Shown: positions 1 to 64,000 of the stretch, piece by piece
Layout: every line of letters starts with the position of its first letter
Position numbering within the stretch: position 1 is the stretch's first letter
Origin: an uncultured Lachnospiraceae bacterium
GTDB lineage: Bacteria; Bacillota; Clostridia; Christensenellales; UBA1242
NCBI GenBank assembly: GCA_964383665.1
Contig: CAYLHO010000001.1
Span: 1,638 to 65,637 of the forward strand
Reading direction: 5' to 3'
DNA: 64,000 bases
Program-made: the position numbers and the translations under genes
The notes under the pieces: generated by a model
What the model saw: the letters and a program-made list of their open reading frames with translations, nothing else
Database searches by the model: none
What the model was told of the DNA's origin: nothing

Positions 1-1
1 T

Positions 2-1186
2 TTAGTTATTAACGCCGGAAGCAGTTCGGTTAAATATCAACTTTTTGATATGGAAAACGAATATGTTATGGCAAAGGGAAATTGCCAAAAAATTGGAATC
101 CCAGGAACATATATCAGTCATAAATTTAACGGGCAATCTGTTAAACTTGAAAAACAACTTGAAAGTCATGACGAGGCAATTGCCTTTGTTTTGGAACTTT
201 TAACAAGCGAAAAATATGGTGTTATCAAAAACTTAAACGAAATTTCCGCAGTTGGACATCGTGTTCTTCACGGCGGGGAAATTTATAAAGACAGCGTTCT
301 TATAACACCAGAAGTTATGGCAAACTTGGAAACTCTCAAACCGCTTGGCCCTTTGCATATGCCTGCAAATATATCGGGAATTTTGGCTTGTCAGAAAGTT
401 CTTCCTTCTGCGCCTCAAGTTGCTGTTTTCGACACAGCTTTCCATGCGCAAATGCCAAAAGAAGCATTCTTATATGCAATTCCATATGAAGCATACACCG
501 ATTGGAAAATTCGCAGATATGGTTTCCATGGAACAAGTCATAAATATGTTTCAAACGAAGCAGCAAAACTTTTAAATAAGCCACTTAAGGATTGCAAGAT
601 CATAACAATTCATATTGGAAACGGCTCGAGCGTTGCAGCGGTTAAAGATGGCCACAGCATTGACACATCAATGGGTTTCACACCTCTTGAAGGTCTTGTT
701 ATGGGAACGCGAAGCGGCGACGTTGACGCATCGGTTGTTTCATACATTTCGGAAAAACTTAACTTGAAAGGCGATGAAATTGCAACATATTTCAATAAAA
801 AATGCGGAATTCTTGGAATTTCTGGTGTTTCAAGCGACATGCTTGACATTAACGATGCTGTTAAAGCAGGAAATGAAAGAGCAAAACTTGTTGTTCCAAT
901 GATGGCACACAGAATTAAAAAATATGTTGGTTCTTATGCTGCACTTTTAAACGGCGTTGATGCAATTGTTTTCACAGGTGGAATTGGCGAAAACCAAGAG
1001 GATTTGAGAGAACTTTCAATGGAAGGAATGGAATATCTTGGTGTTGATTTCGACGTTGAAAAAAATAACAATCTTCCAAGGGGAACAACCGAAGAAATTT
1101 CTAAACCAAATTCAAAAGTTAAGGTTTACAGAATCCCAACCGACGAAGAACTTGTTATTGCTCGCGACACAATTAATTTAATCTAA
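2..1186 (+). CDS. ackA: acetate kinase, 5' end outside window
   Basis: The frame is open from base 2 (LVINAGSSSVKYQLFD..., the N-terminal phosphate-binding motif), so the Met at 50 in the ORF track is internal. FHGTSHKYV and FTGGIGEN motifs are present. TAA at 1184-1186. Confidence 0.95.
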   Translation, partial: LVINAGSSSVKYQLFDMENEYVMAKGNCQKIGIPGTYISHKFNGQSVKLEKQLESHDEAIAFVLELLTSEKYGVIKNLNEISAVGHRVLHGGEIYKDSVLITPEVMANLETLKPLGPLHMPANISGILACQKVLPSAPQVAVFDTAFHAQMPKEAFLYAIPYEAYTDWKIRRYGFHGTSHKYVSNEAAKLLNKPLKDCKIITIHIGNGSSVAAVKDGHSIDTSMGFTPLEGLVMGTRSGDVDASVVSYISEKLNLKGDEIATYFNKKCGILGISGVSSDMLDINDAVKAGNERAKLVVPMMAHRIKKYVGSYAALLNGVDAIVFTGGIGENQEDLRELSMEGMEYLGVDFDVEKNNNLPRGTTEEISKPNSKVKVYRIPTDEELVIARDTINLI

Positions 1187-1205
1187 CAAAAAAATCAAAA
1201 ATAAG

Positions 1206-1233
1206 TTGACAAAAGGGCGTTTTATGATATAAT
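1206..1233 (+). promoter_or_regulatory. sigma-A type promoter upstream of rpmF
   Basis: TTGACA (1206-1211), 16-nt spacer, TGaTATAAT extended -10 (hexamer 1228-1233), about 45 nt upstream of the rpmF ATG. Confidence 0.6.
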
Positions 1234-1277
1234 AGCACAGTAAGTTTATTGAAAAAGAAAAACAGGAGGAAATAAAT

Positions 1278-1475
1278 ATGGCAGTTCCAAAGGGTAAGGT
1301 TTCAAAAGCTAGAAGGAATTCAAGAAATTCAGCAAATTTTAAAGTTGCTGCTCCAACATTAGTTGAATGTCCAACTTGCCACGAACTTAAAGCTCCACAC
1401 AAAGTTTGCAAAAAATGTGGAACATACAATGGCAAAAAAGTTATTGAAGATAAGAAAGAAAAAAAGGCTGAATAA
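1278..1475 (+). CDS. rpmF: 50S ribosomal protein L32
   Basis: MAVPKGKVSKARRNSR... N-terminus and CPTC...CKKC zinc-ribbon cysteines typical of L32. GGAGG RBS 8 nt upstream. Confidence 0.95.
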   Translation: MAVPKGKVSKARRNSRNSANFKVAAPTLVECPTCHELKAPHKVCKKCGTYNGKKVIEDKKEKKAE

Positions 1476-1489
1476 TTCAGTCTTTTTTT
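1466..1489. terminator. hairpin plus T-run between convergent rpmF and the 1488-1796 gene
   Basis: GGCTGAA-TAA-TTCAGTC stem followed by TTTTTTT (1483-1489). Confidence 0.5.
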
Positions 1490-1796
1490 ATGCAATTCCA
1501 AAAAGTTTAACAAAGTCTGCTGGGAAAACACTTGAGAAAATGTAAAATGCGGCAATAACTAAAAATAAAATTAATAAAACAATTCGAAGAATGCTTTTCC
1601 CAATTAAATTAACAACAACAAGCGCGGAAACAATTGTTAGCGCTCCATAGTTTTGAATATAATCGAAAAGCCCAGGTGCTTTCGCAACGAATTCGTCCAT
1701 GAAATGGAGGTTGTTGTTAAGCGAAATCAAAAGAAGGGCAATTAAAAGCAAAAATCCGGCAATTGAAACAATCCAGTTAAGAATTTTTTTAAACAT
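1488..1796 (-). CDS. small integral membrane protein, unknown function
   Basis: 102 aa with three hydrophobic segments. AAGGAGAACTT-ATG RBS on the minus strand. Confidence 0.7.
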   Translation of the reverse strand: MFKKILNWIVSIAGFLLLIALLLISLNNNLHFMDEFVAKAPGLFDYIQNYGALTIVSALVVVNLIGKSILRIVLLILFLVIAAFYIFSSVFPADFVKLFGIA

Positions 1797-1885
1797 AAGT
1801 TCTCCTTATCATATTTTATATTATCACATTAAAAAAGATTTGGCAATAAGTTGGGAATTTGTTGTTTTTTTGTTATAATGGAAAC

Positions 1886-2476
1886 ATGATAATCAAGGAA
1901 TCAAGTTTTTTAATAAGCGTTGCAAGCGAAGATAAGCTTCAAAAATTGAATGCTCCGGAATTTGCATTTGTTGGACGAAGCAATTGTGGGAAAAGTTCTC
2001 TCATAAATTTTTTGGCAAACAAAAAAGGGCTTGCAAAAACTTCGTCAACTCCGGGCTTAACAAAACTTGTTAACTATTTTTGGTTCAATAAAAATCAGGA
2101 AGATAAATTTGTTCTTGTTGATTTGCCGGGATATGGCTTTTCAAAAGCTGGAAAAAAAGCCCACGGTCTTTGGTCGAGTTTGATTGAAGCATATCTTCTT
2201 AAAAGCGAAAATTTGAAAAGAGTTTTTGTTTTGGTTGACATTCGCCACGAACCAAGCGACCTTGACAGAACAATGATTGAATTTTTGTATTACAATCAAA
2301 TTCCTTTTTCTGTTATTGCAACAAAGGCTGACAAAATTTCAAAAAGTAAGCAAGCATCGCAGGTTCAATTAATTGCCAAAAGTTTAAAAATTGCAAGTGG
2401 AAATGTTGTTGTTTCAAGCAGTGAGAGCAGGGTAGGAAAAGAAGAAATTTTAAAAATTATTGAAGGAAACCTATAA
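1886..2476 (+). CDS. engB: ribosome-biogenesis GTPase EngB/YsxC
   Basis: FVGRSNCGKSSLINFL (G1), DLPGYGF (G3) and TKADK (G4). The start is placed at the ATG for MIIKESSF, since the TTG at 1859 would add an unlikely leader. Confidence 0.9.
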   Translation: MIIKESSFLISVASEDKLQKLNAPEFAFVGRSNCGKSSLINFLANKKGLAKTSSTPGLTKLVNYFWFNKNQEDKFVLVDLPGYGFSKAGKKAHGLWSSLIEAYLLKSENLKRVFVLVDIRHEPSDLDRTMIEFLYYNQIPFSVIATKADKISKSKQASQVQLIAKSLKIASGNVVVSSSESRVGKEEILKIIEGNL

Positions 2477-2514
2477 AAAAAGAAAAAAACAAGAAATTTT
2501 CTTGTTTTTTTCTT

Positions 2515-3495
2515 TTATTTTTCTTGTCCCATGTCTTTTGAAACACAGGTTGAAGGTTGAAAATCGTTCGAAACAATTCTTGCAAGAACAAAGTCGATTG
2601 TTTTTGCGCAAACCAATTTGCAAGGGTTTTGTGGATTTTTGCTTTGAAGGCGATGTTGTTCCTCGCTTAAGAGAGACTTCAATTTTCTTTTGAAAGGAGT
2701 TTCTGGGGCATTTTTGAAATATATGTTAATTCTAGAAACCAAATTCGATTCAAGTTCGGCTTCGAATGGCTGAAGTTTTGTTTTAACAAAAGTTTCTCTT
2801 TCCTTAATTCCCTCTGGTTTTTTTGATGTTGCAGTTGCCTCTCTAAAATCGGCTGACATTTCAATAAGCATCATTTCTCTTCCAACAAGTCTTGCACCTG
2901 CTTCGTTTGCACGTTTTGTTGCGGAGGAAAGAAAACGCCCGGCTTTTTCTCTCGACATATTTTTAATTGCAAATTTTGGCTTTTCAACCCAAATTGCTCG
3001 TTCAAGCCTGCATAATGTTGCTTGGTCAATTTCAACTGTGAACTTTCGATTTTTCCCCGCAGGAATTGAAATTTTTGTTGTTAAATTTTGGGCAGCGCCG
3101 CTTTTTCTTAAATTTTCAATTGCGGCTTCTTGGCGATAGAGTTCGTCAACGTGTCTTTCAATTTGTTCGGCAACGCGCATTTTGTTTGAATCGATTTCAA
3201 GCCACGTAATGTATTCCTCAAAAAATCTTGATTCAAGAGTTTTTTGAACGCCTTTTTGAACGTCAATTTTTTGAGCTTTTTTAAGTTCGGAAATTTCTTG
3301 TGCAAGTTTTTTCGATTTGCCATAAGAAGTTTGATAGTATTCTTCCAAAAGGGCGGAGTAGGATTTTGCAAGAGTTTCAAGTTCAGCTGCAATTTCATTT
3401 TCGTGCGCTTTTTTCTCGCAAAGCATAATTTCTTTTGCGTCGTTAATGTATGTTCGACCTTTGTAGGCATATTGATTTACGCTTTCTTCGTCCAT
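2515..3495 (-). CDS. hypothetical cytoplasmic protein with coiled-coil-like E/K-rich regions
   Basis: Long ORF. The start is placed at MDEESVNQ because GGAGGAAAA precedes that ATG (3493-3495). No family motif recognised. Confidence 0.65.
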   Translation of the reverse strand: MDEESVNQYAYKGRTYINDAKEIMLCEKKAHENEIAAELETLAKSYSALLEEYYQTSYGKSKKLAQEISELKKAQKIDVQKGVQKTLESRFFEEYITWLEIDSNKMRVAEQIERHVDELYRQEAAIENLRKSGAAQNLTTKISIPAGKNRKFTVEIDQATLCRLERAIWVEKPKFAIKNMSREKAGRFLSSATKRANEAGARLVGREMMLIEMSADFREATATSKKPEGIKERETFVKTKLQPFEAELESNLVSRINIYFKNAPETPFKRKLKSLLSEEQHRLQSKNPQNPCKLVCAKTIDFVLARIVSNDFQPSTCVSKDMGQEK

Positions 3496-3623
3496 TTTTC
3501 CTCCAAGTTTATGTTTATAGTTTAACTCAAATTTAAACATAAATCAAGGGGTTTATTGAAAAATATCAAATTTAACTTGATTATTAACCTGGATTGTGGT
3601 AGTATAAAATTAGGAGATGAGAT

Positions 3624-5024
3624 ATGAAAAAGTTAAATAAAGGTTTTATGTTTTACTTTGGAATTTTTCTTGCAATTTTGGTTGCAGCATTCTTAATTTG
3701 CGTTGTCATCTTGGTTTTAAGCCCAGGAACAAGCATTTTTGGACTTAAATATTTTAAGGCAGATGAAAAAGAAACTTACAGCAAGATGCAAGTTTATGAA
3801 CAAACTGTAACAGCCGATGGTAGTGTTTACACTTTTAAAGAAGAGGCAATTATTGGAACAAGTGCCTATCCAATTAAGAAAGTTGTTATTTCATCAAATG
3901 CGCATGCAATTTCGCTTTTTAAAGCAAATCCAGCTTACAAGGATTCAAATTCTTTCTTAATTAAAGTTGTTAATTCAACAAATGGATTTTCAACAGAAGA
4001 AGATGTTACATCTTCAAAAAGTCTTAAATATTATTCCGACACGGGAATTTTGGAGTTAACGGCAAGCATTCCTCAAGGGTTCTGGGTAACCGGGAACTCA
4101 AGCGAGATAAGAGTTCAAGTTCCAATGTCATTTGAGGCATCGGGAATTGATCTCGAAATTCTTGGCGGAACGGGAAGCGTTGTTCTTGGCGATTCAAAAA
4201 CGTCTTCAAACATGAATCCAAATTGTTTAACTTTTAAGAGTGCAAACATTAAAGCAAATTCGCTTAACGTAACTGAATATGGGCAAATTGGAACTCCAAG
4301 TCAACAACACGATTGTTCGCTTAATATTGAAAATGGAATTTCATTAAAAACCGCAATTTTTGCCAACAACTTAACAATAAAATCAAATGGCGGAGCTTTG
4401 AGTATAAGAAAAGATGAGCTTGCGATAAGCGCATTAAACGATGTCACATTCGAAACAAAGAATGTAACAGGGGCTTGTGGAAATGTTATTTGTCAAAACC
4501 TTAATTTAATTAACATTTATGGGTCGCAAAAATTTGGAAATGTTAAGGGCAACATCATAATTTCCAAGAGCAGTAGAAATTGCGATTACAAATTTGATTC
4601 TGTTGAAACCTTAACTGCAGGATCGGCTCAAGAAGGCGAAACTCCAGAGAAAAAAGCAGAAGGCTGCAATATTGTTATTAACAAGTGTGCAGATGTCGTT
4701 TTCGATATCCACACAACAGGAACAGTAACAATTAATCAAAAAGTTAATATGAATGAAACATTAACTCTTTCTCCATCTGTTGCGGGTTACTTTGAAACAA
4801 CAAAAATTATTAAGGGCGCAAGTTACACATTCTCCTGCACAGAAAATATTGTTGAAGGAATTACTCAAAGAACATTCAAAATAACTTCATCGCTTGGTGG
4901 GGAGGAAAGTGTTTCGTTTAATGATGGTGAAACGTACACAGAGTTTAATTCATCAATTGATGGAATAAGCTTTAAAGTGGCTTTCCTAGCAAAAGACTCA
5001 TGGAAAATTTCCGCAACAAGATAA
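3624..5024 (+). CDS. membrane-anchored extracellular beta-rich protein (DUF4097-like putative adhesin by eye)
   Basis: N-terminal TM helix FYFGIFLAILVAAFLICVVILVL. The remainder is S/T/N/G-rich with repeated short strand-like units (NLTIKSNGGALSI, GNVKGNIIISKSS). AGGAG RBS. Confidence 0.7.
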   Translation: MKKLNKGFMFYFGIFLAILVAAFLICVVILVLSPGTSIFGLKYFKADEKETYSKMQVYEQTVTADGSVYTFKEEAIIGTSAYPIKKVVISSNAHAISLFKANPAYKDSNSFLIKVVNSTNGFSTEEDVTSSKSLKYYSDTGILELTASIPQGFWVTGNSSEIRVQVPMSFEASGIDLEILGGTGSVVLGDSKTSSNMNPNCLTFKSANIKANSLNVTEYGQIGTPSQQHDCSLNIENGISLKTAIFANNLTIKSNGGALSIRKDELAISALNDVTFETKNVTGACGNVICQNLNLINIYGSQKFGNVKGNIIISKSSRNCDYKFDSVETLTAGSAQEGETPEKKAEGCNIVINKCADVVFDIHTTGTVTINQKVNMNETLTLSPSVAGYFETTKIIKGASYTFSCTENIVEGITQRTFKITSSLGGEESVSFNDGETYTEFNSSIDGISFKVAFLAKDSWKISATR

Positions 5025-5217
5025 CTTAAATCAAAACAATTTAAAACCACCAGCCAAACAGCTGATGGTTTTTTAGTGTAATTTCAGAGGCTCAATCGAA
5101 AAAAGTAACAAAAATTAAAATTTTGTAGTTGATGTTATTAACACGATAAAGGCTGTTATCAGGTTGCTTTTTTCTCATTTTTATGTTATATTAACTTTGA
5201 TTTTGTTAAAACGTTGT

Positions 5218-5292
5218 GTTCCCTTAGTTCAATGGATAGAACAAGGACCTCCTAAGTCCTAGATCTGGTTTCGACTACCGGAGGGAACGCCA
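5218..5292 (+). tRNA. tRNA-Arg (anticodon CCT)
   Basis: Cloverleaf folded by hand. Acceptor GTTCCCT/AGGGAAC, anticodon stem AGGAC/GTCCT with loop CT-CCT-AA, T-arm CTGGT-TTCGACT-ACCGG, discriminator G, encoded CCA. Confidence 0.9.
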
Positions 5293-5560
5293 AGTTAATT
5301 TTTTCTAGCAGCCAAAGTTTTTTAAATGGTTGTTTTTTTGTTGGGAATGTGATATATTTACTGTGACAGAAGCACATTATGAGGGATACGTTTAGGGTAA
5401 TCGAATTGATGCGTAATGTGCGATAAATTTAGGCAACAGATTTAACACATTGCGTGTTATGGATTCATAAGTAATTTAAGCTGGAGATTTTAACTGAAAG
5501 AGTTTTCGCAACATTGAAACAGACATCTGATTTTTATAAAAAACAAAGGGAGGAGTTTTT

Positions 5561-7066
5561 ATGAAAACAAAAAATTTATTTACATCACTTGCAGTCATGC
5601 TTTTGGTTGTTTTAAGCGTGACGGTGCTTACGGCGTGCGCGGCGAAGCATAACATAAGCACTGAATGGACTTATGACGAAACAAACCACTGGCATGTGTG
5701 TACAACAGAGGGGCACACGGATGTTGAAGATTTTGGAGCGCATAGTTTTGTTGACGGCGCAACAAGAAAATGCAGCGTTTGCGGATATGAAATTCAATTC
5801 ACTGAGGGGGATAATTTCTCCTATTGGCTTGCGGGAAGAGATGACGCAAAGAACAACAAACATTCTGAATATTCTTATAAATATTTATCGTCCTTCTATC
5901 TAGGTGAAACTCTTTACATTCAAGAATCTGAGGAAGAGGCTTTTGCGGCAGGGAAAATGTTTGAAAAGAAGAAATATGAAATTCTCGACGACAAAGCAGG
6001 TGTTATGCTTACAGAAAGAGAAGTTATTTCTGCAGTTAAAAACGTTACGGTTGATGGCGCTCAACGCACAAAGGTTTACACATATTCAAAAAGCTATAAT
6101 TCAGAGCCTACAATTCAAGCAAGTTATGAATGGCCAGATTTGTTGGAAAAATATGGCTATTTCAATGGTCAATATTTAATTCAAAATTATCTTGAGGATT
6201 ATTGTATTAACGAAGGAACCACATGGGCGGAAATATGCGCGGAAATTAACGAAGGGTTGGAAGATGAATATGGCGTTGAAGCCGATTCAATTACCTTAAC
6301 TCGAAACAGCGATGGTTCTGTTACATTAGCTTATACATTGACTTGCACAGATAACCTTGGGCTTGCAGAAGAAGGCTATCAAAACTCGCGAATGGAATGC
6401 ATTGGAAACATAATTGTTAAAGACGGGAAAATTATTGAGTTAAAAAATGAATCGGTTGTGAACAACATTTTCACCGACGAAAGCAAAAATAATCAATACA
6501 CAATTTTGGATAGTCTTGTTGTTTCATATGTTTTCGATGACGAAACCTACGACGCAATTTCTGTTGAAACTGAAACGACAACAAACAACTTAACTGGCGA
6601 TGTTACATTTGTTGTTGAGGGTTGCTCTGACCATCGTCTATCTCTCAGCAAACTTGTTGGAGAAACTTTGACACCTGCAGAAGTTAGAGAATCGATTAAT
6701 TCAAATTTGGAATTTCTTATTGTAAGTTCTGGCGATGATAAATCCAAGTACTATGAAATTTACACAGACGAAGAAATGACACAACATTTCACAGGCGAAA
6801 CAATGACAAGGGAAATGACTCTTTATGTTAAACTTGTTCCACCAAGCGATAAGGCGATTGTTGTAACTTACTTCCACAGAGGCGATCGAACTGCAATTAA
6901 ATTGATTTATGCAACATATGACGAGGGTTATGTTTACAACCAACAAACGCATTTCTCCGATTACCCAATCATTTCAATTGACGGGGAACAAAAAACTTCG
7001 GTAACCTGCGTTGGGGGAAGCGTTCACAAGGTTGTTTACCAAGCTCCTGACAACTTAATATTTTAG
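5561..7066 (+). CDS. lipoprotein with N-terminal His/Trp/Cys module, otherwise unknown
   Basis: Signal peptide with LTAC lipobox (Cys25), then HN-S--W-6-HWHVCT...CSVCGYE. GGGAGG RBS. Confidence 0.8.
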   Translation: MKTKNLFTSLAVMLLVVLSVTVLTACAAKHNISTEWTYDETNHWHVCTTEGHTDVEDFGAHSFVDGATRKCSVCGYEIQFTEGDNFSYWLAGRDDAKNNKHSEYSYKYLSSFYLGETLYIQESEEEAFAAGKMFEKKKYEILDDKAGVMLTEREVISAVKNVTVDGAQRTKVYTYSKSYNSEPTIQASYEWPDLLEKYGYFNGQYLIQNYLEDYCINEGTTWAEICAEINEGLEDEYGVEADSITLTRNSDGSVTLAYTLTCTDNLGLAEEGYQNSRMECIGNIIVKDGKIIELKNESVVNNIFTDESKNNQYTILDSLVVSYVFDDETYDAISVETETTTNNLTGDVTFVVEGCSDHRLSLSKLVGETLTPAEVRESINSNLEFLIVSSGDDKSKYYEIYTDEEMTQHFTGETMTREMTLYVKLVPPSDKAIVVTYFHRGDRTAIKLIYATYDEGYVYNQQTHFSDYPIISIDGEQKTSVTCVGGSVHKVVYQAPDNLIF

Positions 7067-7116
7067 GATTTAAAAAAAATAGGCGCAAGAAAGTGCCTAT
7101 TTTTTTATTATTCTTT

Positions 7117-9000
7117 TTACCATCTTCTTCGTTTTTTCTTGACAATTGGAATTGTTATTCCTGCAATTGAGGCAACCAATGCAATCGACCCGCCAACGCC
7201 AATAACAATATACAGAGTTTTTGGCGAACTTCCCTTGCTTGGAGTTTCCTTAATTGGAACGACCTCGGTTTTTAAAATTTCATGGCAACTTGTGCATTCT
7301 TTGTGCTTGTTTCCGGTTTCGGTTGTTGTTGAATCTTTGTCCAAAATCCATTCGCTTTCAGTATGGTCAATTTTGGGAATTACTGTTTGTGGTTGCAAAA
7401 CCTTGTTGCAGTTTGAGCAAGCCGAACCGTCGGTTAAACCTTCTTTTTTGCACGTTGCCGGAGTTCCAGAAACAAGAGCTGGGGAATGGCCTTTTAGGGC
7501 AATAATTGTTTCGGAATATGATATTTCCGAGTTGTCGCTTAAAAAATATTTATTGCAGGAAGAGCATTTGTAATATTCAATGTTGCCAAGAGAAGAGCAG
7601 GTTGAATCTTTGAAATCAACTTTTGTTAAAGAATGAGTGTGGGCGCTTGAGATGTCGGTTCCGCTGATTTTAAAGGTTAATTCATCGTTTGTTAAGGTTA
7701 AAACCTCAACCGACAAATTGCTTGTTATTTGAAGACTTTCGCCTGCTGCAAGCGCGGAATCGGATTTCGTTGAGTATTGCCCGCCCAAAACCTCATAATC
7801 CCAATTGTTCTTTGTTGAATTAAGATTGTTTGGGAAGGTTGTATTCGCATTAATCAAAAAACAAACAAGCCCGCTTTTAATTGTTATGGTTTTTAAGGGC
7901 GCGCCGTTAGTGTCGTAAAGTGTTTTTTCTTGAGTGTCGTACTTATTGGTTGTTCCGTTGAACTTCCGATATTCCAAATATAAAATTTTGTTTGTGCTTG
8001 GAATTTTAAGTTTATAGCAAATGACGTCGTTTGTTGGCTCGCTTGACGTAACTTTAATTGTGTATTGTCCTTGGGAGGTTATTGTTTGAACATTTCCTTC
8101 GTTAAGCCAACCTAAAACCTCGCGTTCCTTTGCGGAGATGTATTGAGGAACAGGCGAAATTGCATTCGACATTGCCGACATATACCAAACGGGCGAGTTG
8201 CTTGAAGCGTTGTATAAATCTTTCAGCCCAAAAATATGTCCCATTTCATGAATCATTGTTTTTAAGTTTCCAAATTTTGCCGATGAAGTTGTTGAGTAGC
8301 AATAACGATAGTCATAGGTTTGTTGAACATATGCTTTGCTTGTTATTTTCCCACTTGACCCATTAAGATTAACCATGTCGCAATAGGATTGATAGTTCCA
8401 AAGACACCCTTTCCAAGCGCCGCTGAAATCAGTTGAATATTTGTAAATTATTGTTATGCTGTCGATGTTTCCATCGTTGTTCTTGTCTAAATCGTCAATT
8501 GTGAATTTTTGGGATTGATTAACGTCACTTATTTTGCAGTCGTTTTCAAGTGCAGTTTGGATTGCATTCGACCAATCATGTTTAAGTTCATTTAATCTAA
8601 ATTCATATTGATCTGACGTGTATCCAATTTGATTGCCATCTTTGTTTTCATAGTAGTAGCCGCGTTTGTTCTCGAGAGTTAGCGAGCCTCCGTCTTTATC
8701 CAGCAAGTATACATTCTGCATGTTTATTTTTCCATTTGAAACTTTGTTGAAATAGTCTTTAACAGAGTAGGTTGAATTGGAGTAGCTGTTGTCGATAAGT
8801 TGTTTAACAGTTGTTCCACCAATTGAGTTGTTAACAAACTCTTCTTCGTCTTTAAACTTTGCAAAAACAATTAAATTTGTGAAATTAATTTGGGAAGATT
8901 TTTCGCTTGCATAAACAGGAAGTGGGTTAGTTTGCAGAAAAATTGCTCCAAAGAAGCTTAAGATTAAAATTAAATTAAAAATTAAATAATGTTTTTTCAT
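7117..9000 (-). CDS. secreted, C-terminally membrane-anchored zinc metalloprotease, M6 (immune inhibitor A)-like
   Basis: Signal peptide. HEMGHIFGLKDLY (HExxH encoded at 8236-8250). C-terminal Cys/His-rich modules, a TM helix and a KKKRRRW stop-transfer tail. Confidence 0.75.
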   Translation of the reverse strand: MKKHYLIFNLILILSFFGAIFLQTNPLPVYASEKSSQINFTNLIVFAKFKDEEEFVNNSIGGTTVKQLIDNSYSNSTYSVKDYFNKVSNGKINMQNVYLLDKDGGSLTLENKRGYYYENKDGNQIGYTSDQYEFRLNELKHDWSNAIQTALENDCKISDVNQSQKFTIDDLDKNNDGNIDSITIIYKYSTDFSGAWKGCLWNYQSYCDMVNLNGSSGKITSKAYVQQTYDYRYCYSTTSSAKFGNLKTMIHEMGHIFGLKDLYNASSNSPVWYMSAMSNAISPVPQYISAKEREVLGWLNEGNVQTITSQGQYTIKVTSSEPTNDVICYKLKIPSTNKILYLEYRKFNGTTNKYDTQEKTLYDTNGAPLKTITIKSGLVCFLINANTTFPNNLNSTKNNWDYEVLGGQYSTKSDSALAAGESLQITSNLSVEVLTLTNDELTFKISGTDISSAHTHSLTKVDFKDSTCSSLGNIEYYKCSSCNKYFLSDNSEISYSETIIALKGHSPALVSGTPATCKKEGLTDGSACSNCNKVLQPQTVIPKIDHTESEWILDKDSTTTETGNKHKECTSCHEILKTEVVPIKETPSKGSSPKTLYIVIGVGGSIALVASIAGITIPIVKKKRRRW

Positions 9001-9158
9001 TGGGATTTTCCTGTAAATTTATTTTCAAATTAAGTATATAACTTTTTGCATAAAAAATACAAATTAAAAACAATATAATTTAATTATTAAAACAAAATAA
9101 AAAATAATTTTCAAAATAAATAAAAAAATAATAAAAAACAGCTTTTTAACGGCTGTTT

Positions 9159-9821
9159 TTATAAAAATTTAATTATTTCGCTTAAATTATTGCAAATTTC
9201 AATATAATTTGTCCAATATTTTTTATTTTTAAAATCGGCGTCTTCTGGATTTATGCAAAGAGTTCGCGCGCCTGAAAGATAGACGGTTTGATCGTTGCTT
9301 CCATTTCCAACAAAAAGAATTTCATCGCCGGAAAAATTATTTTCTTTTTTAATTTGTTCAACATATTTATGTTTGTTGTCAAGAGGCTCAGATTTTCGTT
9401 CGATGCTTTCGAAGTTTTTGTTGTTAAAAATGAAATTATATCCCTCAATTCGCGTAACTAAATTTCTAAGGTTTTTAAGTTTAAAATCAATTATATTTCG
9501 AACGCCGCCCGAAATTATGTAAATCTTAATTTTATTGTCATTAAAAAATTTAAAAGCGTCTTCAATTCCGCTTATGAGGGTTATTTCATTTGCAAGGTTT
9601 TCGCAAACTGTTTCTTGAAGGTTGAGTTCAACAAATCTTTCCTCAATAAGCTTAATCCAAGTTTCGTCGTCTATTTCGCCGCTTGCAAACATATTATATA
9701 ATTTGTTGTCGGTTTCAACATCGTCAAGAGCGCGCCAAACTCGCCCCCAACTGCTTGTTGAATTGTTTTCGTTAAGGGTTAAAGTTCCGTCGAAATCGAA
9801 AATTATTGCCTTTGTTTTCAT
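9159..9821 (-). CDS. HAD-superfamily hydrolase (subfamily IB / phosphoserine-phosphatase-like)
   Basis: IIFDFDGTLT motif I, ISGG motif II, GNGSNDQ motif III/IV. Confidence 0.8.
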   Translation of the reverse strand: MKTKAIIFDFDGTLTLNENNSTSSWGRVWRALDDVETDNKLYNMFASGEIDDETWIKLIEERFVELNLQETVCENLANEITLISGIEDAFKFFNDNKIKIYIISGGVRNIIDFKLKNLRNLVTRIEGYNFIFNNKNFESIERKSEPLDNKHKYVEQIKKENNFSGDEILFVGNGSNDQTVYLSGARTLCINPEDADFKNKKYWTNYIEICNNLSEIIKFL

Positions 9822-9959
9822 AAATTTATGATAGCATATGTATAGTTTTTTTTCAAGAAAATTTTCGGCAAAAAAATTTAAAAAACTCTTGCAAAAATTT
9901 TTTTTAAGTGATATATATATGTGTTAAATATATAAAATCATATTTTAGGAGATGAGAAA

Positions 9960-11699
9960 TTGTTTAAACTATTTAGATATTTAAGAGCAAAAGATTGGGT
10001 TATGTTGGCGGTTAGCGGGGTCCTTATTGCGGGCTGCGTTTGGCTTAACTTAAAAATCCCAGAATTCATGAGTCAAATAACAACTTTAATTCAAAGCGGG
10101 GGAACTGTTAAGGAAATTTTAGTTCAAGGCGCATTCATGATTGCATGTGCACTTGCCGATGCAATAATTTCCGGAACGGTTGGGTTCTTGATTTCACGCG
10201 TTGCAACAGGTTTTGCTGCCAGACTTCGTGAAAAGGTTTTTGTTGCAATTCAAAATCTTTCCGAAAATGAAACAAAGAAATTTTCGGTTTCTTCGCTTAT
10301 AACAAGAACAACAAACGACATAACTCAAATCCAAAGCTTTTTGTCGATGGGTGTTCAATCTTTAATTAAAGCGCCAATCATGGCAATTTGGGCAATTTGC
10401 GTTATTGCGGGAAAAAGTTGGCAATGGACGGTTACAACAGCTGTTGCGGTTGTTTTGATTCTTATTGTTGTTGCGTTGCTTATTGCTTTTGTTATGCCAC
10501 GATTCCGCAGGGTTCAAAAACAAATTGATGCGCTTAACAATGTTACGAGAGAAAGTTTAACAGGTGTTAGAGTTGTTAGGGCATATAACGCAGAAAGCTT
10601 TGAGGAAAACAAATTTGAAAAAGCAAACGAAAATTTAACAAAAACTCAACTTTTCACACATCGTGCATTTGGCGTTTTGAATCCATTTATGGTAACGTTA
10701 ACAAACTGTTTAAGTTTGGCAATCTATTGGATTGGCGCAATAATAATTTCTTCGGCAACAGCCGGTGAAAAACTTGGTCTTTTTTCCGACATGGTTGTTT
10801 TCATGTCGTATGCAATGCTTGTTGTTTCGGGATTTATGATGCTTATTATGGTTTTCATTACGATGCCAAGAGCATTTGTTTCCGGAAAGCGTATTAACGA
10901 AGTTTTGGAAAGCAAGTCGGCAATTGTTGGAGGCGAGGGAGCTGCTGGGCAAACTCAAGGCGAAATTGAATTTAAAAATGTTGGGTTCAAATATCCTGAC
11001 GCCGATGCATATGTTTTGCAAAACGTAAGCTTTAAGGCAAAGAAGGGGCAAACCGTTGCGTTTATTGGTTCAACCGGAAGCGGAAAGAGCACGCTTATTA
11101 ATCTTGTTCCAAGGTTTTATGACGCGACAGAGGGCGAAATTTTGATTGACGGCGTTAACATAAAAGATTACACGCTTGACCAACTTAACAAAAAAATTGG
11201 ATATGTTTCGCAAAAGGCATTTATTTTCAGCGGAACAATTCGAAGCAACATTGCCTATGGGAAGGACGCCCAAAACATAAGTGACGATGAAGTTACTAAA
11301 GCGCTTGAAATTGCTCAAGGAGCAAGCATTATTAAGGAAAAGGGCGGAATTGACGCGGAAATAACTCAAGCAGGAAGCAATCTTTCGGGCGGACAAAAAC
11401 AACGTCTTTCAATTGCTCGTGCGCTTGCAAAAAAACCTGAAATTATGATTTTTGACGACAGCTTTTCGGCGCTTGACTATCGAACCGACAAGAAACTTCG
11501 ATCCGCACTTAAAAGACACACAAAAACAACAAATCTTATTGTTGCTCAAAGAATTGGAACAATTCTTAATGCTGACGAAATTGTTGTTTTAGATAAAGGA
11601 GAAGTTGTTGGGCAAGGAACACATAAAGAACTTATGAAAACATGTAAGGTCTATCGTGAAATTGCGCTTTCACAACTTAGCAAGGAGGAACTTGAATGA
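9960..11699 (+). CDS. ABC exporter, fused permease/ATPase subunit 1 of a heterodimer
   Basis: Six-TM N-terminal domain, GSTGSGKST Walker A, LSGGQKQR signature, IMIFDDSFSALD Walker B. TTG start after AGGAG. The stop overlaps the next start (ATGA). Confidence 0.9.
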   Translation: MFKLFRYLRAKDWVMLAVSGVLIAGCVWLNLKIPEFMSQITTLIQSGGTVKEILVQGAFMIACALADAIISGTVGFLISRVATGFAARLREKVFVAIQNLSENETKKFSVSSLITRTTNDITQIQSFLSMGVQSLIKAPIMAIWAICVIAGKSWQWTVTTAVAVVLILIVVALLIAFVMPRFRRVQKQIDALNNVTRESLTGVRVVRAYNAESFEENKFEKANENLTKTQLFTHRAFGVLNPFMVTLTNCLSLAIYWIGAIIISSATAGEKLGLFSDMVVFMSYAMLVVSGFMMLIMVFITMPRAFVSGKRINEVLESKSAIVGGEGAAGQTQGEIEFKNVGFKYPDADAYVLQNVSFKAKKGQTVAFIGSTGSGKSTLINLVPRFYDATEGEILIDGVNIKDYTLDQLNKKIGYVSQKAFIFSGTIRSNIAYGKDAQNISDDEVTKALEIAQGASIIKEKGGIDAEITQAGSNLSGGQKQRLSIARALAKKPEIMIFDDSFSALDYRTDKKLRSALKRHTKTTNLIVAQRIGTILNADEIVVLDKGEVVGQGTHKELMKTCKVYREIALSQLSKEELE

Positions 11700-13495
11700 G
11701 AAATCAGAAATCAGTTGGTAAAGCAAAGAACACGAAGAAAAGTTTGCTTCAACTTTTTAAATATTGCAAGAAATATCTTCCAGTTATAATTATTGGTTTG
11801 GTTTTTTCAACAGTTTCAACTTTGGCAGCTCTTTGGGGACCAAACAAGGTTGGGGAAATTGCAAACTTAATTTCTGGCGGGATGTTTTCGCCAGAGGGAA
11901 TTGACCTTGAAAGGATAACAAAACTTGGAATTTTCCTTGTTTGCCTTTATGCTTTTGTTGGCGTGTTCTGGTATCTTGAAAATTTGCTTATGATTCAATT
12001 TTCGCAAAAGATAAGCAAGAATTTGAGAACAGACATTTCAAAAAAGATAAACAAACTTCCTCTTAAATATTTAGATTCAACCCCAACAGGCGACGTTTTA
12101 AGCCGTGTTACAAACGATGTTGATCTTATTTCAAGTTCTCTTAACAACACGGTTTCAGGAGTTGTTAGCGCAGTTATAATGCTTTTTGGCTCGGTTATTA
12201 TGATGTTTATTACGAACTGGATTATGGCGCTTGCTGCAATTGCGTCTTCGCTTATTGGGTTTGGAGTTATGGCGCTTATAATGGCGAAATCTCAAAAATA
12301 TTTCATGCAACAACAAGAGCAGCTTGGAAAACTTAATGGATATGTTGAAGAAAACTATTCGGGAATTAGCATTGTTCGTGCTTACAGCAATAAAGAAAAT
12401 GCAATAGAAGAATTTTCAAAATTAAACAAAAATTTATATAACAGCGCCTGGAAAAGTCAATTCCTTTCGGGGCTTATGATGCCACTTATGAGTTTCATTG
12501 GAAACCTTGGATATGTTGTTGTTTGTGTTGTTGGAGCTGTTTTAGTTGCTTATGGAAAAATGGATTTTGGAGTTATAATTTCCTTCATTATTTATGTTAG
12601 ACTTTTCTCGAACACTTTAACCGACTTTGCTCAAATTGGATCATATGTTCAATCAATGAGCGCGGCAAGTGAAAGGGTCTTTGAATTCTTGGGCGAAAAA
12701 GAGCTTTCCAACGAATCTAAAAAGAAAAGAAAGATTAGAAGAATTAAGGGCGACGTTGAATTTAAAAATGTTTCATTTGGCTATGACAAGGGCAAAACGA
12801 TAATTCACGATTTCTCTGCTAAAGTTAAAGCAGGGCAAAAAGTTGCAATTGTTGGGCCAACCGGAGCGGGGAAAACAACGCTTGTTAACCTTCTTATGAG
12901 GTTCTACGAAATTAATAAAGGCGAAATTTTGATTGATGGTGTTTCAACAAAGAAACTTTCAAGACAAACCGTCCATGACCTCTTCAGCATGGTTTTGCAG
13001 GATACTTGGGTTTTTGAGGGAACAATTAAAGAAAACATTGTTTACAGCAAAGATAACGTTTCCGATGAAGAAGTTATTGCTGCTTGCAAGTCGATTGGAT
13101 TTGACCACTTTGTTAGAACTCTTCCAAAGGGTTACGAAACAATTTTGGACAGTCAAACAACAATTTCTGCAGGGCAAAAACAACTTTTAACAATTGCAAG
13201 GGCAATGATTCAAAACAGCCCTATGTTAATTCTTGACGAGGCAACAAGCAATGTTGACACGCGAACTGAAATTCAAATTCAAAAGGCAATGGACAAGCTT
13301 ACTCATGGAAGAACAAGTTTCGTTATTGCCCACCGACTTTCAACAATTAAAAATGCTAATTTAATTCTTGTTATGAAAGATGGGAATATAATTGAAAGCG
13401 GAACACATAAAACACTTATGAAAAAAGGCGGATTCTATAAAGACCTTTACGAAAGCCAATTCTCAAGAAAGAGCGCTGAAGTTATTGAAAACTAA
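11696..13495 (+). CDS. ABC exporter, fused permease/ATPase subunit 2
   Basis: GPTGAGKTT Walker A, ISAGQKQL signature, LILDEATSNVD Walker B, AHRLST H-loop. Confidence 0.9.
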   Translation: MRNQKSVGKAKNTKKSLLQLFKYCKKYLPVIIIGLVFSTVSTLAALWGPNKVGEIANLISGGMFSPEGIDLERITKLGIFLVCLYAFVGVFWYLENLLMIQFSQKISKNLRTDISKKINKLPLKYLDSTPTGDVLSRVTNDVDLISSSLNNTVSGVVSAVIMLFGSVIMMFITNWIMALAAIASSLIGFGVMALIMAKSQKYFMQQQEQLGKLNGYVEENYSGISIVRAYSNKENAIEEFSKLNKNLYNSAWKSQFLSGLMMPLMSFIGNLGYVVVCVVGAVLVAYGKMDFGVIISFIIYVRLFSNTLTDFAQIGSYVQSMSAASERVFEFLGEKELSNESKKKRKIRRIKGDVEFKNVSFGYDKGKTIIHDFSAKVKAGQKVAIVGPTGAGKTTLVNLLMRFYEINKGEILIDGVSTKKLSRQTVHDLFSMVLQDTWVFEGTIKENIVYSKDNVSDEEVIAACKSIGFDHFVRTLPKGYETILDSQTTISAGQKQLLTIARAMIQNSPMLILDEATSNVDTRTEIQIQKAMDKLTHGRTSFVIAHRLSTIKNANLILVMKDGNIIESGTHKTLMKKGGFYKDLYESQFSRKSAEVIEN

Positions 13496-13496
13496 T

Positions 13497-13527
13497 AAAA
13501 AAAGCACATTAATTTGTGCTTTTTTTT
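13497..13527. terminator. bidirectional rho-independent terminator
   Basis: A-tract, AGCACA-TTAATT-TGTGCT hairpin and T7 run between convergent genes. Confidence 0.7.
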
Positions 13528-15709
13528 AATTCTTAATAAACAAATATGTTGTGTTTCCAAGCGAATCGTTTTTTTGAACGCGCGAGCACGAACTTCCAAG
13601 CGTTTGATAAATTAAAGTGTTAATTCTTGTTATTGTTAATCCGGAAGAACTGTCAACTGCAATTTCAAATGTGTACATCGACGATTTCTCATTTGCTTTT
13701 ATGTATGTTAAAAGATTTTTGAGTTCGGTTTCGTTGTTTATGAAAAGGTCGAATGTTTTTCCGCCGCTTGTGAAAGAAATGTTTTCATAAACATTGAGTT
13801 TGGTTGTTGCTTTAATGTTTGAATATTCGGTTGGATAGTAACCTTGGGAATTTTTATATTCATCGGTGAAAAGGAATCCGGCATAGGTTAGTGCTTCATA
13901 GCTTGAGTTAACCGTTAAATCGCCGTGGGTTGCATCAATTCCGAACCAGTTTCCATTTATATAAACTTTGTTCCAAGCATGAGCATTCCCAGTTACGCGA
14001 ATTGCTGGAATACCTTCAATTTTTGCCATAATAAGGAAAGCTTTGCAAATGCCATCGCAAACGGCTTTTTCACTGTTGAAAACACCTTCTGCGAACCACG
14101 AATCGTATTTATACCACGTGTTCCCAACAATTTCGTCGGCGGCTTTATGATCATATGAATTGTTGAGAATAATCCATTCATAGATTGCACGTACTTTTTC
14201 AAAGTCCGACATTTCATCGTCGCAAATTTGCCTTAAAACATTTTTTGCTTTGTTGAAAATCAATTCTGCGCTTGAGCTTGGAACGCAAACTGGTTTAAGG
14301 CCTTTTTCAAGAGCATAAACAAGTTGGTTGCTTGTTGAAACTTGAAGTTCTTTTGTTACATTGTTGATTTTAAAATTGTCAAAACTTGAAGTTCTGTTGC
14401 TTTTTGACGAGTGGAGAACATATCCAACTTGCTCTAAAACGCCTTCATGTTTTTGGTCATAAACAAGTTTTGCCTCATCAGTCATGTCGTTTGAAATATA
14501 AATTTTAACATCAGTTTTGTTGTTTTGCCAATAGACATAGCCTGTGTTTTTATAGGAGAATGTTGCCTCGCCAATTGCGGCGGAAACGTCCTCTAAAAGA
14601 TTACTTGTTGAAGAGAATGTTTTATAAACCAATTTTGCTTTGATTGCATTGCTTTTTGTTATGTTATTAAACAGAACATAATCAACCCAGGCAACAAGTT
14701 CGTTAAAACTTTTAATTTCAATTGACTCGGTTGCATTTTTGAATTTGGTAAGATAGCCATAGAAACTGTTTTCAATGATATAAGTTGTTGAAACATAAAT
14801 TGTTGTGTCGTTTTTAATTTCAGCGGTTAAGCTTTGAGGCTTTGTTAATTCAGGGTCGGAAAAGAAATTAAGAGTGTAGCCCGAAAGGCCAAGCGTTTCT
14901 GCGTTTAAAGAAACGTCGTTAAGAGTTTGCCCGTTGTTGAGGGTTTTTGAGTAGTCAATTTTTTTTCCGTCAACAACGAATGAAACGGAAACAGTTTCCG
15001 AACTCCATTTTGCGGTTAGGGTAATATTTCCGGTTGATCCTTTTGTAACAATATAAGGGTTGTGGAGTGTTTCGGTTGACGAATTAAGCTTCCAGCCTTC
15101 GAAAATGAAGTTTTCTTTTGTTGGGTTATTAATTGTGAAAGTTTCGGTTTCAATGTTATAGGAAGTTGGGTTTGAAACAACAAAACCCCCGTTAAGATTA
15201 TAGGATATTGTGTACTGAATGATTGAAAATTTTGGGCGAAGAGTTGCGCCAACAATTTCTTCAACAACTGTTGTGTAAACTTGGTCGCTACCTTCTTTTG
15301 TCCAGCCTTCAAATTTGTAGCCATCTTTTGAGCGTGTTGGAAGAGCTTGCTCAATTGAGAAAGATTGAGAAGAACTTTCATCTCCGTCCACGAAATTGAT
15401 TATTAAATCTTTCTTTTTCCATTTTGCGGTTAAGATTAAATCTTCATGAACAGGTTTGGCATTTGTCCATTTTTCATCGCCGTTGAACCAGCCTTCAAAA
15501 GTGTAACCTTCGCGTTCTGGGGTTGGAAGTTTAATTGTTTTTCCTTCTGTAACTTTAATTGTTGTTTCCTCAAGTTCAGTGCCTTCGCAAACCAAGTCGA
15601 CAGTGTAGGTTGCTTCAAAAAGATCTCTTCTGAAAACTCCAAGATAAATTCCTCCGCCAACAAGTGCAATAATTAAAATTGCAAGAAGTGTTCGTCCAAG
15701 TGCTTTCAT
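13526..15709 (-). CDS. membrane-anchored surface protein with Listeria-Bacteroides (Flg_new-type) repeats and a C-terminal transglutaminase-like cysteine protease domain
   Basis: The start is moved to MKALGRTLLAILIIALVGGG (ATG 15707-15709, preceded by GAGGAAAA). GYTFEGWF, GYKFEGWT and FIFEGWK repeat signatures. Cys...His...Asp triad context VCDGICKAF...GNAHAWNKVY...GIDATHGD. Confidence 0.8.
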   Translation of the reverse strand: MKALGRTLLAILIIALVGGGIYLGVFRRDLFEATYTVDLVCEGTELEETTIKVTEGKTIKLPTPEREGYTFEGWFNGDEKWTNAKPVHEDLILTAKWKKKDLIINFVDGDESSSQSFSIEQALPTRSKDGYKFEGWTKEGSDQVYTTVVEEIVGATLRPKFSIIQYTISYNLNGGFVVSNPTSYNIETETFTINNPTKENFIFEGWKLNSSTETLHNPYIVTKGSTGNITLTAKWSSETVSVSFVVDGKKIDYSKTLNNGQTLNDVSLNAETLGLSGYTLNFFSDPELTKPQSLTAEIKNDTTIYVSTTYIIENSFYGYLTKFKNATESIEIKSFNELVAWVDYVLFNNITKSNAIKAKLVYKTFSSTSNLLEDVSAAIGEATFSYKNTGYVYWQNNKTDVKIYISNDMTDEAKLVYDQKHEGVLEQVGYVLHSSKSNRTSSFDNFKINNVTKELQVSTSNQLVYALEKGLKPVCVPSSSAELIFNKAKNVLRQICDDEMSDFEKVRAIYEWIILNNSYDHKAADEIVGNTWYKYDSWFAEGVFNSEKAVCDGICKAFLIMAKIEGIPAIRVTGNAHAWNKVYINGNWFGIDATHGDLTVNSSYEALTYAGFLFTDEYKNSQGYYPTEYSNIKATTKLNVYENISFTSGGKTFDLFINNETELKNLLTYIKANEKSSMYTFEIAVDSSSGLTITRINTLIYQTLGSSCSRVQKNDSLGNTTYLFIKN

Positions 15710-15851
15710 AAATTTTCCTCTTTTTGAAATTAGTTTTTCTCTTTTATAATAATATATTAAAAAATAAATTGCAATTAAATTATTAAATAAAAAATTTGAA
15801 TTATCAATTAAAAAAGTTTGAAAAAAAACTTTTGCGGTGTATACTAAAAAC

Positions 15852-16955
15852 ATGTATCAAACACTTTACAGAAAGTATCGACCAAACACATTTGATGAAG
15901 TTATTGGGCAAAGCCACATAACAAAAACCCTTTCCAATCAAGTTATTAAAGGGGAAATTTCCCATGCTTATCTTTTTTCGGGAAGCAGGGGAACAGGAAA
16001 AACAAGTGTTGCAAGAATTTTTGCGCGCGCGGTTAACTGCCTTTCGCCAAACAATGGGTCGCCATGCTATGAGTGTGACGTTTGCAAAGCGCTTTCGCTT
16101 CCAAACAACATGGATATTGTTGAAATTGATGCTGCGTCGAACAACAGAGTTGACGAAGTTAGAGAAATTAGAGAAAAAGTTAAGTTCCTTCCAACCAACG
16201 GAAAGTTTAAAGTTTACATTATCGACGAAGTTCATATGTTAACCGACAGTGCGTTTAACGCGCTTTTAAAAACCCTTGAAGAGCCTCCAGCCCATGTTGT
16301 TTTCATTCTTGGAACAACCGAGCCGCATAAACTTCCTCAAACAATTCTTTCAAGATGTTTGAAGTTCGATTTTAAACTTATTTCACCTGTTGAACTTAAA
16401 AAACATTTAGTTTCAATTTTTAATAAAGAAAAAATAAATTTTGAAGATGAAGCGGTTGATTTAATTGTTTCGGCTGCACAAGGCAGCGTTCGCGACATGC
16501 TTTCAATTGCAGATGCCGTTGTTTCGCTTGGCGGCGGAGTTGCAAGTTATGCAAATGCGCTTTCAATGCTTGGAGCAACAAATCAAGATAAACTTTTTGA
16601 GTTTGCAAGTGCAATTTTTGAGGGTAACACAGGAAAAGCCTTTGAAGTTATCGACGAGGCAGTTAAAGGCGGAATTAACATTTCGGTTTTTGCAAAAGAT
16701 TTAACAGTTCATTTCAGAAATTTGCTTGTTGTTAAATCAACAAAAAATGCAACGGAAATTTTAAGTTTGCCTCAAGAAACAATTCAAAAAATGGAACAAC
16801 AAGCCGAAAAAGTTTCGGAAGAGGCTCTTATGTTCCTTATGAAAAACTTTTCGGAAATTGAAGCGGATTTAAAATATGCATTAAGCCCAAGAACACTTGT
16901 TGAAGTTGCAACAGTTAAAGCGATTATGGGCGAAGACGGCTCAAAAAAAAACTAA
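15852..16955 (+). CDS. dnaX: DNA polymerase III subunit gamma/tau, zero-frame product (clamp-loader domains I-III only)
   Basis: MYQTLYRKYRPNTFDEVIGQ, GSRGTGKTS Walker A, zinc module CYECDVC, IIDEVHMLT, SRC motif (LSRCLKF). The zero frame ends TCA AAA AAA AAC TAA. Confidence 0.9.
   Translation: MYQTLYRKYRPNTFDEVIGQSHITKTLSNQVIKGEISHAYLFSGSRGTGKTSVARIFARAVNCLSPNNGSPCYECDVCKALSLPNNMDIVEIDAASNNRVDEVREIREKVKFLPTNGKFKVYIIDEVHMLTDSAFNALLKTLEEPPAHVVFILGTTEPHKLPQTILSRCLKFDFKLISPVELKKHLVSIFNKEKINFEDEAVDLIVSAAQGSVRDMLSIADAVVSLGGGVASYANALSMLGATNQDKLFEFASAIFEGNTGKAFEVIDEAVKGGINISVFAKDLTVHFRNLLVVKSTKNATEILSLPQETIQKMEQQAEKVSEEALMFLMKNFSEIEADLKYALSPRTLVEVATVKAIMGEDGSKKN
16943..16951 (+). promoter_or_regulatory. 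A9 homopolymer / A AAA AAA slippery heptamer at the end of the dnaX zero frame
   Basis: Nine consecutive A residues were counted directly. The zero-frame stop is 2 codons downstream and the -1 frame is open across it. Confidence 0.6.
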
Positions 16956-17293
16956 ATTTTAAAGCAAAAAATGAAAATATTTCTCCAAAACAAGTTTGGG
17001 GAAAACTTTTAACGCGTCTTCGAGAAAGCGGGGAGGCGGCTCTTTTTGTTTCTTGCGGCGAAATTGATAATGTTGAAATTGAAAATGAAACGCTTGTTGC
17101 AAAAACAGAGAAGGAATATATCTTTAACCTTATTGCAAACAACCAAAACATTTTAACAATTAAACGTGCTTTAAGATATTTGGGGTTTAGCATTGGCTTT
17201 GAGGTTAAAAAAGTTGAATCAAAAGATGCTGACATTATGAAAGATATTGAATTTCTTAAAGAAAAATTTAAGGATAATTTAGTTATTGAGTAA
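16943..17293 (+). CDS. dnaX: dnaX C-terminal (tau-specific) segment in the -1 frame, with no start codon of its own
   Basis: The -1 frame is open from 16919 to the TAA at 17291-17293. It reads KKKLNFKAKNENISPKQVWGKLLTRLRESGEAALFVSCGEIDNVEIENETLVAKTEKEYIFNLIANNQNILTIKRALRYLGFSIGFEVKK..., which resembles the C-terminal domain of Firmicute DnaX. The first in-frame ATG is near its very end. Confidence 0.65.
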   Translation, partial: KKKLNFKAKNENISPKQVWGKLLTRLRESGEAALFVSCGEIDNVEIENETLVAKTEKEYIFNLIANNQNILTIKRALRYLGFSIGFEVKKVESKDADIMKDIEFLKEKFKDNLVIE

Positions 17294-17372
17294 GAGGGTA
17301 TAAAACAATTAAATTTTAGTTTTACATTTTAATTTAATTATGTTAATCTAATAAAAAAATAAAGGAGAATTT

Positions 17373-17714
17373 ATGAGTGGATATAGAGGCGGATTTGGAA
17401 ACATGGGCGGCTTTGGCGGCGGGTTTAACATGCAACAACTTATGAAACAAGCGCAAAAAATGCAAGAGGACATGGAAAAAGCGCATGAAGAACTTGTTTC
17501 AACAGAATTTGTTGCGAAATCGGGCGGCGGAATGGTTGAGGTTGTTATGACTGGGGATAAGAAACTTAAGTCGATTTCAATCAAACAAGAAATTGTTGAC
17601 CCGGACGATGTTGAAATGCTTCAAGATTTAATTCTTGCAGCGGTTAACGATGCAATTAGTCAAGTTGAAAAAGTTGAAAAGGAAAACGCTCCTTCTGTTC
17701 CGGGGTTAATGTAA
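17373..17714 (+). CDS. ybaB: nucleoid-associated protein YbaB/EbfC
   Basis: Gly-rich N-terminus, [18 protein letters not shown] and [20 protein letters not shown]. Canonical dnaX-ybaB-recR order. Confidence 0.9.
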
Positions 17715-17715
17715 G

Positions 17716-18306
17716 ATGAACGAAATTGAGGCGCTTGAAAAACTTGTTGCGGCGTTTCGAACGCTCCCAGGAGTTGGTTTGAAAACCGCGCAACGATATG
17801 CGTATAAAGTTATAAATTCCGATTTAGATTATGCGGAAAATTTTTCCAGTGCAATTTTGGAAGCAAAAAACAAAGTTGGCTATTGCAAAGAATGTGGGAA
17901 TTTTACCGATGAGGAAGTTTGCATGCTTTGCAAAACAAGAAATCCCAAAACAATTTGTGTTGTTAAAGAGCCAAAAGATGTTATTGCAATGGAAAAATCG
18001 CGAGCATTTGACGGGGTTTATCATGTTTTGCATGGAACAATTAGTCCTCTTGAAGGAAGAGGGCCAAACGACATTCGAATTAAGGAACTTCTTGAAAGAA
18101 TTAACAAATATGAAACCAAAGAGGTTATAATGGCAACCAATCCCGACGTTGAAGGCGATGCAACAGCAATGTATATTGCAAAGCTTTTGAAACCCCTTGG
18201 CGTTAAAGTAACCAGGCTTGCACAGGGAATTTCAATGGGAAGCGAACTTGAATTTGCCGACGAAATAACCCTTGCAAAAGCGCTTGAAGCAAGAAGGGAA
18301 ATTTAG
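17716..18306 (+). CDS. recR: recombination protein RecR
   Basis: [14 protein letters not shown] helix-hairpin-helix, [16 protein letters not shown] zinc finger, Toprim segment [12 protein letters not shown]...[12 protein letters not shown]. Confidence 0.95.
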
Positions 18307-18314
18307 GAGAAAAC

Positions 18315-20030
18315 ATGGAACTTATAAGAGAAATTGAACGCTGTGTTAATGAAATAATTGAAAAACTTGGGGCAGAGGAAAGAGCGGCTGTTCTTTTTTC
18401 CGATCGCCCAGAAATTTCGGATTTTCAAACAAATGTTGCTTTTTCTCTTGCAAGAACTTTGCATAAATCTCCTGCAATTATTGCAACTGAAATTGCATCA
18501 AGTTTAGATAACAAAAATTTTGAGGCATTTGCAGTTAACGGGTTTTTAAACTTTAAATTAACGAATAAGTGTTTTTCGAAAATCCTTGAACAACTTTTTA
18601 ATGATGAGCGATGCGGAATTGAAAAAATTGAAGGCGAAAAAGTTGTTTTGGATTATGGCGGACCAAACGTTGCAAAACCTCTTCATGTTGGGCATCTTCG
18701 AAGCGCTGTTATTGGGCAAACGCTTAAAAACCTTTTAAATTTTATGGGGAATGAAACAATTGGAGATGTCCACCTTGGCGATTGGGGGCTTCAAATGGGG
18801 CTTACAATTGCTGGGATCATGGAAAGATTCGATTGCACATATTATTTTACTGGAGAAGGCGAAAAGCCAAATTTAACCGAAGAAAATCTTGAAAAAATCT
18901 ATCCAGAAAGCGCGCAAAAAGCAAAAAACGATGCTGAATTTAAAAAACTTGCACAGGAAATTACGGTTAAACTTCAAGCAAAACAGAAGGGATATTACGA
19001 CATTTGGAAAGAAATTCGCGAAATTTCTGTTAATGCAATTAAAAAAACGTATAAACAACTTAACGTCGATTTCGAATATTGGTATGGCGAAAGCGACGCA
19101 GAAGATTATGTTAAGGAAGTTTTTGAAACTTTAAATTCAAAAAATTTAATTGAGAAAAGCGATGGGGCGGAAATTGTTAGCGTTGCAAAAGAAACCGATA
19201 ACAGCCCAATGCCTCCGGTTATTGTTCGTTCAAGTGCGGGGGCGGAACTTTACGCGACAACCGAACTTGCAACAATTGTTTCAAGAGTTAAAGCTTTTAG
19301 TCCTGACAAAATTGTTTATGTAACCGACAACCGTCAAAGCATGCACTTTAATCAAGTTTTCCGTGTTTGCGAATTGAGCGGAATTGGCGAGGGGGTTAAT
19401 TTTGCCCACATTCCTTTTGGAACGGTTAACGGAGCAGACGGAAAACCTTTTAAAACTCGCGACGGCGGAACGATGTATCTTTCGGATTTAATTTCTCTTA
19501 TTGAAAATGCATGCGAGGAAAAAATTCGACAAAGTCAAAAAGTTGAAAGCGAAGACGAAATTAAAAGTCTTTCAAGAAAAATTGGAATTTGTGCTCTTAA
19601 ATTCGGCGACTTAATTAATTTCCCTGCGAAAGACTATGTTTTCGACGTTGAGAAGTTCTCAAGTTTTGAAGGAAAAACCGGGCCATATATGCAATATTCT
19701 GCTGTTCGAATTGACTCAATTTTGGCAAAGGCGGGAAAATTTGAGCCAACTTTTGATGTTGCAACCCAAGAAGAAAAAGACTTAATCATTTCGCTTTTAA
19801 AATTTGCGCAAGATGTTAAAACTGCTTATGAGCAATTTGCTCCAAACATTTTTGTTCAAAGCGCTTATGTTCTTGCTTCAAACTTTAGTGCGCTTTATAA
19901 CAAAACGAAAATTCTTGGCGAAAGCGACGAAAAAAGGCGCAATTCGCTTTTAACACTTCTTAAAACTGTTAGGAATGCGCTTGGAATTTTTGCGCAACTT
20001 ATTGCAATTGAAATCCCTGAAAAAATGTAA
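18315..20030 (+). CDS. argS: arginine--tRNA ligase
   Basis: Class I HVGH motif (PLHVGHLRS). Length and C-terminal DALR-like anticodon-binding region are typical of ArgRS. Confidence 0.9.
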   Translation: MELIREIERCVNEIIEKLGAEERAAVLFSDRPEISDFQTNVAFSLARTLHKSPAIIATEIASSLDNKNFEAFAVNGFLNFKLTNKCFSKILEQLFNDERCGIEKIEGEKVVLDYGGPNVAKPLHVGHLRSAVIGQTLKNLLNFMGNETIGDVHLGDWGLQMGLTIAGIMERFDCTYYFTGEGEKPNLTEENLEKIYPESAQKAKNDAEFKKLAQEITVKLQAKQKGYYDIWKEIREISVNAIKKTYKQLNVDFEYWYGESDAEDYVKEVFETLNSKNLIEKSDGAEIVSVAKETDNSPMPPVIVRSSAGAELYATTELATIVSRVKAFSPDKIVYVTDNRQSMHFNQVFRVCELSGIGEGVNFAHIPFGTVNGADGKPFKTRDGGTMYLSDLISLIENACEEKIRQSQKVESEDEIKSLSRKIGICALKFGDLINFPAKDYVFDVEKFSSFEGKTGPYMQYSAVRIDSILAKAGKFEPTFDVATQEEKDLIISLLKFAQDVKTAYEQFAPNIFVQSAYVLASNFSALYNKTKILGESDEKRRNSLLTLLKTVRNALGIFAQLIAIEIPEKM

Positions 20031-20113
20031 AAAATATTTAAAAAAAGTATTTACAAACGGTGTTTTTTATGCTATCATATGAGCAGAAAAACCGAAATGG
20101 AGGCTTAAAACTT

Positions 20114-20380
20114 ATGGCATTAGAATTTGGTGCAAAGAAAACAAGACAAAACATTAGTAATGAAAACAATATGATTAAGAATGCATTTTTAAATTGTGTT
20201 GTTGTTTCAGCGGGAACAGAAAAAGGAACAACAAAAAGCGATATTCACGATGAGCTTGTTAGACAATTAAAAACCCCTGTTAAAGAATCAATCGATTCAA
20301 AAACATATGCAGCATTAATGCAAGCATTCTGCGGCGGAAGCAATGGAGAACGCATAAACGAAAACATTGCAGAAATGTAA
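20114..20380 (+). CDS. hypothetical small soluble protein (88 aa)
   Basis: GGAGG RBS before MALEFGAKK, upstream TTTACA-17-TATCAT promoter-like element, and a strong terminator downstream. Confidence 0.6.
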   Translation: MALEFGAKKTRQNISNENNMIKNAFLNCVVVSAGTEKGTTKSDIHDELVRQLKTPVKESIDSKTYAALMQAFCGGSNGERINENIAEM

Positions 20381-20398
20381 TTAATTTAATTTTTGAAG

Positions 20399-20426
20399 CC
20401 ACCAACTTTCAAGTTGGTGGTTTTTT
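20399..20426 (+). terminator. rho-independent terminator
   Basis: CCACCAAC-TTTCAA-GTTGGTGG hairpin followed by T6. Confidence 0.8.
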
Positions 20427-20489
20427 GTTTTGTAAATATATTTTTTTTTGTTAAACTAATTTAGCTGAATTTTTTTGGAGGGACAAAAA

Positions 20490-21512
20490 TTGAAAGTTGT
20501 TGTTGACACATTAGGCGGGGATAATGCGCCATTTGAAATTGTTAAAGGCGCAATTGATGCTCAAAAAAAATATAAAGATTTGAGAATTATTCTTTGTGGA
20601 AAAGAAGATGAGATAACCAAAGTTCTTACGGGAATGGATTTTGATAAAGAAAGAACAGAGGTTGTTTCTGCCCCAGAAGAAATTACAAACGACGATGTTC
20701 CAACCGTTGCAATAAAATCTAAAAAGAACAGTTCTCTTTCGGTTGCATTTGAAATTTTGCGTTCTCAAAACGACGTTATTGGGCTTGTTTCAGCAGGAAA
20801 CACGGGCGCAATTTTGGCGGGTGGATTTTTGAGAATTGGAAGAATTAAAGGCGTTTCGCGCCCAATGCTTTGCCCGTTTTTGCCAACAAAAACAGGGGGA
20901 TATGTTTTAATTGCTGATTGCGGAGCAAACATGGATTCAAAGCCAATAAACCTTGTCCATTATGCACTTATGGCAAACGAATATTATAAAGAGAGATTCG
21001 GAAATCCAAACCCTCGCGTTGCGCTTTTAAGCGTTGGAACCGAGGATCATAAGGGAAATGAACTTGTTCACGAGGTTTTCCCTCTTCTTAAAAAACTTGA
21101 CATTAATTTTGTTGGGAATATGGAAGCAAGGGATATTATGAGCGGAAATTATGAGGTCGTTGTTTGCGATGGCTTTGCAGGAAATGTTCTTCTTAAATCA
21201 ACCGAGGGTGCGCTTAAACTTATGATGGGCGAGGTTAAAAAATCAATTAAATCAAACTTTTTCTCGCGCATGGGTTCAATCTTTTTGCTTGGGGCGTTTA
21301 AAGGACTTAAGAAAAAATTTGACTTTAATGTTTATGGCGGAAGTCCGTTCTTGGGCTGTAAAAAACTTATAATCAAATCTCATGGGTCAAGCAAGGCAAA
21401 GGCAATTGAAGCGTCGATTGACGAAATTATAACCCTTTCAAATAAAAATCTTAACGAACAAATTGAAAAAGCGGTTTCAAAAGTCGATCTTGAGGAACTT
21501 GGAATTAATTAA
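20490..21512 (+). CDS. plsX: phosphate acyltransferase PlsX
   Basis: KVVVDTLGGDNAP N-terminal motif. TTG start 7 nt after GGAGG; the TTG at 20475 in the ORF track overlaps the RBS. Confidence 0.9.
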   Translation: MKVVVDTLGGDNAPFEIVKGAIDAQKKYKDLRIILCGKEDEITKVLTGMDFDKERTEVVSAPEEITNDDVPTVAIKSKKNSSLSVAFEILRSQNDVIGLVSAGNTGAILAGGFLRIGRIKGVSRPMLCPFLPTKTGGYVLIADCGANMDSKPINLVHYALMANEYYKERFGNPNPRVALLSVGTEDHKGNELVHEVFPLLKKLDINFVGNMEARDIMSGNYEVVVCDGFAGNVLLKSTEGALKLMMGEVKKSIKSNFFSRMGSIFLLGAFKGLKKKFDFNVYGGSPFLGCKKLIIKSHGSSKAKAIEASIDEIITLSNKNLNEQIEKAVSKVDLEELGIN

Positions 21513-21584
21513 ACTTGATTTTTATTGGTTTTTGTGATACTATATTTATATAAGCAAGATTATTGCTTCAGAAGGGAGATTGTT

Positions 21585-21659
21585 ATGTTAAATATTATAA
21601 AAGAATTTTTCCTTAATCCTTTTCTTTGGATTTTGTATATTTTTCCATGGAACAGGTAA
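21585..21659 (+). CDS. candidate 24-aa hydrophobic/aromatic micropeptide (MLNIIKEFFLNPFLWILYIFPWNR)
   Basis: Not in the ORF track because it is too short. GAAGGGAG RBS 6 nt upstream, a TGTGATACTAT extended -10-like box upstream, and a perfect palindromic terminator immediately downstream. Confidence 0.4.
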   Translation: MLNIIKEFFLNPFLWILYIFPWNR

Positions 21660-21673
21660 AAACTTGGAAACTA

Positions 21674-21700
21674 AAAGTTGCGCATGTGCGCAATTTTTTT
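21674..21700. terminator. palindromic rho-independent terminator
   Basis: AAAAG-TTGCGCATGTGCGCAA-TTTTTTT (palindrome 21678-21693). Confidence 0.7.
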
Positions 21701-21840
21701 ATTTATTTTGCCCATGTTTTAATGCAAAAATTGACGGTGGCAAATTGCGTTTTCGCTTGCAAAACAATGCGATTTATGTTAAGATATTCTTGCAAAATGT
21801 TAACTTATTTTTTTGCTAGAAATTTTTAAGGAAAACAACT

Positions 21841-24800
21841 ATGAATTTTAAAGAACTCGACCTTGCTGGGTTCAAATCCTTTGCCGACAGGGTTGAAATT
21901 AAGTTTGATGATGGTGTTACGGCAATTGTTGGGCCAAACGGCTGTGGGAAAAGTAATGTTGCCGACGCAATTCGCTGGGTTTTGGGCGAGCAAAGTTCAA
22001 AAACCTTGCGTGGGTCGTCCATGCAAGATGTTATTTTTGCTGGGACAGAAAAAAGGAAAAGCTTATCATATTGCGAAGTTACAATGACGTTCGACAACAG
22101 TGACCGTTTTTTTAACTATGAATTTGATGAGATTGCAATAACAAGAAAATTATATCGAAGCGGCGAAAGCGAATATCTTTTAAACAAAGCGCCATGCCGT
22201 CTTAAAGACATAACCAACTTACTTTATGATTCTGGGCTTGGGAAAGATGGCTACTCAATCATTGGGCAAGACCAAGTTGGGAAAATTTTGTCGTCTAAGC
22301 CGGAAGATCGTCGTTCAATTTTCGAAGACGCAGCAGGAATTTCAAAATATAAATCAAGAAAACTTGAAGCAGAAAGAAAACTTGAAAGGACAAAAGATAA
22401 CATCTTAAAACTTCAACTTGTTATTGATGAAATTGAAAGACAACTTGGACCACTGAAAAAACAAAGCGAAGATGCAAAAAAATTCCTTGAACTTAAAGAA
22501 ATCTTAAAGAACTTGGAAGTTAACGCTTATATCTACCAATATGAAAATGCTCACGACATGAAGGCGAAAATTTCAAGCCGGCTTGATGCAATTAATGAAG
22601 AACTTGAACTTCGCCAAGAAGAACTTGAAAATGTTGTTGAAAGTTATTCAAATAACATGGCAAGCATTGAGGCAATCGACAAAACAACCGAGCGTCTTCA
22701 CGAAAGCATTTTAAATTTAACAGTCAGTTTAGAAAAACAGGTTGGCGAAACAAATGTTGTTAGGGAAAGAATTAAATTCTTAAAAGAACAAAACAACCGT
22801 CTTTCGCTTGACATTGAAAATTATAACAACCTTAATTCTGCAATTAAAAAACAAATTGAGGAGCGTGCAAGTCATCTTTCTGAAACAAATTCACAACTTG
22901 AACTTTTGAAGAAAGAAGAGGAGAATGTTTCAAGAGAATACTTAAAAGTTGTTGATGAACTTAACTTAAACGAAGATGAAGCGGAAAGTTCACAACAAGA
23001 AATGTTTAATGCACTCGACCAACTTACAAACATTAAATCAAATTCTTCACGTCTTTTAGCTGAAAAAGAGGCAAGCAAAACCTCGCTTTTGGAAATTGAA
23101 GGGAGAATTTCGGCAATAAATGAAAAACTTGAGGCGCAAAAACTTGCTAAAGATGAAATTTTAAAACGCGTTTCGGCTTTAAACGCTCAAAACAAAGAAC
23201 AACTTGATGTTGTTTTGAAGGGAAAACTTGAAACAAACAGAGTTCAAGATGAACTTTCAGCTTTGGAAAGGGAAGTTCAAAACTGCGGAACAAAAATTCA
23301 AGTTTATGAAAACAGAAAACGCATTTTGGAAGAGATGCAAGCCGAGCATGAAGGTTATGCGGGAAGCGTTAAAAAGCTTTTGAAAGAAGCAGAAAGAAAC
23401 GAACAATTCTCAAAGAAAATGGTTGGGGTTTTGGCTTCGCTTATTTCTGTTCCAGAAAAATATGAAACAGCAATTGAAACTGCGCTTGGAAACGCGCTTC
23501 AAAACATTGTCACAAAAGACGAGCATGACGCAAAAAGTCTTATTGAGTTTTTGAAAGAACGTCAATTTGGGCGCGCAACATTCCTTCCAATAACATCGAT
23601 GAAACCAAGAAATCTTTCGCAAGAGGAAAAGAATCTTCTTCGAACCGAGGGGTGTTTTGGAATTGCAAAGGATCTTATTTCCTATCCTTCGTCAATTGAT
23701 AATGTTATTGCAAATCTTCTTGGGGCAACAGTTATTGTTAACAATTTGGACACGGCAATTCGCCTTGCCCAAAACGCAAAATTTGGGTTTAAAATTGTAA
23801 CTCTTGACGGCGATGTTATAAATCCACAAGGGTCGATGACGGGCGGAAGCAAAAAGAGCGAAGCGGTTAACCTTATAAGTCGCGATCGAGAAATTAAAAC
23901 TCTTGGTGAAGAACTTGAAAAACTTAAAGAACTTTTTGCAACAGGCGACGAAAAAATTAAGGCAAAGAAACAAGAACTTTCTTCGCTTTTGAAACAATTT
24001 GAATTCATTTCCTCAAAACAAAAGGAATTGGAAGTTGAAATTGCAAAAGAAAACGAAAAACTTTTGGCCTCCGAAACTTTAATTTCGTCAAGCGAAGCAG
24101 AACTTGAAAACCTTAACAATTCAAAGGTTATAACATCAAACAAAATTGAAGTTATTTCGCGCGAAATTCAAAACATTGAAAGCCTTGAAAATGAAGCAGG
24201 CGCAAGCAAAGAAGGGGCAAATGAGGCAATTGCAAAGCGACAATCGCGCTTCAACGAACTTAAAGCAGAACGTGAAAAGTTTAGCAAACAACTTACTGAA
24301 ATTCGCGTTAACATTGCGTCTTTAACAAGCGAAATTATGGGGACAACCCAAGAACTTGAGCGCTTGGATTCGCAACTTACAGAATCTGAAAGAAAGCAAG
24401 AAATTGCACAAGCAGAACTTGAGCATAACACAAGAAGCGTTGAGGACGCAGAAAATTTGGTTGCGTGGCAAATTGAAAATGCAACAAATGCCGAAGCAAA
24501 ACAAAAACTTGAAAATCTTAAAAAAGAGCAAAAGCAACTTGACGAAAACAAAGTTAACTTGCAACAAAGCCTTAAAGAACTTGAGGAAAAACGAACTTTC
24601 CTTATGGCAGAGGTTAACAAAATCAACGAGAAAAAGCTTAATGAAGAGTTTAAAATCAGCAAGGTCGACACCGATATCGACACAATGCAAGACAAGATTT
24701 TGGAAGAATATGAACTCGATTACGATGCTTGCTTGGCTCTTCGAGATGAGCAATTTAATCTTAACAAGGGGCTTTCGGAAATTTCAAGAATTAAAAAGGA

Positions 24801-25437
24801 AATTTCCCGCTTGGGTTATATTAACGTTGCCGCAATTGAGGATTCAAAAATTTTAAGCGAGAGATATGATGCGCTTGCTGGGCAAGTTGACGACCTTAAC
24901 AAAGCGCAAGATGAACTTCTTCAAATCATCGACGAACTTTCAACCGAAATGAGAACAAGATTCACAGAGGAATTTGATAAGATCAACGAAAATTTCAAAA
25001 TTACATTCCGTGAACTTTTTGGCGGAGGAAATGCCAAACTTGAACTTATTGGAAGCGAAAATGTTTTGGAGGCTGGAGTTGAAATTTTGGCTGAGCCACC
25101 GGGCAAAAAACTTTCTTCAAACTCACTTTTAAGCGGAGGAGAAAAAGCGCTTACGGCAATTGCAATTTTGTTTGCAATTTTGAAACTTCGTCCAATGCCT
25201 TTCTGCTTGCTCGACGAAATTGAGGCTGCGCTTGACGAAGCCAACGTCTATCGCTTTGCTCAATATCTTCGCAAGTTCTCAAGCGACACTCAATTCATCG
25301 TTATAACCCACAAAAAACCAACGATGGAACTTGCCGATTCGCTTTATGGGGTTACGATGGAAGAAAAAGGTGTTTCAAAAATTGTTTCCGTTAAACTTAG
25401 CGATGCGGTTAAGTATGAACAAAAAACAGCAGAATAA
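21841..25437 (+). CDS. smc: chromosome partition protein SMC
   Basis: GPNGCGKSN Walker A, about 900 aa of coiled coil with a central hinge, LSGGEKALTAIA signature, LLDEIEAALD Walker B. Confidence 0.97.
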   Translation: MNFKELDLAGFKSFADRVEIKFDDGVTAIVGPNGCGKSNVADAIRWVLGEQSSKTLRGSSMQDVIFAGTEKRKSLSYCEVTMTFDNSDRFFNYEFDEIAITRKLYRSGESEYLLNKAPCRLKDITNLLYDSGLGKDGYSIIGQDQVGKILSSKPEDRRSIFEDAAGISKYKSRKLEAERKLERTKDNILKLQLVIDEIERQLGPLKKQSEDAKKFLELKEILKNLEVNAYIYQYENAHDMKAKISSRLDAINEELELRQEELENVVESYSNNMASIEAIDKTTERLHESILNLTVSLEKQVGETNVVRERIKFLKEQNNRLSLDIENYNNLNSAIKKQIEERASHLSETNSQLELLKKEEENVSREYLKVVDELNLNEDEAESSQQEMFNALDQLTNIKSNSSRLLAEKEASKTSLLEIEGRISAINEKLEAQKLAKDEILKRVSALNAQNKEQLDVVLKGKLETNRVQDELSALEREVQNCGTKIQVYENRKRILEEMQAEHEGYAGSVKKLLKEAERNEQFSKKMVGVLASLISVPEKYETAIETALGNALQNIVTKDEHDAKSLIEFLKERQFGRATFLPITSMKPRNLSQEEKNLLRTEGCFGIAKDLISYPSSIDNVIANLLGATVIVNNLDTAIRLAQNAKFGFKIVTLDGDVINPQGSMTGGSKKSEAVNLISRDREIKTLGEELEKLKELFATGDEKIKAKKQELSSLLKQFEFISSKQKELEVEIAKENEKLLASETLISSSEAELENLNNSKVITSNKIEVISREIQNIESLENEAGASKEGANEAIAKRQSRFNELKAEREKFSKQLTEIRVNIASLTSEIMGTTQELERLDSQLTESERKQEIAQAELEHNTRSVEDAENLVAWQIENATNAEAKQKLENLKKEQKQLDENKVNLQQSLKELEEKRTFLMAEVNKINEKKLNEEFKISKVDTDIDTMQDKILEEYELDYDACLALRDEQFNLNKGLSEISRIKKEISRLGYINVAAIEDSKILSERYDALAGQVDDLNKAQDELLQIIDELSTEMRTRFTEEFDKINENFKITFRELFGGGNAKLELIGSENVLEAGVEILAEPPGKKLSSNSLLSGGEKALTAIAILFAILKLRPMPFCLLDEIEAALDEANVYRFAQYLRKFSSDTQFIVITHKKPTMELADSLYGVTMEEKGVSKIVSVKLSDAVKYEQKTAE

Positions 25438-25469
25438 TAAAAAAACAAGCAATTTTGCTTGTTTTTTTT
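25438..25469. terminator. bidirectional terminator between smc and rmuC
   Basis: A-tract, ACAAGCA-ATTT-TGCTTGT and T8. Confidence 0.75.
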
Positions 25470-25472
25470 GTT

Positions 25473-26681
25473 CTATTCATCGTCCTCGTTTAAATTTTCA
25501 ACTGTTGGGGAAATTGAATCAAGAAGTTGAGGCTCGGAAGTTGTGAAGGCAAGTGTGTCAACTTTTCCAAGTTTTGTTTGAATGTTTCGTGTTTTGCTTT
25601 CGGCGTCTTTCATTGTGTTTGCAACCTCTTGAAGTTTTTTATTTGTTTTTGCCAAGATGTCGCCAAATTTATTAAATTCAACTTTAACTGTTGTTAAAAC
25701 CTTCCAGACCTCACTTGTTTGTTTTTCAATTGCAAGAGCGTGGAATCCAAGTTGAAGACTGTTTATGAAAGCGGTTAATGTTGTTGGTCCGGCAATTGTA
25801 ACTTTGTAGTCGCGTTGAAGGGTTTCGCAAAGGGAAGTGTTTTTCAAAACCTCGCAGAACAAACTTTCAATTGGAAGGAACATAACTCCAAAATCTGTTG
25901 TTAGCGGTGGATTGATATACTTATCGCGGATTTCTCCGGCGCTTCGTTTAATGCTTGCGGCAAGGGCTTTTCTTGCGGCAGCAACTTCTTCTTTATTTCC
26001 TTTTTCTTCAGCTTCCAAAAGTCTGTTATAGTCCTCAACAGGATACTTACTGTCGACAGGAAGCATTACAAAACTGTTTCCAACTTTGCTTGGAATTTTG
26101 ATTGCGAACTCAACAAAATCCTTTGTTCGTGGCTTAAGTTTGACGTTTCTTTCATATTGGTCGGGCGTTAAATATTGTTCCAAAATGTTGCCAAGGCGAA
26201 TTTCGCCCCAAGTTCCGCGGGTTTTAACATCGGACAAAACTTTTTTAAGGTCGCCAACGCCAGTTGCCAATGTTTGCATTTCGCCAAGTCCTTTATAAAC
26301 CGATTCAAGACGATCATTAACAAGTTTGAAAGATTCGCCAAGACGCTTTTCAAGAGTGTCATGGAGTTTTTCGTCAACAGTTTGGCGCATTTGCTCAAGT
26401 TTTTCGGTGTTTTCCTTTTGAATTGTTCCAAGTTTATCCTCAACCGCAGTTCGAATTGCTTCAAGTTTTTCTTCGTTTGCGCGTGAAAATCCATCAATTC
26501 TGTTTCCAAGAACAACATTAATTTCCTCGCGTGTTGCTTTAAGCCCAAGGGTTAAATCCTCTTTAACGCTTCGAAATTCTTTTTCTAAATTTGAATTTTG
26601 CTTTGTTTTTGCAAGCATAAAAATTGTTATAATGTTTAGAACAACAAGTGCGCAAATTAGCGCGATTAAAACTATGTCCAT
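25473..26681 (-). CDS. rmuC: DNA recombination protein RmuC
   Basis: N-terminal TM helix, coiled coil, and a C-terminal nuclease-like core (FVEFAIKIP...MLPVDSKYP...GVMFLPIESLF) typical of RmuC. Confidence 0.85.
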   Translation of the reverse strand: MDIVLIALICALVVLNIITIFMLAKTKQNSNLEKEFRSVKEDLTLGLKATREEINVVLGNRIDGFSRANEEKLEAIRTAVEDKLGTIQKENTEKLEQMRQTVDEKLHDTLEKRLGESFKLVNDRLESVYKGLGEMQTLATGVGDLKKVLSDVKTRGTWGEIRLGNILEQYLTPDQYERNVKLKPRTKDFVEFAIKIPSKVGNSFVMLPVDSKYPVEDYNRLLEAEEKGNKEEVAAARKALAASIKRSAGEIRDKYINPPLTTDFGVMFLPIESLFCEVLKNTSLCETLQRDYKVTIAGPTTLTAFINSLQLGFHALAIEKQTSEVWKVLTTVKVEFNKFGDILAKTNKKLQEVANTMKDAESKTRNIQTKLGKVDTLAFTTSEPQLLDSISPTVENLNEDDE

Positions 26682-26786
26682 ATTCTTCTCCTTAATGATA
26701 TTATATCATTCATTAAAAAATTAACAAATTGTTTGTTGACATTGAATAACTGAAAAATATATAATTAAGTTAGGGAGAATTTATTT

Positions 26787-27251
26787 ATGGGACTTTGGAG
26801 CGACAGGGAAAAGAAGGGAATTATAATTTGCGGATTTGCAGGAATTGGCAAAACGGGATTTTTGGAGCATGATCCAAGCCTTGCAAGAAAAAGAGTTTTT
26901 GATCTTTCTTCGTCATATTTTAGGAAGAACGAGGGCTGGGAAAAGGTTTATTGCGACATTGCCGAAAGCCTTTCAAAAGACTATGACTATGTTTTCATTT
27001 CAACCCACAACATGGTTATTGGCGAACTTCTTTCACGAAGGACAAAGTTTTATCTTGTTTATCCAAGAAAGCACTGTAAAGACGAATATATTGAAAGATT
27101 TATTAAAAGAGGTAATTCAAAAGAATATATAACCAAATTTATTAAAAATTGGGATAATTTCATTCAAATGCTTGATGATGTTAAAATCGACAGCAAAATT
27201 GAACTTCGAAGCGGGCAATATCTTTCTGATGTTATCTACAGGCTTAAATAA
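26787..27251 (+). CDS. hypothetical small P-loop NTPase-like protein
   Basis: Walker-A-like IICGFAGIGKTGF near the N-terminus. GGGAG RBS. No further family assignment possible. Confidence 0.6.
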   Translation: MGLWSDREKKGIIICGFAGIGKTGFLEHDPSLARKRVFDLSSSYFRKNEGWEKVYCDIAESLSKDYDYVFISTHNMVIGELLSRRTKFYLVYPRKHCKDEYIERFIKRGNSKEYITKFIKNWDNFIQMLDDVKIDSKIELRSGQYLSDVIYRLK

Positions 27252-27343
27252 GAGGAAAACAATCGACAAAAGGTGGCAAAAATTGCTGCCTTTTTTCATT
27301 TTATCTTTTTTAGAGGAATAAACAGAAAAGTTATAATGAAAAC

Positions 27344-28210
27344 GTGGAAATTGTTGTTGAATATGTTTTGATTGACAATGTTGTTATTAACTTTTTAATT
27401 CTTCAACTTTCTGCGCTTGTTCTTCGAATTAAAGGGCGGCGAATTTGGTTTTTTGTTGCGGCGTTGTTTGGGGCTGCTGTTTCGCTTGTTTCGCCGTTGC
27501 TTTCGCTTCCAACATGGCTTTCAATTCTTTTTAAGTTCATTTTGGGAATTGTTATTTCAAGAATTGGACTTGGGGCAAAGGGGTTTAAGAAAGATGCACT
27601 TTCGTTTTCGGTTTTTTTAATTATGACGGCGGCTGTTGGCGGAGCGTGTTTTGGAATTGTTTTTCTTTTTGGTGGAACATTCGATTCGGGTTTCTTAACC
27701 GTTTATAACATGGAAGTTCCTGTTGGCGTTGTTCTGCTTGTTGCAAGCCTTGTTTGCGCCGGAATTGGAAGGGTTGTTAAAGTTGTTGGAAAAAGAAAGT
27801 TGGTTGGAAATTTTATTTTTCAGGGTGAAATTTCAAACAAGGGGAAAAGCACAAAATTTGATGTGTTTTTAGACAGCGGGAACACTCTTTTCGATCCAAT
27901 TTTAAAAAAACCAGTTTTGATTGTTGAATTTTCGGTTTTTTCAAAAATTTTTGATGTTCCATTCGAAAGGATTATAACAAAAAAAATTGATGAAAATGAA
28001 ATTGAAAACAGCCATTACATAACTTATGGAACAGCCTCTGGGAAGGGGGAAATTCTTGTTTGCGAGGCAGAAAAATTTTCGCTTGACGTTGGAGACGGAA
28101 AAACAGTTAAATTTGACAACGTTGCCGTTGGGCTTTCGTTTGTTAAATTTCAAAAGTGTTACGATTGCCGCGCGCTTATGGGCGCGGAATTTACAAGGGG
28201 GATTGAATGA
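27344..28210 (+). CDS. spoIIGA: sigma-E processing aspartic peptidase SpoIIGA
   Basis: Five N-terminal TM segments, [11 protein letters not shown] catalytic DSGN motif, position immediately upstream of sigE. The GTG start is uncertain because there is no clear RBS. Confidence 0.85.
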
Positions 28211-28950
28211 GAATTGAAAAAATGTTAAGAAAAATTAGAACTTTTTTCTACAAATTAAAACAAAATGACAAAAATTTAGATTTTTTGGATACGGAAAGTC
28301 TTGTTTCATATATTTGCGGGAACGACGCTCTTCCTTTGCCGCTTGAGTCAAGCGAAGAAAAAATTTTGCTTGAAGAACTTACAAACGGAAACGAAAGCGC
28401 AAAAGAAAAACTTATTGAACATAACTTGCGCCTTGTTGTTTACATTGCAAAAAAATTTGAAAACACAGGGCTTGATTTGGAAGATCTTATTTCAATTGGG
28501 GCAATTGGGCTTATTAAAGCAGTTCAAACATATAAGTTTGATAAACAAATTAAACTTGCAACATATGCAAGCAGGTGTATTGAAAATGAAATTTTGATGC
28601 AACTTAGGAAAACAAGCAAGGTTAAGGGGGAGGTTAGTTTTGATGAGCCATTAAGTCTTGATGGTGATGGAAATGAACTTTTGCTTTCGGACATTCTATT
28701 CACAGAGGAAGACAGCGTTTCAAAGGAACTTGATCAAAGCGTTGAAAAACAATTACTTTGGGAAAGTATTAAAAAACTTGGTGCAAGAGAACAAGAAATT
28801 ATGATTTTAAGATTTGGGCTTTTGGGGAAAGAAGAAAAAACCCAAAAGGAAGTTGCCGACCTTATGGGCATTTCGCAAAGTTACATTTCGAGAATTGAGA
28901 AAAAGATTTTGGAAAGACTTAAGAAAGAATTGCTTAAAGCATCGGGATAA
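28207..28950 (+). CDS. sigE: sporulation sigma factor SigE (pro-sigma-E)
   Basis: Pro-sequence plus [62 protein letters not shown] and [21 protein letters not shown] nearly match B. subtilis SigE blocks. Confidence 0.95.
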
Positions 28951-28951
28951 C

Positions 28952-28977
28952 AAAAAAACGGCAACTGCCGTTTTTTT
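28952..28977. terminator. bidirectional terminator
   Basis: AAAAAAA-CGGC-AACT-GCCG-TTTTTTT. Confidence 0.75.
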
Positions 28978-30973
28978 AGTAAATTCCCGGATAAAGAATT
29001 GTGTTTGAAAGAACAAGGCTGAAATTATAATCGGTGTTTTCTGGGTCGGATTCGCTTTTAACAATGTCAAAAGCAATTTCGAAGAAAGACGTGTTGATTG
29101 TTCTTTCGTCAATAACTGTTGTTCCGCCAAACCCGTTTTCCGATTCAACAACTTTATAGAAATCTTGAATTGCGCTGCAATCTGGATTTGAAAGCTGCGT
29201 TTCGTTGGTCACGTTGTTAAGAAGGTCTTTGTTTTTAAAGAAACCAACGGTGTAGTAAGAGGCGGTGTAGCCGGTTGAATCGGTTTCTTCAACAACAAGC
29301 GATGGATCAAGTTTTGAAACGTCAACTCCAAAATCAAAATCGTTTTCATAACAGGTTTTTCCGTCGGCGTTAACATAACTTTCGGCATCTTCGAAATTGA
29401 TTTCATCGGCTTTAAATTCATAGAAGTATCTTGTTCTGGTTGATTCGTTATAACAGCAGTAGCGAACGGTTGGAATAATTCGAAGGTCTTTGTTTTGGCT
29501 CATAAAGTTGAAAACAAAGCCTACTTCAAGTTTAAGTCCGTTTTCTTTTGTTGTTTCATCAGAAATTGCAGGAACAATAACAATTGATTGATATTCGGCA
29601 TATGGCTTTCCAACAAATTGGTCGGTTGCCTCGGAATCGCCGAAGAACGATTCCCCTGGGAAATATTTAACATATGTTGCTGGCTTGGATTTATATGAAC
29701 CCGAACCAACTTCTGTAACCTTTATGGTGCCGTCTTCATCGGTTGTTTCGCCGTTTAAAAGGTTGTTTTCAACTGCTTTTTCTTGGTCTTCTTTTTTGAA
29801 TTTGTATGAAATCTTTGTTCCATTTGAATTAAATTCATATTCCCAAATGTCGCCGCTTCCGTCGTAGGTTTGCGAATAAACAAGATAGGCAATTGTTGAA
29901 ACATAATCTCGGAAGTTAACAGGCTGACCTTTAAAATTGTTATAGTCATAAACAACAAGTTTGGCGCCAATGATTTCATTCAAGATATAGTTGATAAGTT
30001 TGTCTGCATTTTGCTTTGTTAAGCCGGTGTAGCGCGCTTTTGAAAGATATTCTTTCATAAGCCCGCCTGTTGGATTGGTTTCCGTCCCGCCTTCGCCATA
30101 GAGATAGGCATTAAGTTTTGCCAATGCCAGGTCTTGCCCGTCGTTATCGATTTTTGCACTTGTAGTAGAATTGTTTGATTGAAAATTCCAATCAATAGTT
30201 AAACCAACAAGGTCCGATTCCGACGATGATTTAACTTTTACGGAATATAATGTTCCAATAGCTGAAGAGGTTATCTCGGAAGCCTCAGGAGGGGGATTTG
30301 TGCTTGAATTAACAACAACTTCCAAAGTTGTTAAGTTTTCATACCCAAGCATGATTTCATAAAGAACGATTTGAAGAATGCTGGAGTAATAGTTGGGGAA
30401 TTGATATGTATCGGGATCTGAAATTGCATTTGAGAAATCGGTCGCCCAATTTCCATAATTCGAATTATCCAAAGAGCAATCTTCACTTTCTGGATTGAAA
30501 TTTTTTAACTTTATGTCTGTTGCGTTTGGATCTATTGTCCATTTCCAGTGTTTTGTTAAATCCGCTTTTGCATTTCCGTTTATGTTTCCGTTTTCAGCCG
30601 TAACAAGCATTCTTATGCTGTCGTAGAAAGGCGCTTTTAAGGAATAAAGATATTTTGACATTGCTCCACTTCCATAGTTCACCAAAAGTGAAGCTCTTAA
30701 GAGTTGAAGCATTTTGTTTGTTTGGTCTTGGCTGCTTGCAAGCCCACTATATTCTCCATTTTCTTTGTTTGCATAAACAGCGGCAATTCCAGATACATAA
30801 TTTTCAAAAAAAGTTTCGGGAAGGGTTGTTCCGCCTTCGCCGCCAATTCCGCCCCCTTGCGAATCAACTTCACACCCCGCAAAAAGAAAGCCCGAAAAAG
30901 CAAACAAAACGGCAAGGCATAAAGCAAGAATTGTTCTTAATTTTTTATTAAGTTTTTTTGCGTTTGTTTTCAT
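28976..30973 (-). CDS. large lipoprotein, unknown function
   Basis: Signal peptide with LFAGC lipobox, Gly-rich linker, 665 aa, no recognised catalytic motif. Confidence 0.75.
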   Translation of the reverse strand: MKTNAKKLNKKLRTILALCLAVLFAFSGFLFAGCEVDSQGGGIGGEGGTTLPETFFENYVSGIAAVYANKENGEYSGLASSQDQTNKMLQLLRASLLVNYGSGAMSKYLYSLKAPFYDSIRMLVTAENGNINGNAKADLTKHWKWTIDPNATDIKLKNFNPESEDCSLDNSNYGNWATDFSNAISDPDTYQFPNYYSSILQIVLYEIMLGYENLTTLEVVVNSSTNPPPEASEITSSAIGTLYSVKVKSSSESDLVGLTIDWNFQSNNSTTSAKIDNDGQDLALAKLNAYLYGEGGTETNPTGGLMKEYLSKARYTGLTKQNADKLINYILNEIIGAKLVVYDYNNFKGQPVNFRDYVSTIAYLVYSQTYDGSGDIWEYEFNSNGTKISYKFKKEDQEKAVENNLLNGETTDEDGTIKVTEVGSGSYKSKPATYVKYFPGESFFGDSEATDQFVGKPYAEYQSIVIVPAISDETTKENGLKLEVGFVFNFMSQNKDLRIIPTVRYCCYNESTRTRYFYEFKADEINFEDAESYVNADGKTCYENDFDFGVDVSKLDPSLVVEETDSTGYTASYYTVGFFKNKDLLNNVTNETQLSNPDCSAIQDFYKVVESENGFGGTTVIDERTINTSFFEIAFDIVKSESDPENTDYNFSLVLSNTILYPGIY

Positions 30974-31132
30974 CTTGTTTTTATTATATCTAATTAAAAG
31001 AAAAATAGCAAGTTTTTCAATTATTGTTAACTTAACAAATTTTTTAACAAAAAAAATAAAAACGGCGAAGGGGGAAGTGCCGTTTTTGTTTCTTAAAACT
31101 CTTTTTAAAAGAGAATTATAGCAAGTTAAAAT

Positions 31133-32155
31133 TTAAATTGAAAAACCGCGATAGTCCGCTTTTCCGTTCCCTTGAACAACGCGGAAGGTTTTTGTTTTTT
31201 GTTTTTCTTTTTTGCCTTTTGAAGCTTTTGCTTCGGTTTCAAAAACTGGGAATGTTATGTCGAAAATTGCAAGATTATTTTCTGCCGAGGCTTCTGCTGT
31301 TGATTGAGTTACAAACTCTTTAAAGTTTTCTTCATTTGTTATGCTTATTGTATTTGTTTTGCTGTTAAGCATGTAGTTTGCATGATCTTCTTGAGAGCCA
31401 AATGAACTGGTTATTGCCTTAACATTGTATATTTTATCATTTTTAATTAGTGTTAAATTTGTTTCATTTCTCGCTTGTTCATTAGAATTGAAGGCTGTTG
31501 CATTTAAGATTTCAGCGCCTTCAAGCCCAACCTCGCTTAAAATGTAAGTTGTAAGTTTGTTATATAGTTCTTCGGAGATTTTGCCCTTTAATATTGTTTG
31601 AGTTTCCAAATTTGTGTTTATGGGAGAAATCTCATTTAAAACTTCAACGGCTTCTTGATAGGTTGTTTGCGTAAAAGGCTTTCCAAGATAAAGGATGTAG
31701 AAGTATTTTTTTGTTGAGTCTATTTTTCTATCCGCTGTTAAATAAACAGTTCCGTCGAGTTCATTGATTTTAACAATTTTAACATTTCCAAATGTTGCGC
31801 GTTTGCTTGTTGATTGCAATTTTTCAAGAGCAATTTGTTGAATTCTCTCCTCGCATTCCTTCATATAGTCAAGTTCGGTTTTTTCGTCTGGTTTTGGAGG
31901 AGTTGGAGTTGGAGTTGGAGTTGGAGTTGGAGTTGGAGTTGGAGTTGGAGTTGGATCTGGGTTTGGGTTTGGGCTTGGGCTTGGATCTGGGTTTGGGTTT
32001 GGGCTTGGGTCTGGCGTTACAACAGTTGTTCCGGAATTTGGATTTTGAACTTGTTGGTTATTTTTTGTGACAGCGAAATATATTCCCACTGCCGCGCCAG
32101 CCATAACGCAGAATGTTGAAATTGTTGCAAGAATTTTTTTTGTTGAGTCTTTCAT
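31133..32155 (-). CDS. membrane-anchored protein with Pro-rich (PNPNPDPSPS / (TP)9) linker and an unknown C-terminal domain
   Basis: N-terminal TM helix ILATISTFCVMAGAAVGIYFAV, low-complexity Pro linker, and a globular domain of about 250 aa. Confidence 0.75.
   Translation of the reverse strand: MKDSTKKILATISTFCVMAGAAVGIYFAVTKNNQQVQNPNSGTTVVTPDPSPNPNPDPSPSPNPNPDPTPTPTPTPTPTPTPTPTPPKPDEKTELDYMKECEERIQQIALEKLQSTSKRATFGNVKIVKINELDGTVYLTADRKIDSTKKYFYILYLGKPFTQTTYQEAVEVLNEISPINTNLETQTILKGKISEELYNKLTTYILSEVGLEGAEILNATAFNSNEQARNETNLTLIKNDKIYNVKAITSSFGSQEDHANYMLNSKTNTISITNEENFKEFVTQSTAEASAENNLAIFDITFPVFETEAKASKGKKEKQKTKTFRVVQGNGKADYRGFSI
31899..31952. repeat. hexanucleotide microsatellite (GGAGTT)9 inside the 31133-32155 CDS, followed by a 30-bp GGATCTGGGTTTGGGTTTGGGCTTGGGCTT duplication
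   Basis: Nine perfect tandem copies were counted. They encode (TP)9 on the minus strand. Confidence 0.9.
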
Positions 32156-32265
32156 GAAAAATTCTCCTTAAATTAAACTACCTTTATTATATATTGGCAA
32201 AAAACCGATGTCAACCCCCAAAATTAAAAAAAGCGCAAACGAATTTGCACTTTTTAAGTTTTGTT

Positions 32266-32448
32266 TTATCCACGTTTTCTTGCGCGTTTTCTTGCAGCTT
32301 CACGTTTCTTTTTTCTTTTAACGCTTGGTTTAAGATATGCTTCTTTCTTACGAATGTCGCCAATAATTCCGTCGCGTTGGCATTTGCGTTTAAAACGTTT
32401 CAAAGCGCTGTCTAAACTTTCGTTTTCGCCAACTTTAACCATTGTCAT
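32266..32448 (-). CDS. rpsU: 30S ribosomal protein S21
   Basis: [25 protein letters not shown]...[15 protein letters not shown] is classic S21. Confidence 0.95.
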
Positions 32449-32510
32449 ATTCTCTCACCACCTTTTAGTTCTTGATTTAAAGCGGGGATATTATATCACA
32501 AAACAAAAAA

Positions 32511-35500
32511 TTGTCAATGTTTTTTTGGACTTTTATTAAAAATATGTTAATATTCTCATATATGAACGCAACGGCAATTGTTGGGAACAATTTAAGCGAA
32601 GTTTCGAAAGCGGTTATTTCGCAAATTGAAATTTCAAGTTCGCTTGAACTTGAAAACTTTGTTGTTGTTCCTGACAGATTTTCGCTTCTTGCCGAAAAGC
32701 TTGTTTTTGAGCAACTTGGAATTTCATCAACGTTTAACATTAAGGTTCTTGGAATTTCTCGGCTTGCTTCAATTTTTTTTCAAGAGGAAAAAATTCTTTC
32801 TCAAAATGAAAGCAGACTTAAAATTTTTCAAATCCTCAAGGAAAACGATTTTGAATTTTTTAAACCAAATTTTGACCTTGCAACCGAGCTTTTCAACATT
32901 ATTTCGCAAATTAAATCAAGCAAAGTTTCGCTTTTGGAGCTTGAGAAAAGTTGCAAAACGCAAAAGCAAAAAGAAATTGCTCGCGTTTTTTCAATTTATG
33001 AAGCAACCAAAAATTTCCCTGATCAAAGCGATTTAATTTCAAATCTTTCAAGCAATTTAAAGAAGGAAAAACTTGAAAATCTTTCCTTCTTCTTTGTTGG
33101 ATTCGACAGTTTAACTTCGCAAGGGGAATTGCTTTTGGAAAAGCTTATTCTTTTTTCGAAGAGAATTGTTGTTGGGGCAACGCTTCCTTCTTCTCAAAAG
33201 AACTCACAGGTTTATGACAGCGACATTTTTAACAAACTTAACAGCATTTCAAGACGAAACAAAATTAAAATTGAAAAGATATATTTAACGGAAAAGGAAA
33301 ATTCTCTTTCAAGACATATTTTGGAAAATCTTTTTTCGTTTTCACCAAAAGTTATTGAAACAACAAAAGTTCATCTTTTGGAGTTTGAAACTCCAGAAAA
33401 TGAGATTCGAGAAATTGCAAAAACAATTTTGTTTTATGTTAAAAACAAAAATAAAAGATTTTCGTCGCTTAACGTTCTTTCTGGAAGTTTGGAAACAACA
33501 GCAAAAATTTTTGAGCGGGTTTTTGAGGAATATGGGATTTCATATTTTCTTGACACTTCTCAAAAAATTTCAAATCTTCCAATCCACACTTTTTTCTTCA
33601 CGCTTTTTTCTTATCTCCAAACGAAAAGCGAGGAATGCTTTTTTAACCTTATTTTAAATCCATATTGCGATGTTCCTCAAAATCAAATTTCCGATTTTAA
33701 AAATATTATTTTATTAAATGGTCAGTTTTGCGAGGAACTTGCAAATAATTTTGAAAATATTAAAGAAATTATTGAAAAAATTAATTATTTTAATAAAAAA
33801 ATTGAAAAAATTAATAATTTTTCAGGCTTTTCCAATTTAATTAACGAAATTGTTTTGGAATTTAATTTAAAAGAACGTAATGAGCAATTGATTAATCATT
33901 TTTCAAACGTAAATTTAAAAAGTGAAAAAATTTATGTTCAAATTTTTAAAAAGCTTGAAAACGTTTTAAATGAACTTGATTCAACGGCTGAAGTTGATTT
34001 TGAAACATATTCCACATTGTTCCTTTCAATTTTTGGAGAAAAAGAAATTTCGGCAGTTCCAATTTCAACCGATTGTGTTTTTGTTGGAAGCGAAAAGTCT
34101 TTCTTTGAAAGTCGAGATGTTATGTTTGTTTCTGGCGCAACGTCCGGAACAATTCCGCTTGTTTCAAAAGACCTTGGGCTATTTTCCGATTCCGACATTG
34201 AACAAATCAACTTGGGAATTGAGCCAACAATTCAAATGATTAACAAGCGAAACAAGCAAAAGCTTTTGTTTGATCTTTGTCCAAAAGAAGAACTTTTTGT
34301 TTCAACTTCGGGAAGTGCTCTTGGCGAGAAACTTGAGAAATCGGTTATATTTTCTGAACTTCAAAAGATTTTTACTTTTGAAAATTCGCCATTAAAAATT
34401 TTCAATAATTTCTTTGCACAATTTTTGCCAAGCAAGGAGTTCTCGCTTTTTGAAATCCAAAGTGGAAGAGATTTTGAACAAAAGATTCTTAAATTAAAAC
34501 AACAAAAAAAGATTTCAGATGAAAAATTTAATTTGATTTTGGGAAGTAGAAAGAATCAGGAAGAAAAAATTTCGTGTGCGGAAGAACTTTACAAAAATTT
34601 TTCGCCAACAGGAATTGAACGGTTCTTTTCATGCCCGTTTAAACATTTTTTTACGCACGGTTTGAAACTTAAAGAAAATCCGAAAAATGTTTTTAATGCG
34701 CGTGACGATGGAAATTATTTCCATATTGCGGCTCAAAACTTTGTTTCGCGCAATCTGGAAAAAATTGGAAATCTTTCGGAACGAGAAATTCAAGATGAAC
34801 TTGAAAAAATTGATTTAATAATTAAAAATCAGCCGCGTTTCGCTTTGCTTTCAAAAAATATTAAAAACAAACATATTTTTGAAATTCTTAAAAAAGAAAC
34901 CAAAATGCTTTTCGAAAGCATAAATTTTGAACGCAAATTCTCAAATTTTGTTGCGAAATTTATGGAACAGAGCTTTGAACTTGATTTGGGGAAAAAGAAA
35001 CTTTTTGGAATTGTTGACAGAGTTGATTTTTTTGACAACTATTTTCGAGTTGTTGACTATAAGAGCGGGGAAGTTCCAAAAAGTTTGAGAGCAATTTATA
35101 ACGGAGTTGAACTTCAACTTTTTATTTACCTGATTGCAATGCAGAATAAGTTTGGGAAAGACCCATGCGCTGGGGTTTATCTTCCAATTGGGGGAGATTT
35201 CTCAAAAAATAAGAAAAAATTTCGTTTCGAAGGATTTATTCTTGGCGAGCAAGGAATTTTAAAGGCTTTCGACAGGCAACTTGGAGATAAAAAAGAGAGC
35301 AACATTGTTTCAATTAAGTTAGCGGCAAAATCTTCGCCAGCAAATCTTGTTCTTTCAACTTCAAAGAATGTTTTTTCGGGCGAGGGATTTGAGGCTGTTA
35401 TTGAGTATGTTAAACTTTTACTATTAAGCGCGGAAAAGGAAATTTTAAGCGGAAAGATTCCAGCAATTCCAATTGAGGGATTCATTTGCAAGAACTGTCA

Positions 35501-35615
35501 ATTTTTTGGAATTTGCTCATTTAAACAAGATGAGCGCGAGGAGCAAAGAGAAAACGGAAAACAACTTTCGCAAACGGATTTTATTTCAATTTGCGAAAGA
35601 CAAAAGCCGAACTAA
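32511..35615 (+). CDS. addB: helicase-nuclease subunit AddB (start uncertain, 32511-32562)
   Basis: Position upstream of addA. C-terminal RecB-type nuclease with iron-sulfur cysteines (FSCPFKHF ... VDYKSG ... CKNCQFFGIC). The N-terminal Walker A position reads GNNLSEVS, which is degenerate. Confidence 0.85.
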   Translation: MSMFFWTFIKNMLIFSYMNATAIVGNNLSEVSKAVISQIEISSSLELENFVVVPDRFSLLAEKLVFEQLGISSTFNIKVLGISRLASIFFQEEKILSQNESRLKIFQILKENDFEFFKPNFDLATELFNIISQIKSSKVSLLELEKSCKTQKQKEIARVFSIYEATKNFPDQSDLISNLSSNLKKEKLENLSFFFVGFDSLTSQGELLLEKLILFSKRIVVGATLPSSQKNSQVYDSDIFNKLNSISRRNKIKIEKIYLTEKENSLSRHILENLFSFSPKVIETTKVHLLEFETPENEIREIAKTILFYVKNKNKRFSSLNVLSGSLETTAKIFERVFEEYGISYFLDTSQKISNLPIHTFFFTLFSYLQTKSEECFFNLILNPYCDVPQNQISDFKNIILLNGQFCEELANNFENIKEIIEKINYFNKKIEKINNFSGFSNLINEIVLEFNLKERNEQLINHFSNVNLKSEKIYVQIFKKLENVLNELDSTAEVDFETYSTLFLSIFGEKEISAVPISTDCVFVGSEKSFFESRDVMFVSGATSGTIPLVSKDLGLFSDSDIEQINLGIEPTIQMINKRNKQKLLFDLCPKEELFVSTSGSALGEKLEKSVIFSELQKIFTFENSPLKIFNNFFAQFLPSKEFSLFEIQSGRDFEQKILKLKQQKKISDEKFNLILGSRKNQEEKISCAEELYKNFSPTGIERFFSCPFKHFFTHGLKLKENPKNVFNARDDGNYFHIAAQNFVSRNLEKIGNLSEREIQDELEKIDLIIKNQPRFALLSKNIKNKHIFEILKKETKMLFESINFERKFSNFVAKFMEQSFELDLGKKKLFGIVDRVDFFDNYFRVVDYKSGEVPKSLRAIYNGVELQLFIYLIAMQNKFGKDPCAGVYLPIGGDFSKNKKKFRFEGFILGEQGILKAFDRQLGDKKESNIVSIKLAAKSSPANLVLSTSKNVFSGEGFEAVIEYVKLLLLSAEKEILSGKIPAIPIEGFICKNCQFFGICSFKQDEREEQRENGKQLSQTDFISICERQKPN

Positions 35616-35628
35616 CAAGGAAAATTTT

Positions 35629-38600
35629 ATGGAAAGGAAAAAGATTGAGGAACAAGAAAGAGTTTTAGAAATCAATGGCGAAAGCGCAATTGTTTCGGCT
35701 TCGGCGGGAAGCGGGAAAACAACAATTATGATTGAAAAAATTCTTCAATATCTTATGAAAGGCGTTAAGGTTAAAAATATTTTAGCGCTTACTTTCACCA
35801 ATCAAGCTGCTTCGCAAATGAAGCAAAAACTTTCTTTAAATCTTGGGAAACTTGTTGAAACAACAAATCGAATTGAGCTTGCAAGCGAAATTGATTTTCT
35901 TCCTCAAGCCGACATTTCAACCTTCCATTCGTTCTATGAAAAAATTGTTAAAAAATATTTTTATGTGATTGGAATTCAGCCAAGTTTTGAAATCCTTTCC
36001 AATGAGAAACTTCTTTCTCTTAAAGATGAAGCATTTTTGCAAGCTGTTGAAAATTTGAAAACCAACTCATTTGAAAAATATATTGAACTTTGCGATGTTC
36101 TTGGAAAAAAAAGAAGCGACAAGGCAATTAAAGAAAGAATTTTCAAAATTGATAATTTTCTTTCGTCGCAATATCAGCCAGAAGAATGGATTAAAAATTT
36201 TTCGATGAGATTGTTTGAAAACAAAGAAAAAACTTTGCAAATGTTTTTTGATGAAGTTTTTGACAATGCTCGTAATTTGAAGCAAAAACTTTGTTGTCTT
36301 CTTGAAAAAGCAAGCGGATTTAATGAGGACGGGCTTTGCGAACATATTAACTTATGCATTTTAAATATTGATGAAATTTTAGGGTTAAAAGAAAAAGAAC
36401 TTTATGAAAAAATTAAAGGGGATTTTTCTTTTCCAAAACTTATTAAATCGAAAAAGACTCTAGAAACTGAAACCTTTTTGGAAGTTAAAAGAGTAAAAGA
36501 GGAGTTTTCCGATTTTATTAAGAAATTTAGGGAATATGACTTTGGAACTTATGAAAACATTGAGCACTCGTTTGAAAGTTGTAAGGGGAACATTTCGGAA
36601 CTTGTTTCGCTTTATTTAGATTTCAAAAGCATTTTAAACAGCAAAAAATTTGAAATCAATTGCTATGATTTTTCCGATCTTGAAACTTTTTGTGCGAAAA
36701 TTTTAGATAATGAGCAGATTTGCGAAGAGATTAAAAATTCTTATGAACAAATTTTTGTTGATGAATTTCAAGATATCAATCCAATGCAATATGAAATCTT
36801 AAAAAAGATTGCAAAAAATAACGTTCTTTATGTTGGAGATGCGAAACAAAGTATTTATGCTTTCCGACAATCCGATGTTGAAATTTTTGTTGATGTTTGC
36901 AAAGATTTTGAAGGAGAAGGAGAAAAACATTCTCTTCCGCTTAATTGCAACTTTAGAACAAATAAAAAAATTCTTGATTTTGTTAACGATGTTTTCAAGG
37001 TTTTGATGACTGAAAAAAGTTGCGGAATCAACTATGAAGAAAGGGCAATGTTCAAAGGTGAAAGTGAAAACTCGTGTGAAGGGGAAAGCGTTAAGATAAT
37101 TAAAATTGCCAAAGAGGAAAAAGAAAAAGAAGAAGCGCTACAAGAAGTTTTTGAAGTTCTTAAAGCGAAAAGGAACTTTAAGGATTACAGCCTTGAAGCG
37201 AAAACAATTTTAAGAGAAATTAATAACATCATAAATCAAAAAGTTGTTTTGGACGAACAGGAAAGGAGAATAAATTTTGGCGACATTGCAATTCTTGTTA
37301 AAAACCGTTCAAGCCTTTTAAAAGATTTGGTTGCCCTTTTTGTTGAGAATAATGTTCCTTTTGTTGTTAATGATGAGTTCGACTTGCTTTCATCGAAAGA
37401 GGTTTGTCTTTCAATTTTAATTTTAAGTTTGTGCTTAAATCAAAAAGATGATTTCGCTTTGGCGGCGGTAATGGCATCGGCGTTGGGGAAATTTTCTTAT
37501 GACGATCTTGCGCAAATTAGATTAAACGGGCAAGGTGAATTTTTCTTTGAAAAAGTTAGTGATTATGCAGAAAGGAACAGCGATTTAATTTCGCAAAAAA
37601 TTTTAAAGTTTAATTCGTTGATTAGCGTTTTGCGTTTTGAAATTCAAACAATTGGAGCAAGCGCTGCTCTTGAAAAACTTTTCATTAAGGAAAACTTTTT
37701 CGAGTTTGTTTTGGGGCAAAATGGCGGGCAACTTCGCCTTGAACGTTTAAAACAATTTTTGGCGCATATTGAACAAACAGGGCTTGATTTTGACCTTTTT
37801 AATTTGGTTGAATATCTTAAAAACATTAAGGAACTTAAAACTGCAAGCGTTAAGAAGTGCGACGATAATTCTATTTTAATAACAACAATCCATGCAAGCA
37901 AAGGACTTGAATTTCCGGTTGTTATTTTAGGGGAATGCGGGAAAGATTTAACAAGGGCAAAGCCAGAAACCGATGACCTTAAAATTGATAAGAATTTGGG
38001 GATCGCACTTAACAATTATTCCAGAGCGGAAAGAAGGGTTTATGATTCAATTTTCAAGAGAATTATTGAAATTAATTCCAAGAAAAAAGAAATTGCGGAA
38101 AATTTACGTTTGCTTTATGTTGCCTTAACACGTGCGCAAAACAAACTTATCATAACAGGCGAAGTTCCAAAGGCAATTGATGAAATAACAAAAGAAAGCA
38201 ATTTGCTTCTTGTTAAGCCTTCATATTTGAACTATATTTTGGGTGCTATTGGGAAAAGCGAAGTTCAAATTGAAGAAGTTTCAAACGTGGAGGTTAACGA
38301 GTTTAAAATTGAAGAAGAAAACATTGAACCGCTTTTATCTGCAAAAGAAAACATTGATTTTGTTTATCCAAATTTGAATGCAACAAAGCTTGCTCTTAAA
38401 ACCTCGGTTAGTGAAATTGCTTTTGACGAAAATTCCTATCAAAGCGAAAATTTAAATCCAAACCGATTTTATGTTAGCGAACATCTTTCTTCGGCTTCAA
38501 CGCCAGAGGAGGGAACTCGAGTTCATGAAATTTTGGAAAAGGTTGATTTTTCAAGTTGCAATTTGGAAAGAGAAATAAAAAGTTTTAATTGCAGCGAAAG

Positions 38601-38955
38601 CCTTGCTGACACAATTATTAAAAACATTGAATTAATTAAGCAAGTAATCCCGAACCCAAGTTGCATTTTCAAGGAAAAGCAATTTATGATTTATGCAAGC
38701 CCTAAAGAGATTTTTGGAGAGGGTGAGGAGGAAAAAATTTTAATTCAAGGGAAGTTCGACTTGATTTCTGTTGGCGAAAAGGTTGTTTTAATTGACTATA
38801 AATACACCTCAATTTCAAACGAAAGTGTCCTTAAAGACAGATATCGAAAGCAGCTTTTAACCTATGCTTTTGCTGTTGAGAAAGCAATTAACAAACCGGT
38901 TGACGAAATATATTTGTTGAGTTTAAAGAATGCGAAATTAATTAGAATTAATTAA
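35629..38955 (+). CDS. addA: ATP-dependent helicase/nuclease subunit AddA
   Basis: The start is moved to MERKKIEEQ (ATG 35629). UvrD/SF1 motifs ASAGSGKTT, FVDEFQDINPMQ, TIHASKGLEFP and YVALTRAQ. C-terminal nuclease GKFDLI...LIDYKYT. Confidence 0.93.
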   Translation: MERKKIEEQERVLEINGESAIVSASAGSGKTTIMIEKILQYLMKGVKVKNILALTFTNQAASQMKQKLSLNLGKLVETTNRIELASEIDFLPQADISTFHSFYEKIVKKYFYVIGIQPSFEILSNEKLLSLKDEAFLQAVENLKTNSFEKYIELCDVLGKKRSDKAIKERIFKIDNFLSSQYQPEEWIKNFSMRLFENKEKTLQMFFDEVFDNARNLKQKLCCLLEKASGFNEDGLCEHINLCILNIDEILGLKEKELYEKIKGDFSFPKLIKSKKTLETETFLEVKRVKEEFSDFIKKFREYDFGTYENIEHSFESCKGNISELVSLYLDFKSILNSKKFEINCYDFSDLETFCAKILDNEQICEEIKNSYEQIFVDEFQDINPMQYEILKKIAKNNVLYVGDAKQSIYAFRQSDVEIFVDVCKDFEGEGEKHSLPLNCNFRTNKKILDFVNDVFKVLMTEKSCGINYEERAMFKGESENSCEGESVKIIKIAKEEKEKEEALQEVFEVLKAKRNFKDYSLEAKTILREINNIINQKVVLDEQERRINFGDIAILVKNRSSLLKDLVALFVENNVPFVVNDEFDLLSSKEVCLSILILSLCLNQKDDFALAAVMASALGKFSYDDLAQIRLNGQGEFFFEKVSDYAERNSDLISQKILKFNSLISVLRFEIQTIGASAALEKLFIKENFFEFVLGQNGGQLRLERLKQFLAHIEQTGLDFDLFNLVEYLKNIKELKTASVKKCDDNSILITTIHASKGLEFPVVILGECGKDLTRAKPETDDLKIDKNLGIALNNYSRAERRVYDSIFKRIIEINSKKKEIAENLRLLYVALTRAQNKLIITGEVPKAIDEITKESNLLLVKPSYLNYILGAIGKSEVQIEEVSNVEVNEFKIEEENIEPLLSAKENIDFVYPNLNATKLALKTSVSEIAFDENSYQSENLNPNRFYVSEHLSSASTPEEGTRVHEILEKVDFSSCNLEREIKSFNCSESLADTIIKNIELIKQVIPNPSCIFKEKQFMIYASPKEIFGEGEEEKILIQGKFDLISVGEKVVLIDYKYTSISNESVLKDRYRKQLLTYAFAVEKAINKPVDEIYLLSLKNAKLIRIN

Positions 38956-39060
38956 ATCAAAAAAATATTGAAAAATTATTAAAAAATATTGAAAAAATAT
39001 TAGTTAATAATTTTTTTATGTGTTATACTAACAACGAAATTTAACTTGGAGGTTAAACAA

Positions 39061-41715
39061 ATGAAATTATTAAACATTGATATTTTTCAAAGTGTAATAA
39101 ATTTCTTCGAAACAATTAAAACCAATTTTTCGCTTGAATATTTATTATACATATTTATTGGGCTCGAAATTTTAACTATCATTGTTTTTTCAATCATTGC
39201 ACACAACGTTTATGAGATGCGTTTAACTCGTGCGATTGACAAAATTAATGCATATTTATATGACGTCCAGTATATTAACGAGAGCAACTTAATTGAGTTT
39301 AACAACATGATGAAAAGAGTTCCAAAAACTCTTCGATATCACTGGCAACAATACATGCTTAACAGAGATAAAGCGCCAAGTGAATATATGTCGGTTGTTA
39401 ACTGCATCGACAGACCTCTTAAAAGCAGTTCACTTTCGGCAAACATTAAAGTTGCAAAAACATTGAGTTATATCTATGCAGTTCTTTCGCTTATTTTCTC
39501 ATGCGGAATTGCTTCAAGTCAAACCGATATTGGTGCTGGAGTTTATATCATTATTTTTGCAATCCCAGCAATGGTTTTGCTTTTGAACTATATTTTCACA
39601 ATTGCATTGGACATTAGAAAAGCAAGCAACACGAACGAACTTTACCAAACGTTCCATATTTTCAACAGATTTATTGATAAGGCAGTTTCAACAATGCCAA
39701 GTTATGTTGATTTTGAAGTTTTGTTTACAGCAAAAGAAATCAAACGCGGAATTCCAGTTTTGAACGAGTACATTGAAAAACGTCAACTTCAAGAACAAGA
39801 AGAAATGAAGAAGGCAAGAGAGAATGCAATTCAGCATGAACTTTATAATTTTGAAGAAGCGGGCGAAAAAGGTGAACTTGTTTTGGAACGCGCAATGAAA
39901 GAAACGGAAATCTTTGTTAACATGCGTAACCGCTTGAACACAGAAATTGACCAGTTCGACAAAGAAATGGACAGTCTTAAACGTAGTTTTGAAAACACAA
40001 CAAAAGACTATCAAAAGAAACTTCAAGCAAGCAAAGAAAACACAGACCGACTTAGAGAACAACAAGAAGCAACAACGAATCGTGTTGAAAGCAACTACAT
40101 AAGAAAACAACAAGCTGACGAAATTAAAAAGCAACAACAAATTGAGAAAGATCAAGAAGACGCTCAACTTAGATTTAATCAAGAAATCAACAATTTGGCA
40201 GCAGAAATTAAGAAAAGAAAAGAAGAGCTTGAGGAAGCAAGGCTTAATGTTGAAAAATCCATGCTTGCCGAGTACAAAACCTTCTCTAACAAAATTTACG
40301 CTGAAATTCGTGAGAACGTTAACGAACATGTTAAAGAGGAAAGAGAAGAACTTATTGGCTCAAGAGAAGAAGTTGCTCGTGAACTTGAAAAGGCCATGAC
40401 AAAAATTGATACTCTTGAAATCCAAAATAAAGTTTTGGTTAACAAAGCGGCAGAGCGTGAAGCATATGTTAAGGCAAGCGTTGAGAAAGAAAAACGTGAG
40501 CTTCAAGCAAGACTTAATGAAAAGCAAGAACAACTTGAAGAAAAGGAGAAACAAATTCAACTTATTTCTTCAAATTACATTTTAAATGAAAATCAACCTA
40601 AACCTTCGAAAAAAGAATCGAAGGCTGCAGCAAAAGTTGCAACAGAAGAGGTTTTTGAGAAGATCGAAATTGAAGAGCCAAAACCAGACCAATTTGGCGG
40701 GCAATTCGATGAAAACGGGAACTACACGTATCCATCTGGAGCATATTACGATGCTCAAGGAAATCTTCATGAGAACGGCAAAGTTTATGACAAAGACGGA
40801 ATTTTGATTGAGGATAACTCTCAAGAAGAAGCAAAACAAGAAAAAGAGACTGAAGTCGAGGTTGTTGAAGAAGCAGCAAACGAAGTTGTTGAAGCAACTC
40901 AAGAGATTGAAGAAGCAGCAAACGAAGTTGTTGAAGCAACTCAAGAGATTGAAGAAGCTCACGAAGTTTCTCAAGAAATTGATGGTTTCGATGCATTTGC
41001 AAATGAAGTTTCCCAAGATGAAATTGCTCCAGAAGAAAACGTGATTGTTGAAGAGAGTGAGAGCGTTGAGGAACTTCCAACAGATGAGCAGCCTCAAGAA
41101 GCGGTTGCTGAACCTGAGGAAATTTCCGAAGAAGTTGAAGAGAAACCAGAAGCAAAGAAGCGCGGTCGCCCAAGAAAAGAAAAACCAGAAGAAGAACCTA
41201 AACCAGCGGGAAAACGCGGTCGCCCAAGAAAAGTTGTTAGCGAGGAAGAAAAACCAGAAGCAAAGAAGCGCGGACGCCCAAGAAAGGAAACTGTTGAGGC
41301 TGAAGAATCAAAAGCGGAAGAGCCTGCAAAGAAACGTGGCCGTCCAAGAAAAGAAACTTCCGATGAAGAAACTGTTAAGCCAGCAGGAAAACGTGGCCGC
41401 CCAAGAAAGGAAACAGTCGAGGCTAAAGAACTTAAAGCGGAAGAACCTGTAAAGAAGCGTGGTCGCCCAAGAAAAGAAACTTCCGAAGAGGAAACTGTTA
41501 AACCGGCAGGAAAACGCGGACGTCCAAGAAAAGAGACTCAAACCCATGAAGAAGCGCCAAATGCAGAACCAAAGAAGCGTGGCCGCCCTAAAAAACTTAA
41601 TATCGACGAGAACTTGAAACTTATTGAGGAAAGACTTAAAGAACAAAACAGACTTCTTAAAGAACAACAAAAAGCTCTCGACAAAACAGTTAATGGGGTT
41701 AATTCAAGAAAATAG
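39061..41715 (+). CDS. polytopic-membrane-anchored coiled-coil protein with eight C-terminal AT-hook (RGRP) motifs
   Basis: GGAGG RBS before ATG 39061. Three hydrophobic segments in the first ~190 aa, a long E/K/Q-rich heptad region, an acidic repeat, then 8 copies of (K/G)KRGRP(R/K)K. Confidence 0.85.
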   Translation: MKLLNIDIFQSVINFFETIKTNFSLEYLLYIFIGLEILTIIVFSIIAHNVYEMRLTRAIDKINAYLYDVQYINESNLIEFNNMMKRVPKTLRYHWQQYMLNRDKAPSEYMSVVNCIDRPLKSSSLSANIKVAKTLSYIYAVLSLIFSCGIASSQTDIGAGVYIIIFAIPAMVLLLNYIFTIALDIRKASNTNELYQTFHIFNRFIDKAVSTMPSYVDFEVLFTAKEIKRGIPVLNEYIEKRQLQEQEEMKKARENAIQHELYNFEEAGEKGELVLERAMKETEIFVNMRNRLNTEIDQFDKEMDSLKRSFENTTKDYQKKLQASKENTDRLREQQEATTNRVESNYIRKQQADEIKKQQQIEKDQEDAQLRFNQEINNLAAEIKKRKEELEEARLNVEKSMLAEYKTFSNKIYAEIRENVNEHVKEEREELIGSREEVARELEKAMTKIDTLEIQNKVLVNKAAEREAYVKASVEKEKRELQARLNEKQEQLEEKEKQIQLISSNYILNENQPKPSKKESKAAAKVATEEVFEKIEIEEPKPDQFGGQFDENGNYTYPSGAYYDAQGNLHENGKVYDKDGILIEDNSQEEAKQEKETEVEVVEEAANEVVEATQEIEEAANEVVEATQEIEEAHEVSQEIDGFDAFANEVSQDEIAPEENVIVEESESVEELPTDEQPQEAVAEPEEISEEVEEKPEAKKRGRPRKEKPEEEPKPAGKRGRPRKVVSEEEKPEAKKRGRPRKETVEAEESKAEEPAKKRGRPRKETSDEETVKPAGKRGRPRKETVEAKELKAEEPVKKRGRPRKETSEEETVKPAGKRGRPRKETQTHEEAPNAEPKKRGRPKKLNIDENLKLIEERLKEQNRLLKEQQKALDKTVNGVNSRK
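40867..40950 (+). repeat. perfect 42-bp tandem duplication (EEAANEVVEATQEI x2) within the CDS
   Basis: GAAGAAGCAGCAAACGAAGTTGTTGAAGCAACTCAAGAGATT occurs twice head-to-tail, with a partial third copy starting at 40951. Confidence 0.9.
41155..41594 (+). repeat. in-frame AT-hook repeat array with a higher-order ~123-bp unit
   Basis: Eight AAG/GGA-AAR-CGY-GGN-CGY-CCW-ARA-AAR cores with a period of 18-22 codons. The unit GKRGRPRKETVEA.E.KAEEP.KKRGRPRKETS.EETVKPA is repeated twice nearly identically. Confidence 0.9.
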
Positions 41716-41835
41716 TAAAAATAAAAAAATCACTTCAGTTTTTGGGGTGATTTTTTATATGAAGTAAAATTTTTATTCATGAATTAAAACGAAAAGTTTT
41801 GTCATATAATAAATTTGTGTTATTATTTTAAGGAA

Positions 41836-42729
41836 ATGATGAAAAAGTTTTTTGTATTTATATTAATAGGATTATTTGGGTTAACACTTGCGGGCTGCAC
41901 ATCGGCAGTTACGCTTTCTGGAATTAACACAAACATTTCGTCATACTATTTTGTTGCTGATTTTTCAAGTGGATATGGAATGCTTAATGAAAGCGAAAAG
42001 GCGATTTTGGAAAATAAAGTTAATTCGCTTGCAAGCGATTATGTTGACGACCTTATTTTAAGATATTACGCAGCACTTAATTTGTTTGAGGAAAACGGAA
42101 AGATTTCGGCAAATGAAAAAATTGTTTACAGGAATCATTTAACTTGTTCAACTTCTTGGGAAAACGGAATGTTTTCAATTCAACTTGATTTCTATTCAAA
42201 AGAATCGTCAAGGATTTTCATTTTAAGTTCGGATTATGCAGGCATAACAAACGAAGAAACAACTTTTAAAACCGTTTCAACCGAAAAATTTTCAGGTGTG
42301 TTCTCGAAAACAAAAAATAATTTGATTTCAACAAGTCTTGAAGATTATTTCCTTTCTGGGGCTAAGGCGGCGCTTTCAACTCTTGGAGGAGATTCTGCCC
42401 AAAAAATTAACACAACTGAATTCTATTATATGTTTGTAACTGAAAATGTTAAATTGAGAGCAAAAGATGCAAACGAAACGCTTGAGCTTTCGGGCGGAAC
42501 AATTTATTGTTACTATTCAAACAGCGATTTTTCAGAACTTGAATTTGAGTTTTACATTGTTCAAGCAAATCGTCTTGTTTACTATTTAATTTGTCTTGCA
42601 ATTTCATTCACGTTTGTTGCAATTTACCTTATGGTTATTTACTTTAAAAAACCTAAAAGCAAACAAACTGAGCAAAAAGAACAAGACGAAACAACAAAAA
42701 TTGAAATTCCAACAAATGGCGAAGGTTAA
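41836..42729 (+). CDS. lipoprotein with an additional C-terminal TM helix, unknown function
   Basis: MMKKFFVFILIGLFGLTLAGC lipobox. C-terminal LVYYLICLAISFTFVAIYLMVIYF followed by a charged tail. Confidence 0.7.
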   Translation: MMKKFFVFILIGLFGLTLAGCTSAVTLSGINTNISSYYFVADFSSGYGMLNESEKAILENKVNSLASDYVDDLILRYYAALNLFEENGKISANEKIVYRNHLTCSTSWENGMFSIQLDFYSKESSRIFILSSDYAGITNEETTFKTVSTEKFSGVFSKTKNNLISTSLEDYFLSGAKAALSTLGGDSAQKINTTEFYYMFVTENVKLRAKDANETLELSGGTIYCYYSNSDFSELEFEFYIVQANRLVYYLICLAISFTFVAIYLMVIYFKKPKSKQTEQKEQDETTKIEIPTNGEG

Positions 42730-42769
42730 TTTAATTTGACTTTCGCTTTTTTTATGTTATAATTCGCGT

Positions 42770-43033
42770 GTGATTGACGGAAAACAAAAGCGTAAATTTA
42801 AGAAAGATGTTAAGCGAAGAATGATTGAAATGTTTGCTTCAATTCCTTTTGGGGTTGGTTTTGCATTTCTTTTCTATTGGCTTAAACTTTCTGTTGGGCT
42901 TCAATTGTTTTTAACAGTTGTTTGCTGGGGTGCTGTTATTGGAATTGTTGAACTTGTTTTCTTTTTTGTTAACAGAGCAATTGAAAAACGAAATGAGTTG
43001 AAACCAAAACGTCGCGACCCATTTGCCGACTAG
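42770..43033 (+). CDS. small two-TM membrane protein, unknown function (start uncertain)
   Basis: 87-aa ORF with a basic N-terminus and two hydrophobic helices. The GTG start sits right after a TATAAT-like box, so the mRNA may be leaderless. Confidence 0.5.
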   Translation: MIDGKQKRKFKKDVKRRMIEMFASIPFGVGFAFLFYWLKLSVGLQLFLTVVCWGAVIGIVELVFFFVNRAIEKRNELKPKRRDPFAD

Positions 43034-43042
43034 GAGGGAAAA

Positions 43043-44485
43043 ATGAGCGAAAAATTTAAAACCATGCCACACAGCATTGAGGCGGAACAATCGGTTCTTG
43101 GCGCAATGCTTATTGATAATGAAGCGGCTTTAACAATTTTTTCGGCGCTTACGGGCGACGATTTCTATTCGGCTGTTAACAAACAAATTTATCAAAGAAT
43201 GCAAGAACTCTATCGCGCAAACAAGCCAATTGACTTTGTTACATTAACCGATTTGCTTGATAAGAACGGCGAACTTGAAAACGCTGGGGGAATTGAATAT
43301 ATAACAACATTAACAAATGCTGTTCCTTCGGCTGCAAACTTCAAATATTATGTTGACATTGTTAAAAGAGATTCGCTTTTCAGAAAACTTATTGCAAGCG
43401 GGCAAAAGATTATTGAAACGGCATATGATGCAACCGACGACAAGGCGGCTTTAAAATTTGCAGAAAAAGAAATTTTTGATATTGCAGAAAATCAAGACGT
43501 TTCGTCGCTTGAACATATTGAAGGTGCGCTTAAGGAAGTTATTGAGAAACTTAACAAAATTGCAAAAGATCCTAACTCGCTTCGTGGACTTTCAACAGGG
43601 TTCACAGATTTAGATGCAATAACAAACGGGCTTCAAAACTCCGACCTTATTTTGCTTGCAGCGCGTCCTGGTGTTGGAAAAACATCGCTTGCGATGAACA
43701 TTGTTACAAATGCTGCAGTTGACGGGCAGAAAAACTGTGCAATTTTCTCCTTGGAAATGCCAAAAACTCAAATTGCTCAAAGATCGATGTGTTCTGTTGC
43801 TGGAGTTAGCATGGAAAAGGCTCTTAAGGGGCAACTTTCTGTTGATGAATGGACAGCAATGATTAAGGCAAGCAGAAAACTTTCGGAAGCAAACATTTTT
43901 ATTGATGATTCGAGCATTAATGACCCAAATGATATCCTTTCGAAATGCAGAAGAATTAAGCGCGAACGCGGACTTGATCTTGTTATGATTGACTATCTTC
44001 AACTTATGAAAGCAGATAAAAACTCCAACTATGATAACAAGGTTTTGGAAGTTGGGGAAATAACAAGAACTCTTAAAATTGCAGCAAGAGAACTTAATGT
44101 TCCAATAATTTTGTTATCGCAACTTTCGCGTGCTGTTGAACAAAGAAAAGGCGACCATAGACCGGTTCTTTCCGACCTTAGAGACAGCGGATCAATTGAG
44201 CAAGATGCAGATATTGTTATGTTTATTTATAAACCAGACATGTATAACGATGTTGTTACGGAAGAAAGCGATGTTGCAGAACTTATTGTTGCAAAGCACA
44301 GAAATGGGCGACAGGGAACTGTTAAATTGCGTTGGATTGGAGAAACAACAAGCTTTGCCGATTACAACAAAGGGCAACAAGTTCAAAAGCCAAAAACTGT
44401 TGTTGCACAAACCGACGAGGAAACGCGCGCGGACCCTGTTTATGACGAAAAAGAACTTGAGGAAATTAAGGACTTATTCGATTAA
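43043..44485 (+). CDS. dnaB: replicative DNA helicase (DnaB family; DnaC in Bacillus nomenclature)
   Basis: PHSIEAEQSVLGAML N-terminus, ARPGVGKTSLAMN Walker A, MIDYLQLM, LSQLSRAVEQR. AGGAGGG RBS. Confidence 0.95.
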   Translation: MSEKFKTMPHSIEAEQSVLGAMLIDNEAALTIFSALTGDDFYSAVNKQIYQRMQELYRANKPIDFVTLTDLLDKNGELENAGGIEYITTLTNAVPSAANFKYYVDIVKRDSLFRKLIASGQKIIETAYDATDDKAALKFAEKEIFDIAENQDVSSLEHIEGALKEVIEKLNKIAKDPNSLRGLSTGFTDLDAITNGLQNSDLILLAARPGVGKTSLAMNIVTNAAVDGQKNCAIFSLEMPKTQIAQRSMCSVAGVSMEKALKGQLSVDEWTAMIKASRKLSEANIFIDDSSINDPNDILSKCRRIKRERGLDLVMIDYLQLMKADKNSNYDNKVLEVGEITRTLKIAARELNVPIILLSQLSRAVEQRKGDHRPVLSDLRDSGSIEQDADIVMFIYKPDMYNDVVTEESDVAELIVAKHRNGRQGTVKLRWIGETTSFADYNKGQQVQKPKTVVAQTDEETRADPVYDEKELEEIKDLFD

Positions 44486-44762
44486 AAGTTATTAATATAA
44501 AAGAAGAACCTTGAAGAGGGTTCTTTTTTTGTTGTTAGTTTTAAAAGGTTGAAATTTAGGCGTAAATTGGCATTATCAGCGCGAAAAAACAAGAAAAAAG
44601 TCGAATATTGTAAAAAAATAGTAAAAAGATTTTGATATTTTTACAAAAATTAGTAAAATTAATGGCAGACGTGATTGACAATGGACATTTTTGATTCTTA
44701 TAATTTTTTTGTCATTATGAAAATTAATTGGCAAATTGTATTTAATTAATAAGGGGAAATCT

Positions 44763-45329
44763 ATGGAATTAGAAGTTTGGGCAAGAACAATGTTAACGGT
44801 TCAAAGACATTTGGAAAGAGTTACAAAGGCTCTTGATAAAATCATTTTAAAGAAGGCTGTTTCATCGGCTTTTGTTACATCTAAGAACTTAATGGAGCAA
44901 AGCGTTGAAAAGATTAGCAAATACATAATTAACCTTTCGCAAAGCAAGATTAACCTTATTAACTTAAACACAATTTGTGTTAACTCGCTTAAAGGGATTG
45001 ACAAAACTTCTGCGAAAATTTTGATTTTAAAGCATATCGACGGCAAGCAGAGCAACGAAATTGCGTCGCTTTTGGGTCTTAGCAACAGAACGTATTTCAG
45101 GCGTCTTAATTTGGCTTATGAGAAAATTGTTGGTTGGCTTTTGGCAAATCACTATGATGCGGAATTTTTTGCGAAAAACTATTTTTCTGAAGGCTGGATT
45201 ATGGAAGTTTATAATAAAAATCTTGAAGTTGTTTCAAGCAGCAAACAAAGCGATGTTTGCATTGATGTTGGGCTTTTGAAGGGGATTGTTTCGTCAATTG
45301 CAAAAGCGGCTCATTCGTCATACTCATAA
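44763..45329 (+). CDS. sigma-70 region-4-type HTH protein (divergent small sigma or phage late-regulator-like)
   Basis: AKILILKHIDGKQSNEIASLLGLSNRTYFRRLNLAYEKI matches the sigma r4 / LuxR-like HTH pattern. No clear region 2. AAGGGGA RBS before ATG 44763. Upstream TTGACA-17-TTATAAT. Confidence 0.6.
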   Translation: MELEVWARTMLTVQRHLERVTKALDKIILKKAVSSAFVTSKNLMEQSVEKISKYIINLSQSKINLINLNTICVNSLKGIDKTSAKILILKHIDGKQSNEIASLLGLSNRTYFRRLNLAYEKIVGWLLANHYDAEFFAKNYFSEGWIMEVYNKNLEVVSSSKQSDVCIDVGLLKGIVSSIAKAAHSSYS

Positions 45330-46159
45330 TAATCTTGGTGGCGAATTTTTTTGCGTTTTTTCCTAGGTTTAAGGTCGGCTTCCTCAAGTGCTTTTGCTGT
45401 TATTTTTGTTGGACGGAAAAGGAGATAGATAATAATTAAGCATGGAAGGCAAACTGCAATTATTATAACAATTTGAGTTGCGGACGGAAGAGAGCTTAAT
45501 ACGTCGTCGCTAGAGGGGGTTGCGGAAACATCAACCGTGAAATTTGGCTCGTCGATATATTCCAAAACTTCGGTGTTAGTTGGAATTTCGGTTAGGGAAT
45601 CGCAAAATGCATTGTAAACATATCCAAAATATTCTTTTCCATTTTTAATATACTTACAAAAAAACCAAGTTTGAGTTCGGTTTGAAATTGCTTCCTCGCC
45701 TTCAATTTCACCATAATATTTTAAATTGGTTTCAAGATAGCCAAGTTGTTCAATTGTGTTTATGCCTTGCGATTGGCTTGGGGAGGAGCGAAGTTCAACT
45801 CCGCCTGGAACAAAAACACGAAAAGTTGCGTTTGCAAAAGGTGTTTCGGGAACCCCGCTTACGCATTGGACTTCCGATTTTTTAACGTAGCCATAAACAT
45901 CGATGTAGCGCGCGGAAAAGAACAAATCGTTTTCGCACCTGTCGATTTGGATATAGTAACTTTGCGGAATTACGAAGTAGACATTTGAAAAGGTTTCGTC
46001 TCCGCTTGTTGAACGATAGAGTTTAACATTTTTTGAAATCGCTTTTGCAAAAAATGTTTCATTGGCGAAAACAGTTGTTATGTTTGGAAGTTGAAAAAAA
46101 CGGGGCAAAACAGCCGCAAGAATTAACAAAAAACAGAAAATATAACTCTTTTTTTGCAT
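45311..46159 (-). CDS. signal-peptide protein with two SH3b-like domains and a C-terminal TM anchor
   Basis: N-terminal hydrophobic leader. Two units of the VKLYRSTS...YGYVKKSEV / VELRSSPS...FGYVYNAF type. TM IVIIIAVCLPCLIIIYLLF plus a basic tail. Its 3' end overlaps the convergent 44763-45329 gene by 19 nt. Confidence 0.65.
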   Translation of the reverse strand: MQKKSYIFCFLLILAAVLPRFFQLPNITTVFANETFFAKAISKNVKLYRSTSGDETFSNVYFVIPQSYYIQIDRCENDLFFSARYIDVYGYVKKSEVQCVSGVPETPFANATFRVFVPGGVELRSSPSQSQGINTIEQLGYLETNLKYYGEIEGEEAISNRTQTWFFCKYIKNGKEYFGYVYNAFCDSLTEIPTNTEVLEYIDEPNFTVDVSATPSSDDVLSSLPSATQIVIIIAVCLPCLIIIYLLFRPTKITAKALEEADLKPRKKRKKIRHQDYYEYDE

Positions 46160-46234
46160 GATTAAAGTTTAACAATTTAACGGGGGTTGAGTTAAGAAGA
46201 AAAAAGTCGATTTATTTGGGAAAACAGAGAGAAA

Positions 46235-47692
46235 ATGAAAAAACAAAAAATTTATGAGTCAATTTTTGAAATTGAAAGCGAAATTGAAAGGAGAAACAAG
46301 TTTTCTGCGCTTGAAAAATATAACACGGGAGAGAAAAAGCACCTTAAACAGCTTGAGTTTCACAAATGCACAAAAAGAAACAGGTGGGTTTTTGGAGGGA
46401 ACAGAAGCGGAAAAACCGAGTGTGGGGCGGTTGAATGCGTTTGGCTTGCAAGAGGAATTCACCCTTTTCGCACTAACAAAAAAGATGTTTCAATTTGGGT
46501 TGTTTCGCTTTCGAAGCAGGTTCAAAGAGATGTTGCGCAAAGCAAAATTTTTTCCTATTTAAAACCAGAATGGATTTCGGAAATCGTTATGGAAACGGGA
46601 AGCAAGGATTTCCCGCAAAACGGTTTTGTTGACTATATTTTAATTGAAAATGTTTTTGGTGGGAAAAGTAAGATTGGGTTTAAAAGTTGCGACCAAGGAC
46701 GTGAAAAGTTTCAAGGCACGTCTCTTGACTTTGTTTGGTTTGACGAAGAGCCGCCGGAAGAAATCTATCGGGAATGCAAGATGCGTGTTATCGACCGATG
46801 CGGGGAAATTTTTGGCACGATGACGCCGCTTAAGGGGCTTACCTGGGTTTATAACGAGATTTATTTAAACGAAGGGAACGACGATGAGGTGTGGTCGATT
46901 TCTATGAACTGGGACGATAATCCATATTTGGACGTGAAGGAAATTAAGAGTCTTAAATCAAGCATGAGCGAGGAGGAACTTGAGGCAAGGTGCTATGGAA
47001 AGTTTAGGAGTTTTGGGGGACTTGTCTATCCCGAATTTGACCCGCAAATTCATGTTATTGAGCCTTTTGATGTTCCAAAAGAATGGTTCGACAAAATTTC
47101 AATTGACCCCGGGCTTAACAACCCTCTTTCTGCGCACTGGTATGCCGTTGACTTTGATGGAAATGTTTTTGTTATTGCGGAGCACTATGAGGCGAGAAGG
47201 GATATAATTTATCATGCAAATGCAATTAAGCGCATATGCGAAAATTTGAACTGGAAAACGGGGTTTGGCGGAAAGGTTGAGGCAATTATCGACAGCGCTG
47301 CAACTCAAACAACTCTTGCAAGCGAAAAAAGCGTTTGTGATTTGTTTTTTGAAAATGGGATTTTGGCAAACCCACATGTTAACAAGGACCTGTTTTCTGG
47401 GATCAACAAAGTTAAGTCGTATTTGAAAAACGCAGAGGGGAAAAGCAAACTTTTTATTTTTAAAAACTGCGAAAATTTAATTATGGAAATTAAGGGCTAT
47501 TTTTGGGCCAATGGCGACAGACCAACAAAAAAAGACGACCATTCGCTTGATGAACTTCGTTATTACATTATGTCGCGTCCAGAACCTGCGAAAGTTAAGA
47601 CAATAAAAACTGATGTTGAGAAGGACAAGGAAAGGCTTATTCGAAAACTTGACTTTTCAAGAAAAAGCTTTGGAATTAAAAAGATTAATTAA
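46235..47692 (+). CDS. phage terminase large subunit homolog (orphan)
   Basis: Walker A GGNRSGKT (46394-46417), Walker B/catalytic LDFVWFDEE (46724-46750), C-terminal RNase-H-like nuclease acidic residues in ISIDPG, IIDSAATQ and DDHSLDELRYY. Confidence 0.75.
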   Translation: MKKQKIYESIFEIESEIERRNKFSALEKYNTGEKKHLKQLEFHKCTKRNRWVFGGNRSGKTECGAVECVWLARGIHPFRTNKKDVSIWVVSLSKQVQRDVAQSKIFSYLKPEWISEIVMETGSKDFPQNGFVDYILIENVFGGKSKIGFKSCDQGREKFQGTSLDFVWFDEEPPEEIYRECKMRVIDRCGEIFGTMTPLKGLTWVYNEIYLNEGNDDEVWSISMNWDDNPYLDVKEIKSLKSSMSEEELEARCYGKFRSFGGLVYPEFDPQIHVIEPFDVPKEWFDKISIDPGLNNPLSAHWYAVDFDGNVFVIAEHYEARRDIIYHANAIKRICENLNWKTGFGGKVEAIIDSAATQTTLASEKSVCDLFFENGILANPHVNKDLFSGINKVKSYLKNAEGKSKLFIFKNCENLIMEIKGYFWANGDRPTKKDDHSLDELRYYIMSRPEPAKVKTIKTDVEKDKERLIRKLDFSRKSFGIKKIN

Positions 47693-47707
47693 TGGAATAA
47701 TATATAA

Positions 47708-48076
47708 ATGCTCGACAGAAAAGAGAAAATTGTTATGTCATATATTTTTCTTAAATGCGAAAACGACGAAAAGAACAAAACTCGTCTTTTTTCGTCGCAA
47801 GAAATTGTTGATTTGCTTGCAAAAAGAAAGTATGTTGTTTCAACAAGCGAACTTAATGAAATTATGATTTCTCTTTCAAAGGACGGACTTATTGATTTTG
47901 TTTCAAGCGAAAGCAAAAAGGGAAGTGTTTTTTGCATTTCGCTTAAAGAAAAGGGGCTTTTGTTTAAAAAAGACAGCCAAAAGGAAAAGTTGCATGCTTC
48001 GTGGATTATCCTTCGGACGGCGCTTTTGGCTGTTTTAAGTTTTGTTGTTGGGCTTTTGCTTAGAGCAATTTTTTAG
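47708..48076 (+). CDS. small winged-helix-like protein with a C-terminal TM anchor
   Basis: 122 aa. FSSQEIVDLLAKRKYVVSTSELNEIMISLSKDGLIDF resembles a wHTH. The C-terminus WIILRTALLAVLSFVVGLLLRAIF is hydrophobic. The start is uncertain (M1 or M10). Confidence 0.5.
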   Translation: MLDRKEKIVMSYIFLKCENDEKNKTRLFSSQEIVDLLAKRKYVVSTSELNEIMISLSKDGLIDFVSSESKKGSVFCISLKEKGLLFKKDSQKEKLHASWIILRTALLAVLSFVVGLLLRAIF

Positions 48077-48199
48077 CAAATTATGACGAAAAGCAATAAG
48101 CTGCTGTTAAAATTTTATTAAAAAGGGGGCTATTCCCCTTTTTTTGTTGATTTTTTTTTGAAATAAGGTTATAGTTATATTAACCAAAAGAGAGGGAAA

Positions 48200-48844
48200 A
48201 TGATTCTTGTTAAAAATTTAAGTTTAAAGTTCACAAAGGAATTTTATGCGCTGTTTGAAATTAACCTTGAAATTAAAAAGGGCGAGGCTGTTGCGTTGCT
48301 TGGCGAGGAACACAGCGGAAAAACAACTCTTTTAAGGGTTCTTTCTAAACTTGAAAAGGATTACACAGGCGAAGTTTACATCAAAAACATTCCGCTTAAG
48401 AAAGTGGATTTTTCTGTTGATGTTAACATGGGATATATTCCTGCTGCTCCTGTTTTTCTTGAGAAGAAAACAGTTTACCAAAACCTTCAAGAACTTTTGA
48501 AATCCAGAAAAATTAACAAATCACAACGAGAAGAAAAAATTAACAAACTTTTGATTGAATATAATCTTGAAAAATATCGCGACGAAAAAGTTAAAAATCT
48601 TTCACTTTTCGAAAAATATATTCTTTCAATTGCGCGCCTTTCTCTTCGAGAAATTGAAATTGTTTTGATTGATAACATTTTTGAAAATCTTTCAGAAGAG
48701 GAATATGAAAAGGTTTGCGAACTTATTAAAAAACAATTCCTTCAAAACAAAGTTACAACTGTTGTTGCAACAACATCTTCCTCGGTTGCCAAGGACTTGA
48801 CAAAACGAACAATTAAGTTTAAACTTGGCTCGATAATGGAATAG
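48200..48844 (+). CDS. degenerate ABC-type ATPase-like protein
   Basis: Walker A GEEHSGKT is retained. The Q-loop Gln (GYIPAAP), signature (LSLFE instead of LSGGQ), catalytic Glu (LIDN) and H-loop His (ATTSSS) are all substituted. Confidence 0.7.
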   Translation: MILVKNLSLKFTKEFYALFEINLEIKKGEAVALLGEEHSGKTTLLRVLSKLEKDYTGEVYIKNIPLKKVDFSVDVNMGYIPAAPVFLEKKTVYQNLQELLKSRKINKSQREEKINKLLIEYNLEKYRDEKVKNLSLFEKYILSIARLSLREIEIVLIDNIFENLSEEEYEKVCELIKKQFLQNKVTTVVATTSSSVAKDLTKRTIKFKLGSIME

Positions 48845-48885
48845 CAAAAGAAAAAATTTTAACTTGAATTAAACTTGGGAGCAGT

Positions 48886-49236
48886 ATGAAAAACGAAAAT
48901 GCTATTTTCACAGTTCAATCTAACAGAGATCTTTTTTCAACAGAGCGTGTTGCTGGAAAAAAACTTCATGTTGTTGACTATAAAAGATTTTTTAAGAATA
49001 AAGAACTTATTAAAATCCTTGAAAACGAGGCTCTTTGCGAAACGGCAAAGGCTTTCTTGAACGGAAATTTGAATCTTGCTTTGGCTTCAACAAATTCTTA
49101 CATGCATAGGAACACTCTTATCTATCGCATTGAAAAAATTAACGCAACAATTGGGCTTGATTTGAAGAAATTTGAGGATTGCGTTCTTTTTGTTAACATG
49201 TTAGAAATCTATAAAATGGTGGTAAGCAAAAAATGA
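48886..49236 (+). CDS. small PucR/CdaR-C-terminal-type HTH protein
   Basis: LALASTNSYMHRNTLIYRIEKINATIGLDLKKFEDCVLF matches the PucR-family C-terminal HTH pattern. The stop overlaps the next start (ATGA). Confidence 0.6.
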   Translation: MKNENAIFTVQSNRDLFSTERVAGKKLHVVDYKRFFKNKELIKILENEALCETAKAFLNGNLNLALASTNSYMHRNTLIYRIEKINATIGLDLKKFEDCVLFVNMLEIYKMVVSKK

Positions 49237-50171
49237 TGTTTAAAAACTCATGTAAATTAGTTGCTGCAAATTTCGCAATCGTTTGGAAGTTGATTCTTTA
49301 TTACATTATTGTTGCAGGAATCACAATTGGCTTGATTGCTCCTTTTTTTGGAACAATTGGTGAGTTTTTTAATGCAAGCGGAACGCTTAACGAAATTGGA
49401 ACTCTTTTAACAAGATTCAACGTTTCGGTTAATCCTTTCGATCTTATTGTTGATCTTAACACTGTTTTAACAAATCTTTTGAATTTAATTTTTGAGTTTT
49501 TCTTTGCTAAAACATGGGTCGCAATTTATTTAAGCGTTGTTGTTTTCTATGTTTTCCCATTCCTTCTTGGGCTTGCCGACCTTGCGGTTGGGCAATCGCT
49601 TTTTGGATATATGAGCAGTTTAACAAGATATTCGTTCGTTGGGTCATACATGAAGTTTTTTGCTCGCAGCGCAAGATTCCAACTTTTCAAAACCCTTGTT
49701 ATGCTTCCAGTTAATTTGCTTATCATAACTCTTCTTGTTTTAACCCTTCGTTTAACTCTTATTGGCGGAGTTATGGTTTATTTCATGCCGTTCATTATTG
49801 TTGCGGTTTTAATTATTTTGATGTCGCTTAAGAAAACATTTTTTGCGGGGTGGATGCCAGCAATTGTTGTTTACGATTGCAACATGTTCAAAGGGTTTGC
49901 AAAAGGCTTTAAAGCGGTTATGAGAAGATTTTTCAAAATATTCTCAAATGCGCTTGTTATAATGCTTCTTTGCGTTGGAATTATCTATGTTTTTGGAACA
50001 TTTGCATCGCCAGTTCTTGTTCCATTCTTTGCGGTTTTCTTCTATGTTTTTGAAATGGTTATGTTCTTTGGAAGCCAAGGAATGAGATATTATGTTGACC
50101 TTGACACAATCCTTTCGCCAAAACGTTTGGAAGAAAGCGATTCATTTAAAAAAGTTAAAAAAATTATTTAA
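49233..50171 (+). CDS. polytopic membrane protein, unknown function
   Basis: 312 aa with at least 6 hydrophobic segments. Translationally coupled to the HTH gene. Confidence 0.7.
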   Translation: MMFKNSCKLVAANFAIVWKLILYYIIVAGITIGLIAPFFGTIGEFFNASGTLNEIGTLLTRFNVSVNPFDLIVDLNTVLTNLLNLIFEFFFAKTWVAIYLSVVVFYVFPFLLGLADLAVGQSLFGYMSSLTRYSFVGSYMKFFARSARFQLFKTLVMLPVNLLIITLLVLTLRLTLIGGVMVYFMPFIIVAVLIILMSLKKTFFAGWMPAIVVYDCNMFKGFAKGFKAVMRRFFKIFSNALVIMLLCVGIIYVFGTFASPVLVPFFAVFFYVFEMVMFFGSQGMRYYVDLDTILSPKRLEESDSFKKVKKII

Positions 50172-50307
50172 TTTATTTTTTCTGCAACTTAAAAAACATT
50201 AAATTGTTTAAATCAATTCAAGAGATAAAGGCAAAATTTGCCAAATTTTTAAATTGAAAATAAAGCAATATTTTTTGCTTTAAATATATTATATAAAGGA
50301 ATATTTT

Positions 50308-52182
50308 ATGGAAAAAAATGAAAAAACATTAACAAAAGATGCAAGCGCTCCAAAAAAGCGTAATTTTGTTGCAAAAAAACAAGCACCAAAAAAGGAACAA
50401 CCAAAAAAGGAGCAAACAAAAAAGGCGGAAGGCAAGGTTGCTTTGAAAAAACAACCAAAGGAAAAGACAAGCGAAAAAGCGGTTGAAACAAAACCTTTGG
50501 CAAAAGCAAAAGAAGTTGCTGGGAAAAGCTCAAAAAAGCCAGTTAAAATAACTTTCCTTGGGGGAGTTGGAGAAATTGGAAAAAACATGACCGCAATTGA
50601 ATATGACAACGAGATTATTGTTATTGATGGCGGGCTTTCTTTCCCAACAGGGGAATTTCCGGGAATTGATCTTGTTGTTCCAGACATTTCCTATCTTCTT
50701 GCAAACAAAAGCAAGGTTAAGGGAATTTTGTTAACTCACGGGCATGAAGATCATATTGGCGGACTTCCATATGTTTTAAACGAACTTAAAGTTCCGGTTT
50801 ATGGAACAGCAATGACTCTTGCGCTTCTTGACAACAAAATGCAAGAACACAAAATTGAGTATAAAGGGGTTTGCGTTAAGCCAAAAAACCTTTTAAAAAT
50901 TGGGAATTTCCAAGTTGAATTTATTAAGGTTAGCCATTCAATCGCAGGCTCGCTTGCCCTTTCAATTTCAACCCCTTGCGGGAACATTATCCACACAGGC
51001 GATTTTAAAATTGATTTTGAACCAATTGACGGCGTTATGACCGACTTAACTCGTTTTGGCGAACTTGGGAAGAAAGGCGTTAACCTTCTTCTTTGCGAAA
51101 GCACAAACGTTTGCCGAAAGGGATATTCAATGAGCGAATCTAACGTTGGGAGAACTCTTGAAACGTTGTTTGACAAATTTAAAGGAAAACGACTTTTTGT
51201 TGCAACTTTCGCTTCCAATGTCCACCGTCTTCAACAACTTCTTTGGCTTGCAGAAAAGTTTAAGAGAAAAGTTGCTTTTGCAGGGCGAAGCATGATTAAC
51301 GTTACAGAGGCTGCAGCAAAAATTGGTGAAATTTCTTATGATAAGAATAATATAATCGACATGGACAAAATTGACAAATATGCCGATGGCGAATTGCTTA
51401 TTCTTTGCACGGGAAGCCAAGGTGAGCCTTTAAGCGCGCTAACGAGAATGGCGCATGGCGAATTTAACAAAGTTAAACTTGATGACGGCGACGTTGTTAT
51501 TTTCTCGGCATCTCCAATTCCCGGAAACGAGAAGGCAGTTTACAACGTTATCAACGAGCTTTTCAAAAAGGGTGTTGATGTTATTTATGATGAGCTTGCC
51601 GATGTTCATGCTTCGGGTCACGCTTGCCAAGAAGAACTTAAAACCATTCACGCATTAACAAATCCAAAATTTTTCATTCCTGTTCATGGCGAATATCGTC
51701 ATCTTAAACAACATAAAGAACTTGCTGTTGCAATGGGAATGAACTCAAGAGATATAATTTTGCCAGAACTTGGAATGCAAGTTGAAATGGGCGAAAACTA
51801 TATTAAACAAGCGGGATATGTTACAGCAGGAATTCGTCTTGTTGACGGGTCGGGGCTTGGCGACATGGGAAGTTCAGTTTTGAAAGAAAGAAAACAACTT
51901 TCGGAAGAGGGATTCTGTGTTGTTGTTTTAAACATGAGTTCCCTTTCGGGCGAAGCTGGATTTGAGCCGTTCATAATAACCCGCGGTGTTGTTTATGACA
52001 AAGAGGCAGAGGAGTTTACACAAGATGCAAGAAAAGTTATTGCATCGACTCTTCGCGAACAGGATTTGCGCTCATTCGATCCAAATGAGATTAAGGCGAA
52101 TGTTAAAAAAGTTCTTTCGAATTTCATCTTCAAAAGAACTAAACGTCGCCCAATGATATTAACAATTTTGCTTATGGCTTAA
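50308..52182 (+). CDS. rnj: ribonuclease J with a ~75-aa Lys-rich N-terminal extension
   Basis: ITFLGGVGEIGKNM, HGHEDHIGG metallo-beta-lactamase motif, beta-CASP and C-terminal domain. The N-terminus is KKRNFVAKKQAPKKEQPKKEQTKK... Confidence 0.93.
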   Translation: MEKNEKTLTKDASAPKKRNFVAKKQAPKKEQPKKEQTKKAEGKVALKKQPKEKTSEKAVETKPLAKAKEVAGKSSKKPVKITFLGGVGEIGKNMTAIEYDNEIIVIDGGLSFPTGEFPGIDLVVPDISYLLANKSKVKGILLTHGHEDHIGGLPYVLNELKVPVYGTAMTLALLDNKMQEHKIEYKGVCVKPKNLLKIGNFQVEFIKVSHSIAGSLALSISTPCGNIIHTGDFKIDFEPIDGVMTDLTRFGELGKKGVNLLLCESTNVCRKGYSMSESNVGRTLETLFDKFKGKRLFVATFASNVHRLQQLLWLAEKFKRKVAFAGRSMINVTEAAAKIGEISYDKNNIIDMDKIDKYADGELLILCTGSQGEPLSALTRMAHGEFNKVKLDDGDVVIFSASPIPGNEKAVYNVINELFKKGVDVIYDELADVHASGHACQEELKTIHALTNPKFFIPVHGEYRHLKQHKELAVAMGMNSRDIILPELGMQVEMGENYIKQAGYVTAGIRLVDGSGLGDMGSSVLKERKQLSEEGFCVVVLNMSSLSGEAGFEPFIITRGVVYDKEAEEFTQDARKVIASTLREQDLRSFDPNEIKANVKKVLSNFIFKRTKRRPMILTILLMA

Positions 52183-52469
52183 GATTTGTTTTGCGCTTTG
52201 AAATCGTATGCGCGAGAAGTTGGAGTGTTAACGCCATAAAGTTCAACAAGGATTGCGTCTTCGCCAATTTTGCAAATTTGTGAAAACGGAATGAAAAGGT
52301 CGTTCCCGCCTTTCAAAAATCCAAAAATTGATTTATTTCCCGGAACAACAATTCCGCTAACTTGGCTTGTTTGAAGCGAAATAACAATGTCAACGATATG
52401 CCCAAGGCGTGTTCCGTCGACAATGTTAATAACCTCTTTGCATCTTAAATCCAAGAATGAAGACTCCAA
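52179..52469 (-). CDS. ylmC: PRC-barrel sporulation protein YlmC/YmxH family
   Basis: LRCKEVINIVDGTRLGHIVDIVI...GIVVPG...IPFSQICKIGEDAILVE. The start is placed at the TTG at 52467-52469. The ATG at 52577 in the ORF track would make the CDS run through the nrdR terminator hairpin at 52542-52566. Confidence 0.75.
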   Translation of the reverse strand: MESSFLDLRCKEVINIVDGTRLGHIVDIVISLQTSQVSGIVVPGNKSIFGFLKGGNDLFIPFSQICKIGEDAILVELYGVNTPTSRAYDFKAQNKS

Positions 52470-52541
52470 ATTATGTTCCTTTTTAATATGTATATATGAT
52501 GAAAATGCAAAAAATAACACCATAAAACAATTTTCGACAAC

Positions 52542-52566
52542 AAAAAAACCGCAAACGCGGTTTTTA
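52542..52566 (-). terminator. rho-independent terminator downstream of nrdR
   Basis: On the minus strand: AAAAA-ACCGC-GTTT-GCGGT-TTTTTTT. Confidence 0.7.
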
Positions 52567-52578
52567 TTTTTTAACAAA

Positions 52579-53022
52579 TTAAAGAGTTTGAAGGAAGTTG
52601 ATTAAGTTTGAAACGTCTTCAAATTTTCTGTAGACACAGGCGAAGCGAATGTATGCAATTTCGTCAAGTTCTTTAAGTTTTTTCATAACAAGTTCGCCAA
52701 TTTCGGTTGAACTTATTTCTTGATTAAGAGAGTTGGTTAATGTTTTTTCAATGTCCATAACAACTTCTTCAATTTGGCTCATGCTAACAGGGCGTTTTTC
52801 GCACGCTTTAATGATTCCTTTTTTAATTTTTTCTGGGTCAAAGGTTTGGCGGCTTCCATCTGTTTTAACAACCAAAATTGGTGTTGTTTCAACAGTTTCA
52901 TATGTTGTGAATCTCTTTCCGCAATTCAAGCATTCTCTTCTTCTTCGAATTGAGTTCGATTCATCGGTTGAGCGCGAATCAATAACCTTGCTGTCAAAGT
53001 ATCCACAATATATACATTTCAT
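52579..53022 (-). CDS. nrdR: transcriptional repressor NrdR
   Basis: MKCIYCGYFDSKVIDSR...RRRECLNCGKRFTTYE zinc ribbon plus ATP-cone. AGAGGTG RBS before ATG 53020-53022. Confidence 0.95.
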   Translation of the reverse strand: MKCIYCGYFDSKVIDSRSTDESNSIRRRRECLNCGKRFTTYETVETTPILVVKTDGSRQTFDPEKIKKGIIKACEKRPVSMSQIEEVVMDIEKTLTNSLNQEISSTEIGELVMKKLKELDEIAYIRFACVYRKFEDVSNLINFLQTL

Positions 53023-53126
53023 TTTGCACCTCTTTTCAATATCTAGATATAATTTAGCACAACGAACTTTAAAAAACAAGCGAATTTCAAAACAATTTCA
53101 TTTCAAGAAAACTTTAAACATAGAAT

Positions 53127-53375
53127 ATGAGTATGAAAGTTATTTCGCTTTGTGAATGTGAGAAAAACAAAGAATATGTTGTTCAAAAAGTTGAAGAGGA
53201 AAGCGTTGGTGTTTCAAGGCGACTTAGCGAACTTGGGTTTTACGCTGGGGCAAAAGTTCGCGTTTCGTGTTTTTCGGCGCTTAAGAAAACAATTCTTGTT
53301 GAACTTGAGGGCTACACGCTTTCTCTTCGCTCAAGCATTGCAAACGGAATTAAAGTTTTGGAGGCGAAAACATGA
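53127..53375 (+). CDS. feoA: ferrous iron transport protein FeoA
   Basis: SH3-like FeoA pattern (L..C..G..Y.V..V......RLSELGF..G..V.V) immediately upstream of and overlapping feoB. Confidence 0.85.
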   Translation: MSMKVISLCECEKNKEYVVQKVEEESVGVSRRLSELGFYAGAKVRVSCFSALKKTILVELEGYTLSLRSSIANGIKVLEAKT

Positions 53376-55456
53376 TTATAAGAAAAATTAACAATCCGCT
53401 TTCAAAACTTTTAGCAAAAAAAATTAAGGTTGGGGCGCAAAGCGAAAAAGAAAAAATTTTGCTTGTTGGGAATCCAAACACCGGGAAAACAACTCTTTTT
53501 AATTCGCTAACACGCTCAAACGAGCATGTTGGGAATTGGCATGGTGTTACGGTTAGCGAAAAGGAAAAAGTTTTTTCGGTTGGCGAAAAACAATATGTCC
53601 TTGTTGATCTTCCGGGGCTTTATTCTTTAACGCCGTTAAGTTATGAGGAAGAAGTTGCAAGCCGATATGTTTTCGAAAATTCAACATGTCAAATTATTAA
53701 CATTTGCGACATCAACAATCTTAAAAGAAATCTTTTTTTAACGTTTCAACTTCAGGAATTTGGAAACATAATTCTTTTTGTTAACACATTCAAAAATGTT
53801 AAAAAAAAGGATGAAAAATTAATTGAAAAAATTAACGAAGCAAAAATTGTGTTAAATAAATTAAATATAAAATTTTTTATTGGAAATGCGGAAAATAAAA
53901 ATGACATTAAATTATTTAAAAAAGAATTAAATAATTTAAAAAAACATGAAATTAATGTTAATTTAAATAAAATTCAAGAAAAATATGATAAAAATAATAA
54001 TTTAAATTTTGAAATTGAAAATTCGAAAAAATTTAAATATATTAATTCATTTTTTAAAGTTCAAAAAAATGATGAAGCATATGGAGCTTCAAAACTTGAC
54101 AAAATTTTTCTTAACAAATTTTTGGCGCTTCCAATTTTTTTTGGAATTTTGTTCCTTGTTTTCTATTTAACTTTTTTTTCGCTTGGGGCTTTTCTTTCCG
54201 ATCTTCTTCGAACATTGATTCAAGATGTTATTGGAGGACAAATTGTTTCGTGGCTTAAAAGTGTTTGCAGCATTGCATGGGTTGTTGACCTTGTTCAAAC
54301 GGGAATTATTGGAGGGGTTGGAAGCATTCTTTCGTTCCTCCCACAAGTTATTTTGCTTTTCTTTTTTCTTTCGTTAATTGAGGACAGCGGATATCTTGCG
54401 AGAATTGCTTTTTTATTTGAAGATGTTTTTGCAAAAGTTGGGTTAAGCGGAAAAAGTGTGTATTCTCTTCTTATGGGGTTTGGCTGCTCAACAACAGCTG
54501 CGCTTACGGCAAGAAACATGGAGGATAAAAATGCAAAAATTAAAACAGCGCTTCTAACGCCATATATGAGTTGCAGCGCAAAACTTCCAATTTATGCTGT
54601 TATTGGCGGGGCATTTTTTGGGGCAACAAATGTTTTTGTTATTTTTGGGCTTTATATGCTTGGGGTTTTTGTTGCAATTTTGTTAAGCCTTGCTTTGGAA
54701 AAGAAAGTTCTTAAAAGCAAAGAACAATCTTTCATTTTGGAATTTCCTGCATATCGAGTTCCATCATTAAAACGCGTTTTGAAAATTCTTTGGGAAAACA
54801 TTAAACTTTTTCTTGTTCGAATTGGAACAGTAATTTTTTCGCTTAACATTGTTGTTTGGCTTTTGCAAAGTTTTTCGTTTGGATTTAAATTTGTTCCAAC
54901 TGATGGCGGAACAAGCATGCTTGAAACAATTGGGGGAATTGTTGCACCAATTTTTATTCCTCTTGGTTTTGGGAACTGGGGAGCAACATCTGCGCTTATT
55001 GCTGGACTTGCGGCAAAGGAAATTATTGTTAGTTCAATTGCGATGTTTAACAGGGTTGATGTTTCGGTCGACAGTTTGAACAGTCAAACCATGAGGTCGA
55101 TAACGAACCCTCTTGCTGCGGTTTATTTTACGCCCGCAAGCGCACTTTCATTCATGATTTTTTGCCTCTTATATTCTCCATGTCTTGCAACGATTTCTGT
55201 TTTTAAAAAGGAAATTGGGAACAAATGGACATGGATTTCAATTGGCTTGCAATTTGCAATTGCCTATGTTTTAGCATTTGCTGCTTACAAAATTTATCAG
55301 CTTGTTGAGATTGTTGGCGCGCTTAACTCAATTTGGATTTTCCTTGGGATTTTTGCAATTGTTTTTTCAATTTATTTTGCAATAACAAAAATTAAAAAGA
55401 AAAAATTTTGCAGTTATAATAACTGTGATAAATGTAAAAAATGCGAGAAAAAATAA
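53372..55456 (+). CDS. feoB: ferrous iron transporter FeoB, with an N/K-rich insertion after the G domain
   Basis: LVGNPNTGKTTLFN G1, DLPGLYSL G3, polytopic permease with gate motifs. The Cys-rich C-terminus is CSYNNCDKCKKCEKK. Confidence 0.92.
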   Translation: MIIRKINNPLSKLLAKKIKVGAQSEKEKILLVGNPNTGKTTLFNSLTRSNEHVGNWHGVTVSEKEKVFSVGEKQYVLVDLPGLYSLTPLSYEEEVASRYVFENSTCQIINICDINNLKRNLFLTFQLQEFGNIILFVNTFKNVKKKDEKLIEKINEAKIVLNKLNIKFFIGNAENKNDIKLFKKELNNLKKHEINVNLNKIQEKYDKNNNLNFEIENSKKFKYINSFFKVQKNDEAYGASKLDKIFLNKFLALPIFFGILFLVFYLTFFSLGAFLSDLLRTLIQDVIGGQIVSWLKSVCSIAWVVDLVQTGIIGGVGSILSFLPQVILLFFFLSLIEDSGYLARIAFLFEDVFAKVGLSGKSVYSLLMGFGCSTTAALTARNMEDKNAKIKTALLTPYMSCSAKLPIYAVIGGAFFGATNVFVIFGLYMLGVFVAILLSLALEKKVLKSKEQSFILEFPAYRVPSLKRVLKILWENIKLFLVRIGTVIFSLNIVVWLLQSFSFGFKFVPTDGGTSMLETIGGIVAPIFIPLGFGNWGATSALIAGLAAKEIIVSSIAMFNRVDVSVDSLNSQTMRSITNPLAAVYFTPASALSFMIFCLLYSPCLATISVFKKEIGNKWTWISIGLQFAIAYVLAFAAYKIYQLVEIVGALNSIWIFLGIFAIVFSIYFAITKIKKKKFCSYNNCDKCKKCEKK

Positions 55457-55490
55457 AAAAAGAGCAAAAATTATTTTTGCTCTTAAATTT
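55455..55490. terminator. hairpin between convergent feoB and typA
   Basis: AGAGCAAAAA-TTA-TTTTTGCTCT, flanked by an A-tract that gives a T-run on the minus strand. Confidence 0.6.
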
Positions 55491-57321
55491 ATTTGTTGTT
55501 TAAACCAAGTTCTTTTGCTTTTTGGCGAAGACGCATGTTGTGGTCGAGTTCCTTCTTGCGAATTCGAATATTCTTTGGAGTTACTTCCAAAAGTTCATCG
55601 TCGCACAAAAATTCAATGCAATCTTCAAGCGTCATAACTCTTGGTGGAATTAAGCGGAGCGCTTCATCTGAACCTGAACTTCGGCAGTTTGAAAGGTGTT
55701 TTTTCTTGCAAACGTTAACGGCGATGTCGTCGCCTTTTGGATTTTGTCCAACAACCATTCCTGCATAAACTTGTGTTCCTGGGGTTATGAAAAGATCGCC
55801 GCGTTCTTGCGCGTTGAAAAGCCCGTAAACAATTGCTTCGCCGGTTTCAAAAGCGATTAAAGAACCATATTCACGGCGGTTAATTGGACCTTTATATTCT
55901 TCATATCCGCTGAAAACTGATGCCATAATTCCTTCGCCGCGAGTGTCGGTTAAAAATTCCGATTTAAAACCAAAAAGTCCGCGTTCTGGAACTTTAAATT
56001 CCATTTTCATTCTTGAATTGTGGTCGGACATTTGGATAAGTTCACCTTTTCTTGTTCCCATCTTGCTCATGATTGTTCCAACGCAGTCGGCAGGGACGTC
56101 GATTGTTAAGAAATCCATTGGTTCAAGTTTCTTTCCATTTTCTTCCAAGAAAAGAACTCTTGGCATTGAAACTTGGAATTCATAGCCGTCGCGACGCATG
56201 TTTTCAATTAATATTGAAAGGTGCATTTCGCCGCGCCCGCAAACCGTGAAGGCTTCGGTTGATGAAGTGTCGGAAACGCGAAGAGAAAGGTCTTTAACGG
56301 CTTCCTTATAAAGTCTTTCACGAAGATGTCGGCTTGTTACGAATTTTCCTTCCTTGCCGGCAAATGGGCTGTTGTTAACCATGAAAGTCATTTCAACTGT
56401 TGGCTTATCAATTTGGACGAACTCAATTGGAGAAGTTTCAACAGGGGAGCAAACAGTGTCGCCAATTTGTGCTTGTTCAATTCCAGCAATGCAAACAATG
56501 TCGCCAGCCTTTCCAACTTCCAAAGGAACGCGTTTAAGCCCAACAAATTCAAAAAGTTGAACAATTTTTCCCTTTATGTTTCTTTCTTCATGGAAATTTG
56601 TTACAACAACGTTGTCGCCAACATGAGCAGTTCCTTGCGCAATTTTTCCAATAACAAGTCTTCCAACGAAGTCGTTGTGTTCTGCGGAAGAAATTAACAT
56701 TTTTAAAGGTTTTGTTTCGTCGCCACTTGGAGCAGGAATATGTGAAATTATTGTTTCAAAAAGAGGTTTCATGTCGGTTCCAAATTTGTTTGGGTCAAGA
56801 CTTGCGTGGCCTTGGCGCGCCGAGCAGAAAACGAATGGGCTGTTAAGTTGGTCTTCGTTTGCATCAAGGTCTAGGAAAAGTTCCAAAATTTCGTCTTGAA
56901 CTTCGGAAATTCTTGCGTCTGGCTTATCAATTTTGTTAACAACAACAATAACTTTTAAGTTAAGAGCAAGTGCTTTTTCCAAAACAAAACGAGTTTGAGG
57001 CATTGCGCCTTCAAATGCGTCGACAACAAGCAAAACGCCGTCAACCATTTTTAAAACACGTTCAACCTCGCCGCCGAAATCAGCGTGTCCAGGGGTGTCG
57101 ACAACGTTAATTTTAATTCCGTTATACATGCAGCTTGCATTTTTTGAAAGAATTGTTATCCCACGTTCGCGTTCAATTGCGTTTGAGTCCATAACCCTGT
57201 CTTCAACAACTTGATTTTCATGAAAAACATTCCCTTGTTTTAAAAGTTCGTTAACAAGAGAAGTTTTGCCGTGGTCAACGTGGGCAATTATTGCAATGTT
57301 TCTAATTTTTTCGTTTGTCAT
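55489..57321 (-). CDS. typA: translational GTPase TypA/BipA
   Basis: [40 protein letters not shown]-like domains and a BipA-specific C-terminus. Confidence 0.95.
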
Positions 57322-57440
57322 AAAATTTCCTCATTTATTTTATTTATTTAACTTATTATTAAGACTTTTCGAGTATAGCACTTGAAAAGACGGGTTGCAA
57401 GTGAAAAAGCAAAAAAGTTTGAAAAAAGTTTGAAAATTTA

Positions 57441-57469
57441 TTGACAAAGTTAAGAAAACAATATAGAAT
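57441..57469 (+). promoter_or_regulatory. sigma-A promoter for tRNA-Gln
   Basis: TTGACA (57441-57446), 17-nt spacer, TAGAAT (57464-57469), 11 nt before the mature tRNA 5' end. Confidence 0.7.
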
Positions 57470-57480
57470 ATTTCACGCTA

Positions 57481-57555
57481 AGGGGTGTAGCCAAGCGGTA
57501 AGGCACCAGACTTTGACTCTGGCATGCGTAGGTTCAAATCCTGCCACCCCTGCCA
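57481..57555 (+). tRNA. tRNA-Gln (anticodon TTG)
   Basis: Acceptor AGGGGTG/CACCCCT, anticodon stem CCAGA/TCTGG with loop CT-TTG-AC, T-arm GTAGG-TTCAAAT-CCTGC, encoded CCA. Confidence 0.9.
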
Positions 57556-57560
57556 AAAGA

Positions 57561-57586
57561 ATCGCATATTAGCATGCGATTTTTTT
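57561..57586 (+). terminator. rho-independent terminator after tRNA-Gln
   Basis: ATCGCAT-ATTAGC-ATGCGAT followed by T6. Confidence 0.75.
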
Positions 57587-57760
57587 ATTTTGATATTCAA
57601 ATCAAACATATCGCGCCCCAAAAGACTTTTTTTAAAATTTAAAGAAACAATCGTCATAAATATTATAAACGAATGAAAAATGTTTAGGCTTTTGAGAAAA
57701 AGATGATATAATCAATTTTGAACAAGTAAAATGCAGTTCAACAATTAAGGGGAGAAATTT

Positions 57761-59101
57761 ATGAAAAGAAAAATTTTAAGTTGTGTTTTGGCTTTTTGCT
57801 TTTTGATTCCATGTGCAATTGCTTTAACCGCTTGCGGGGCTCATGAACATAACTTCAGTCCAAAATGGGAATCAAATGCAACCCACCACTGGCATGTTTG
57901 CACAGGCGAAGATTGCAAAGAAAAACAAAGCGAAGACGAACATGAATGGGGTGAAGGGGTTATAACAACTGCGCCAACTGCAACCAGCGACGGGGTTAAA
58001 ACATACAGTTGCACTGTTTGCGGCTATGAAAAAACAGAAACAGTTACATTTTTAGAACTTAAACAAGTAACTTCAACTCAATGGGGAAATGCGTTGAGTT
58101 TTTCGGGAATTAATTCATACACATTAACAACGAAAATCCCGGGCAATTCAAACTTTAAATCTGTTATTAAATGTGATGGAACAAAAGTTTACACCAATCA
58201 AATTGGCTATCCAGACGATGCAACAAGCACAAAAGTTTCGGAAGAGTTTTATAGCAAAGTTACATCGGGCAGCGATGTTAAATACTATCACTATTCAAAA
58301 TTATATGGAAGTTGGATTTGCAATGAAATTTCCAGCGCGTTCTATGAACAAATTATTCCAAGCACAATTTTTTCGCTCTTCCAATATAATCAATTTGCTT
58401 TTAATGCGCAAAAAGGAACATACGATTCAATAGCTCCAATCGAATCTATTGGCATTGATTCGGCATCTTTTGAGTTTGTTGAAGGGCGTTTGACCAAAGT
58501 TGTTATGGTTATGGACGTAACAACAGAAATGGAATTTTCATATGAACCCGTTTCATTAACTGTTCCACATGTTCCTGAAAAACAAATTGAAGAAGAAATG
58601 TGGGGCAAGGCGTTGAATTTTGTGGGGGTTGAAAGTTACACAATGTTAACAACATCGCCTCTTAATTCGAAATTTTTAGCTGTTCATAAAGTTGATGAAA
58701 CAAAAATGTATTTTAGGCAAGATGGATATCCAAATGTGGATAATGGATTTGTTGCTGAACGTTATTACGCAACAACTGGTTCGGGCGATAACACTAAATA
58801 TTATTTGTACACGAAAACAGACGGAGTTTGGACTCTTGACGAATGTGAAAAGAGCGAGTATGACGGGAATCGTCCAAACGCGATGTTTGCAGAACTTCAA
58901 CTTAAAGATTTCACGTTTGACACAACAACTTTGAAATATGAGGCTTCAAGTTTAACAATAGGCGGAGAAGAAATTCAACATGTTTCTTTGTCGTTTGAAG
59001 ATAATCGTCTTGCAAGAGCAACATTTGTTCAAGGAGGCATACAAATGGATTTTGAATTGTTATATGATGATGTTACAATAACGCTTCCAACAATTGGCTA
59101 A
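57761..59101 (+). CDS. lipoprotein with N-terminal His/Trp/Cys module and two internally repeated ~170-aa halves
   Basis: LTAC lipobox (Cys24). HNFSPKWESNATHHWHVCTGEDC...YSCTVCGYE. The two halves begin QWGNALSFSGINSYTLTT and MWGKALNFVGVESYTMLTT, and contain similar later blocks (DVKYYHYSKLYGSW and NTKYYLYTKTDGVW). Confidence 0.8.
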   Translation: MKRKILSCVLAFCFLIPCAIALTACGAHEHNFSPKWESNATHHWHVCTGEDCKEKQSEDEHEWGEGVITTAPTATSDGVKTYSCTVCGYEKTETVTFLELKQVTSTQWGNALSFSGINSYTLTTKIPGNSNFKSVIKCDGTKVYTNQIGYPDDATSTKVSEEFYSKVTSGSDVKYYHYSKLYGSWICNEISSAFYEQIIPSTIFSLFQYNQFAFNAQKGTYDSIAPIESIGIDSASFEFVEGRLTKVVMVMDVTTEMEFSYEPVSLTVPHVPEKQIEEEMWGKALNFVGVESYTMLTTSPLNSKFLAVHKVDETKMYFRQDGYPNVDNGFVAERYYATTGSGDNTKYYLYTKTDGVWTLDECEKSEYDGNRPNAMFAELQLKDFTFDTTTLKYEASSLTIGGEEIQHVSLSFEDNRLARATFVQGGIQMDFELLYDDVTITLPTIG

Positions 59102-59190
59102 TAAAATTAAACACAGAGAGGAAAAACTTTCTGTGTTTTTTTGTTCTGTTAATAAAAAAGAAGAACGATTTTTCGTTCTTCAATTTTTTA

Positions 59191-59268
59191 TGGGGTGGAA
59201 GATGAGATTCGAACTCACGACCTCTGGTGCCACAAACCAGCGCTCTAACCAGCTGAGCTACATCCACC
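59191..59268 (-). tRNA. tRNA-His (anticodon GTG) with genome-encoded G-1
   Basis: Minus-strand read G-GTGGATG-TA-GCTC...; anticodon stem CTGGT/ACCAG with loop TT-GTG-GC, T-arm GTGAG-TTCGAAT-CTCAT, 3' CTTCCAC-C-CCA. One T:T mismatch in the acceptor stem (6:67). A GAAGAACG/CGTTCTTC terminator hairpin lies at 59160-59181 downstream on the minus strand. Confidence 0.85.
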
Positions 59269-59395
59269 ATATTTTCAAAACACGTTTAGTATAGCGGGAA
59301 AAAGGGGAGTTGTCAACAATTTTTGAACAAAATTATTTTTAATTAAGTAAAATTAACATTTGGAAATGAGAAACTTTTGTGATAAAATCATATCG

Positions 59396-60727
59396 ATGAA
59401 AAAACCACTTGTTGCAATTGTTGGAAGACCTAACACAGGGAAAAGCACTTTTTTCAACAGAATTTGCGGAAAAAGAATTAGTATAACAAATGATATGCCG
59501 GGCGTAACGCGCGACAGAATTTATGCTGACGCAACTTGGGTTGGAAAGGTTTTCACGCTTGTTGACACTGGGGGGCTTGACAGCAAGAGCGATGATGTTT
59601 TCCAAAAAACAATTCGTTTGCAGGCTCAAATTGCCATCGATCTTGCAGATGTTATAATTTTGATGGTTGACGGGAAAGATGGGCTTACGCATGCCGACGA
59701 GGAAGTTGCAACTCTTTTAAGAAAAACGAACAAAAAAGTTATTCTTGTTGTTAACAAACTCGACAGATTTGAAGTTGAAAACACATATGATTTCTATTCT
59801 CTTGGGCTTGGAGAGCCTTTCCCAATTTCTTGCGAGCAAGGAAAAGGGCTTGGAGAAGTTTTGGACGAAATTGTTTCTTCGCCATGTTTCAAGGATTCGT
59901 TGGAGGAAGGCGAGGAGGACAACAGAATTAAAATTGCTGTTGTTGGGCGTCCAAATGCAGGGAAAAGTTCAATTGTTAATCGCCTTTTGGGCGAGGAAAG
60001 AGTTGTTGTCTCAAATGTTGCTGGAACAACGAGAGATGCAATTGACACACCTTTTAGATATAACGGGAAAGAATATGTTTTGATCGATACCGCCGGAATT
60101 CGCCGACAAAGAAGCGTTGAGCGCGAAAGTGTTGAAGGATATTCTGTTATTCGATCGATGGAAGCGATTAAACGCGCGGACATTGTTTTGATTGTTTTTG
60201 ACGCCAGCCAAGAAATTAGCGAACAAGACGTTCGAATTGCAGGCTATGTTCACGAAGAAGGAAAACCAAGTTTGATTGTTATGAACAAATGGGATTTGGT
60301 TTCAAAAGACGAAGGAACAATTTTGGAGTATACAAAAATGCTTCAAGACAAACTTTCTTTCATGAGCTATTTCAAGCCTGTTTTCGTTTCGGCATTAAGC
60401 AGAAAGCGACTTGAGAAAATTATGCCAACAATTGTTGAAGTTAAGGAAAACAACAGCAGAAGAATTACAACTGGAACACTTAACGAGGTTATTCAAAAAG
60501 CGCTTCTTGCTCAAGAACCACCAACAAAGGCGGGAAGAAGACTTAAAATTTTGTATGGAACGCAAGCAGAAATTTGCCCACCAACGTTTGTAATTTTTGT
60601 TAATGACGCAAGTTTGGTTCATTTTTCATATCAAAGATTTTTGGAAAATCGCCTTCGCGATGCAATAAATTTCGAGGGAACTCCAATTAAGTTGATTTTC
60701 AAGAACAGGAAAGAAAAGGAGCAATAA
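59396..60727 (+). CDS. der: ribosome-associated GTPase Der/EngA
   Basis: Two tandem G domains (IVGRPNTGKST and VVGRPNAGKSS) plus a KH-like C-terminus. The start is moved to MKKPLVAIVG (ATG 59396). Confidence 0.95.
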   Translation: MKKPLVAIVGRPNTGKSTFFNRICGKRISITNDMPGVTRDRIYADATWVGKVFTLVDTGGLDSKSDDVFQKTIRLQAQIAIDLADVIILMVDGKDGLTHADEEVATLLRKTNKKVILVVNKLDRFEVENTYDFYSLGLGEPFPISCEQGKGLGEVLDEIVSSPCFKDSLEEGEEDNRIKIAVVGRPNAGKSSIVNRLLGEERVVVSNVAGTTRDAIDTPFRYNGKEYVLIDTAGIRRQRSVERESVEGYSVIRSMEAIKRADIVLIVFDASQEISEQDVRIAGYVHEEGKPSLIVMNKWDLVSKDEGTILEYTKMLQDKLSFMSYFKPVFVSALSRKRLEKIMPTIVEVKENNSRRITTGTLNEVIQKALLAQEPPTKAGRRLKILYGTQAEICPPTFVIFVNDASLVHFSYQRFLENRLRDAINFEGTPIKLIFKNRKEKEQ

Positions 60728-60731
60728 GAAC

Positions 60732-61487
60732 ATGGAATGGTGGAAATATGTTATTGTTATTGTTGTTTCATATTTTCTTGGGAACATAAATTTTGCAAGA
60801 ATTCTTTCAAAGAAAGTTTTGAAAGACGACATAGAAAAACATGGAAGCGGAAATCCGGGAACAATGAACATGCTTCGTTCGTTTGGATTTAAAGCGGGAA
60901 TTTTAACACTTTTTTTGGACGCGCTTAAAGGCGCGGCGGCGGCTCTTTTGGGGTTTTTCATTTTTGGAGGATTTGAAGGGTCGTATATGAATGTTTGGGG
61001 GCTTCATTCTTCCGCTCAAGGAATGCTTGGGCTTTATGTTGGCGGGCTTAGTGCAATTGTTGGACATAATTTCCCGGTTATATATAAGTTCAAGGGAGGC
61101 AAGGGCGTTGCCTGCATGCTGGGAATTTATGCGGTTTCGTCGCCACTTTGGGTTGCAATTTGTTTCGTTTTTGGATTTATTTATCTTTATATTTTCGATT
61201 ATGCAGCCGTAACTTCATTCCTTTTCATTTCGATTGTAACGTTTATTGAAGCGCTTAAATATACGGGCGTGAATGCAAATTTGCCGGTTACAATTATTCT
61301 TTTTGTTATGTTTTGTTTAACATGGTTTATGCACAGGAAAAACATTTTCCGACTTCTTGTTGGAACGGAAAACAAGGCGAATTTAAAAGCATCGCTTAAG
61401 AAAATGTATTCCAAAAAGGATATTAAACAAGAACAAAAAGAAATTAAACAAGAGAAAAAAGAAGATAAGAAAAAGGATATTGGATAG
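60732..61487 (+). CDS. plsY: glycerol-3-phosphate acyltransferase PlsY with a Lys-rich C-terminal tail
   Basis: GSGNPGTMNMLR, HNFPVIYKFKGGKG and five TM segments. The tail is KKDIKQEQKEIKQEKKEDKKKDIG. Confidence 0.92.
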   Translation: MEWWKYVIVIVVSYFLGNINFARILSKKVLKDDIEKHGSGNPGTMNMLRSFGFKAGILTLFLDALKGAAAALLGFFIFGGFEGSYMNVWGLHSSAQGMLGLYVGGLSAIVGHNFPVIYKFKGGKGVACMLGIYAVSSPLWVAICFVFGFIYLYIFDYAAVTSFLFISIVTFIEALKYTGVNANLPVTIILFVMFCLTWFMHRKNIFRLLVGTENKANLKASLKKMYSKKDIKQEQKEIKQEKKEDKKKDIG

Positions 61488-62873
61488 TTGGACATTAAGG
61501 GGCTTAAACAAAAAAAGCTTAAAGAAAATTTAAAGAAAAAGCAGAGCGAGGAGGCTCGAGTTTTTGTTGACGAAAAAAGCCCATCGCTTTTTAGAAATGT
61601 TGAAAAATGTATTAAATGCGGACGTTGCGTTGATTCTTGCAACAAAGCAACAGGGCTTCGGGAATTTTATGGGACGAGCGATGTTTGTTTGAATTGCGGG
61701 CAATGTACAATTGCATGTGGGGCAAACGCACTTTTGGAAAAGGAAAGTTACTCCAAGGTTTTTAAGGAACTTGAAAATTACGATAAACTTCTTGTTGTTT
61801 CAACCGCTCCTGCTGTTCGGGTTGCGCTTGCGGAGGAATTTGGATTTGCTCCCGGGCAATTTGACGAGGGAAAAATGATAACTGCGCTTCGCATGTTAGG
61901 ATTTGATTATGTTTTTGATGTCACTTTTGGGGCGGATTTAACAACAGTTGAGGAAGCAAGTGAACTTGTTGAAAGGATAACAAAAAAGAATAAGCCTCTT
62001 CCAATGTTCTCAAGTTGTTGCCCTGCATGGGTTAAGTTTGTTGAAACTTTTGAACCGTCGCTTATTGAAAATCTTTCAACAACAAAAAGCCCAATTTCAA
62101 TTCAAGGGGCTATAATAAAAACATATTTCGCACGTCAAAAAAGAATTAAACCAGAAAATGTTGTTCATGTTGTTATTGCTCCGTGCACGGCAAAAAAATA
62201 TGAAATAACACGCGAAGAACTTTCAATTTCCGATGACTATGGCTACATGCCGGGAATTTATGATGTTGACTATGTTTTGACAACACGAGAACTTGCACAT
62301 ATGATCAGGAAACAGAACATTCCATACGGAAATTTGTATGATGGAAATTTCGATCAAATTTGCTCAAGAGGCTCGGGCGGCGGACATATCTTTGGAGCAA
62401 CAGGCGGAGTTACCGAAGCGGTTTTAAGAGAAGTAAATTTCATGATAACTGGCGAAAAGCCAAGCGAAAAACTTTTGAACCTTGAAAATGTTCGCGGACT
62501 TAAAGGGATTAAGGAAGACGCGGTTAACATTGGAGGAGCAATTGTTAAAGTTGCTGTCGTTAGCGGGCTTCGAAACTTTCATGAACTTTTGCAGAAGATT
62601 AAAAGCGGGGAAGCCGACTATGACTTTGTTGAGGTTATGGCTTGCCCGGCGGGGTGCGCTGGAGGAGGCGGACAACCTAAAAAAGTTGATGATTTCGTTA
62701 GACAAAAAAGGATTGATTCGTTATACTTAAAGGACGAACAACTTGAAGTTCGCTGCGCAAATGAAAATCCGGAAATTAAGAAAATTTATTCCGAGTTTTT
62801 GGGGCGTCCGCTTGGCGAAACAAGCGAAATGTTGCTCCACACGCGCTATTTCGATTGTTCAAATAAAAAATAA
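61488..62873 (+). CDS. [FeFe]-hydrogenase catalytic subunit (two F-cluster ferredoxin motifs plus H-domain)
   Basis: CIKCGRCVDSC and CLNCGQCTIAC. H-cluster motifs FSSCCPAWVKF (P1), APCTAKKYE (P2) and EVMACPAGCAGGGGQP (P3). TTG start directly abutting the plsY TAG. Confidence 0.88.
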   Translation: MDIKGLKQKKLKENLKKKQSEEARVFVDEKSPSLFRNVEKCIKCGRCVDSCNKATGLREFYGTSDVCLNCGQCTIACGANALLEKESYSKVFKELENYDKLLVVSTAPAVRVALAEEFGFAPGQFDEGKMITALRMLGFDYVFDVTFGADLTTVEEASELVERITKKNKPLPMFSSCCPAWVKFVETFEPSLIENLSTTKSPISIQGAIIKTYFARQKRIKPENVVHVVIAPCTAKKYEITREELSISDDYGYMPGIYDVDYVLTTRELAHMIRKQNIPYGNLYDGNFDQICSRGSGGGHIFGATGGVTEAVLREVNFMITGEKPSEKLLNLENVRGLKGIKEDAVNIGGAIVKVAVVSGLRNFHELLQKIKSGEADYDFVEVMACPAGCAGGGGQPKKVDDFVRQKRIDSLYLKDEQLEVRCANENPEIKKIYSEFLGRPLGETSEMLLHTRYFDCSNKK

Positions 62874-62885
62874 AGGAGAAAAATT

Positions 62886-63416
62886 ATGGAACTTAAAGGG
62901 ACTAAAACCGAAAAAAATTTAATGGAAGCTTTTGCTGGCGAAAGCCAAGCAAGAAACAAATATACCTATTATGCATCAAAAGCAAGAAAAGAGGGATATG
63001 AGGAAATTGCTAACATTTTTGAAGAAACTGCTGGAAACGAAAAAGAACATGCAAAAATGTGGTTCAAGGCGCTTCATGGCGGAGCGGTTCCAATGACTCT
63101 TGAAAACTTGCTTGATGCAGCAGCAGGGGAGCATGGCGAATGGACAGACATGTATGCAAGAATGGCAAAAGAAGCAAGAGAAGAAGGGTTCGATCGTCTT
63201 GCATATCAATTTGAGGCTGTTGCGGCAATTGAGAAAAATCATGAAGAGCGTTATCAAAAGCTTATTGATGAAATTAAAAATGGCTCAACATTCAAAAAAG
63301 ACGAAGTTGTTGCTTGGAAATGCTTGAATTGCGGACACATACATTTTGGCAAGGAAGCGCCAAAAGTTTGTCCAGTTTGCGACCACCCACAAAGCTATTT
63401 CACAAACAAAATTTAA
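62886..63416 (+). CDS. rbr: rubrerythrin
   Basis: Ferritin-like diiron four-helix part ([13 protein letters not shown]...NEKEHAKMW...EHGEW...IEKNHEERY) plus a C-terminal rubredoxin CLNCGH...CPVCDHP. GGAG RBS. Confidence 0.93.
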
Positions 63417-63420
63417 TTTC

Positions 63421-63448
63421 AAAACGCAGTTTTGTGGCTGCGTTTTTT
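63421..63448 (+). terminator. rho-independent terminator after rbr
   Basis: ACGCAG-TTTTGTGG-CTGCGT followed by T6. Confidence 0.8.
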
Positions 63449-63482
63449 ATTTAAAAATTTTTAAAAAAGTGGCATTAAACAG

Positions 63483-63511
63483 TTGACATTTGGTTTTTGG
63501 AAGAATATAAT
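63483..63511 (+). promoter_or_regulatory. consensus sigma-A promoter of the hrcA operon
   Basis: TTGACA (63483-63488), 17-nt spacer, TATAAT (63506-63511). Confidence 0.85.
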
Positions 63512-63515
63512 TGTG

Positions 63516-63542
63516 CTAGCACTTCAGAAATGAGAGTGCTAG
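63516..63542 (+). promoter_or_regulatory. CIRCE operator (HrcA binding site)
   Basis: CTAGCACTT-CAGAAATGA-GAGTGCTAG compared with consensus TTAGCACTC-N9-GAGTGCTAA. The perfect 10-bp arms are TGCTAGCACT/AGTGCTAGCA, 5 nt downstream of the -10. Confidence 0.9.
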
Positions 63543-63592
63543 CAATATTTTTTATCTTATTGCATACAATTATAAAGTCGAAAGGGGGAAAC

Positions 63593-64000
63593 TTGAAACT
63601 TAGCGAAAGGAAAAAAGAGATTCTTCTTGCAACAATTGAGGACTATATTAAAGATGCAAGTCCAATAACAAGCAATTGCGTTAAAGAGCGGCATCTCCCA
63701 AACATAAGTTCTGCAACACTCAGGTTTGAACTTAACGCGCTTGAGGCGATGGGGTTTTTGAAACAACTTCACACCTCGGGAGGAAGGATTCCAACAACTC
63801 AAGGTTACAGATTTTATGTTGAGAATTTGCTTAATGGATTTAAGTTTGAGCCATCAAAAATTGATAATGTTAGTGAAATTTTAAGCGAAAGAACAAAATC
63901 TGTTAATGAAATTGTTTCGGAACTTGCAAATTTAATTAGCGAGGCAACAAACTATCCAACGGTTGTTATGATGGACGGCTATGACAATTTGATTATTGAC
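63593..64000 (+). CDS. hrcA: heat-inducible transcription repressor HrcA, 3' end outside window
   Basis: Not in the ORF track because it runs off the window. TTG start after AAGGGGGA. It reads KLSERKKEILLATIEDYIKDASPITSNCV...ISSATLRFELNALEAMGFLKQLHTSGGRIPTTQGYRFYV, the classic HrcA wHTH. Confidence 0.9.
   Translation, partial: MKLSERKKEILLATIEDYIKDASPITSNCVKERHLPNISSATLRFELNALEAMGFLKQLHTSGGRIPTTQGYRFYVENLLNGFKFEPSKIDNVSEILSERTKSVNEIVSELANLISEATNYPTVVMMDGYDNLIID

Follow-up and report, generated by a model that had tools for sequence, protein, structure and literature searches.

Proteins or complexes proposed to contact both membrane and DNA include Noc, RacA-DivIVA, RicO (S. aureus), and Rv3852, which carry folded, mostly sequence-specific DNA-binding domains and reach the membrane via amphipathic helices or partners. 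Published accounts present RicO as a membrane-DNA tether in Firmicutes and Rv3852 as a protein in contact with both membrane and DNA. A different module, the repeated RGRP AT-hook, is found in HMGA and in CarD of Myxococcus xanthus. The C-terminal domain of CarD is disordered, with an acidic segment and RGRP repeats, and its AT-hook tail was shown experimentally to be replaceable by a histone-H1-like tail (PMC4374960). On the membrane side, ZorA, TolQ, and ExbB are A-subunits of ion-driven 5:2 motors. In type I Zorya (E. coli ZorA5B2; 8qyd, 8qyh, 8qyk, and 8qyy), ZorA has three transmembrane (TM) helices in an N-out/C-in arrangement, a membrane-proximal cytoplasmic domain between TM1 and TM2, and a TM3 that runs on into a cytoplasmic helical tail of several hundred residues. 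The tip of this tail is required for nuclease recruitment (PMC11946911).

We analyzed a gene with likenesses to each of these systems, located in a 64,000-nt stretch of DNA (the window) from an uncultured Lachnospiraceae bacterium (GCA_964383665.1, contig CAYLHO010000001.1, positions 1,638 to 65,637, forward strand; Table 1). Our preferred reading, to which we assign a probability of about 0.5, is that its 884-amino-acid (aa) product tethers DNA to the membrane from the cytoplasmic side and may have a link to AddAB. The protein itself is real, conserved, and undescribed in gut Clostridia. At least 317 clusters at 50% identity have the N-terminal ~450 aa in common, and the 44 related loci that we read all came from uncultured gut Clostridia or Christensenellales; nearly all orthologs have a purine-rich GGAGG- or GGGG-type box 5' of the start. 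Weak coiled-coil noise aside, Pfam matched no family in this protein's N-terminal domain or in those of 32 relatives, and no NCBIfam family matched the protein; since no model in either collection covers the N-terminal 450 aa, the family is unannotated at present. A literature search covering AT-hooks combined with a membrane or AddAB, and ZorA-like orphan proteins, returned no report of this architecture.

Table 1. Features of the AT-hook gene and its surroundings (positions in the window)
Feature	Position	Strand	Basis or remark
addB, upstream neighbor	32511..35615	+	Pfam ADDB_N, PDDEXK_1; syntenic in related loci
addA, directly upstream	35629..38955	+	Pfam UvrD-helicase, UvrD_C, PDDEXK_1; start set at first ATG past addB stop
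Spacer between addA and the gene	38956..39060	+	105 nt, 15% GC
Ribosome-binding site GGAGG	39048..39052	+	8 nt 5' of ATG, read from sequence
Whole gene, 884-aa membrane protein with helical stalk and AT-hook tail	39061..41715	+	intact ORF
N-terminal segment, aa 1-24, predicted outside the cell	39061..39132	+	charge counts; model helix 5-22
TM1, aa 25-47	39133..39201	+	hydropathy; model helix 25-48
Membrane-proximal cytoplasmic loop, aa 48-133, conserved	39202..39459	+	conservation, charge, hhalign to ZorA
TM2 (aa 134-152) and TM3 (aa 160-183), hairpin with short outer loop	39460..39609	+	hydropathy; model helices 124-151, 159-211
Juxtamembrane cytoplasmic region, aa 184-260, conserved	39610..39840	+	family conservation
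Helical stalk, coiled-coil-like, aa 261-512	39841..40596	+	model helices 269-337, 341-459; heptad power
Three (Y/F)DxxG(N/I) repeats, 14-aa period, aa 546-585	40696..40815	+	ortholog comparison
Acidic disordered block, aa 586-697	40816..41151	+	net charge; holds 42-bp tandem duplication
42-bp tandem repeat in acidic block	40865..40958		TRF
Eight AT-hooks (K/G)KRGRP(R/K)K with E/P/T/K linkers, aa 698-846	41152..41598	+	motif and Pfam
C-terminal helical segment, aa 847-884 (NIDENLKLIEERLKEQNRLLKEQQKALDKTV...), conserved	41599..41712	+	ortholog conservation
First small downstream gene	41815..42729
Second small downstream gene	42770..43033

Topology, conservation, and stalk

The three hydrophobic segments noted in the original prediction were present, with Kyte-Doolittle 19-aa means that reach 2.6, and no signal peptide was found in the 884-aa protein. 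Across 121 family members, the TM1-TM2 loop carries a net charge of +6.6, the TM2-TM3 loop contains no K or R, and the N-terminal segment has a mean K+R count of 1.4 and a net charge of -1.0. These positive-inside counts, together with the N-out/C-in fold of the membrane domain, argue for a predicted N-out/C-in topology that leaves the AT-hook tail in the cytoplasm. Another possibility is that the protein is secreted or exposed at the surface, with its basic tail and YDxxGN repeats attaching it to the cell wall. This alternative, a form of which was raised with the original prediction, would fit the loose resemblance of these repeats to cell-wall/choline-binding and MORN-type repeats (MORN_2, E = 0.66). 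However, we consider it highly improbable given the topology, the lack of a signal peptide, a 250-aa charged helical stalk with AT-hooks of a kind typical of cytoplasmic proteins, and the lack of a match to any cell-wall-binding Pfam family.

Two cytoplasmic segments of the N-terminal domain are conserved. The TM1-TM2 loop carries the motif NLIEFN..K..PK.LRYHWQQYML.R..PS.YMS..NCI..PL..S, with 11 positions conserved in at least 90% of 121 sequences, while the juxtamembrane region, the most conserved of the family (mean top-residue frequency, 0.61; 12 positions at or above 90%), carries LYQ.FHIF.R.IDKA..T.P.YVDFE.LFT.KEI..GIPVLNEY.EKR. Conservation is lowest in the TM helices; 115 of 121 sequences retain P169 in TM3, and small or polar residues line one face of TM2 (T/S136, A140, S/T143, and S/G/N147).

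The coiled coil expected after the TM part corresponds to a region (aa ~232 to 512) that is helical by AlphaFold and by heptad periodicity. High-confidence AlphaFold helices span residues 232 to 256, 269 to 337, and 341 to 459 (pLDDT of 85 to 97 for the latter two), and hydrophobic periodicity of 3.5 residues over aa 262 to 512 reached z = 5.4 against shuffles. Residues 300 to 360 are conserved to a degree unusually high for a coiled coil. As modeled, this stalk of ~250 to 300 residues would jut into the cytoplasm; taken as ~250 to 280 residues, it might reach ~35 to 40 nm if fully extended.

Resemblance to ZorA, TolQ, and ExbB

The N-terminal domain looks like the A-subunits ZorA, TolQ, and ExbB. 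In a Foldseek search with the AlphaFold model (pLDDT, 93), ranks 1 to 4 were ZorA (probability, 1.00; TM-score by target length, 0.48 to 0.53), followed by more than 30 TolQ/ExbB chains (0.31 to 0.42 by target length); a single-sequence structure model (pLDDT, 49) played no part in the fold search. The match to ZorA is a remote one at the level of the fold, with ~10% identity and a Foldseek E value of ~1e-2. The family profile searched against 177,635 distinct PDB sequences placed ZorA at ranks 1 to 3 (E = 0.38 to 0.9), and hhalign aligned aa 102 to 151 with ZorA residues ~108 to 158 (P = 4e-4; score, 31.5, against at most 18.7 in 30 shuffles). The Foldseek viral library yielded nothing beyond generic matches to long helices, for instance in tape-measure proteins, at an RMSD of >20 Å. 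The original prediction had reckoned with a known family explaining the N terminus, for which it named a secreted adhesin; a resemblance to known proteins did emerge, but to ZorA/TolQ/ExbB and not to a cell-wall adhesin.

The likeness to ZorA includes the number and order of TM helices, the N-out/C-in topology, the membrane-proximal cytoplasmic domain between TM1 and TM2, the continuation of TM3 into a cytoplasmic helical tail of several hundred residues (model helices 159-211, 232-256, 269-337, and 341-459), and a gene position adjoining DNA-processing enzymes. With TolQ, ExbB, and MotA the protein shares membrane-domain fold and topology and a near-invariant proline in the last TM helix, whereas poorly conserved TM helices, a long stalk, and a DNA-binding tail set it apart from them. 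In contrast to ZorA, it has no predicted beta-hairpin, no ZorB, ZorC, or ZorD nearby, a fixed position in the core genome, and a tail ending in a disordered acidic block and AT-hook module that ZorA lacks.

A gene for a B-subunit (ZorB/MotB/TolR/ExbD) was not found adjacent among the downstream genes viewed in 40 loci, ten of which were Pfam-scanned. MotB, OmpA, and ExbD domains were absent among the scanned neighbors in the window and nine other loci, and the downstream genes in scanned loci were all unrelated (phosphoglycerate mutase, transposase, methyltransferases, and nucleoside phosphorylase). The ion-filter residue Thr147 of ZorA aligned to A140 by both HMMER and hhalign, a position occupied by Ala in 71 and Ser in 17 of 121 sequences; the alignment of TM3 to the Ser184 region of ZorA was unreliable. 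Neither a ZorA model nor any other defense model in PADLOC-DB matched the protein or 32 family N-terminal domains, and Pfam MotA_ExbB (PF01618) matched neither the protein (threshold, E ≤ 1) nor any of 32 relatives (threshold, E ≤ 10). Because no ZorB/MotB/ExbD gene is adjacent, Thr147 aligns to Ala, and the PADLOC and Pfam models fail to match, we rejected membership in Zorya.

The AT-hook tail and its variation across the family

Eight RGRP cores lie between aa 701 and 843 at spacings of 18, 18, 22, 19, 22, 19, and 21 aa, compared to 0.004 expected from composition and a maximum of 2 in 20,000 shuffles. In all eight copies a G-R-P core is preceded by R and has basic residues on both sides, and Pfam AT_hook (PF02178) was matched at 42.6 bits (gathering cutoff, 17.4; E = 2.4e-11). 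The equation of RGRP with AT-hooks in the original prediction is thus upheld by the Pfam threshold and by the regular arrays conserved in relatives. Its count and spacing of hooks also stood, but its statement that the protein ends with them did not, since a 41-aa helical segment follows the last hook. This C-terminal segment is conserved directly after the last hook in orthologs, and a related terminal motif occurs in hook-less relatives. From the motif we infer that the array is a DNA-binding tail.

The predicted acidic spacer was also present, with a net charge of -44 over aa 540 to 700, followed by +19 over aa 700 to 850; the C-terminal half is net acidic overall, a property that might restrict its binding to DNA. 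At the DNA level, the acidic block contains a perfect tandem repeat (42 bp × 2.2 copies, 100% match), and the hook array contains repeats of 123 bp × 2.7, a two-hook unit, and 54 bp × 2.9 (TRF). Between stalk and acidic block lies the (Y/F)DxxG(N/I) repeat, which was absent from the earlier description and occurs in 1 to 4 copies at an equivalent position in almost all orthologs; no Pfam family exceeded its threshold for this repeat, even in relatives with 8 to 11 copies.

Among hook-bearing relatives, the number of hooks ranges from 2 to 11, and 574 hooks in 93 proteins conform to a tight consensus, P-K-(K/R/G)-K-R-G-R-P-(R/K)-K, spaced 18 to 20 aa apart (median, 19 aa). Relatives without hooks have PAKK/AKKP/TKK tails after the acidic block, mostly histone-H1-like and lysine-rich, two of which match Pfam HC2 (histone-H1-like; E = 5e-6 and 9e-5, both under the Pfam cutoff). 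Histone-H1-like tails are classic DNA binders. Since hook-less relatives mostly have such tails, a polycationic tail is the conserved property, and these other basic tails therefore strengthen the case for a tail that binds DNA or another polyanion.

The closest parallel to this tail is found in CarD and HMGA, where a disordered acidic segment likewise precedes repeated RGRP hooks and where, as in this family, hooks and H1-like basic tails interchange. The family may represent a natural case of the swap made experimentally with CarD. However, the four hooks of CarD are attached to a soluble domain that binds RNA polymerase, while here eight are borne on a membrane-anchored stalk and followed by an extra terminal helix; no CarD_CdnL_TRCF domain is present, AT_hook being the only family found by Pfam. 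The membrane-DNA tethers Noc, RacA-DivIVA, RicO, and Rv3852 showed no sequence or domain similarity to the protein by Pfam, and, unlike them, it is a polytopic protein with a long stalk whose binding to DNA would be nonspecific.

Alternatively, the tail might bind another polyanion, such as RNA, polyphosphate, or anionic lipids, or self-associate as a membrane-bound condensate, with the hooks as a convenient basic repeat. The interchange of hooks with K-rich repeats, the segregation of acidic and basic blocks, and the conservation of stalk and tip, which suggests protein partners, are consistent with such a scaffold. Yet mere basicity would not call for so strict a G-R-P core (R at -1, K at +4) or for spacing this regular, features that match the minor-groove-binding motif, and the H1-like tails of relatives belong to a class of DNA binders; a scaffold of this kind seems distinctly unlikely to us.

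Gene neighborhood and the possible link to AddAB

The gene lies directly downstream of addA in 39 of 42 informative loci, including those of hook-less relatives at ~35% identity, and this junction is intact even where AddA identity drops to ~30%. Meanwhile, the downstream side presents at least 12 different contexts. The adjoining addBA has the domains canonical for AddAB, and no second copy occurs in the stretches examined. Because the gene directly follows addB-addA across deep divergence, we consider the DNA that it handles to be most likely tied to AddAB double-strand-end processing. The presence of smc, rmuC, and dnaB in the window is in line with this reading. In the tether that we favor, a ZorA/TolQ/ExbB-fold three-helix membrane domain and its membrane-proximal cytoplasmic domain would form the base, and the stalk would bear a long disordered tail consisting of the acidic block, the eight AT-hooks, and the short conserved helix. 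To judge from the motif and the CarD/HMGA precedent, this tail may keep DNA close to the membrane, where AddAB could act on it; examples would be chromosomal DNA that is broken or being replicated, or linear DNA at the membrane. Binding would be tuned by the acidic block, a probable competitor of DNA for the hooks, and a pentamer like that of ZorA would present 40 hooks per complex. The tether reading of the original prediction survives in its predicted cytoplasmic tail and bona fide hooks, but the anchor is not the anonymous one that it supposed.

Across loci, the spacer between addA and the gene measures 65 to 320 nt, with 5 to 29% GC. In the window, no terminator-like hairpin was found in this spacer, and a promoter scan returned sites no more numerous than in shuffles. 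Since the gap is of this length and very AT-rich, the gene probably has its own promoter. Four short gut metatranscriptome contigs (≥99% identity) all fell inside the gene, and none crossed the addA junction. Given the probable promoter, the lack of an RNA contig across the junction, and three loci (L018 to L020) where addA is not upstream, the adjacency could reflect an ancestral gene order and carry no functional meaning. The protein might then be a general chromosome-membrane tether for nucleoid organization, segregation, or forespore capture, with an anatomy identical to that of the AddAB-linked form. SpoIIGA and a sigma-E-like factor are among the products encoded in the window, bearing out the sporulation-capable lineage originally proposed, and YabP/YabQ adjoin the gene in one locus (L044); smc nearby and the existence of other membrane-DNA tethers in Firmicutes, such as RicO, point the same way. 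However, inertia alone is hard to credit for a junction that survives at ~30% AddA identity while the downstream side was broken at least 12 times, and there is no sequence-specific DNA-binding domain to mark an origin region. We regard this alternative as possible but doubtful.

The ZorA likeness also raises the idea of a Zorya-like anti-phage device, in which the stalk senses envelope perturbation, the hooks catch incoming AT-rich linear DNA at the membrane, and AddAB takes the place of ZorC/ZorD. In its favor, ZorA ranks first by both structure and sequence, the long cytoplasmic tail has a conserved tip as in ZorA (PMC11946911), the conserved neighbor is a helicase-nuclease, and the tail has a predicted DNA-binding module. 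Nevertheless, we think such a device unlikely: no ZorB/MotB/ExbD-like neighbor was seen at related loci, ZorA Thr147 aligns to a conserved Ala and conservation is lowest in the TM helices, no PADLOC model matches, the adjoining addBA is canonical and the sole copy in the stretches examined, and the gene keeps a fixed place among housekeeping genes throughout an order-level clade, unlike mobile defense islands. A more speculative combination, which we would also call improbable, is a ZorB-less descendant or cousin of ZorA serving as a core-genome device, whose possibly pentameric stalk would seize membrane-proximal DNA via its HMGA-like tail and pass it to AddAB. The DNA seized could then, again improbably, be broken chromosome ends or entering linear DNA. 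If true, this device would join Zorya-type envelope-coupled immunity to RecBCD/AddAB-type end processing in single-membrane bacteria.

Should the favored tether hold, two firsts would follow: a large AT-hook array carried by a membrane-anchored bacterial protein, and a ZorA/ExbB-type membrane module that is joined to a DNA-binding tail and functions with no B-subunit. The protein would then be a candidate for DNA-membrane coupling in abundant uncultured gut Clostridia (Christensenellales and relatives), a role that RacA, Noc, and RicO fill in other Firmicutes, and would suggest, as an idea open to testing, a spatial organization of AddAB end processing at the membrane.

The gene had originally been placed between addBA and dnaB. 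The addB-addA link proved to be family-wide, but two small genes precede dnaB in the window and the dnaB link holds only in close relatives. These two genes, which gave no Pfam or PADLOC identity, are likewise conserved in close relatives only.

The target protein and its relatives

The target gene is an intact open reading frame with a GGAGG box eight bases ahead of its ATG, and its product lacks a signal peptide. The original prediction described three hydrophobic segments, a long coiled coil, and an acidic spacer, and each of these was recovered. Stalk helices spanning aa 232 to 459 were modeled at high confidence (AlphaFold with a 121-sequence alignment; mean pLDDT, 93), aa 262 to 512 display a heptad-like, 3.5-residue hydrophobic periodicity (z = 5.4 versus shuffles), and net charge is −44 over residues 540 to 700 and +19 over residues 700 to 850. 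A conserved (Y/F)DxxGN motif, repeated three times with a 14-aa period, is sited between the stalk and the acidic block. The eight RGRP cores, 18 to 22 aa apart, were also as described, although the protein does not end with them: a conserved helical segment of 41 aa still follows the last hook. The composition of the protein predicts only 0.004 RGRP cores, and the maximum among 20,000 shuffles was 2. The Pfam AT_hook model scored 42.6 bits against a gathering cutoff of 17.4, and sequence-based tests of AT-hook motif membership were positive. The DNA encoding the array contains two tandem duplications, one of 123 bp in 2.7 copies, equivalent to a two-hook unit, and one of 54 bp in 2.9 copies. 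Within the acidic block, a 42-bp unit is repeated in 2.2 copies at 100% match, such that EEAANEVVEATQEI is encoded twice, which points to recent slippage or recombination in this low-complexity tail.

Features of the target protein, the surrounding window, and related loci
Feature	Location	Strand	Description
Target gene	39061-41715	+	884 aa
Hydrophobic segments	aa 25-47, 134-152, 160-183		in target protein
Stalk helices	aa 232-256, 269-337, 341-459		in target protein
RGRP cores	aa 701-843		in target protein
42-bp duplication	40865-40958		acidic block of target
addB	upstream of target		Pfam ADDB_N and PD-(D/E)XK
addA	directly upstream of target		UvrD helicase and PD-(D/E)XK
SMC	21841-25437		
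RmuC	25473-26681	-	
SpoIIGA	27344-28210		
Sigma-E-like factor	28207-28950		
665-aa protein	28976-30973	-	upstream of addB
340-aa protein	31133-32155	-	upstream of addB
304-aa protein	41815-42729	+	lipoprotein-like N terminus, C-terminal TM helix; between target and dnaB
87-aa protein	42770-43033	+	basic membrane protein; between 304-aa gene and dnaB
ECF-like sigma factor	44736-45329	+	ahead of terminase-like gene
Membrane protein	45311-46159	-	ahead of terminase-like gene
Terminase-large-subunit-like gene	46235-47692	+	Terminase_6N, E = 7.7e-15; Terminase_6C, E = 1.6e-5 (Pfam)
IS element (transposase HTH and rve integrase) or Eco57I/N6-type DNA methylase	L021 8372-9543; L040 11434-12819		directly 3' of target in related loci

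A survey of one genome per GTDB species with peptide patterns derived from the first 260 aa yielded 42 loci at 41 to 93% identity, nearly all from gut MAGs labeled as uncultured Firmicutes, Clostridia, Christensenellales, or Christensenella. The orthologs in genome loci (600 to 1,070 aa) retain the three transmembrane (TM) segments, and almost all carry a C-terminal array of 3 to 11 GRP cores. When 1.84 billion cluster representatives were searched exhaustively with HMMER, 317 related clusters were returned at E ≤ 1e-3, 151 of them at E ≤ 1e-30; they share a core that extends from aa 1 to roughly aa 450. These N-terminal 450 aa are matched by no model in Pfam or NCBIfam, and the family with this conserved core is undescribed. 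We conclude that the finding is real, nonrandom, and conserved.

Pooling of all sequences gave 574 hooks from 93 proteins that have two or more each, with the consensus P-K-(K/R/G)-K-R-G-R-P-(R/K)-K and a median spacing of 19 aa (interquartile range, 18 to 20). GRP was absent from about 60% of representative clusters, most of which instead follow the acidic block with a low-complexity stretch, of PAKK/AKKP or S/T-K type, that is strongly basic (median best net charge, +9.5 per 40 aa). Two such hook-less tails were matched by HC2, a Pfam family of histone H1-like nucleoproteins, at E values of 5e-6 and 9e-5, both below Pfam's cutoff. Since most hook-less relatives keep both the acidic block and the basic stretch, the conserved property is a polycationic disordered tail behind an acidic one, in which the type of basic repeat is interchangeable. 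In CarD of Myxococcus, the one well-studied bacterial AT-hook protein, equivalence between a hook tail and an H1-like tail is documented, and the disordered C-terminal domain has an acidic segment ahead of its RGRP repeats (PMC4374960). CarD and the target family thereby share an acidic-then-basic disordered tail with an interchangeable basic module. Membership in the CarD family itself was rejected, as the target fails the defining tests. The possibility that the tail serves a scaffold or condensate binding other polyanions appears rather improbable, given that the strict hook consensus exceeds mere basicity.

Likeness of the membrane domain to ZorA

We searched a profile of 32 N-terminal domains of the family against all 177,635 distinct PDB sequences. 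The top three matches were Escherichia coli ZorA constructs, with E values (0.38 to 0.9) that alone are not significant, and the alignment was collinear (family aa 15 to 206 against ZorA 10 to 216). In a Foldseek search with the model of pLDDT 93, four ZorA chains ranked first (E of about 1e-2; probability, 1.00; TM-score by target, 0.48 to 0.53), followed by more than 30 TolQ and ExbB chains (TM-score, 0.31 to 0.42). A local hhalign comparison of the 121-sequence family profile with one ZorA segment, the part aligned in the PDB profile search, gave P = 4e-4 and a score of 31.5; the highest score among 30 shuffled controls was 18.7, and that of the reversed sequence was 11.4. The core of this alignment, which joins the most conserved loop motif of the family with TM2, reads R..APS.YMS..NCI..PL.SS against ZorA RATAPSASFFSEQQLVDIPLNTEFF. 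Because two independent methods pick ZorA from the whole PDB, distant homology, or failing that a common fold, is credible, and the anonymous membrane anchor of the original prediction can be refined to a ZorA-like one. Matches in the Foldseek viral library were mostly generic long helices, with the exception of an unnamed 256-aa viral protein (BFVD A0A221LEA0) that fits the membrane domain unusually well (probability, 1.00; TM-score by target, 0.59; RMSD, 3.8 Å over 192 columns) and may be a phage-encoded stator-like protein.

The partner that defines a stator A-subunit is a B-subunit that has one TM helix and a conserved aspartate and is usually encoded by the adjacent gene. No such gene adjoins the target, and no MotB, OmpA, or ExbD domain was found in the scanned neighbors in the 64-kb window and in nine other loci; the downstream genes scanned encode phosphoglycerate mutase, transposase, methyltransferases, nucleoside phosphorylase, and proteins without a family match. 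Neither the PADLOC ZorA models nor Pfam MotA_ExbB matched the target or its relatives. At the position of the ZorA ion-filter residue Thr147, the family instead has a conserved alanine, A140. Within the core, conservation is lowest in the TM helices (mean top-residue frequency, 0.33 to 0.37, versus 0.55 for the cytoplasmic loop and 0.61 for the juxtamembrane region); a TM3 proline is near-invariant (115 of 121 sequences), and TM2 keeps a small/polar face. We therefore reject membership in Zorya (no ZorA-model match, no adjacent ZorB-type gene, Thr147 replaced by Ala) and in MotA/TolQ/ExbB (no MotA_ExbB match, no adjacent B-subunit).

In the Zorya antiphage motor, ZorA5B2, the MotA-like subunit is ZorA, whose cytoplasmic tail of ~70 nm recruits both the nuclease ZorD and ZorC, which binds DNA (PMC11946911). 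A Zorya-like defense device with AddAB as effector would accommodate the fold, the tail, and the nuclease neighbor of the target, but given the lack of ZorB, ion-path residues, defense-model matches, and a mobile context, we consider it improbable. In its workings, the target would combine a ZorA-type membrane stalk with a CarD/HMGA-type DNA-binding tail. The original prediction held membrane-anchored AT-hook arrays to be undescribed in bacteria, and full-text searches returned no account of such arrays in membrane proteins, of a ZorA-like protein lacking ZorB, or of such a gene linked to addAB. Known membrane-DNA tethers, RicO among them, rely on domains unrelated to those of the target.

The original prediction depended on the hooks lying inside the cell. 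Averaged over 121 family members, the segment before TM1 has 1.4 K+R and a net charge of −1.0, the 15 aa after TM1 and the 15 aa before TM2 have net charges of +1.7 and +2.0, the whole 86-aa TM1-TM2 loop has +6.6, and the TM2-TM3 loop has 0.0 K+R. Because this distribution obeys the positive-inside rule, the N terminus and the short TM2-TM3 loop are predicted to be outside and the long loop and everything beyond TM3, including the tail with its hooks, cytoplasmic, as the original prediction required. This predicted topology disfavors an extracellular cell-wall binder, which is highly improbable.

Position behind addA and a proposed tether

Among the 42 loci holding upstream sequence, addA lies immediately upstream of the target and co-oriented with it in 39; in the three exceptions (L018 to L020), the upstream genes are divergently oriented. 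The junction is kept even where AddA is only about 30% identical to that of the window, and it is also present in two distant hook-less relatives (L043 and L044) fetched by exact look-up. Downstream, at least 12 different contexts were found. Because some relatives have an IS element or a methylase of a restriction-modification system directly behind the target, the 3' end of the target is a point at which synteny recurrently breaks or insertions occur. With upstream order kept and downstream order varied, the block that has been conserved is thus addB-addA-target. The placement of the target between addBA and dnaB in the original prediction holds for the upstream side; two small genes intervene before dnaB, and the series of lipoprotein-like gene, small membrane protein, and dnaB follows the target only in close relatives (L001 to L013). 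In that position, which is kept only there, the 304-aa protein is 25 to 69% identical and the 87-aa protein 51 to 83% identical; neither has a Pfam or PADLOC match.

The addA-target spacer is 65 to 320 nt long (median, 142) with 5 to 29% GC across loci, each target gene compared has its own ribosome-binding site, and the spacer in the window contains no terminator-like hairpin. The target likely has its own promoter, with possible read-through from addA. Public RNA data inside the gene comprise only four short metatranscriptome contigs, none of which crosses the junction.

We propose, with a probability of about 0.7, that the target is a membrane-to-DNA tether. It is predicted to be a polytopic, N-out/C-in membrane protein with a ZorA/ExbB-like fold and a conserved cytoplasmic base; its helical stalk comprises ~250 to 280 residues, and this plan is conserved across a large clade with tight addBA synteny. 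Through multivalent minor-groove contacts of low sequence specificity, the hooks would bind AT-rich double-stranded DNA, and the protein would thereby keep DNA near the membrane; the acidic block may modulate this binding. The stalk, which would measure about 35 to 40 nm when extended, would set the reach together with the flexible tail. If the complex were a pentamer like ZorA, it would carry 40 hooks. Partners probably bind at the conserved stalk segment of aa 300 to 360, at the YDxxGN repeats, and at the helix of the tail tip. Because the position behind addA is conserved, the linked process may be AddAB-dependent DNA-end processing, and within the tether reading we consider such coupling an even bet.

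Chromosome-maintenance genes (SMC, RmuC, DnaB) are abundant in the window, and the chromosome and sporulation genes at 21841 to 28950, among them those for SpoIIGA and a sigma-E-like factor, confirm the sporulation-capable lineage that had been claimed. The functional idea of the original prediction is plausible and somewhat strengthened by the predicted cytoplasmic tail and the interchange with H1-like tails. Our results refine it with the ZorA-like anchor, with a link to addBA where dnaB follows only in close relatives, and with the additional conserved modules. In its pure form, as a chromosome-organization or sporulation tether unrelated to AddAB, it would agree with the anatomy, with the presence of sporulation genes, and with a likely promoter of the target's own, yet it leaves the retained addA junction unexplained; we regard it as a distinct, if unlikely, possibility.

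Other genes of the window

Both the 665-aa and the 340-aa proteins have one N-terminal TM helix and no Pfam family, and the latter is recognizable only in L001 and L002. The terminase-like gene stands alone amid housekeeping genes (dnaB, an ABC ATPase gene, and the RNase J gene), with no other phage genes adjacent to it in the window. Because its gene order is kept in the close relatives L001 to L013, with TerL at 72 to 91% identity, TerL appears to evolve like a core gene, unlike a prophage remnant.
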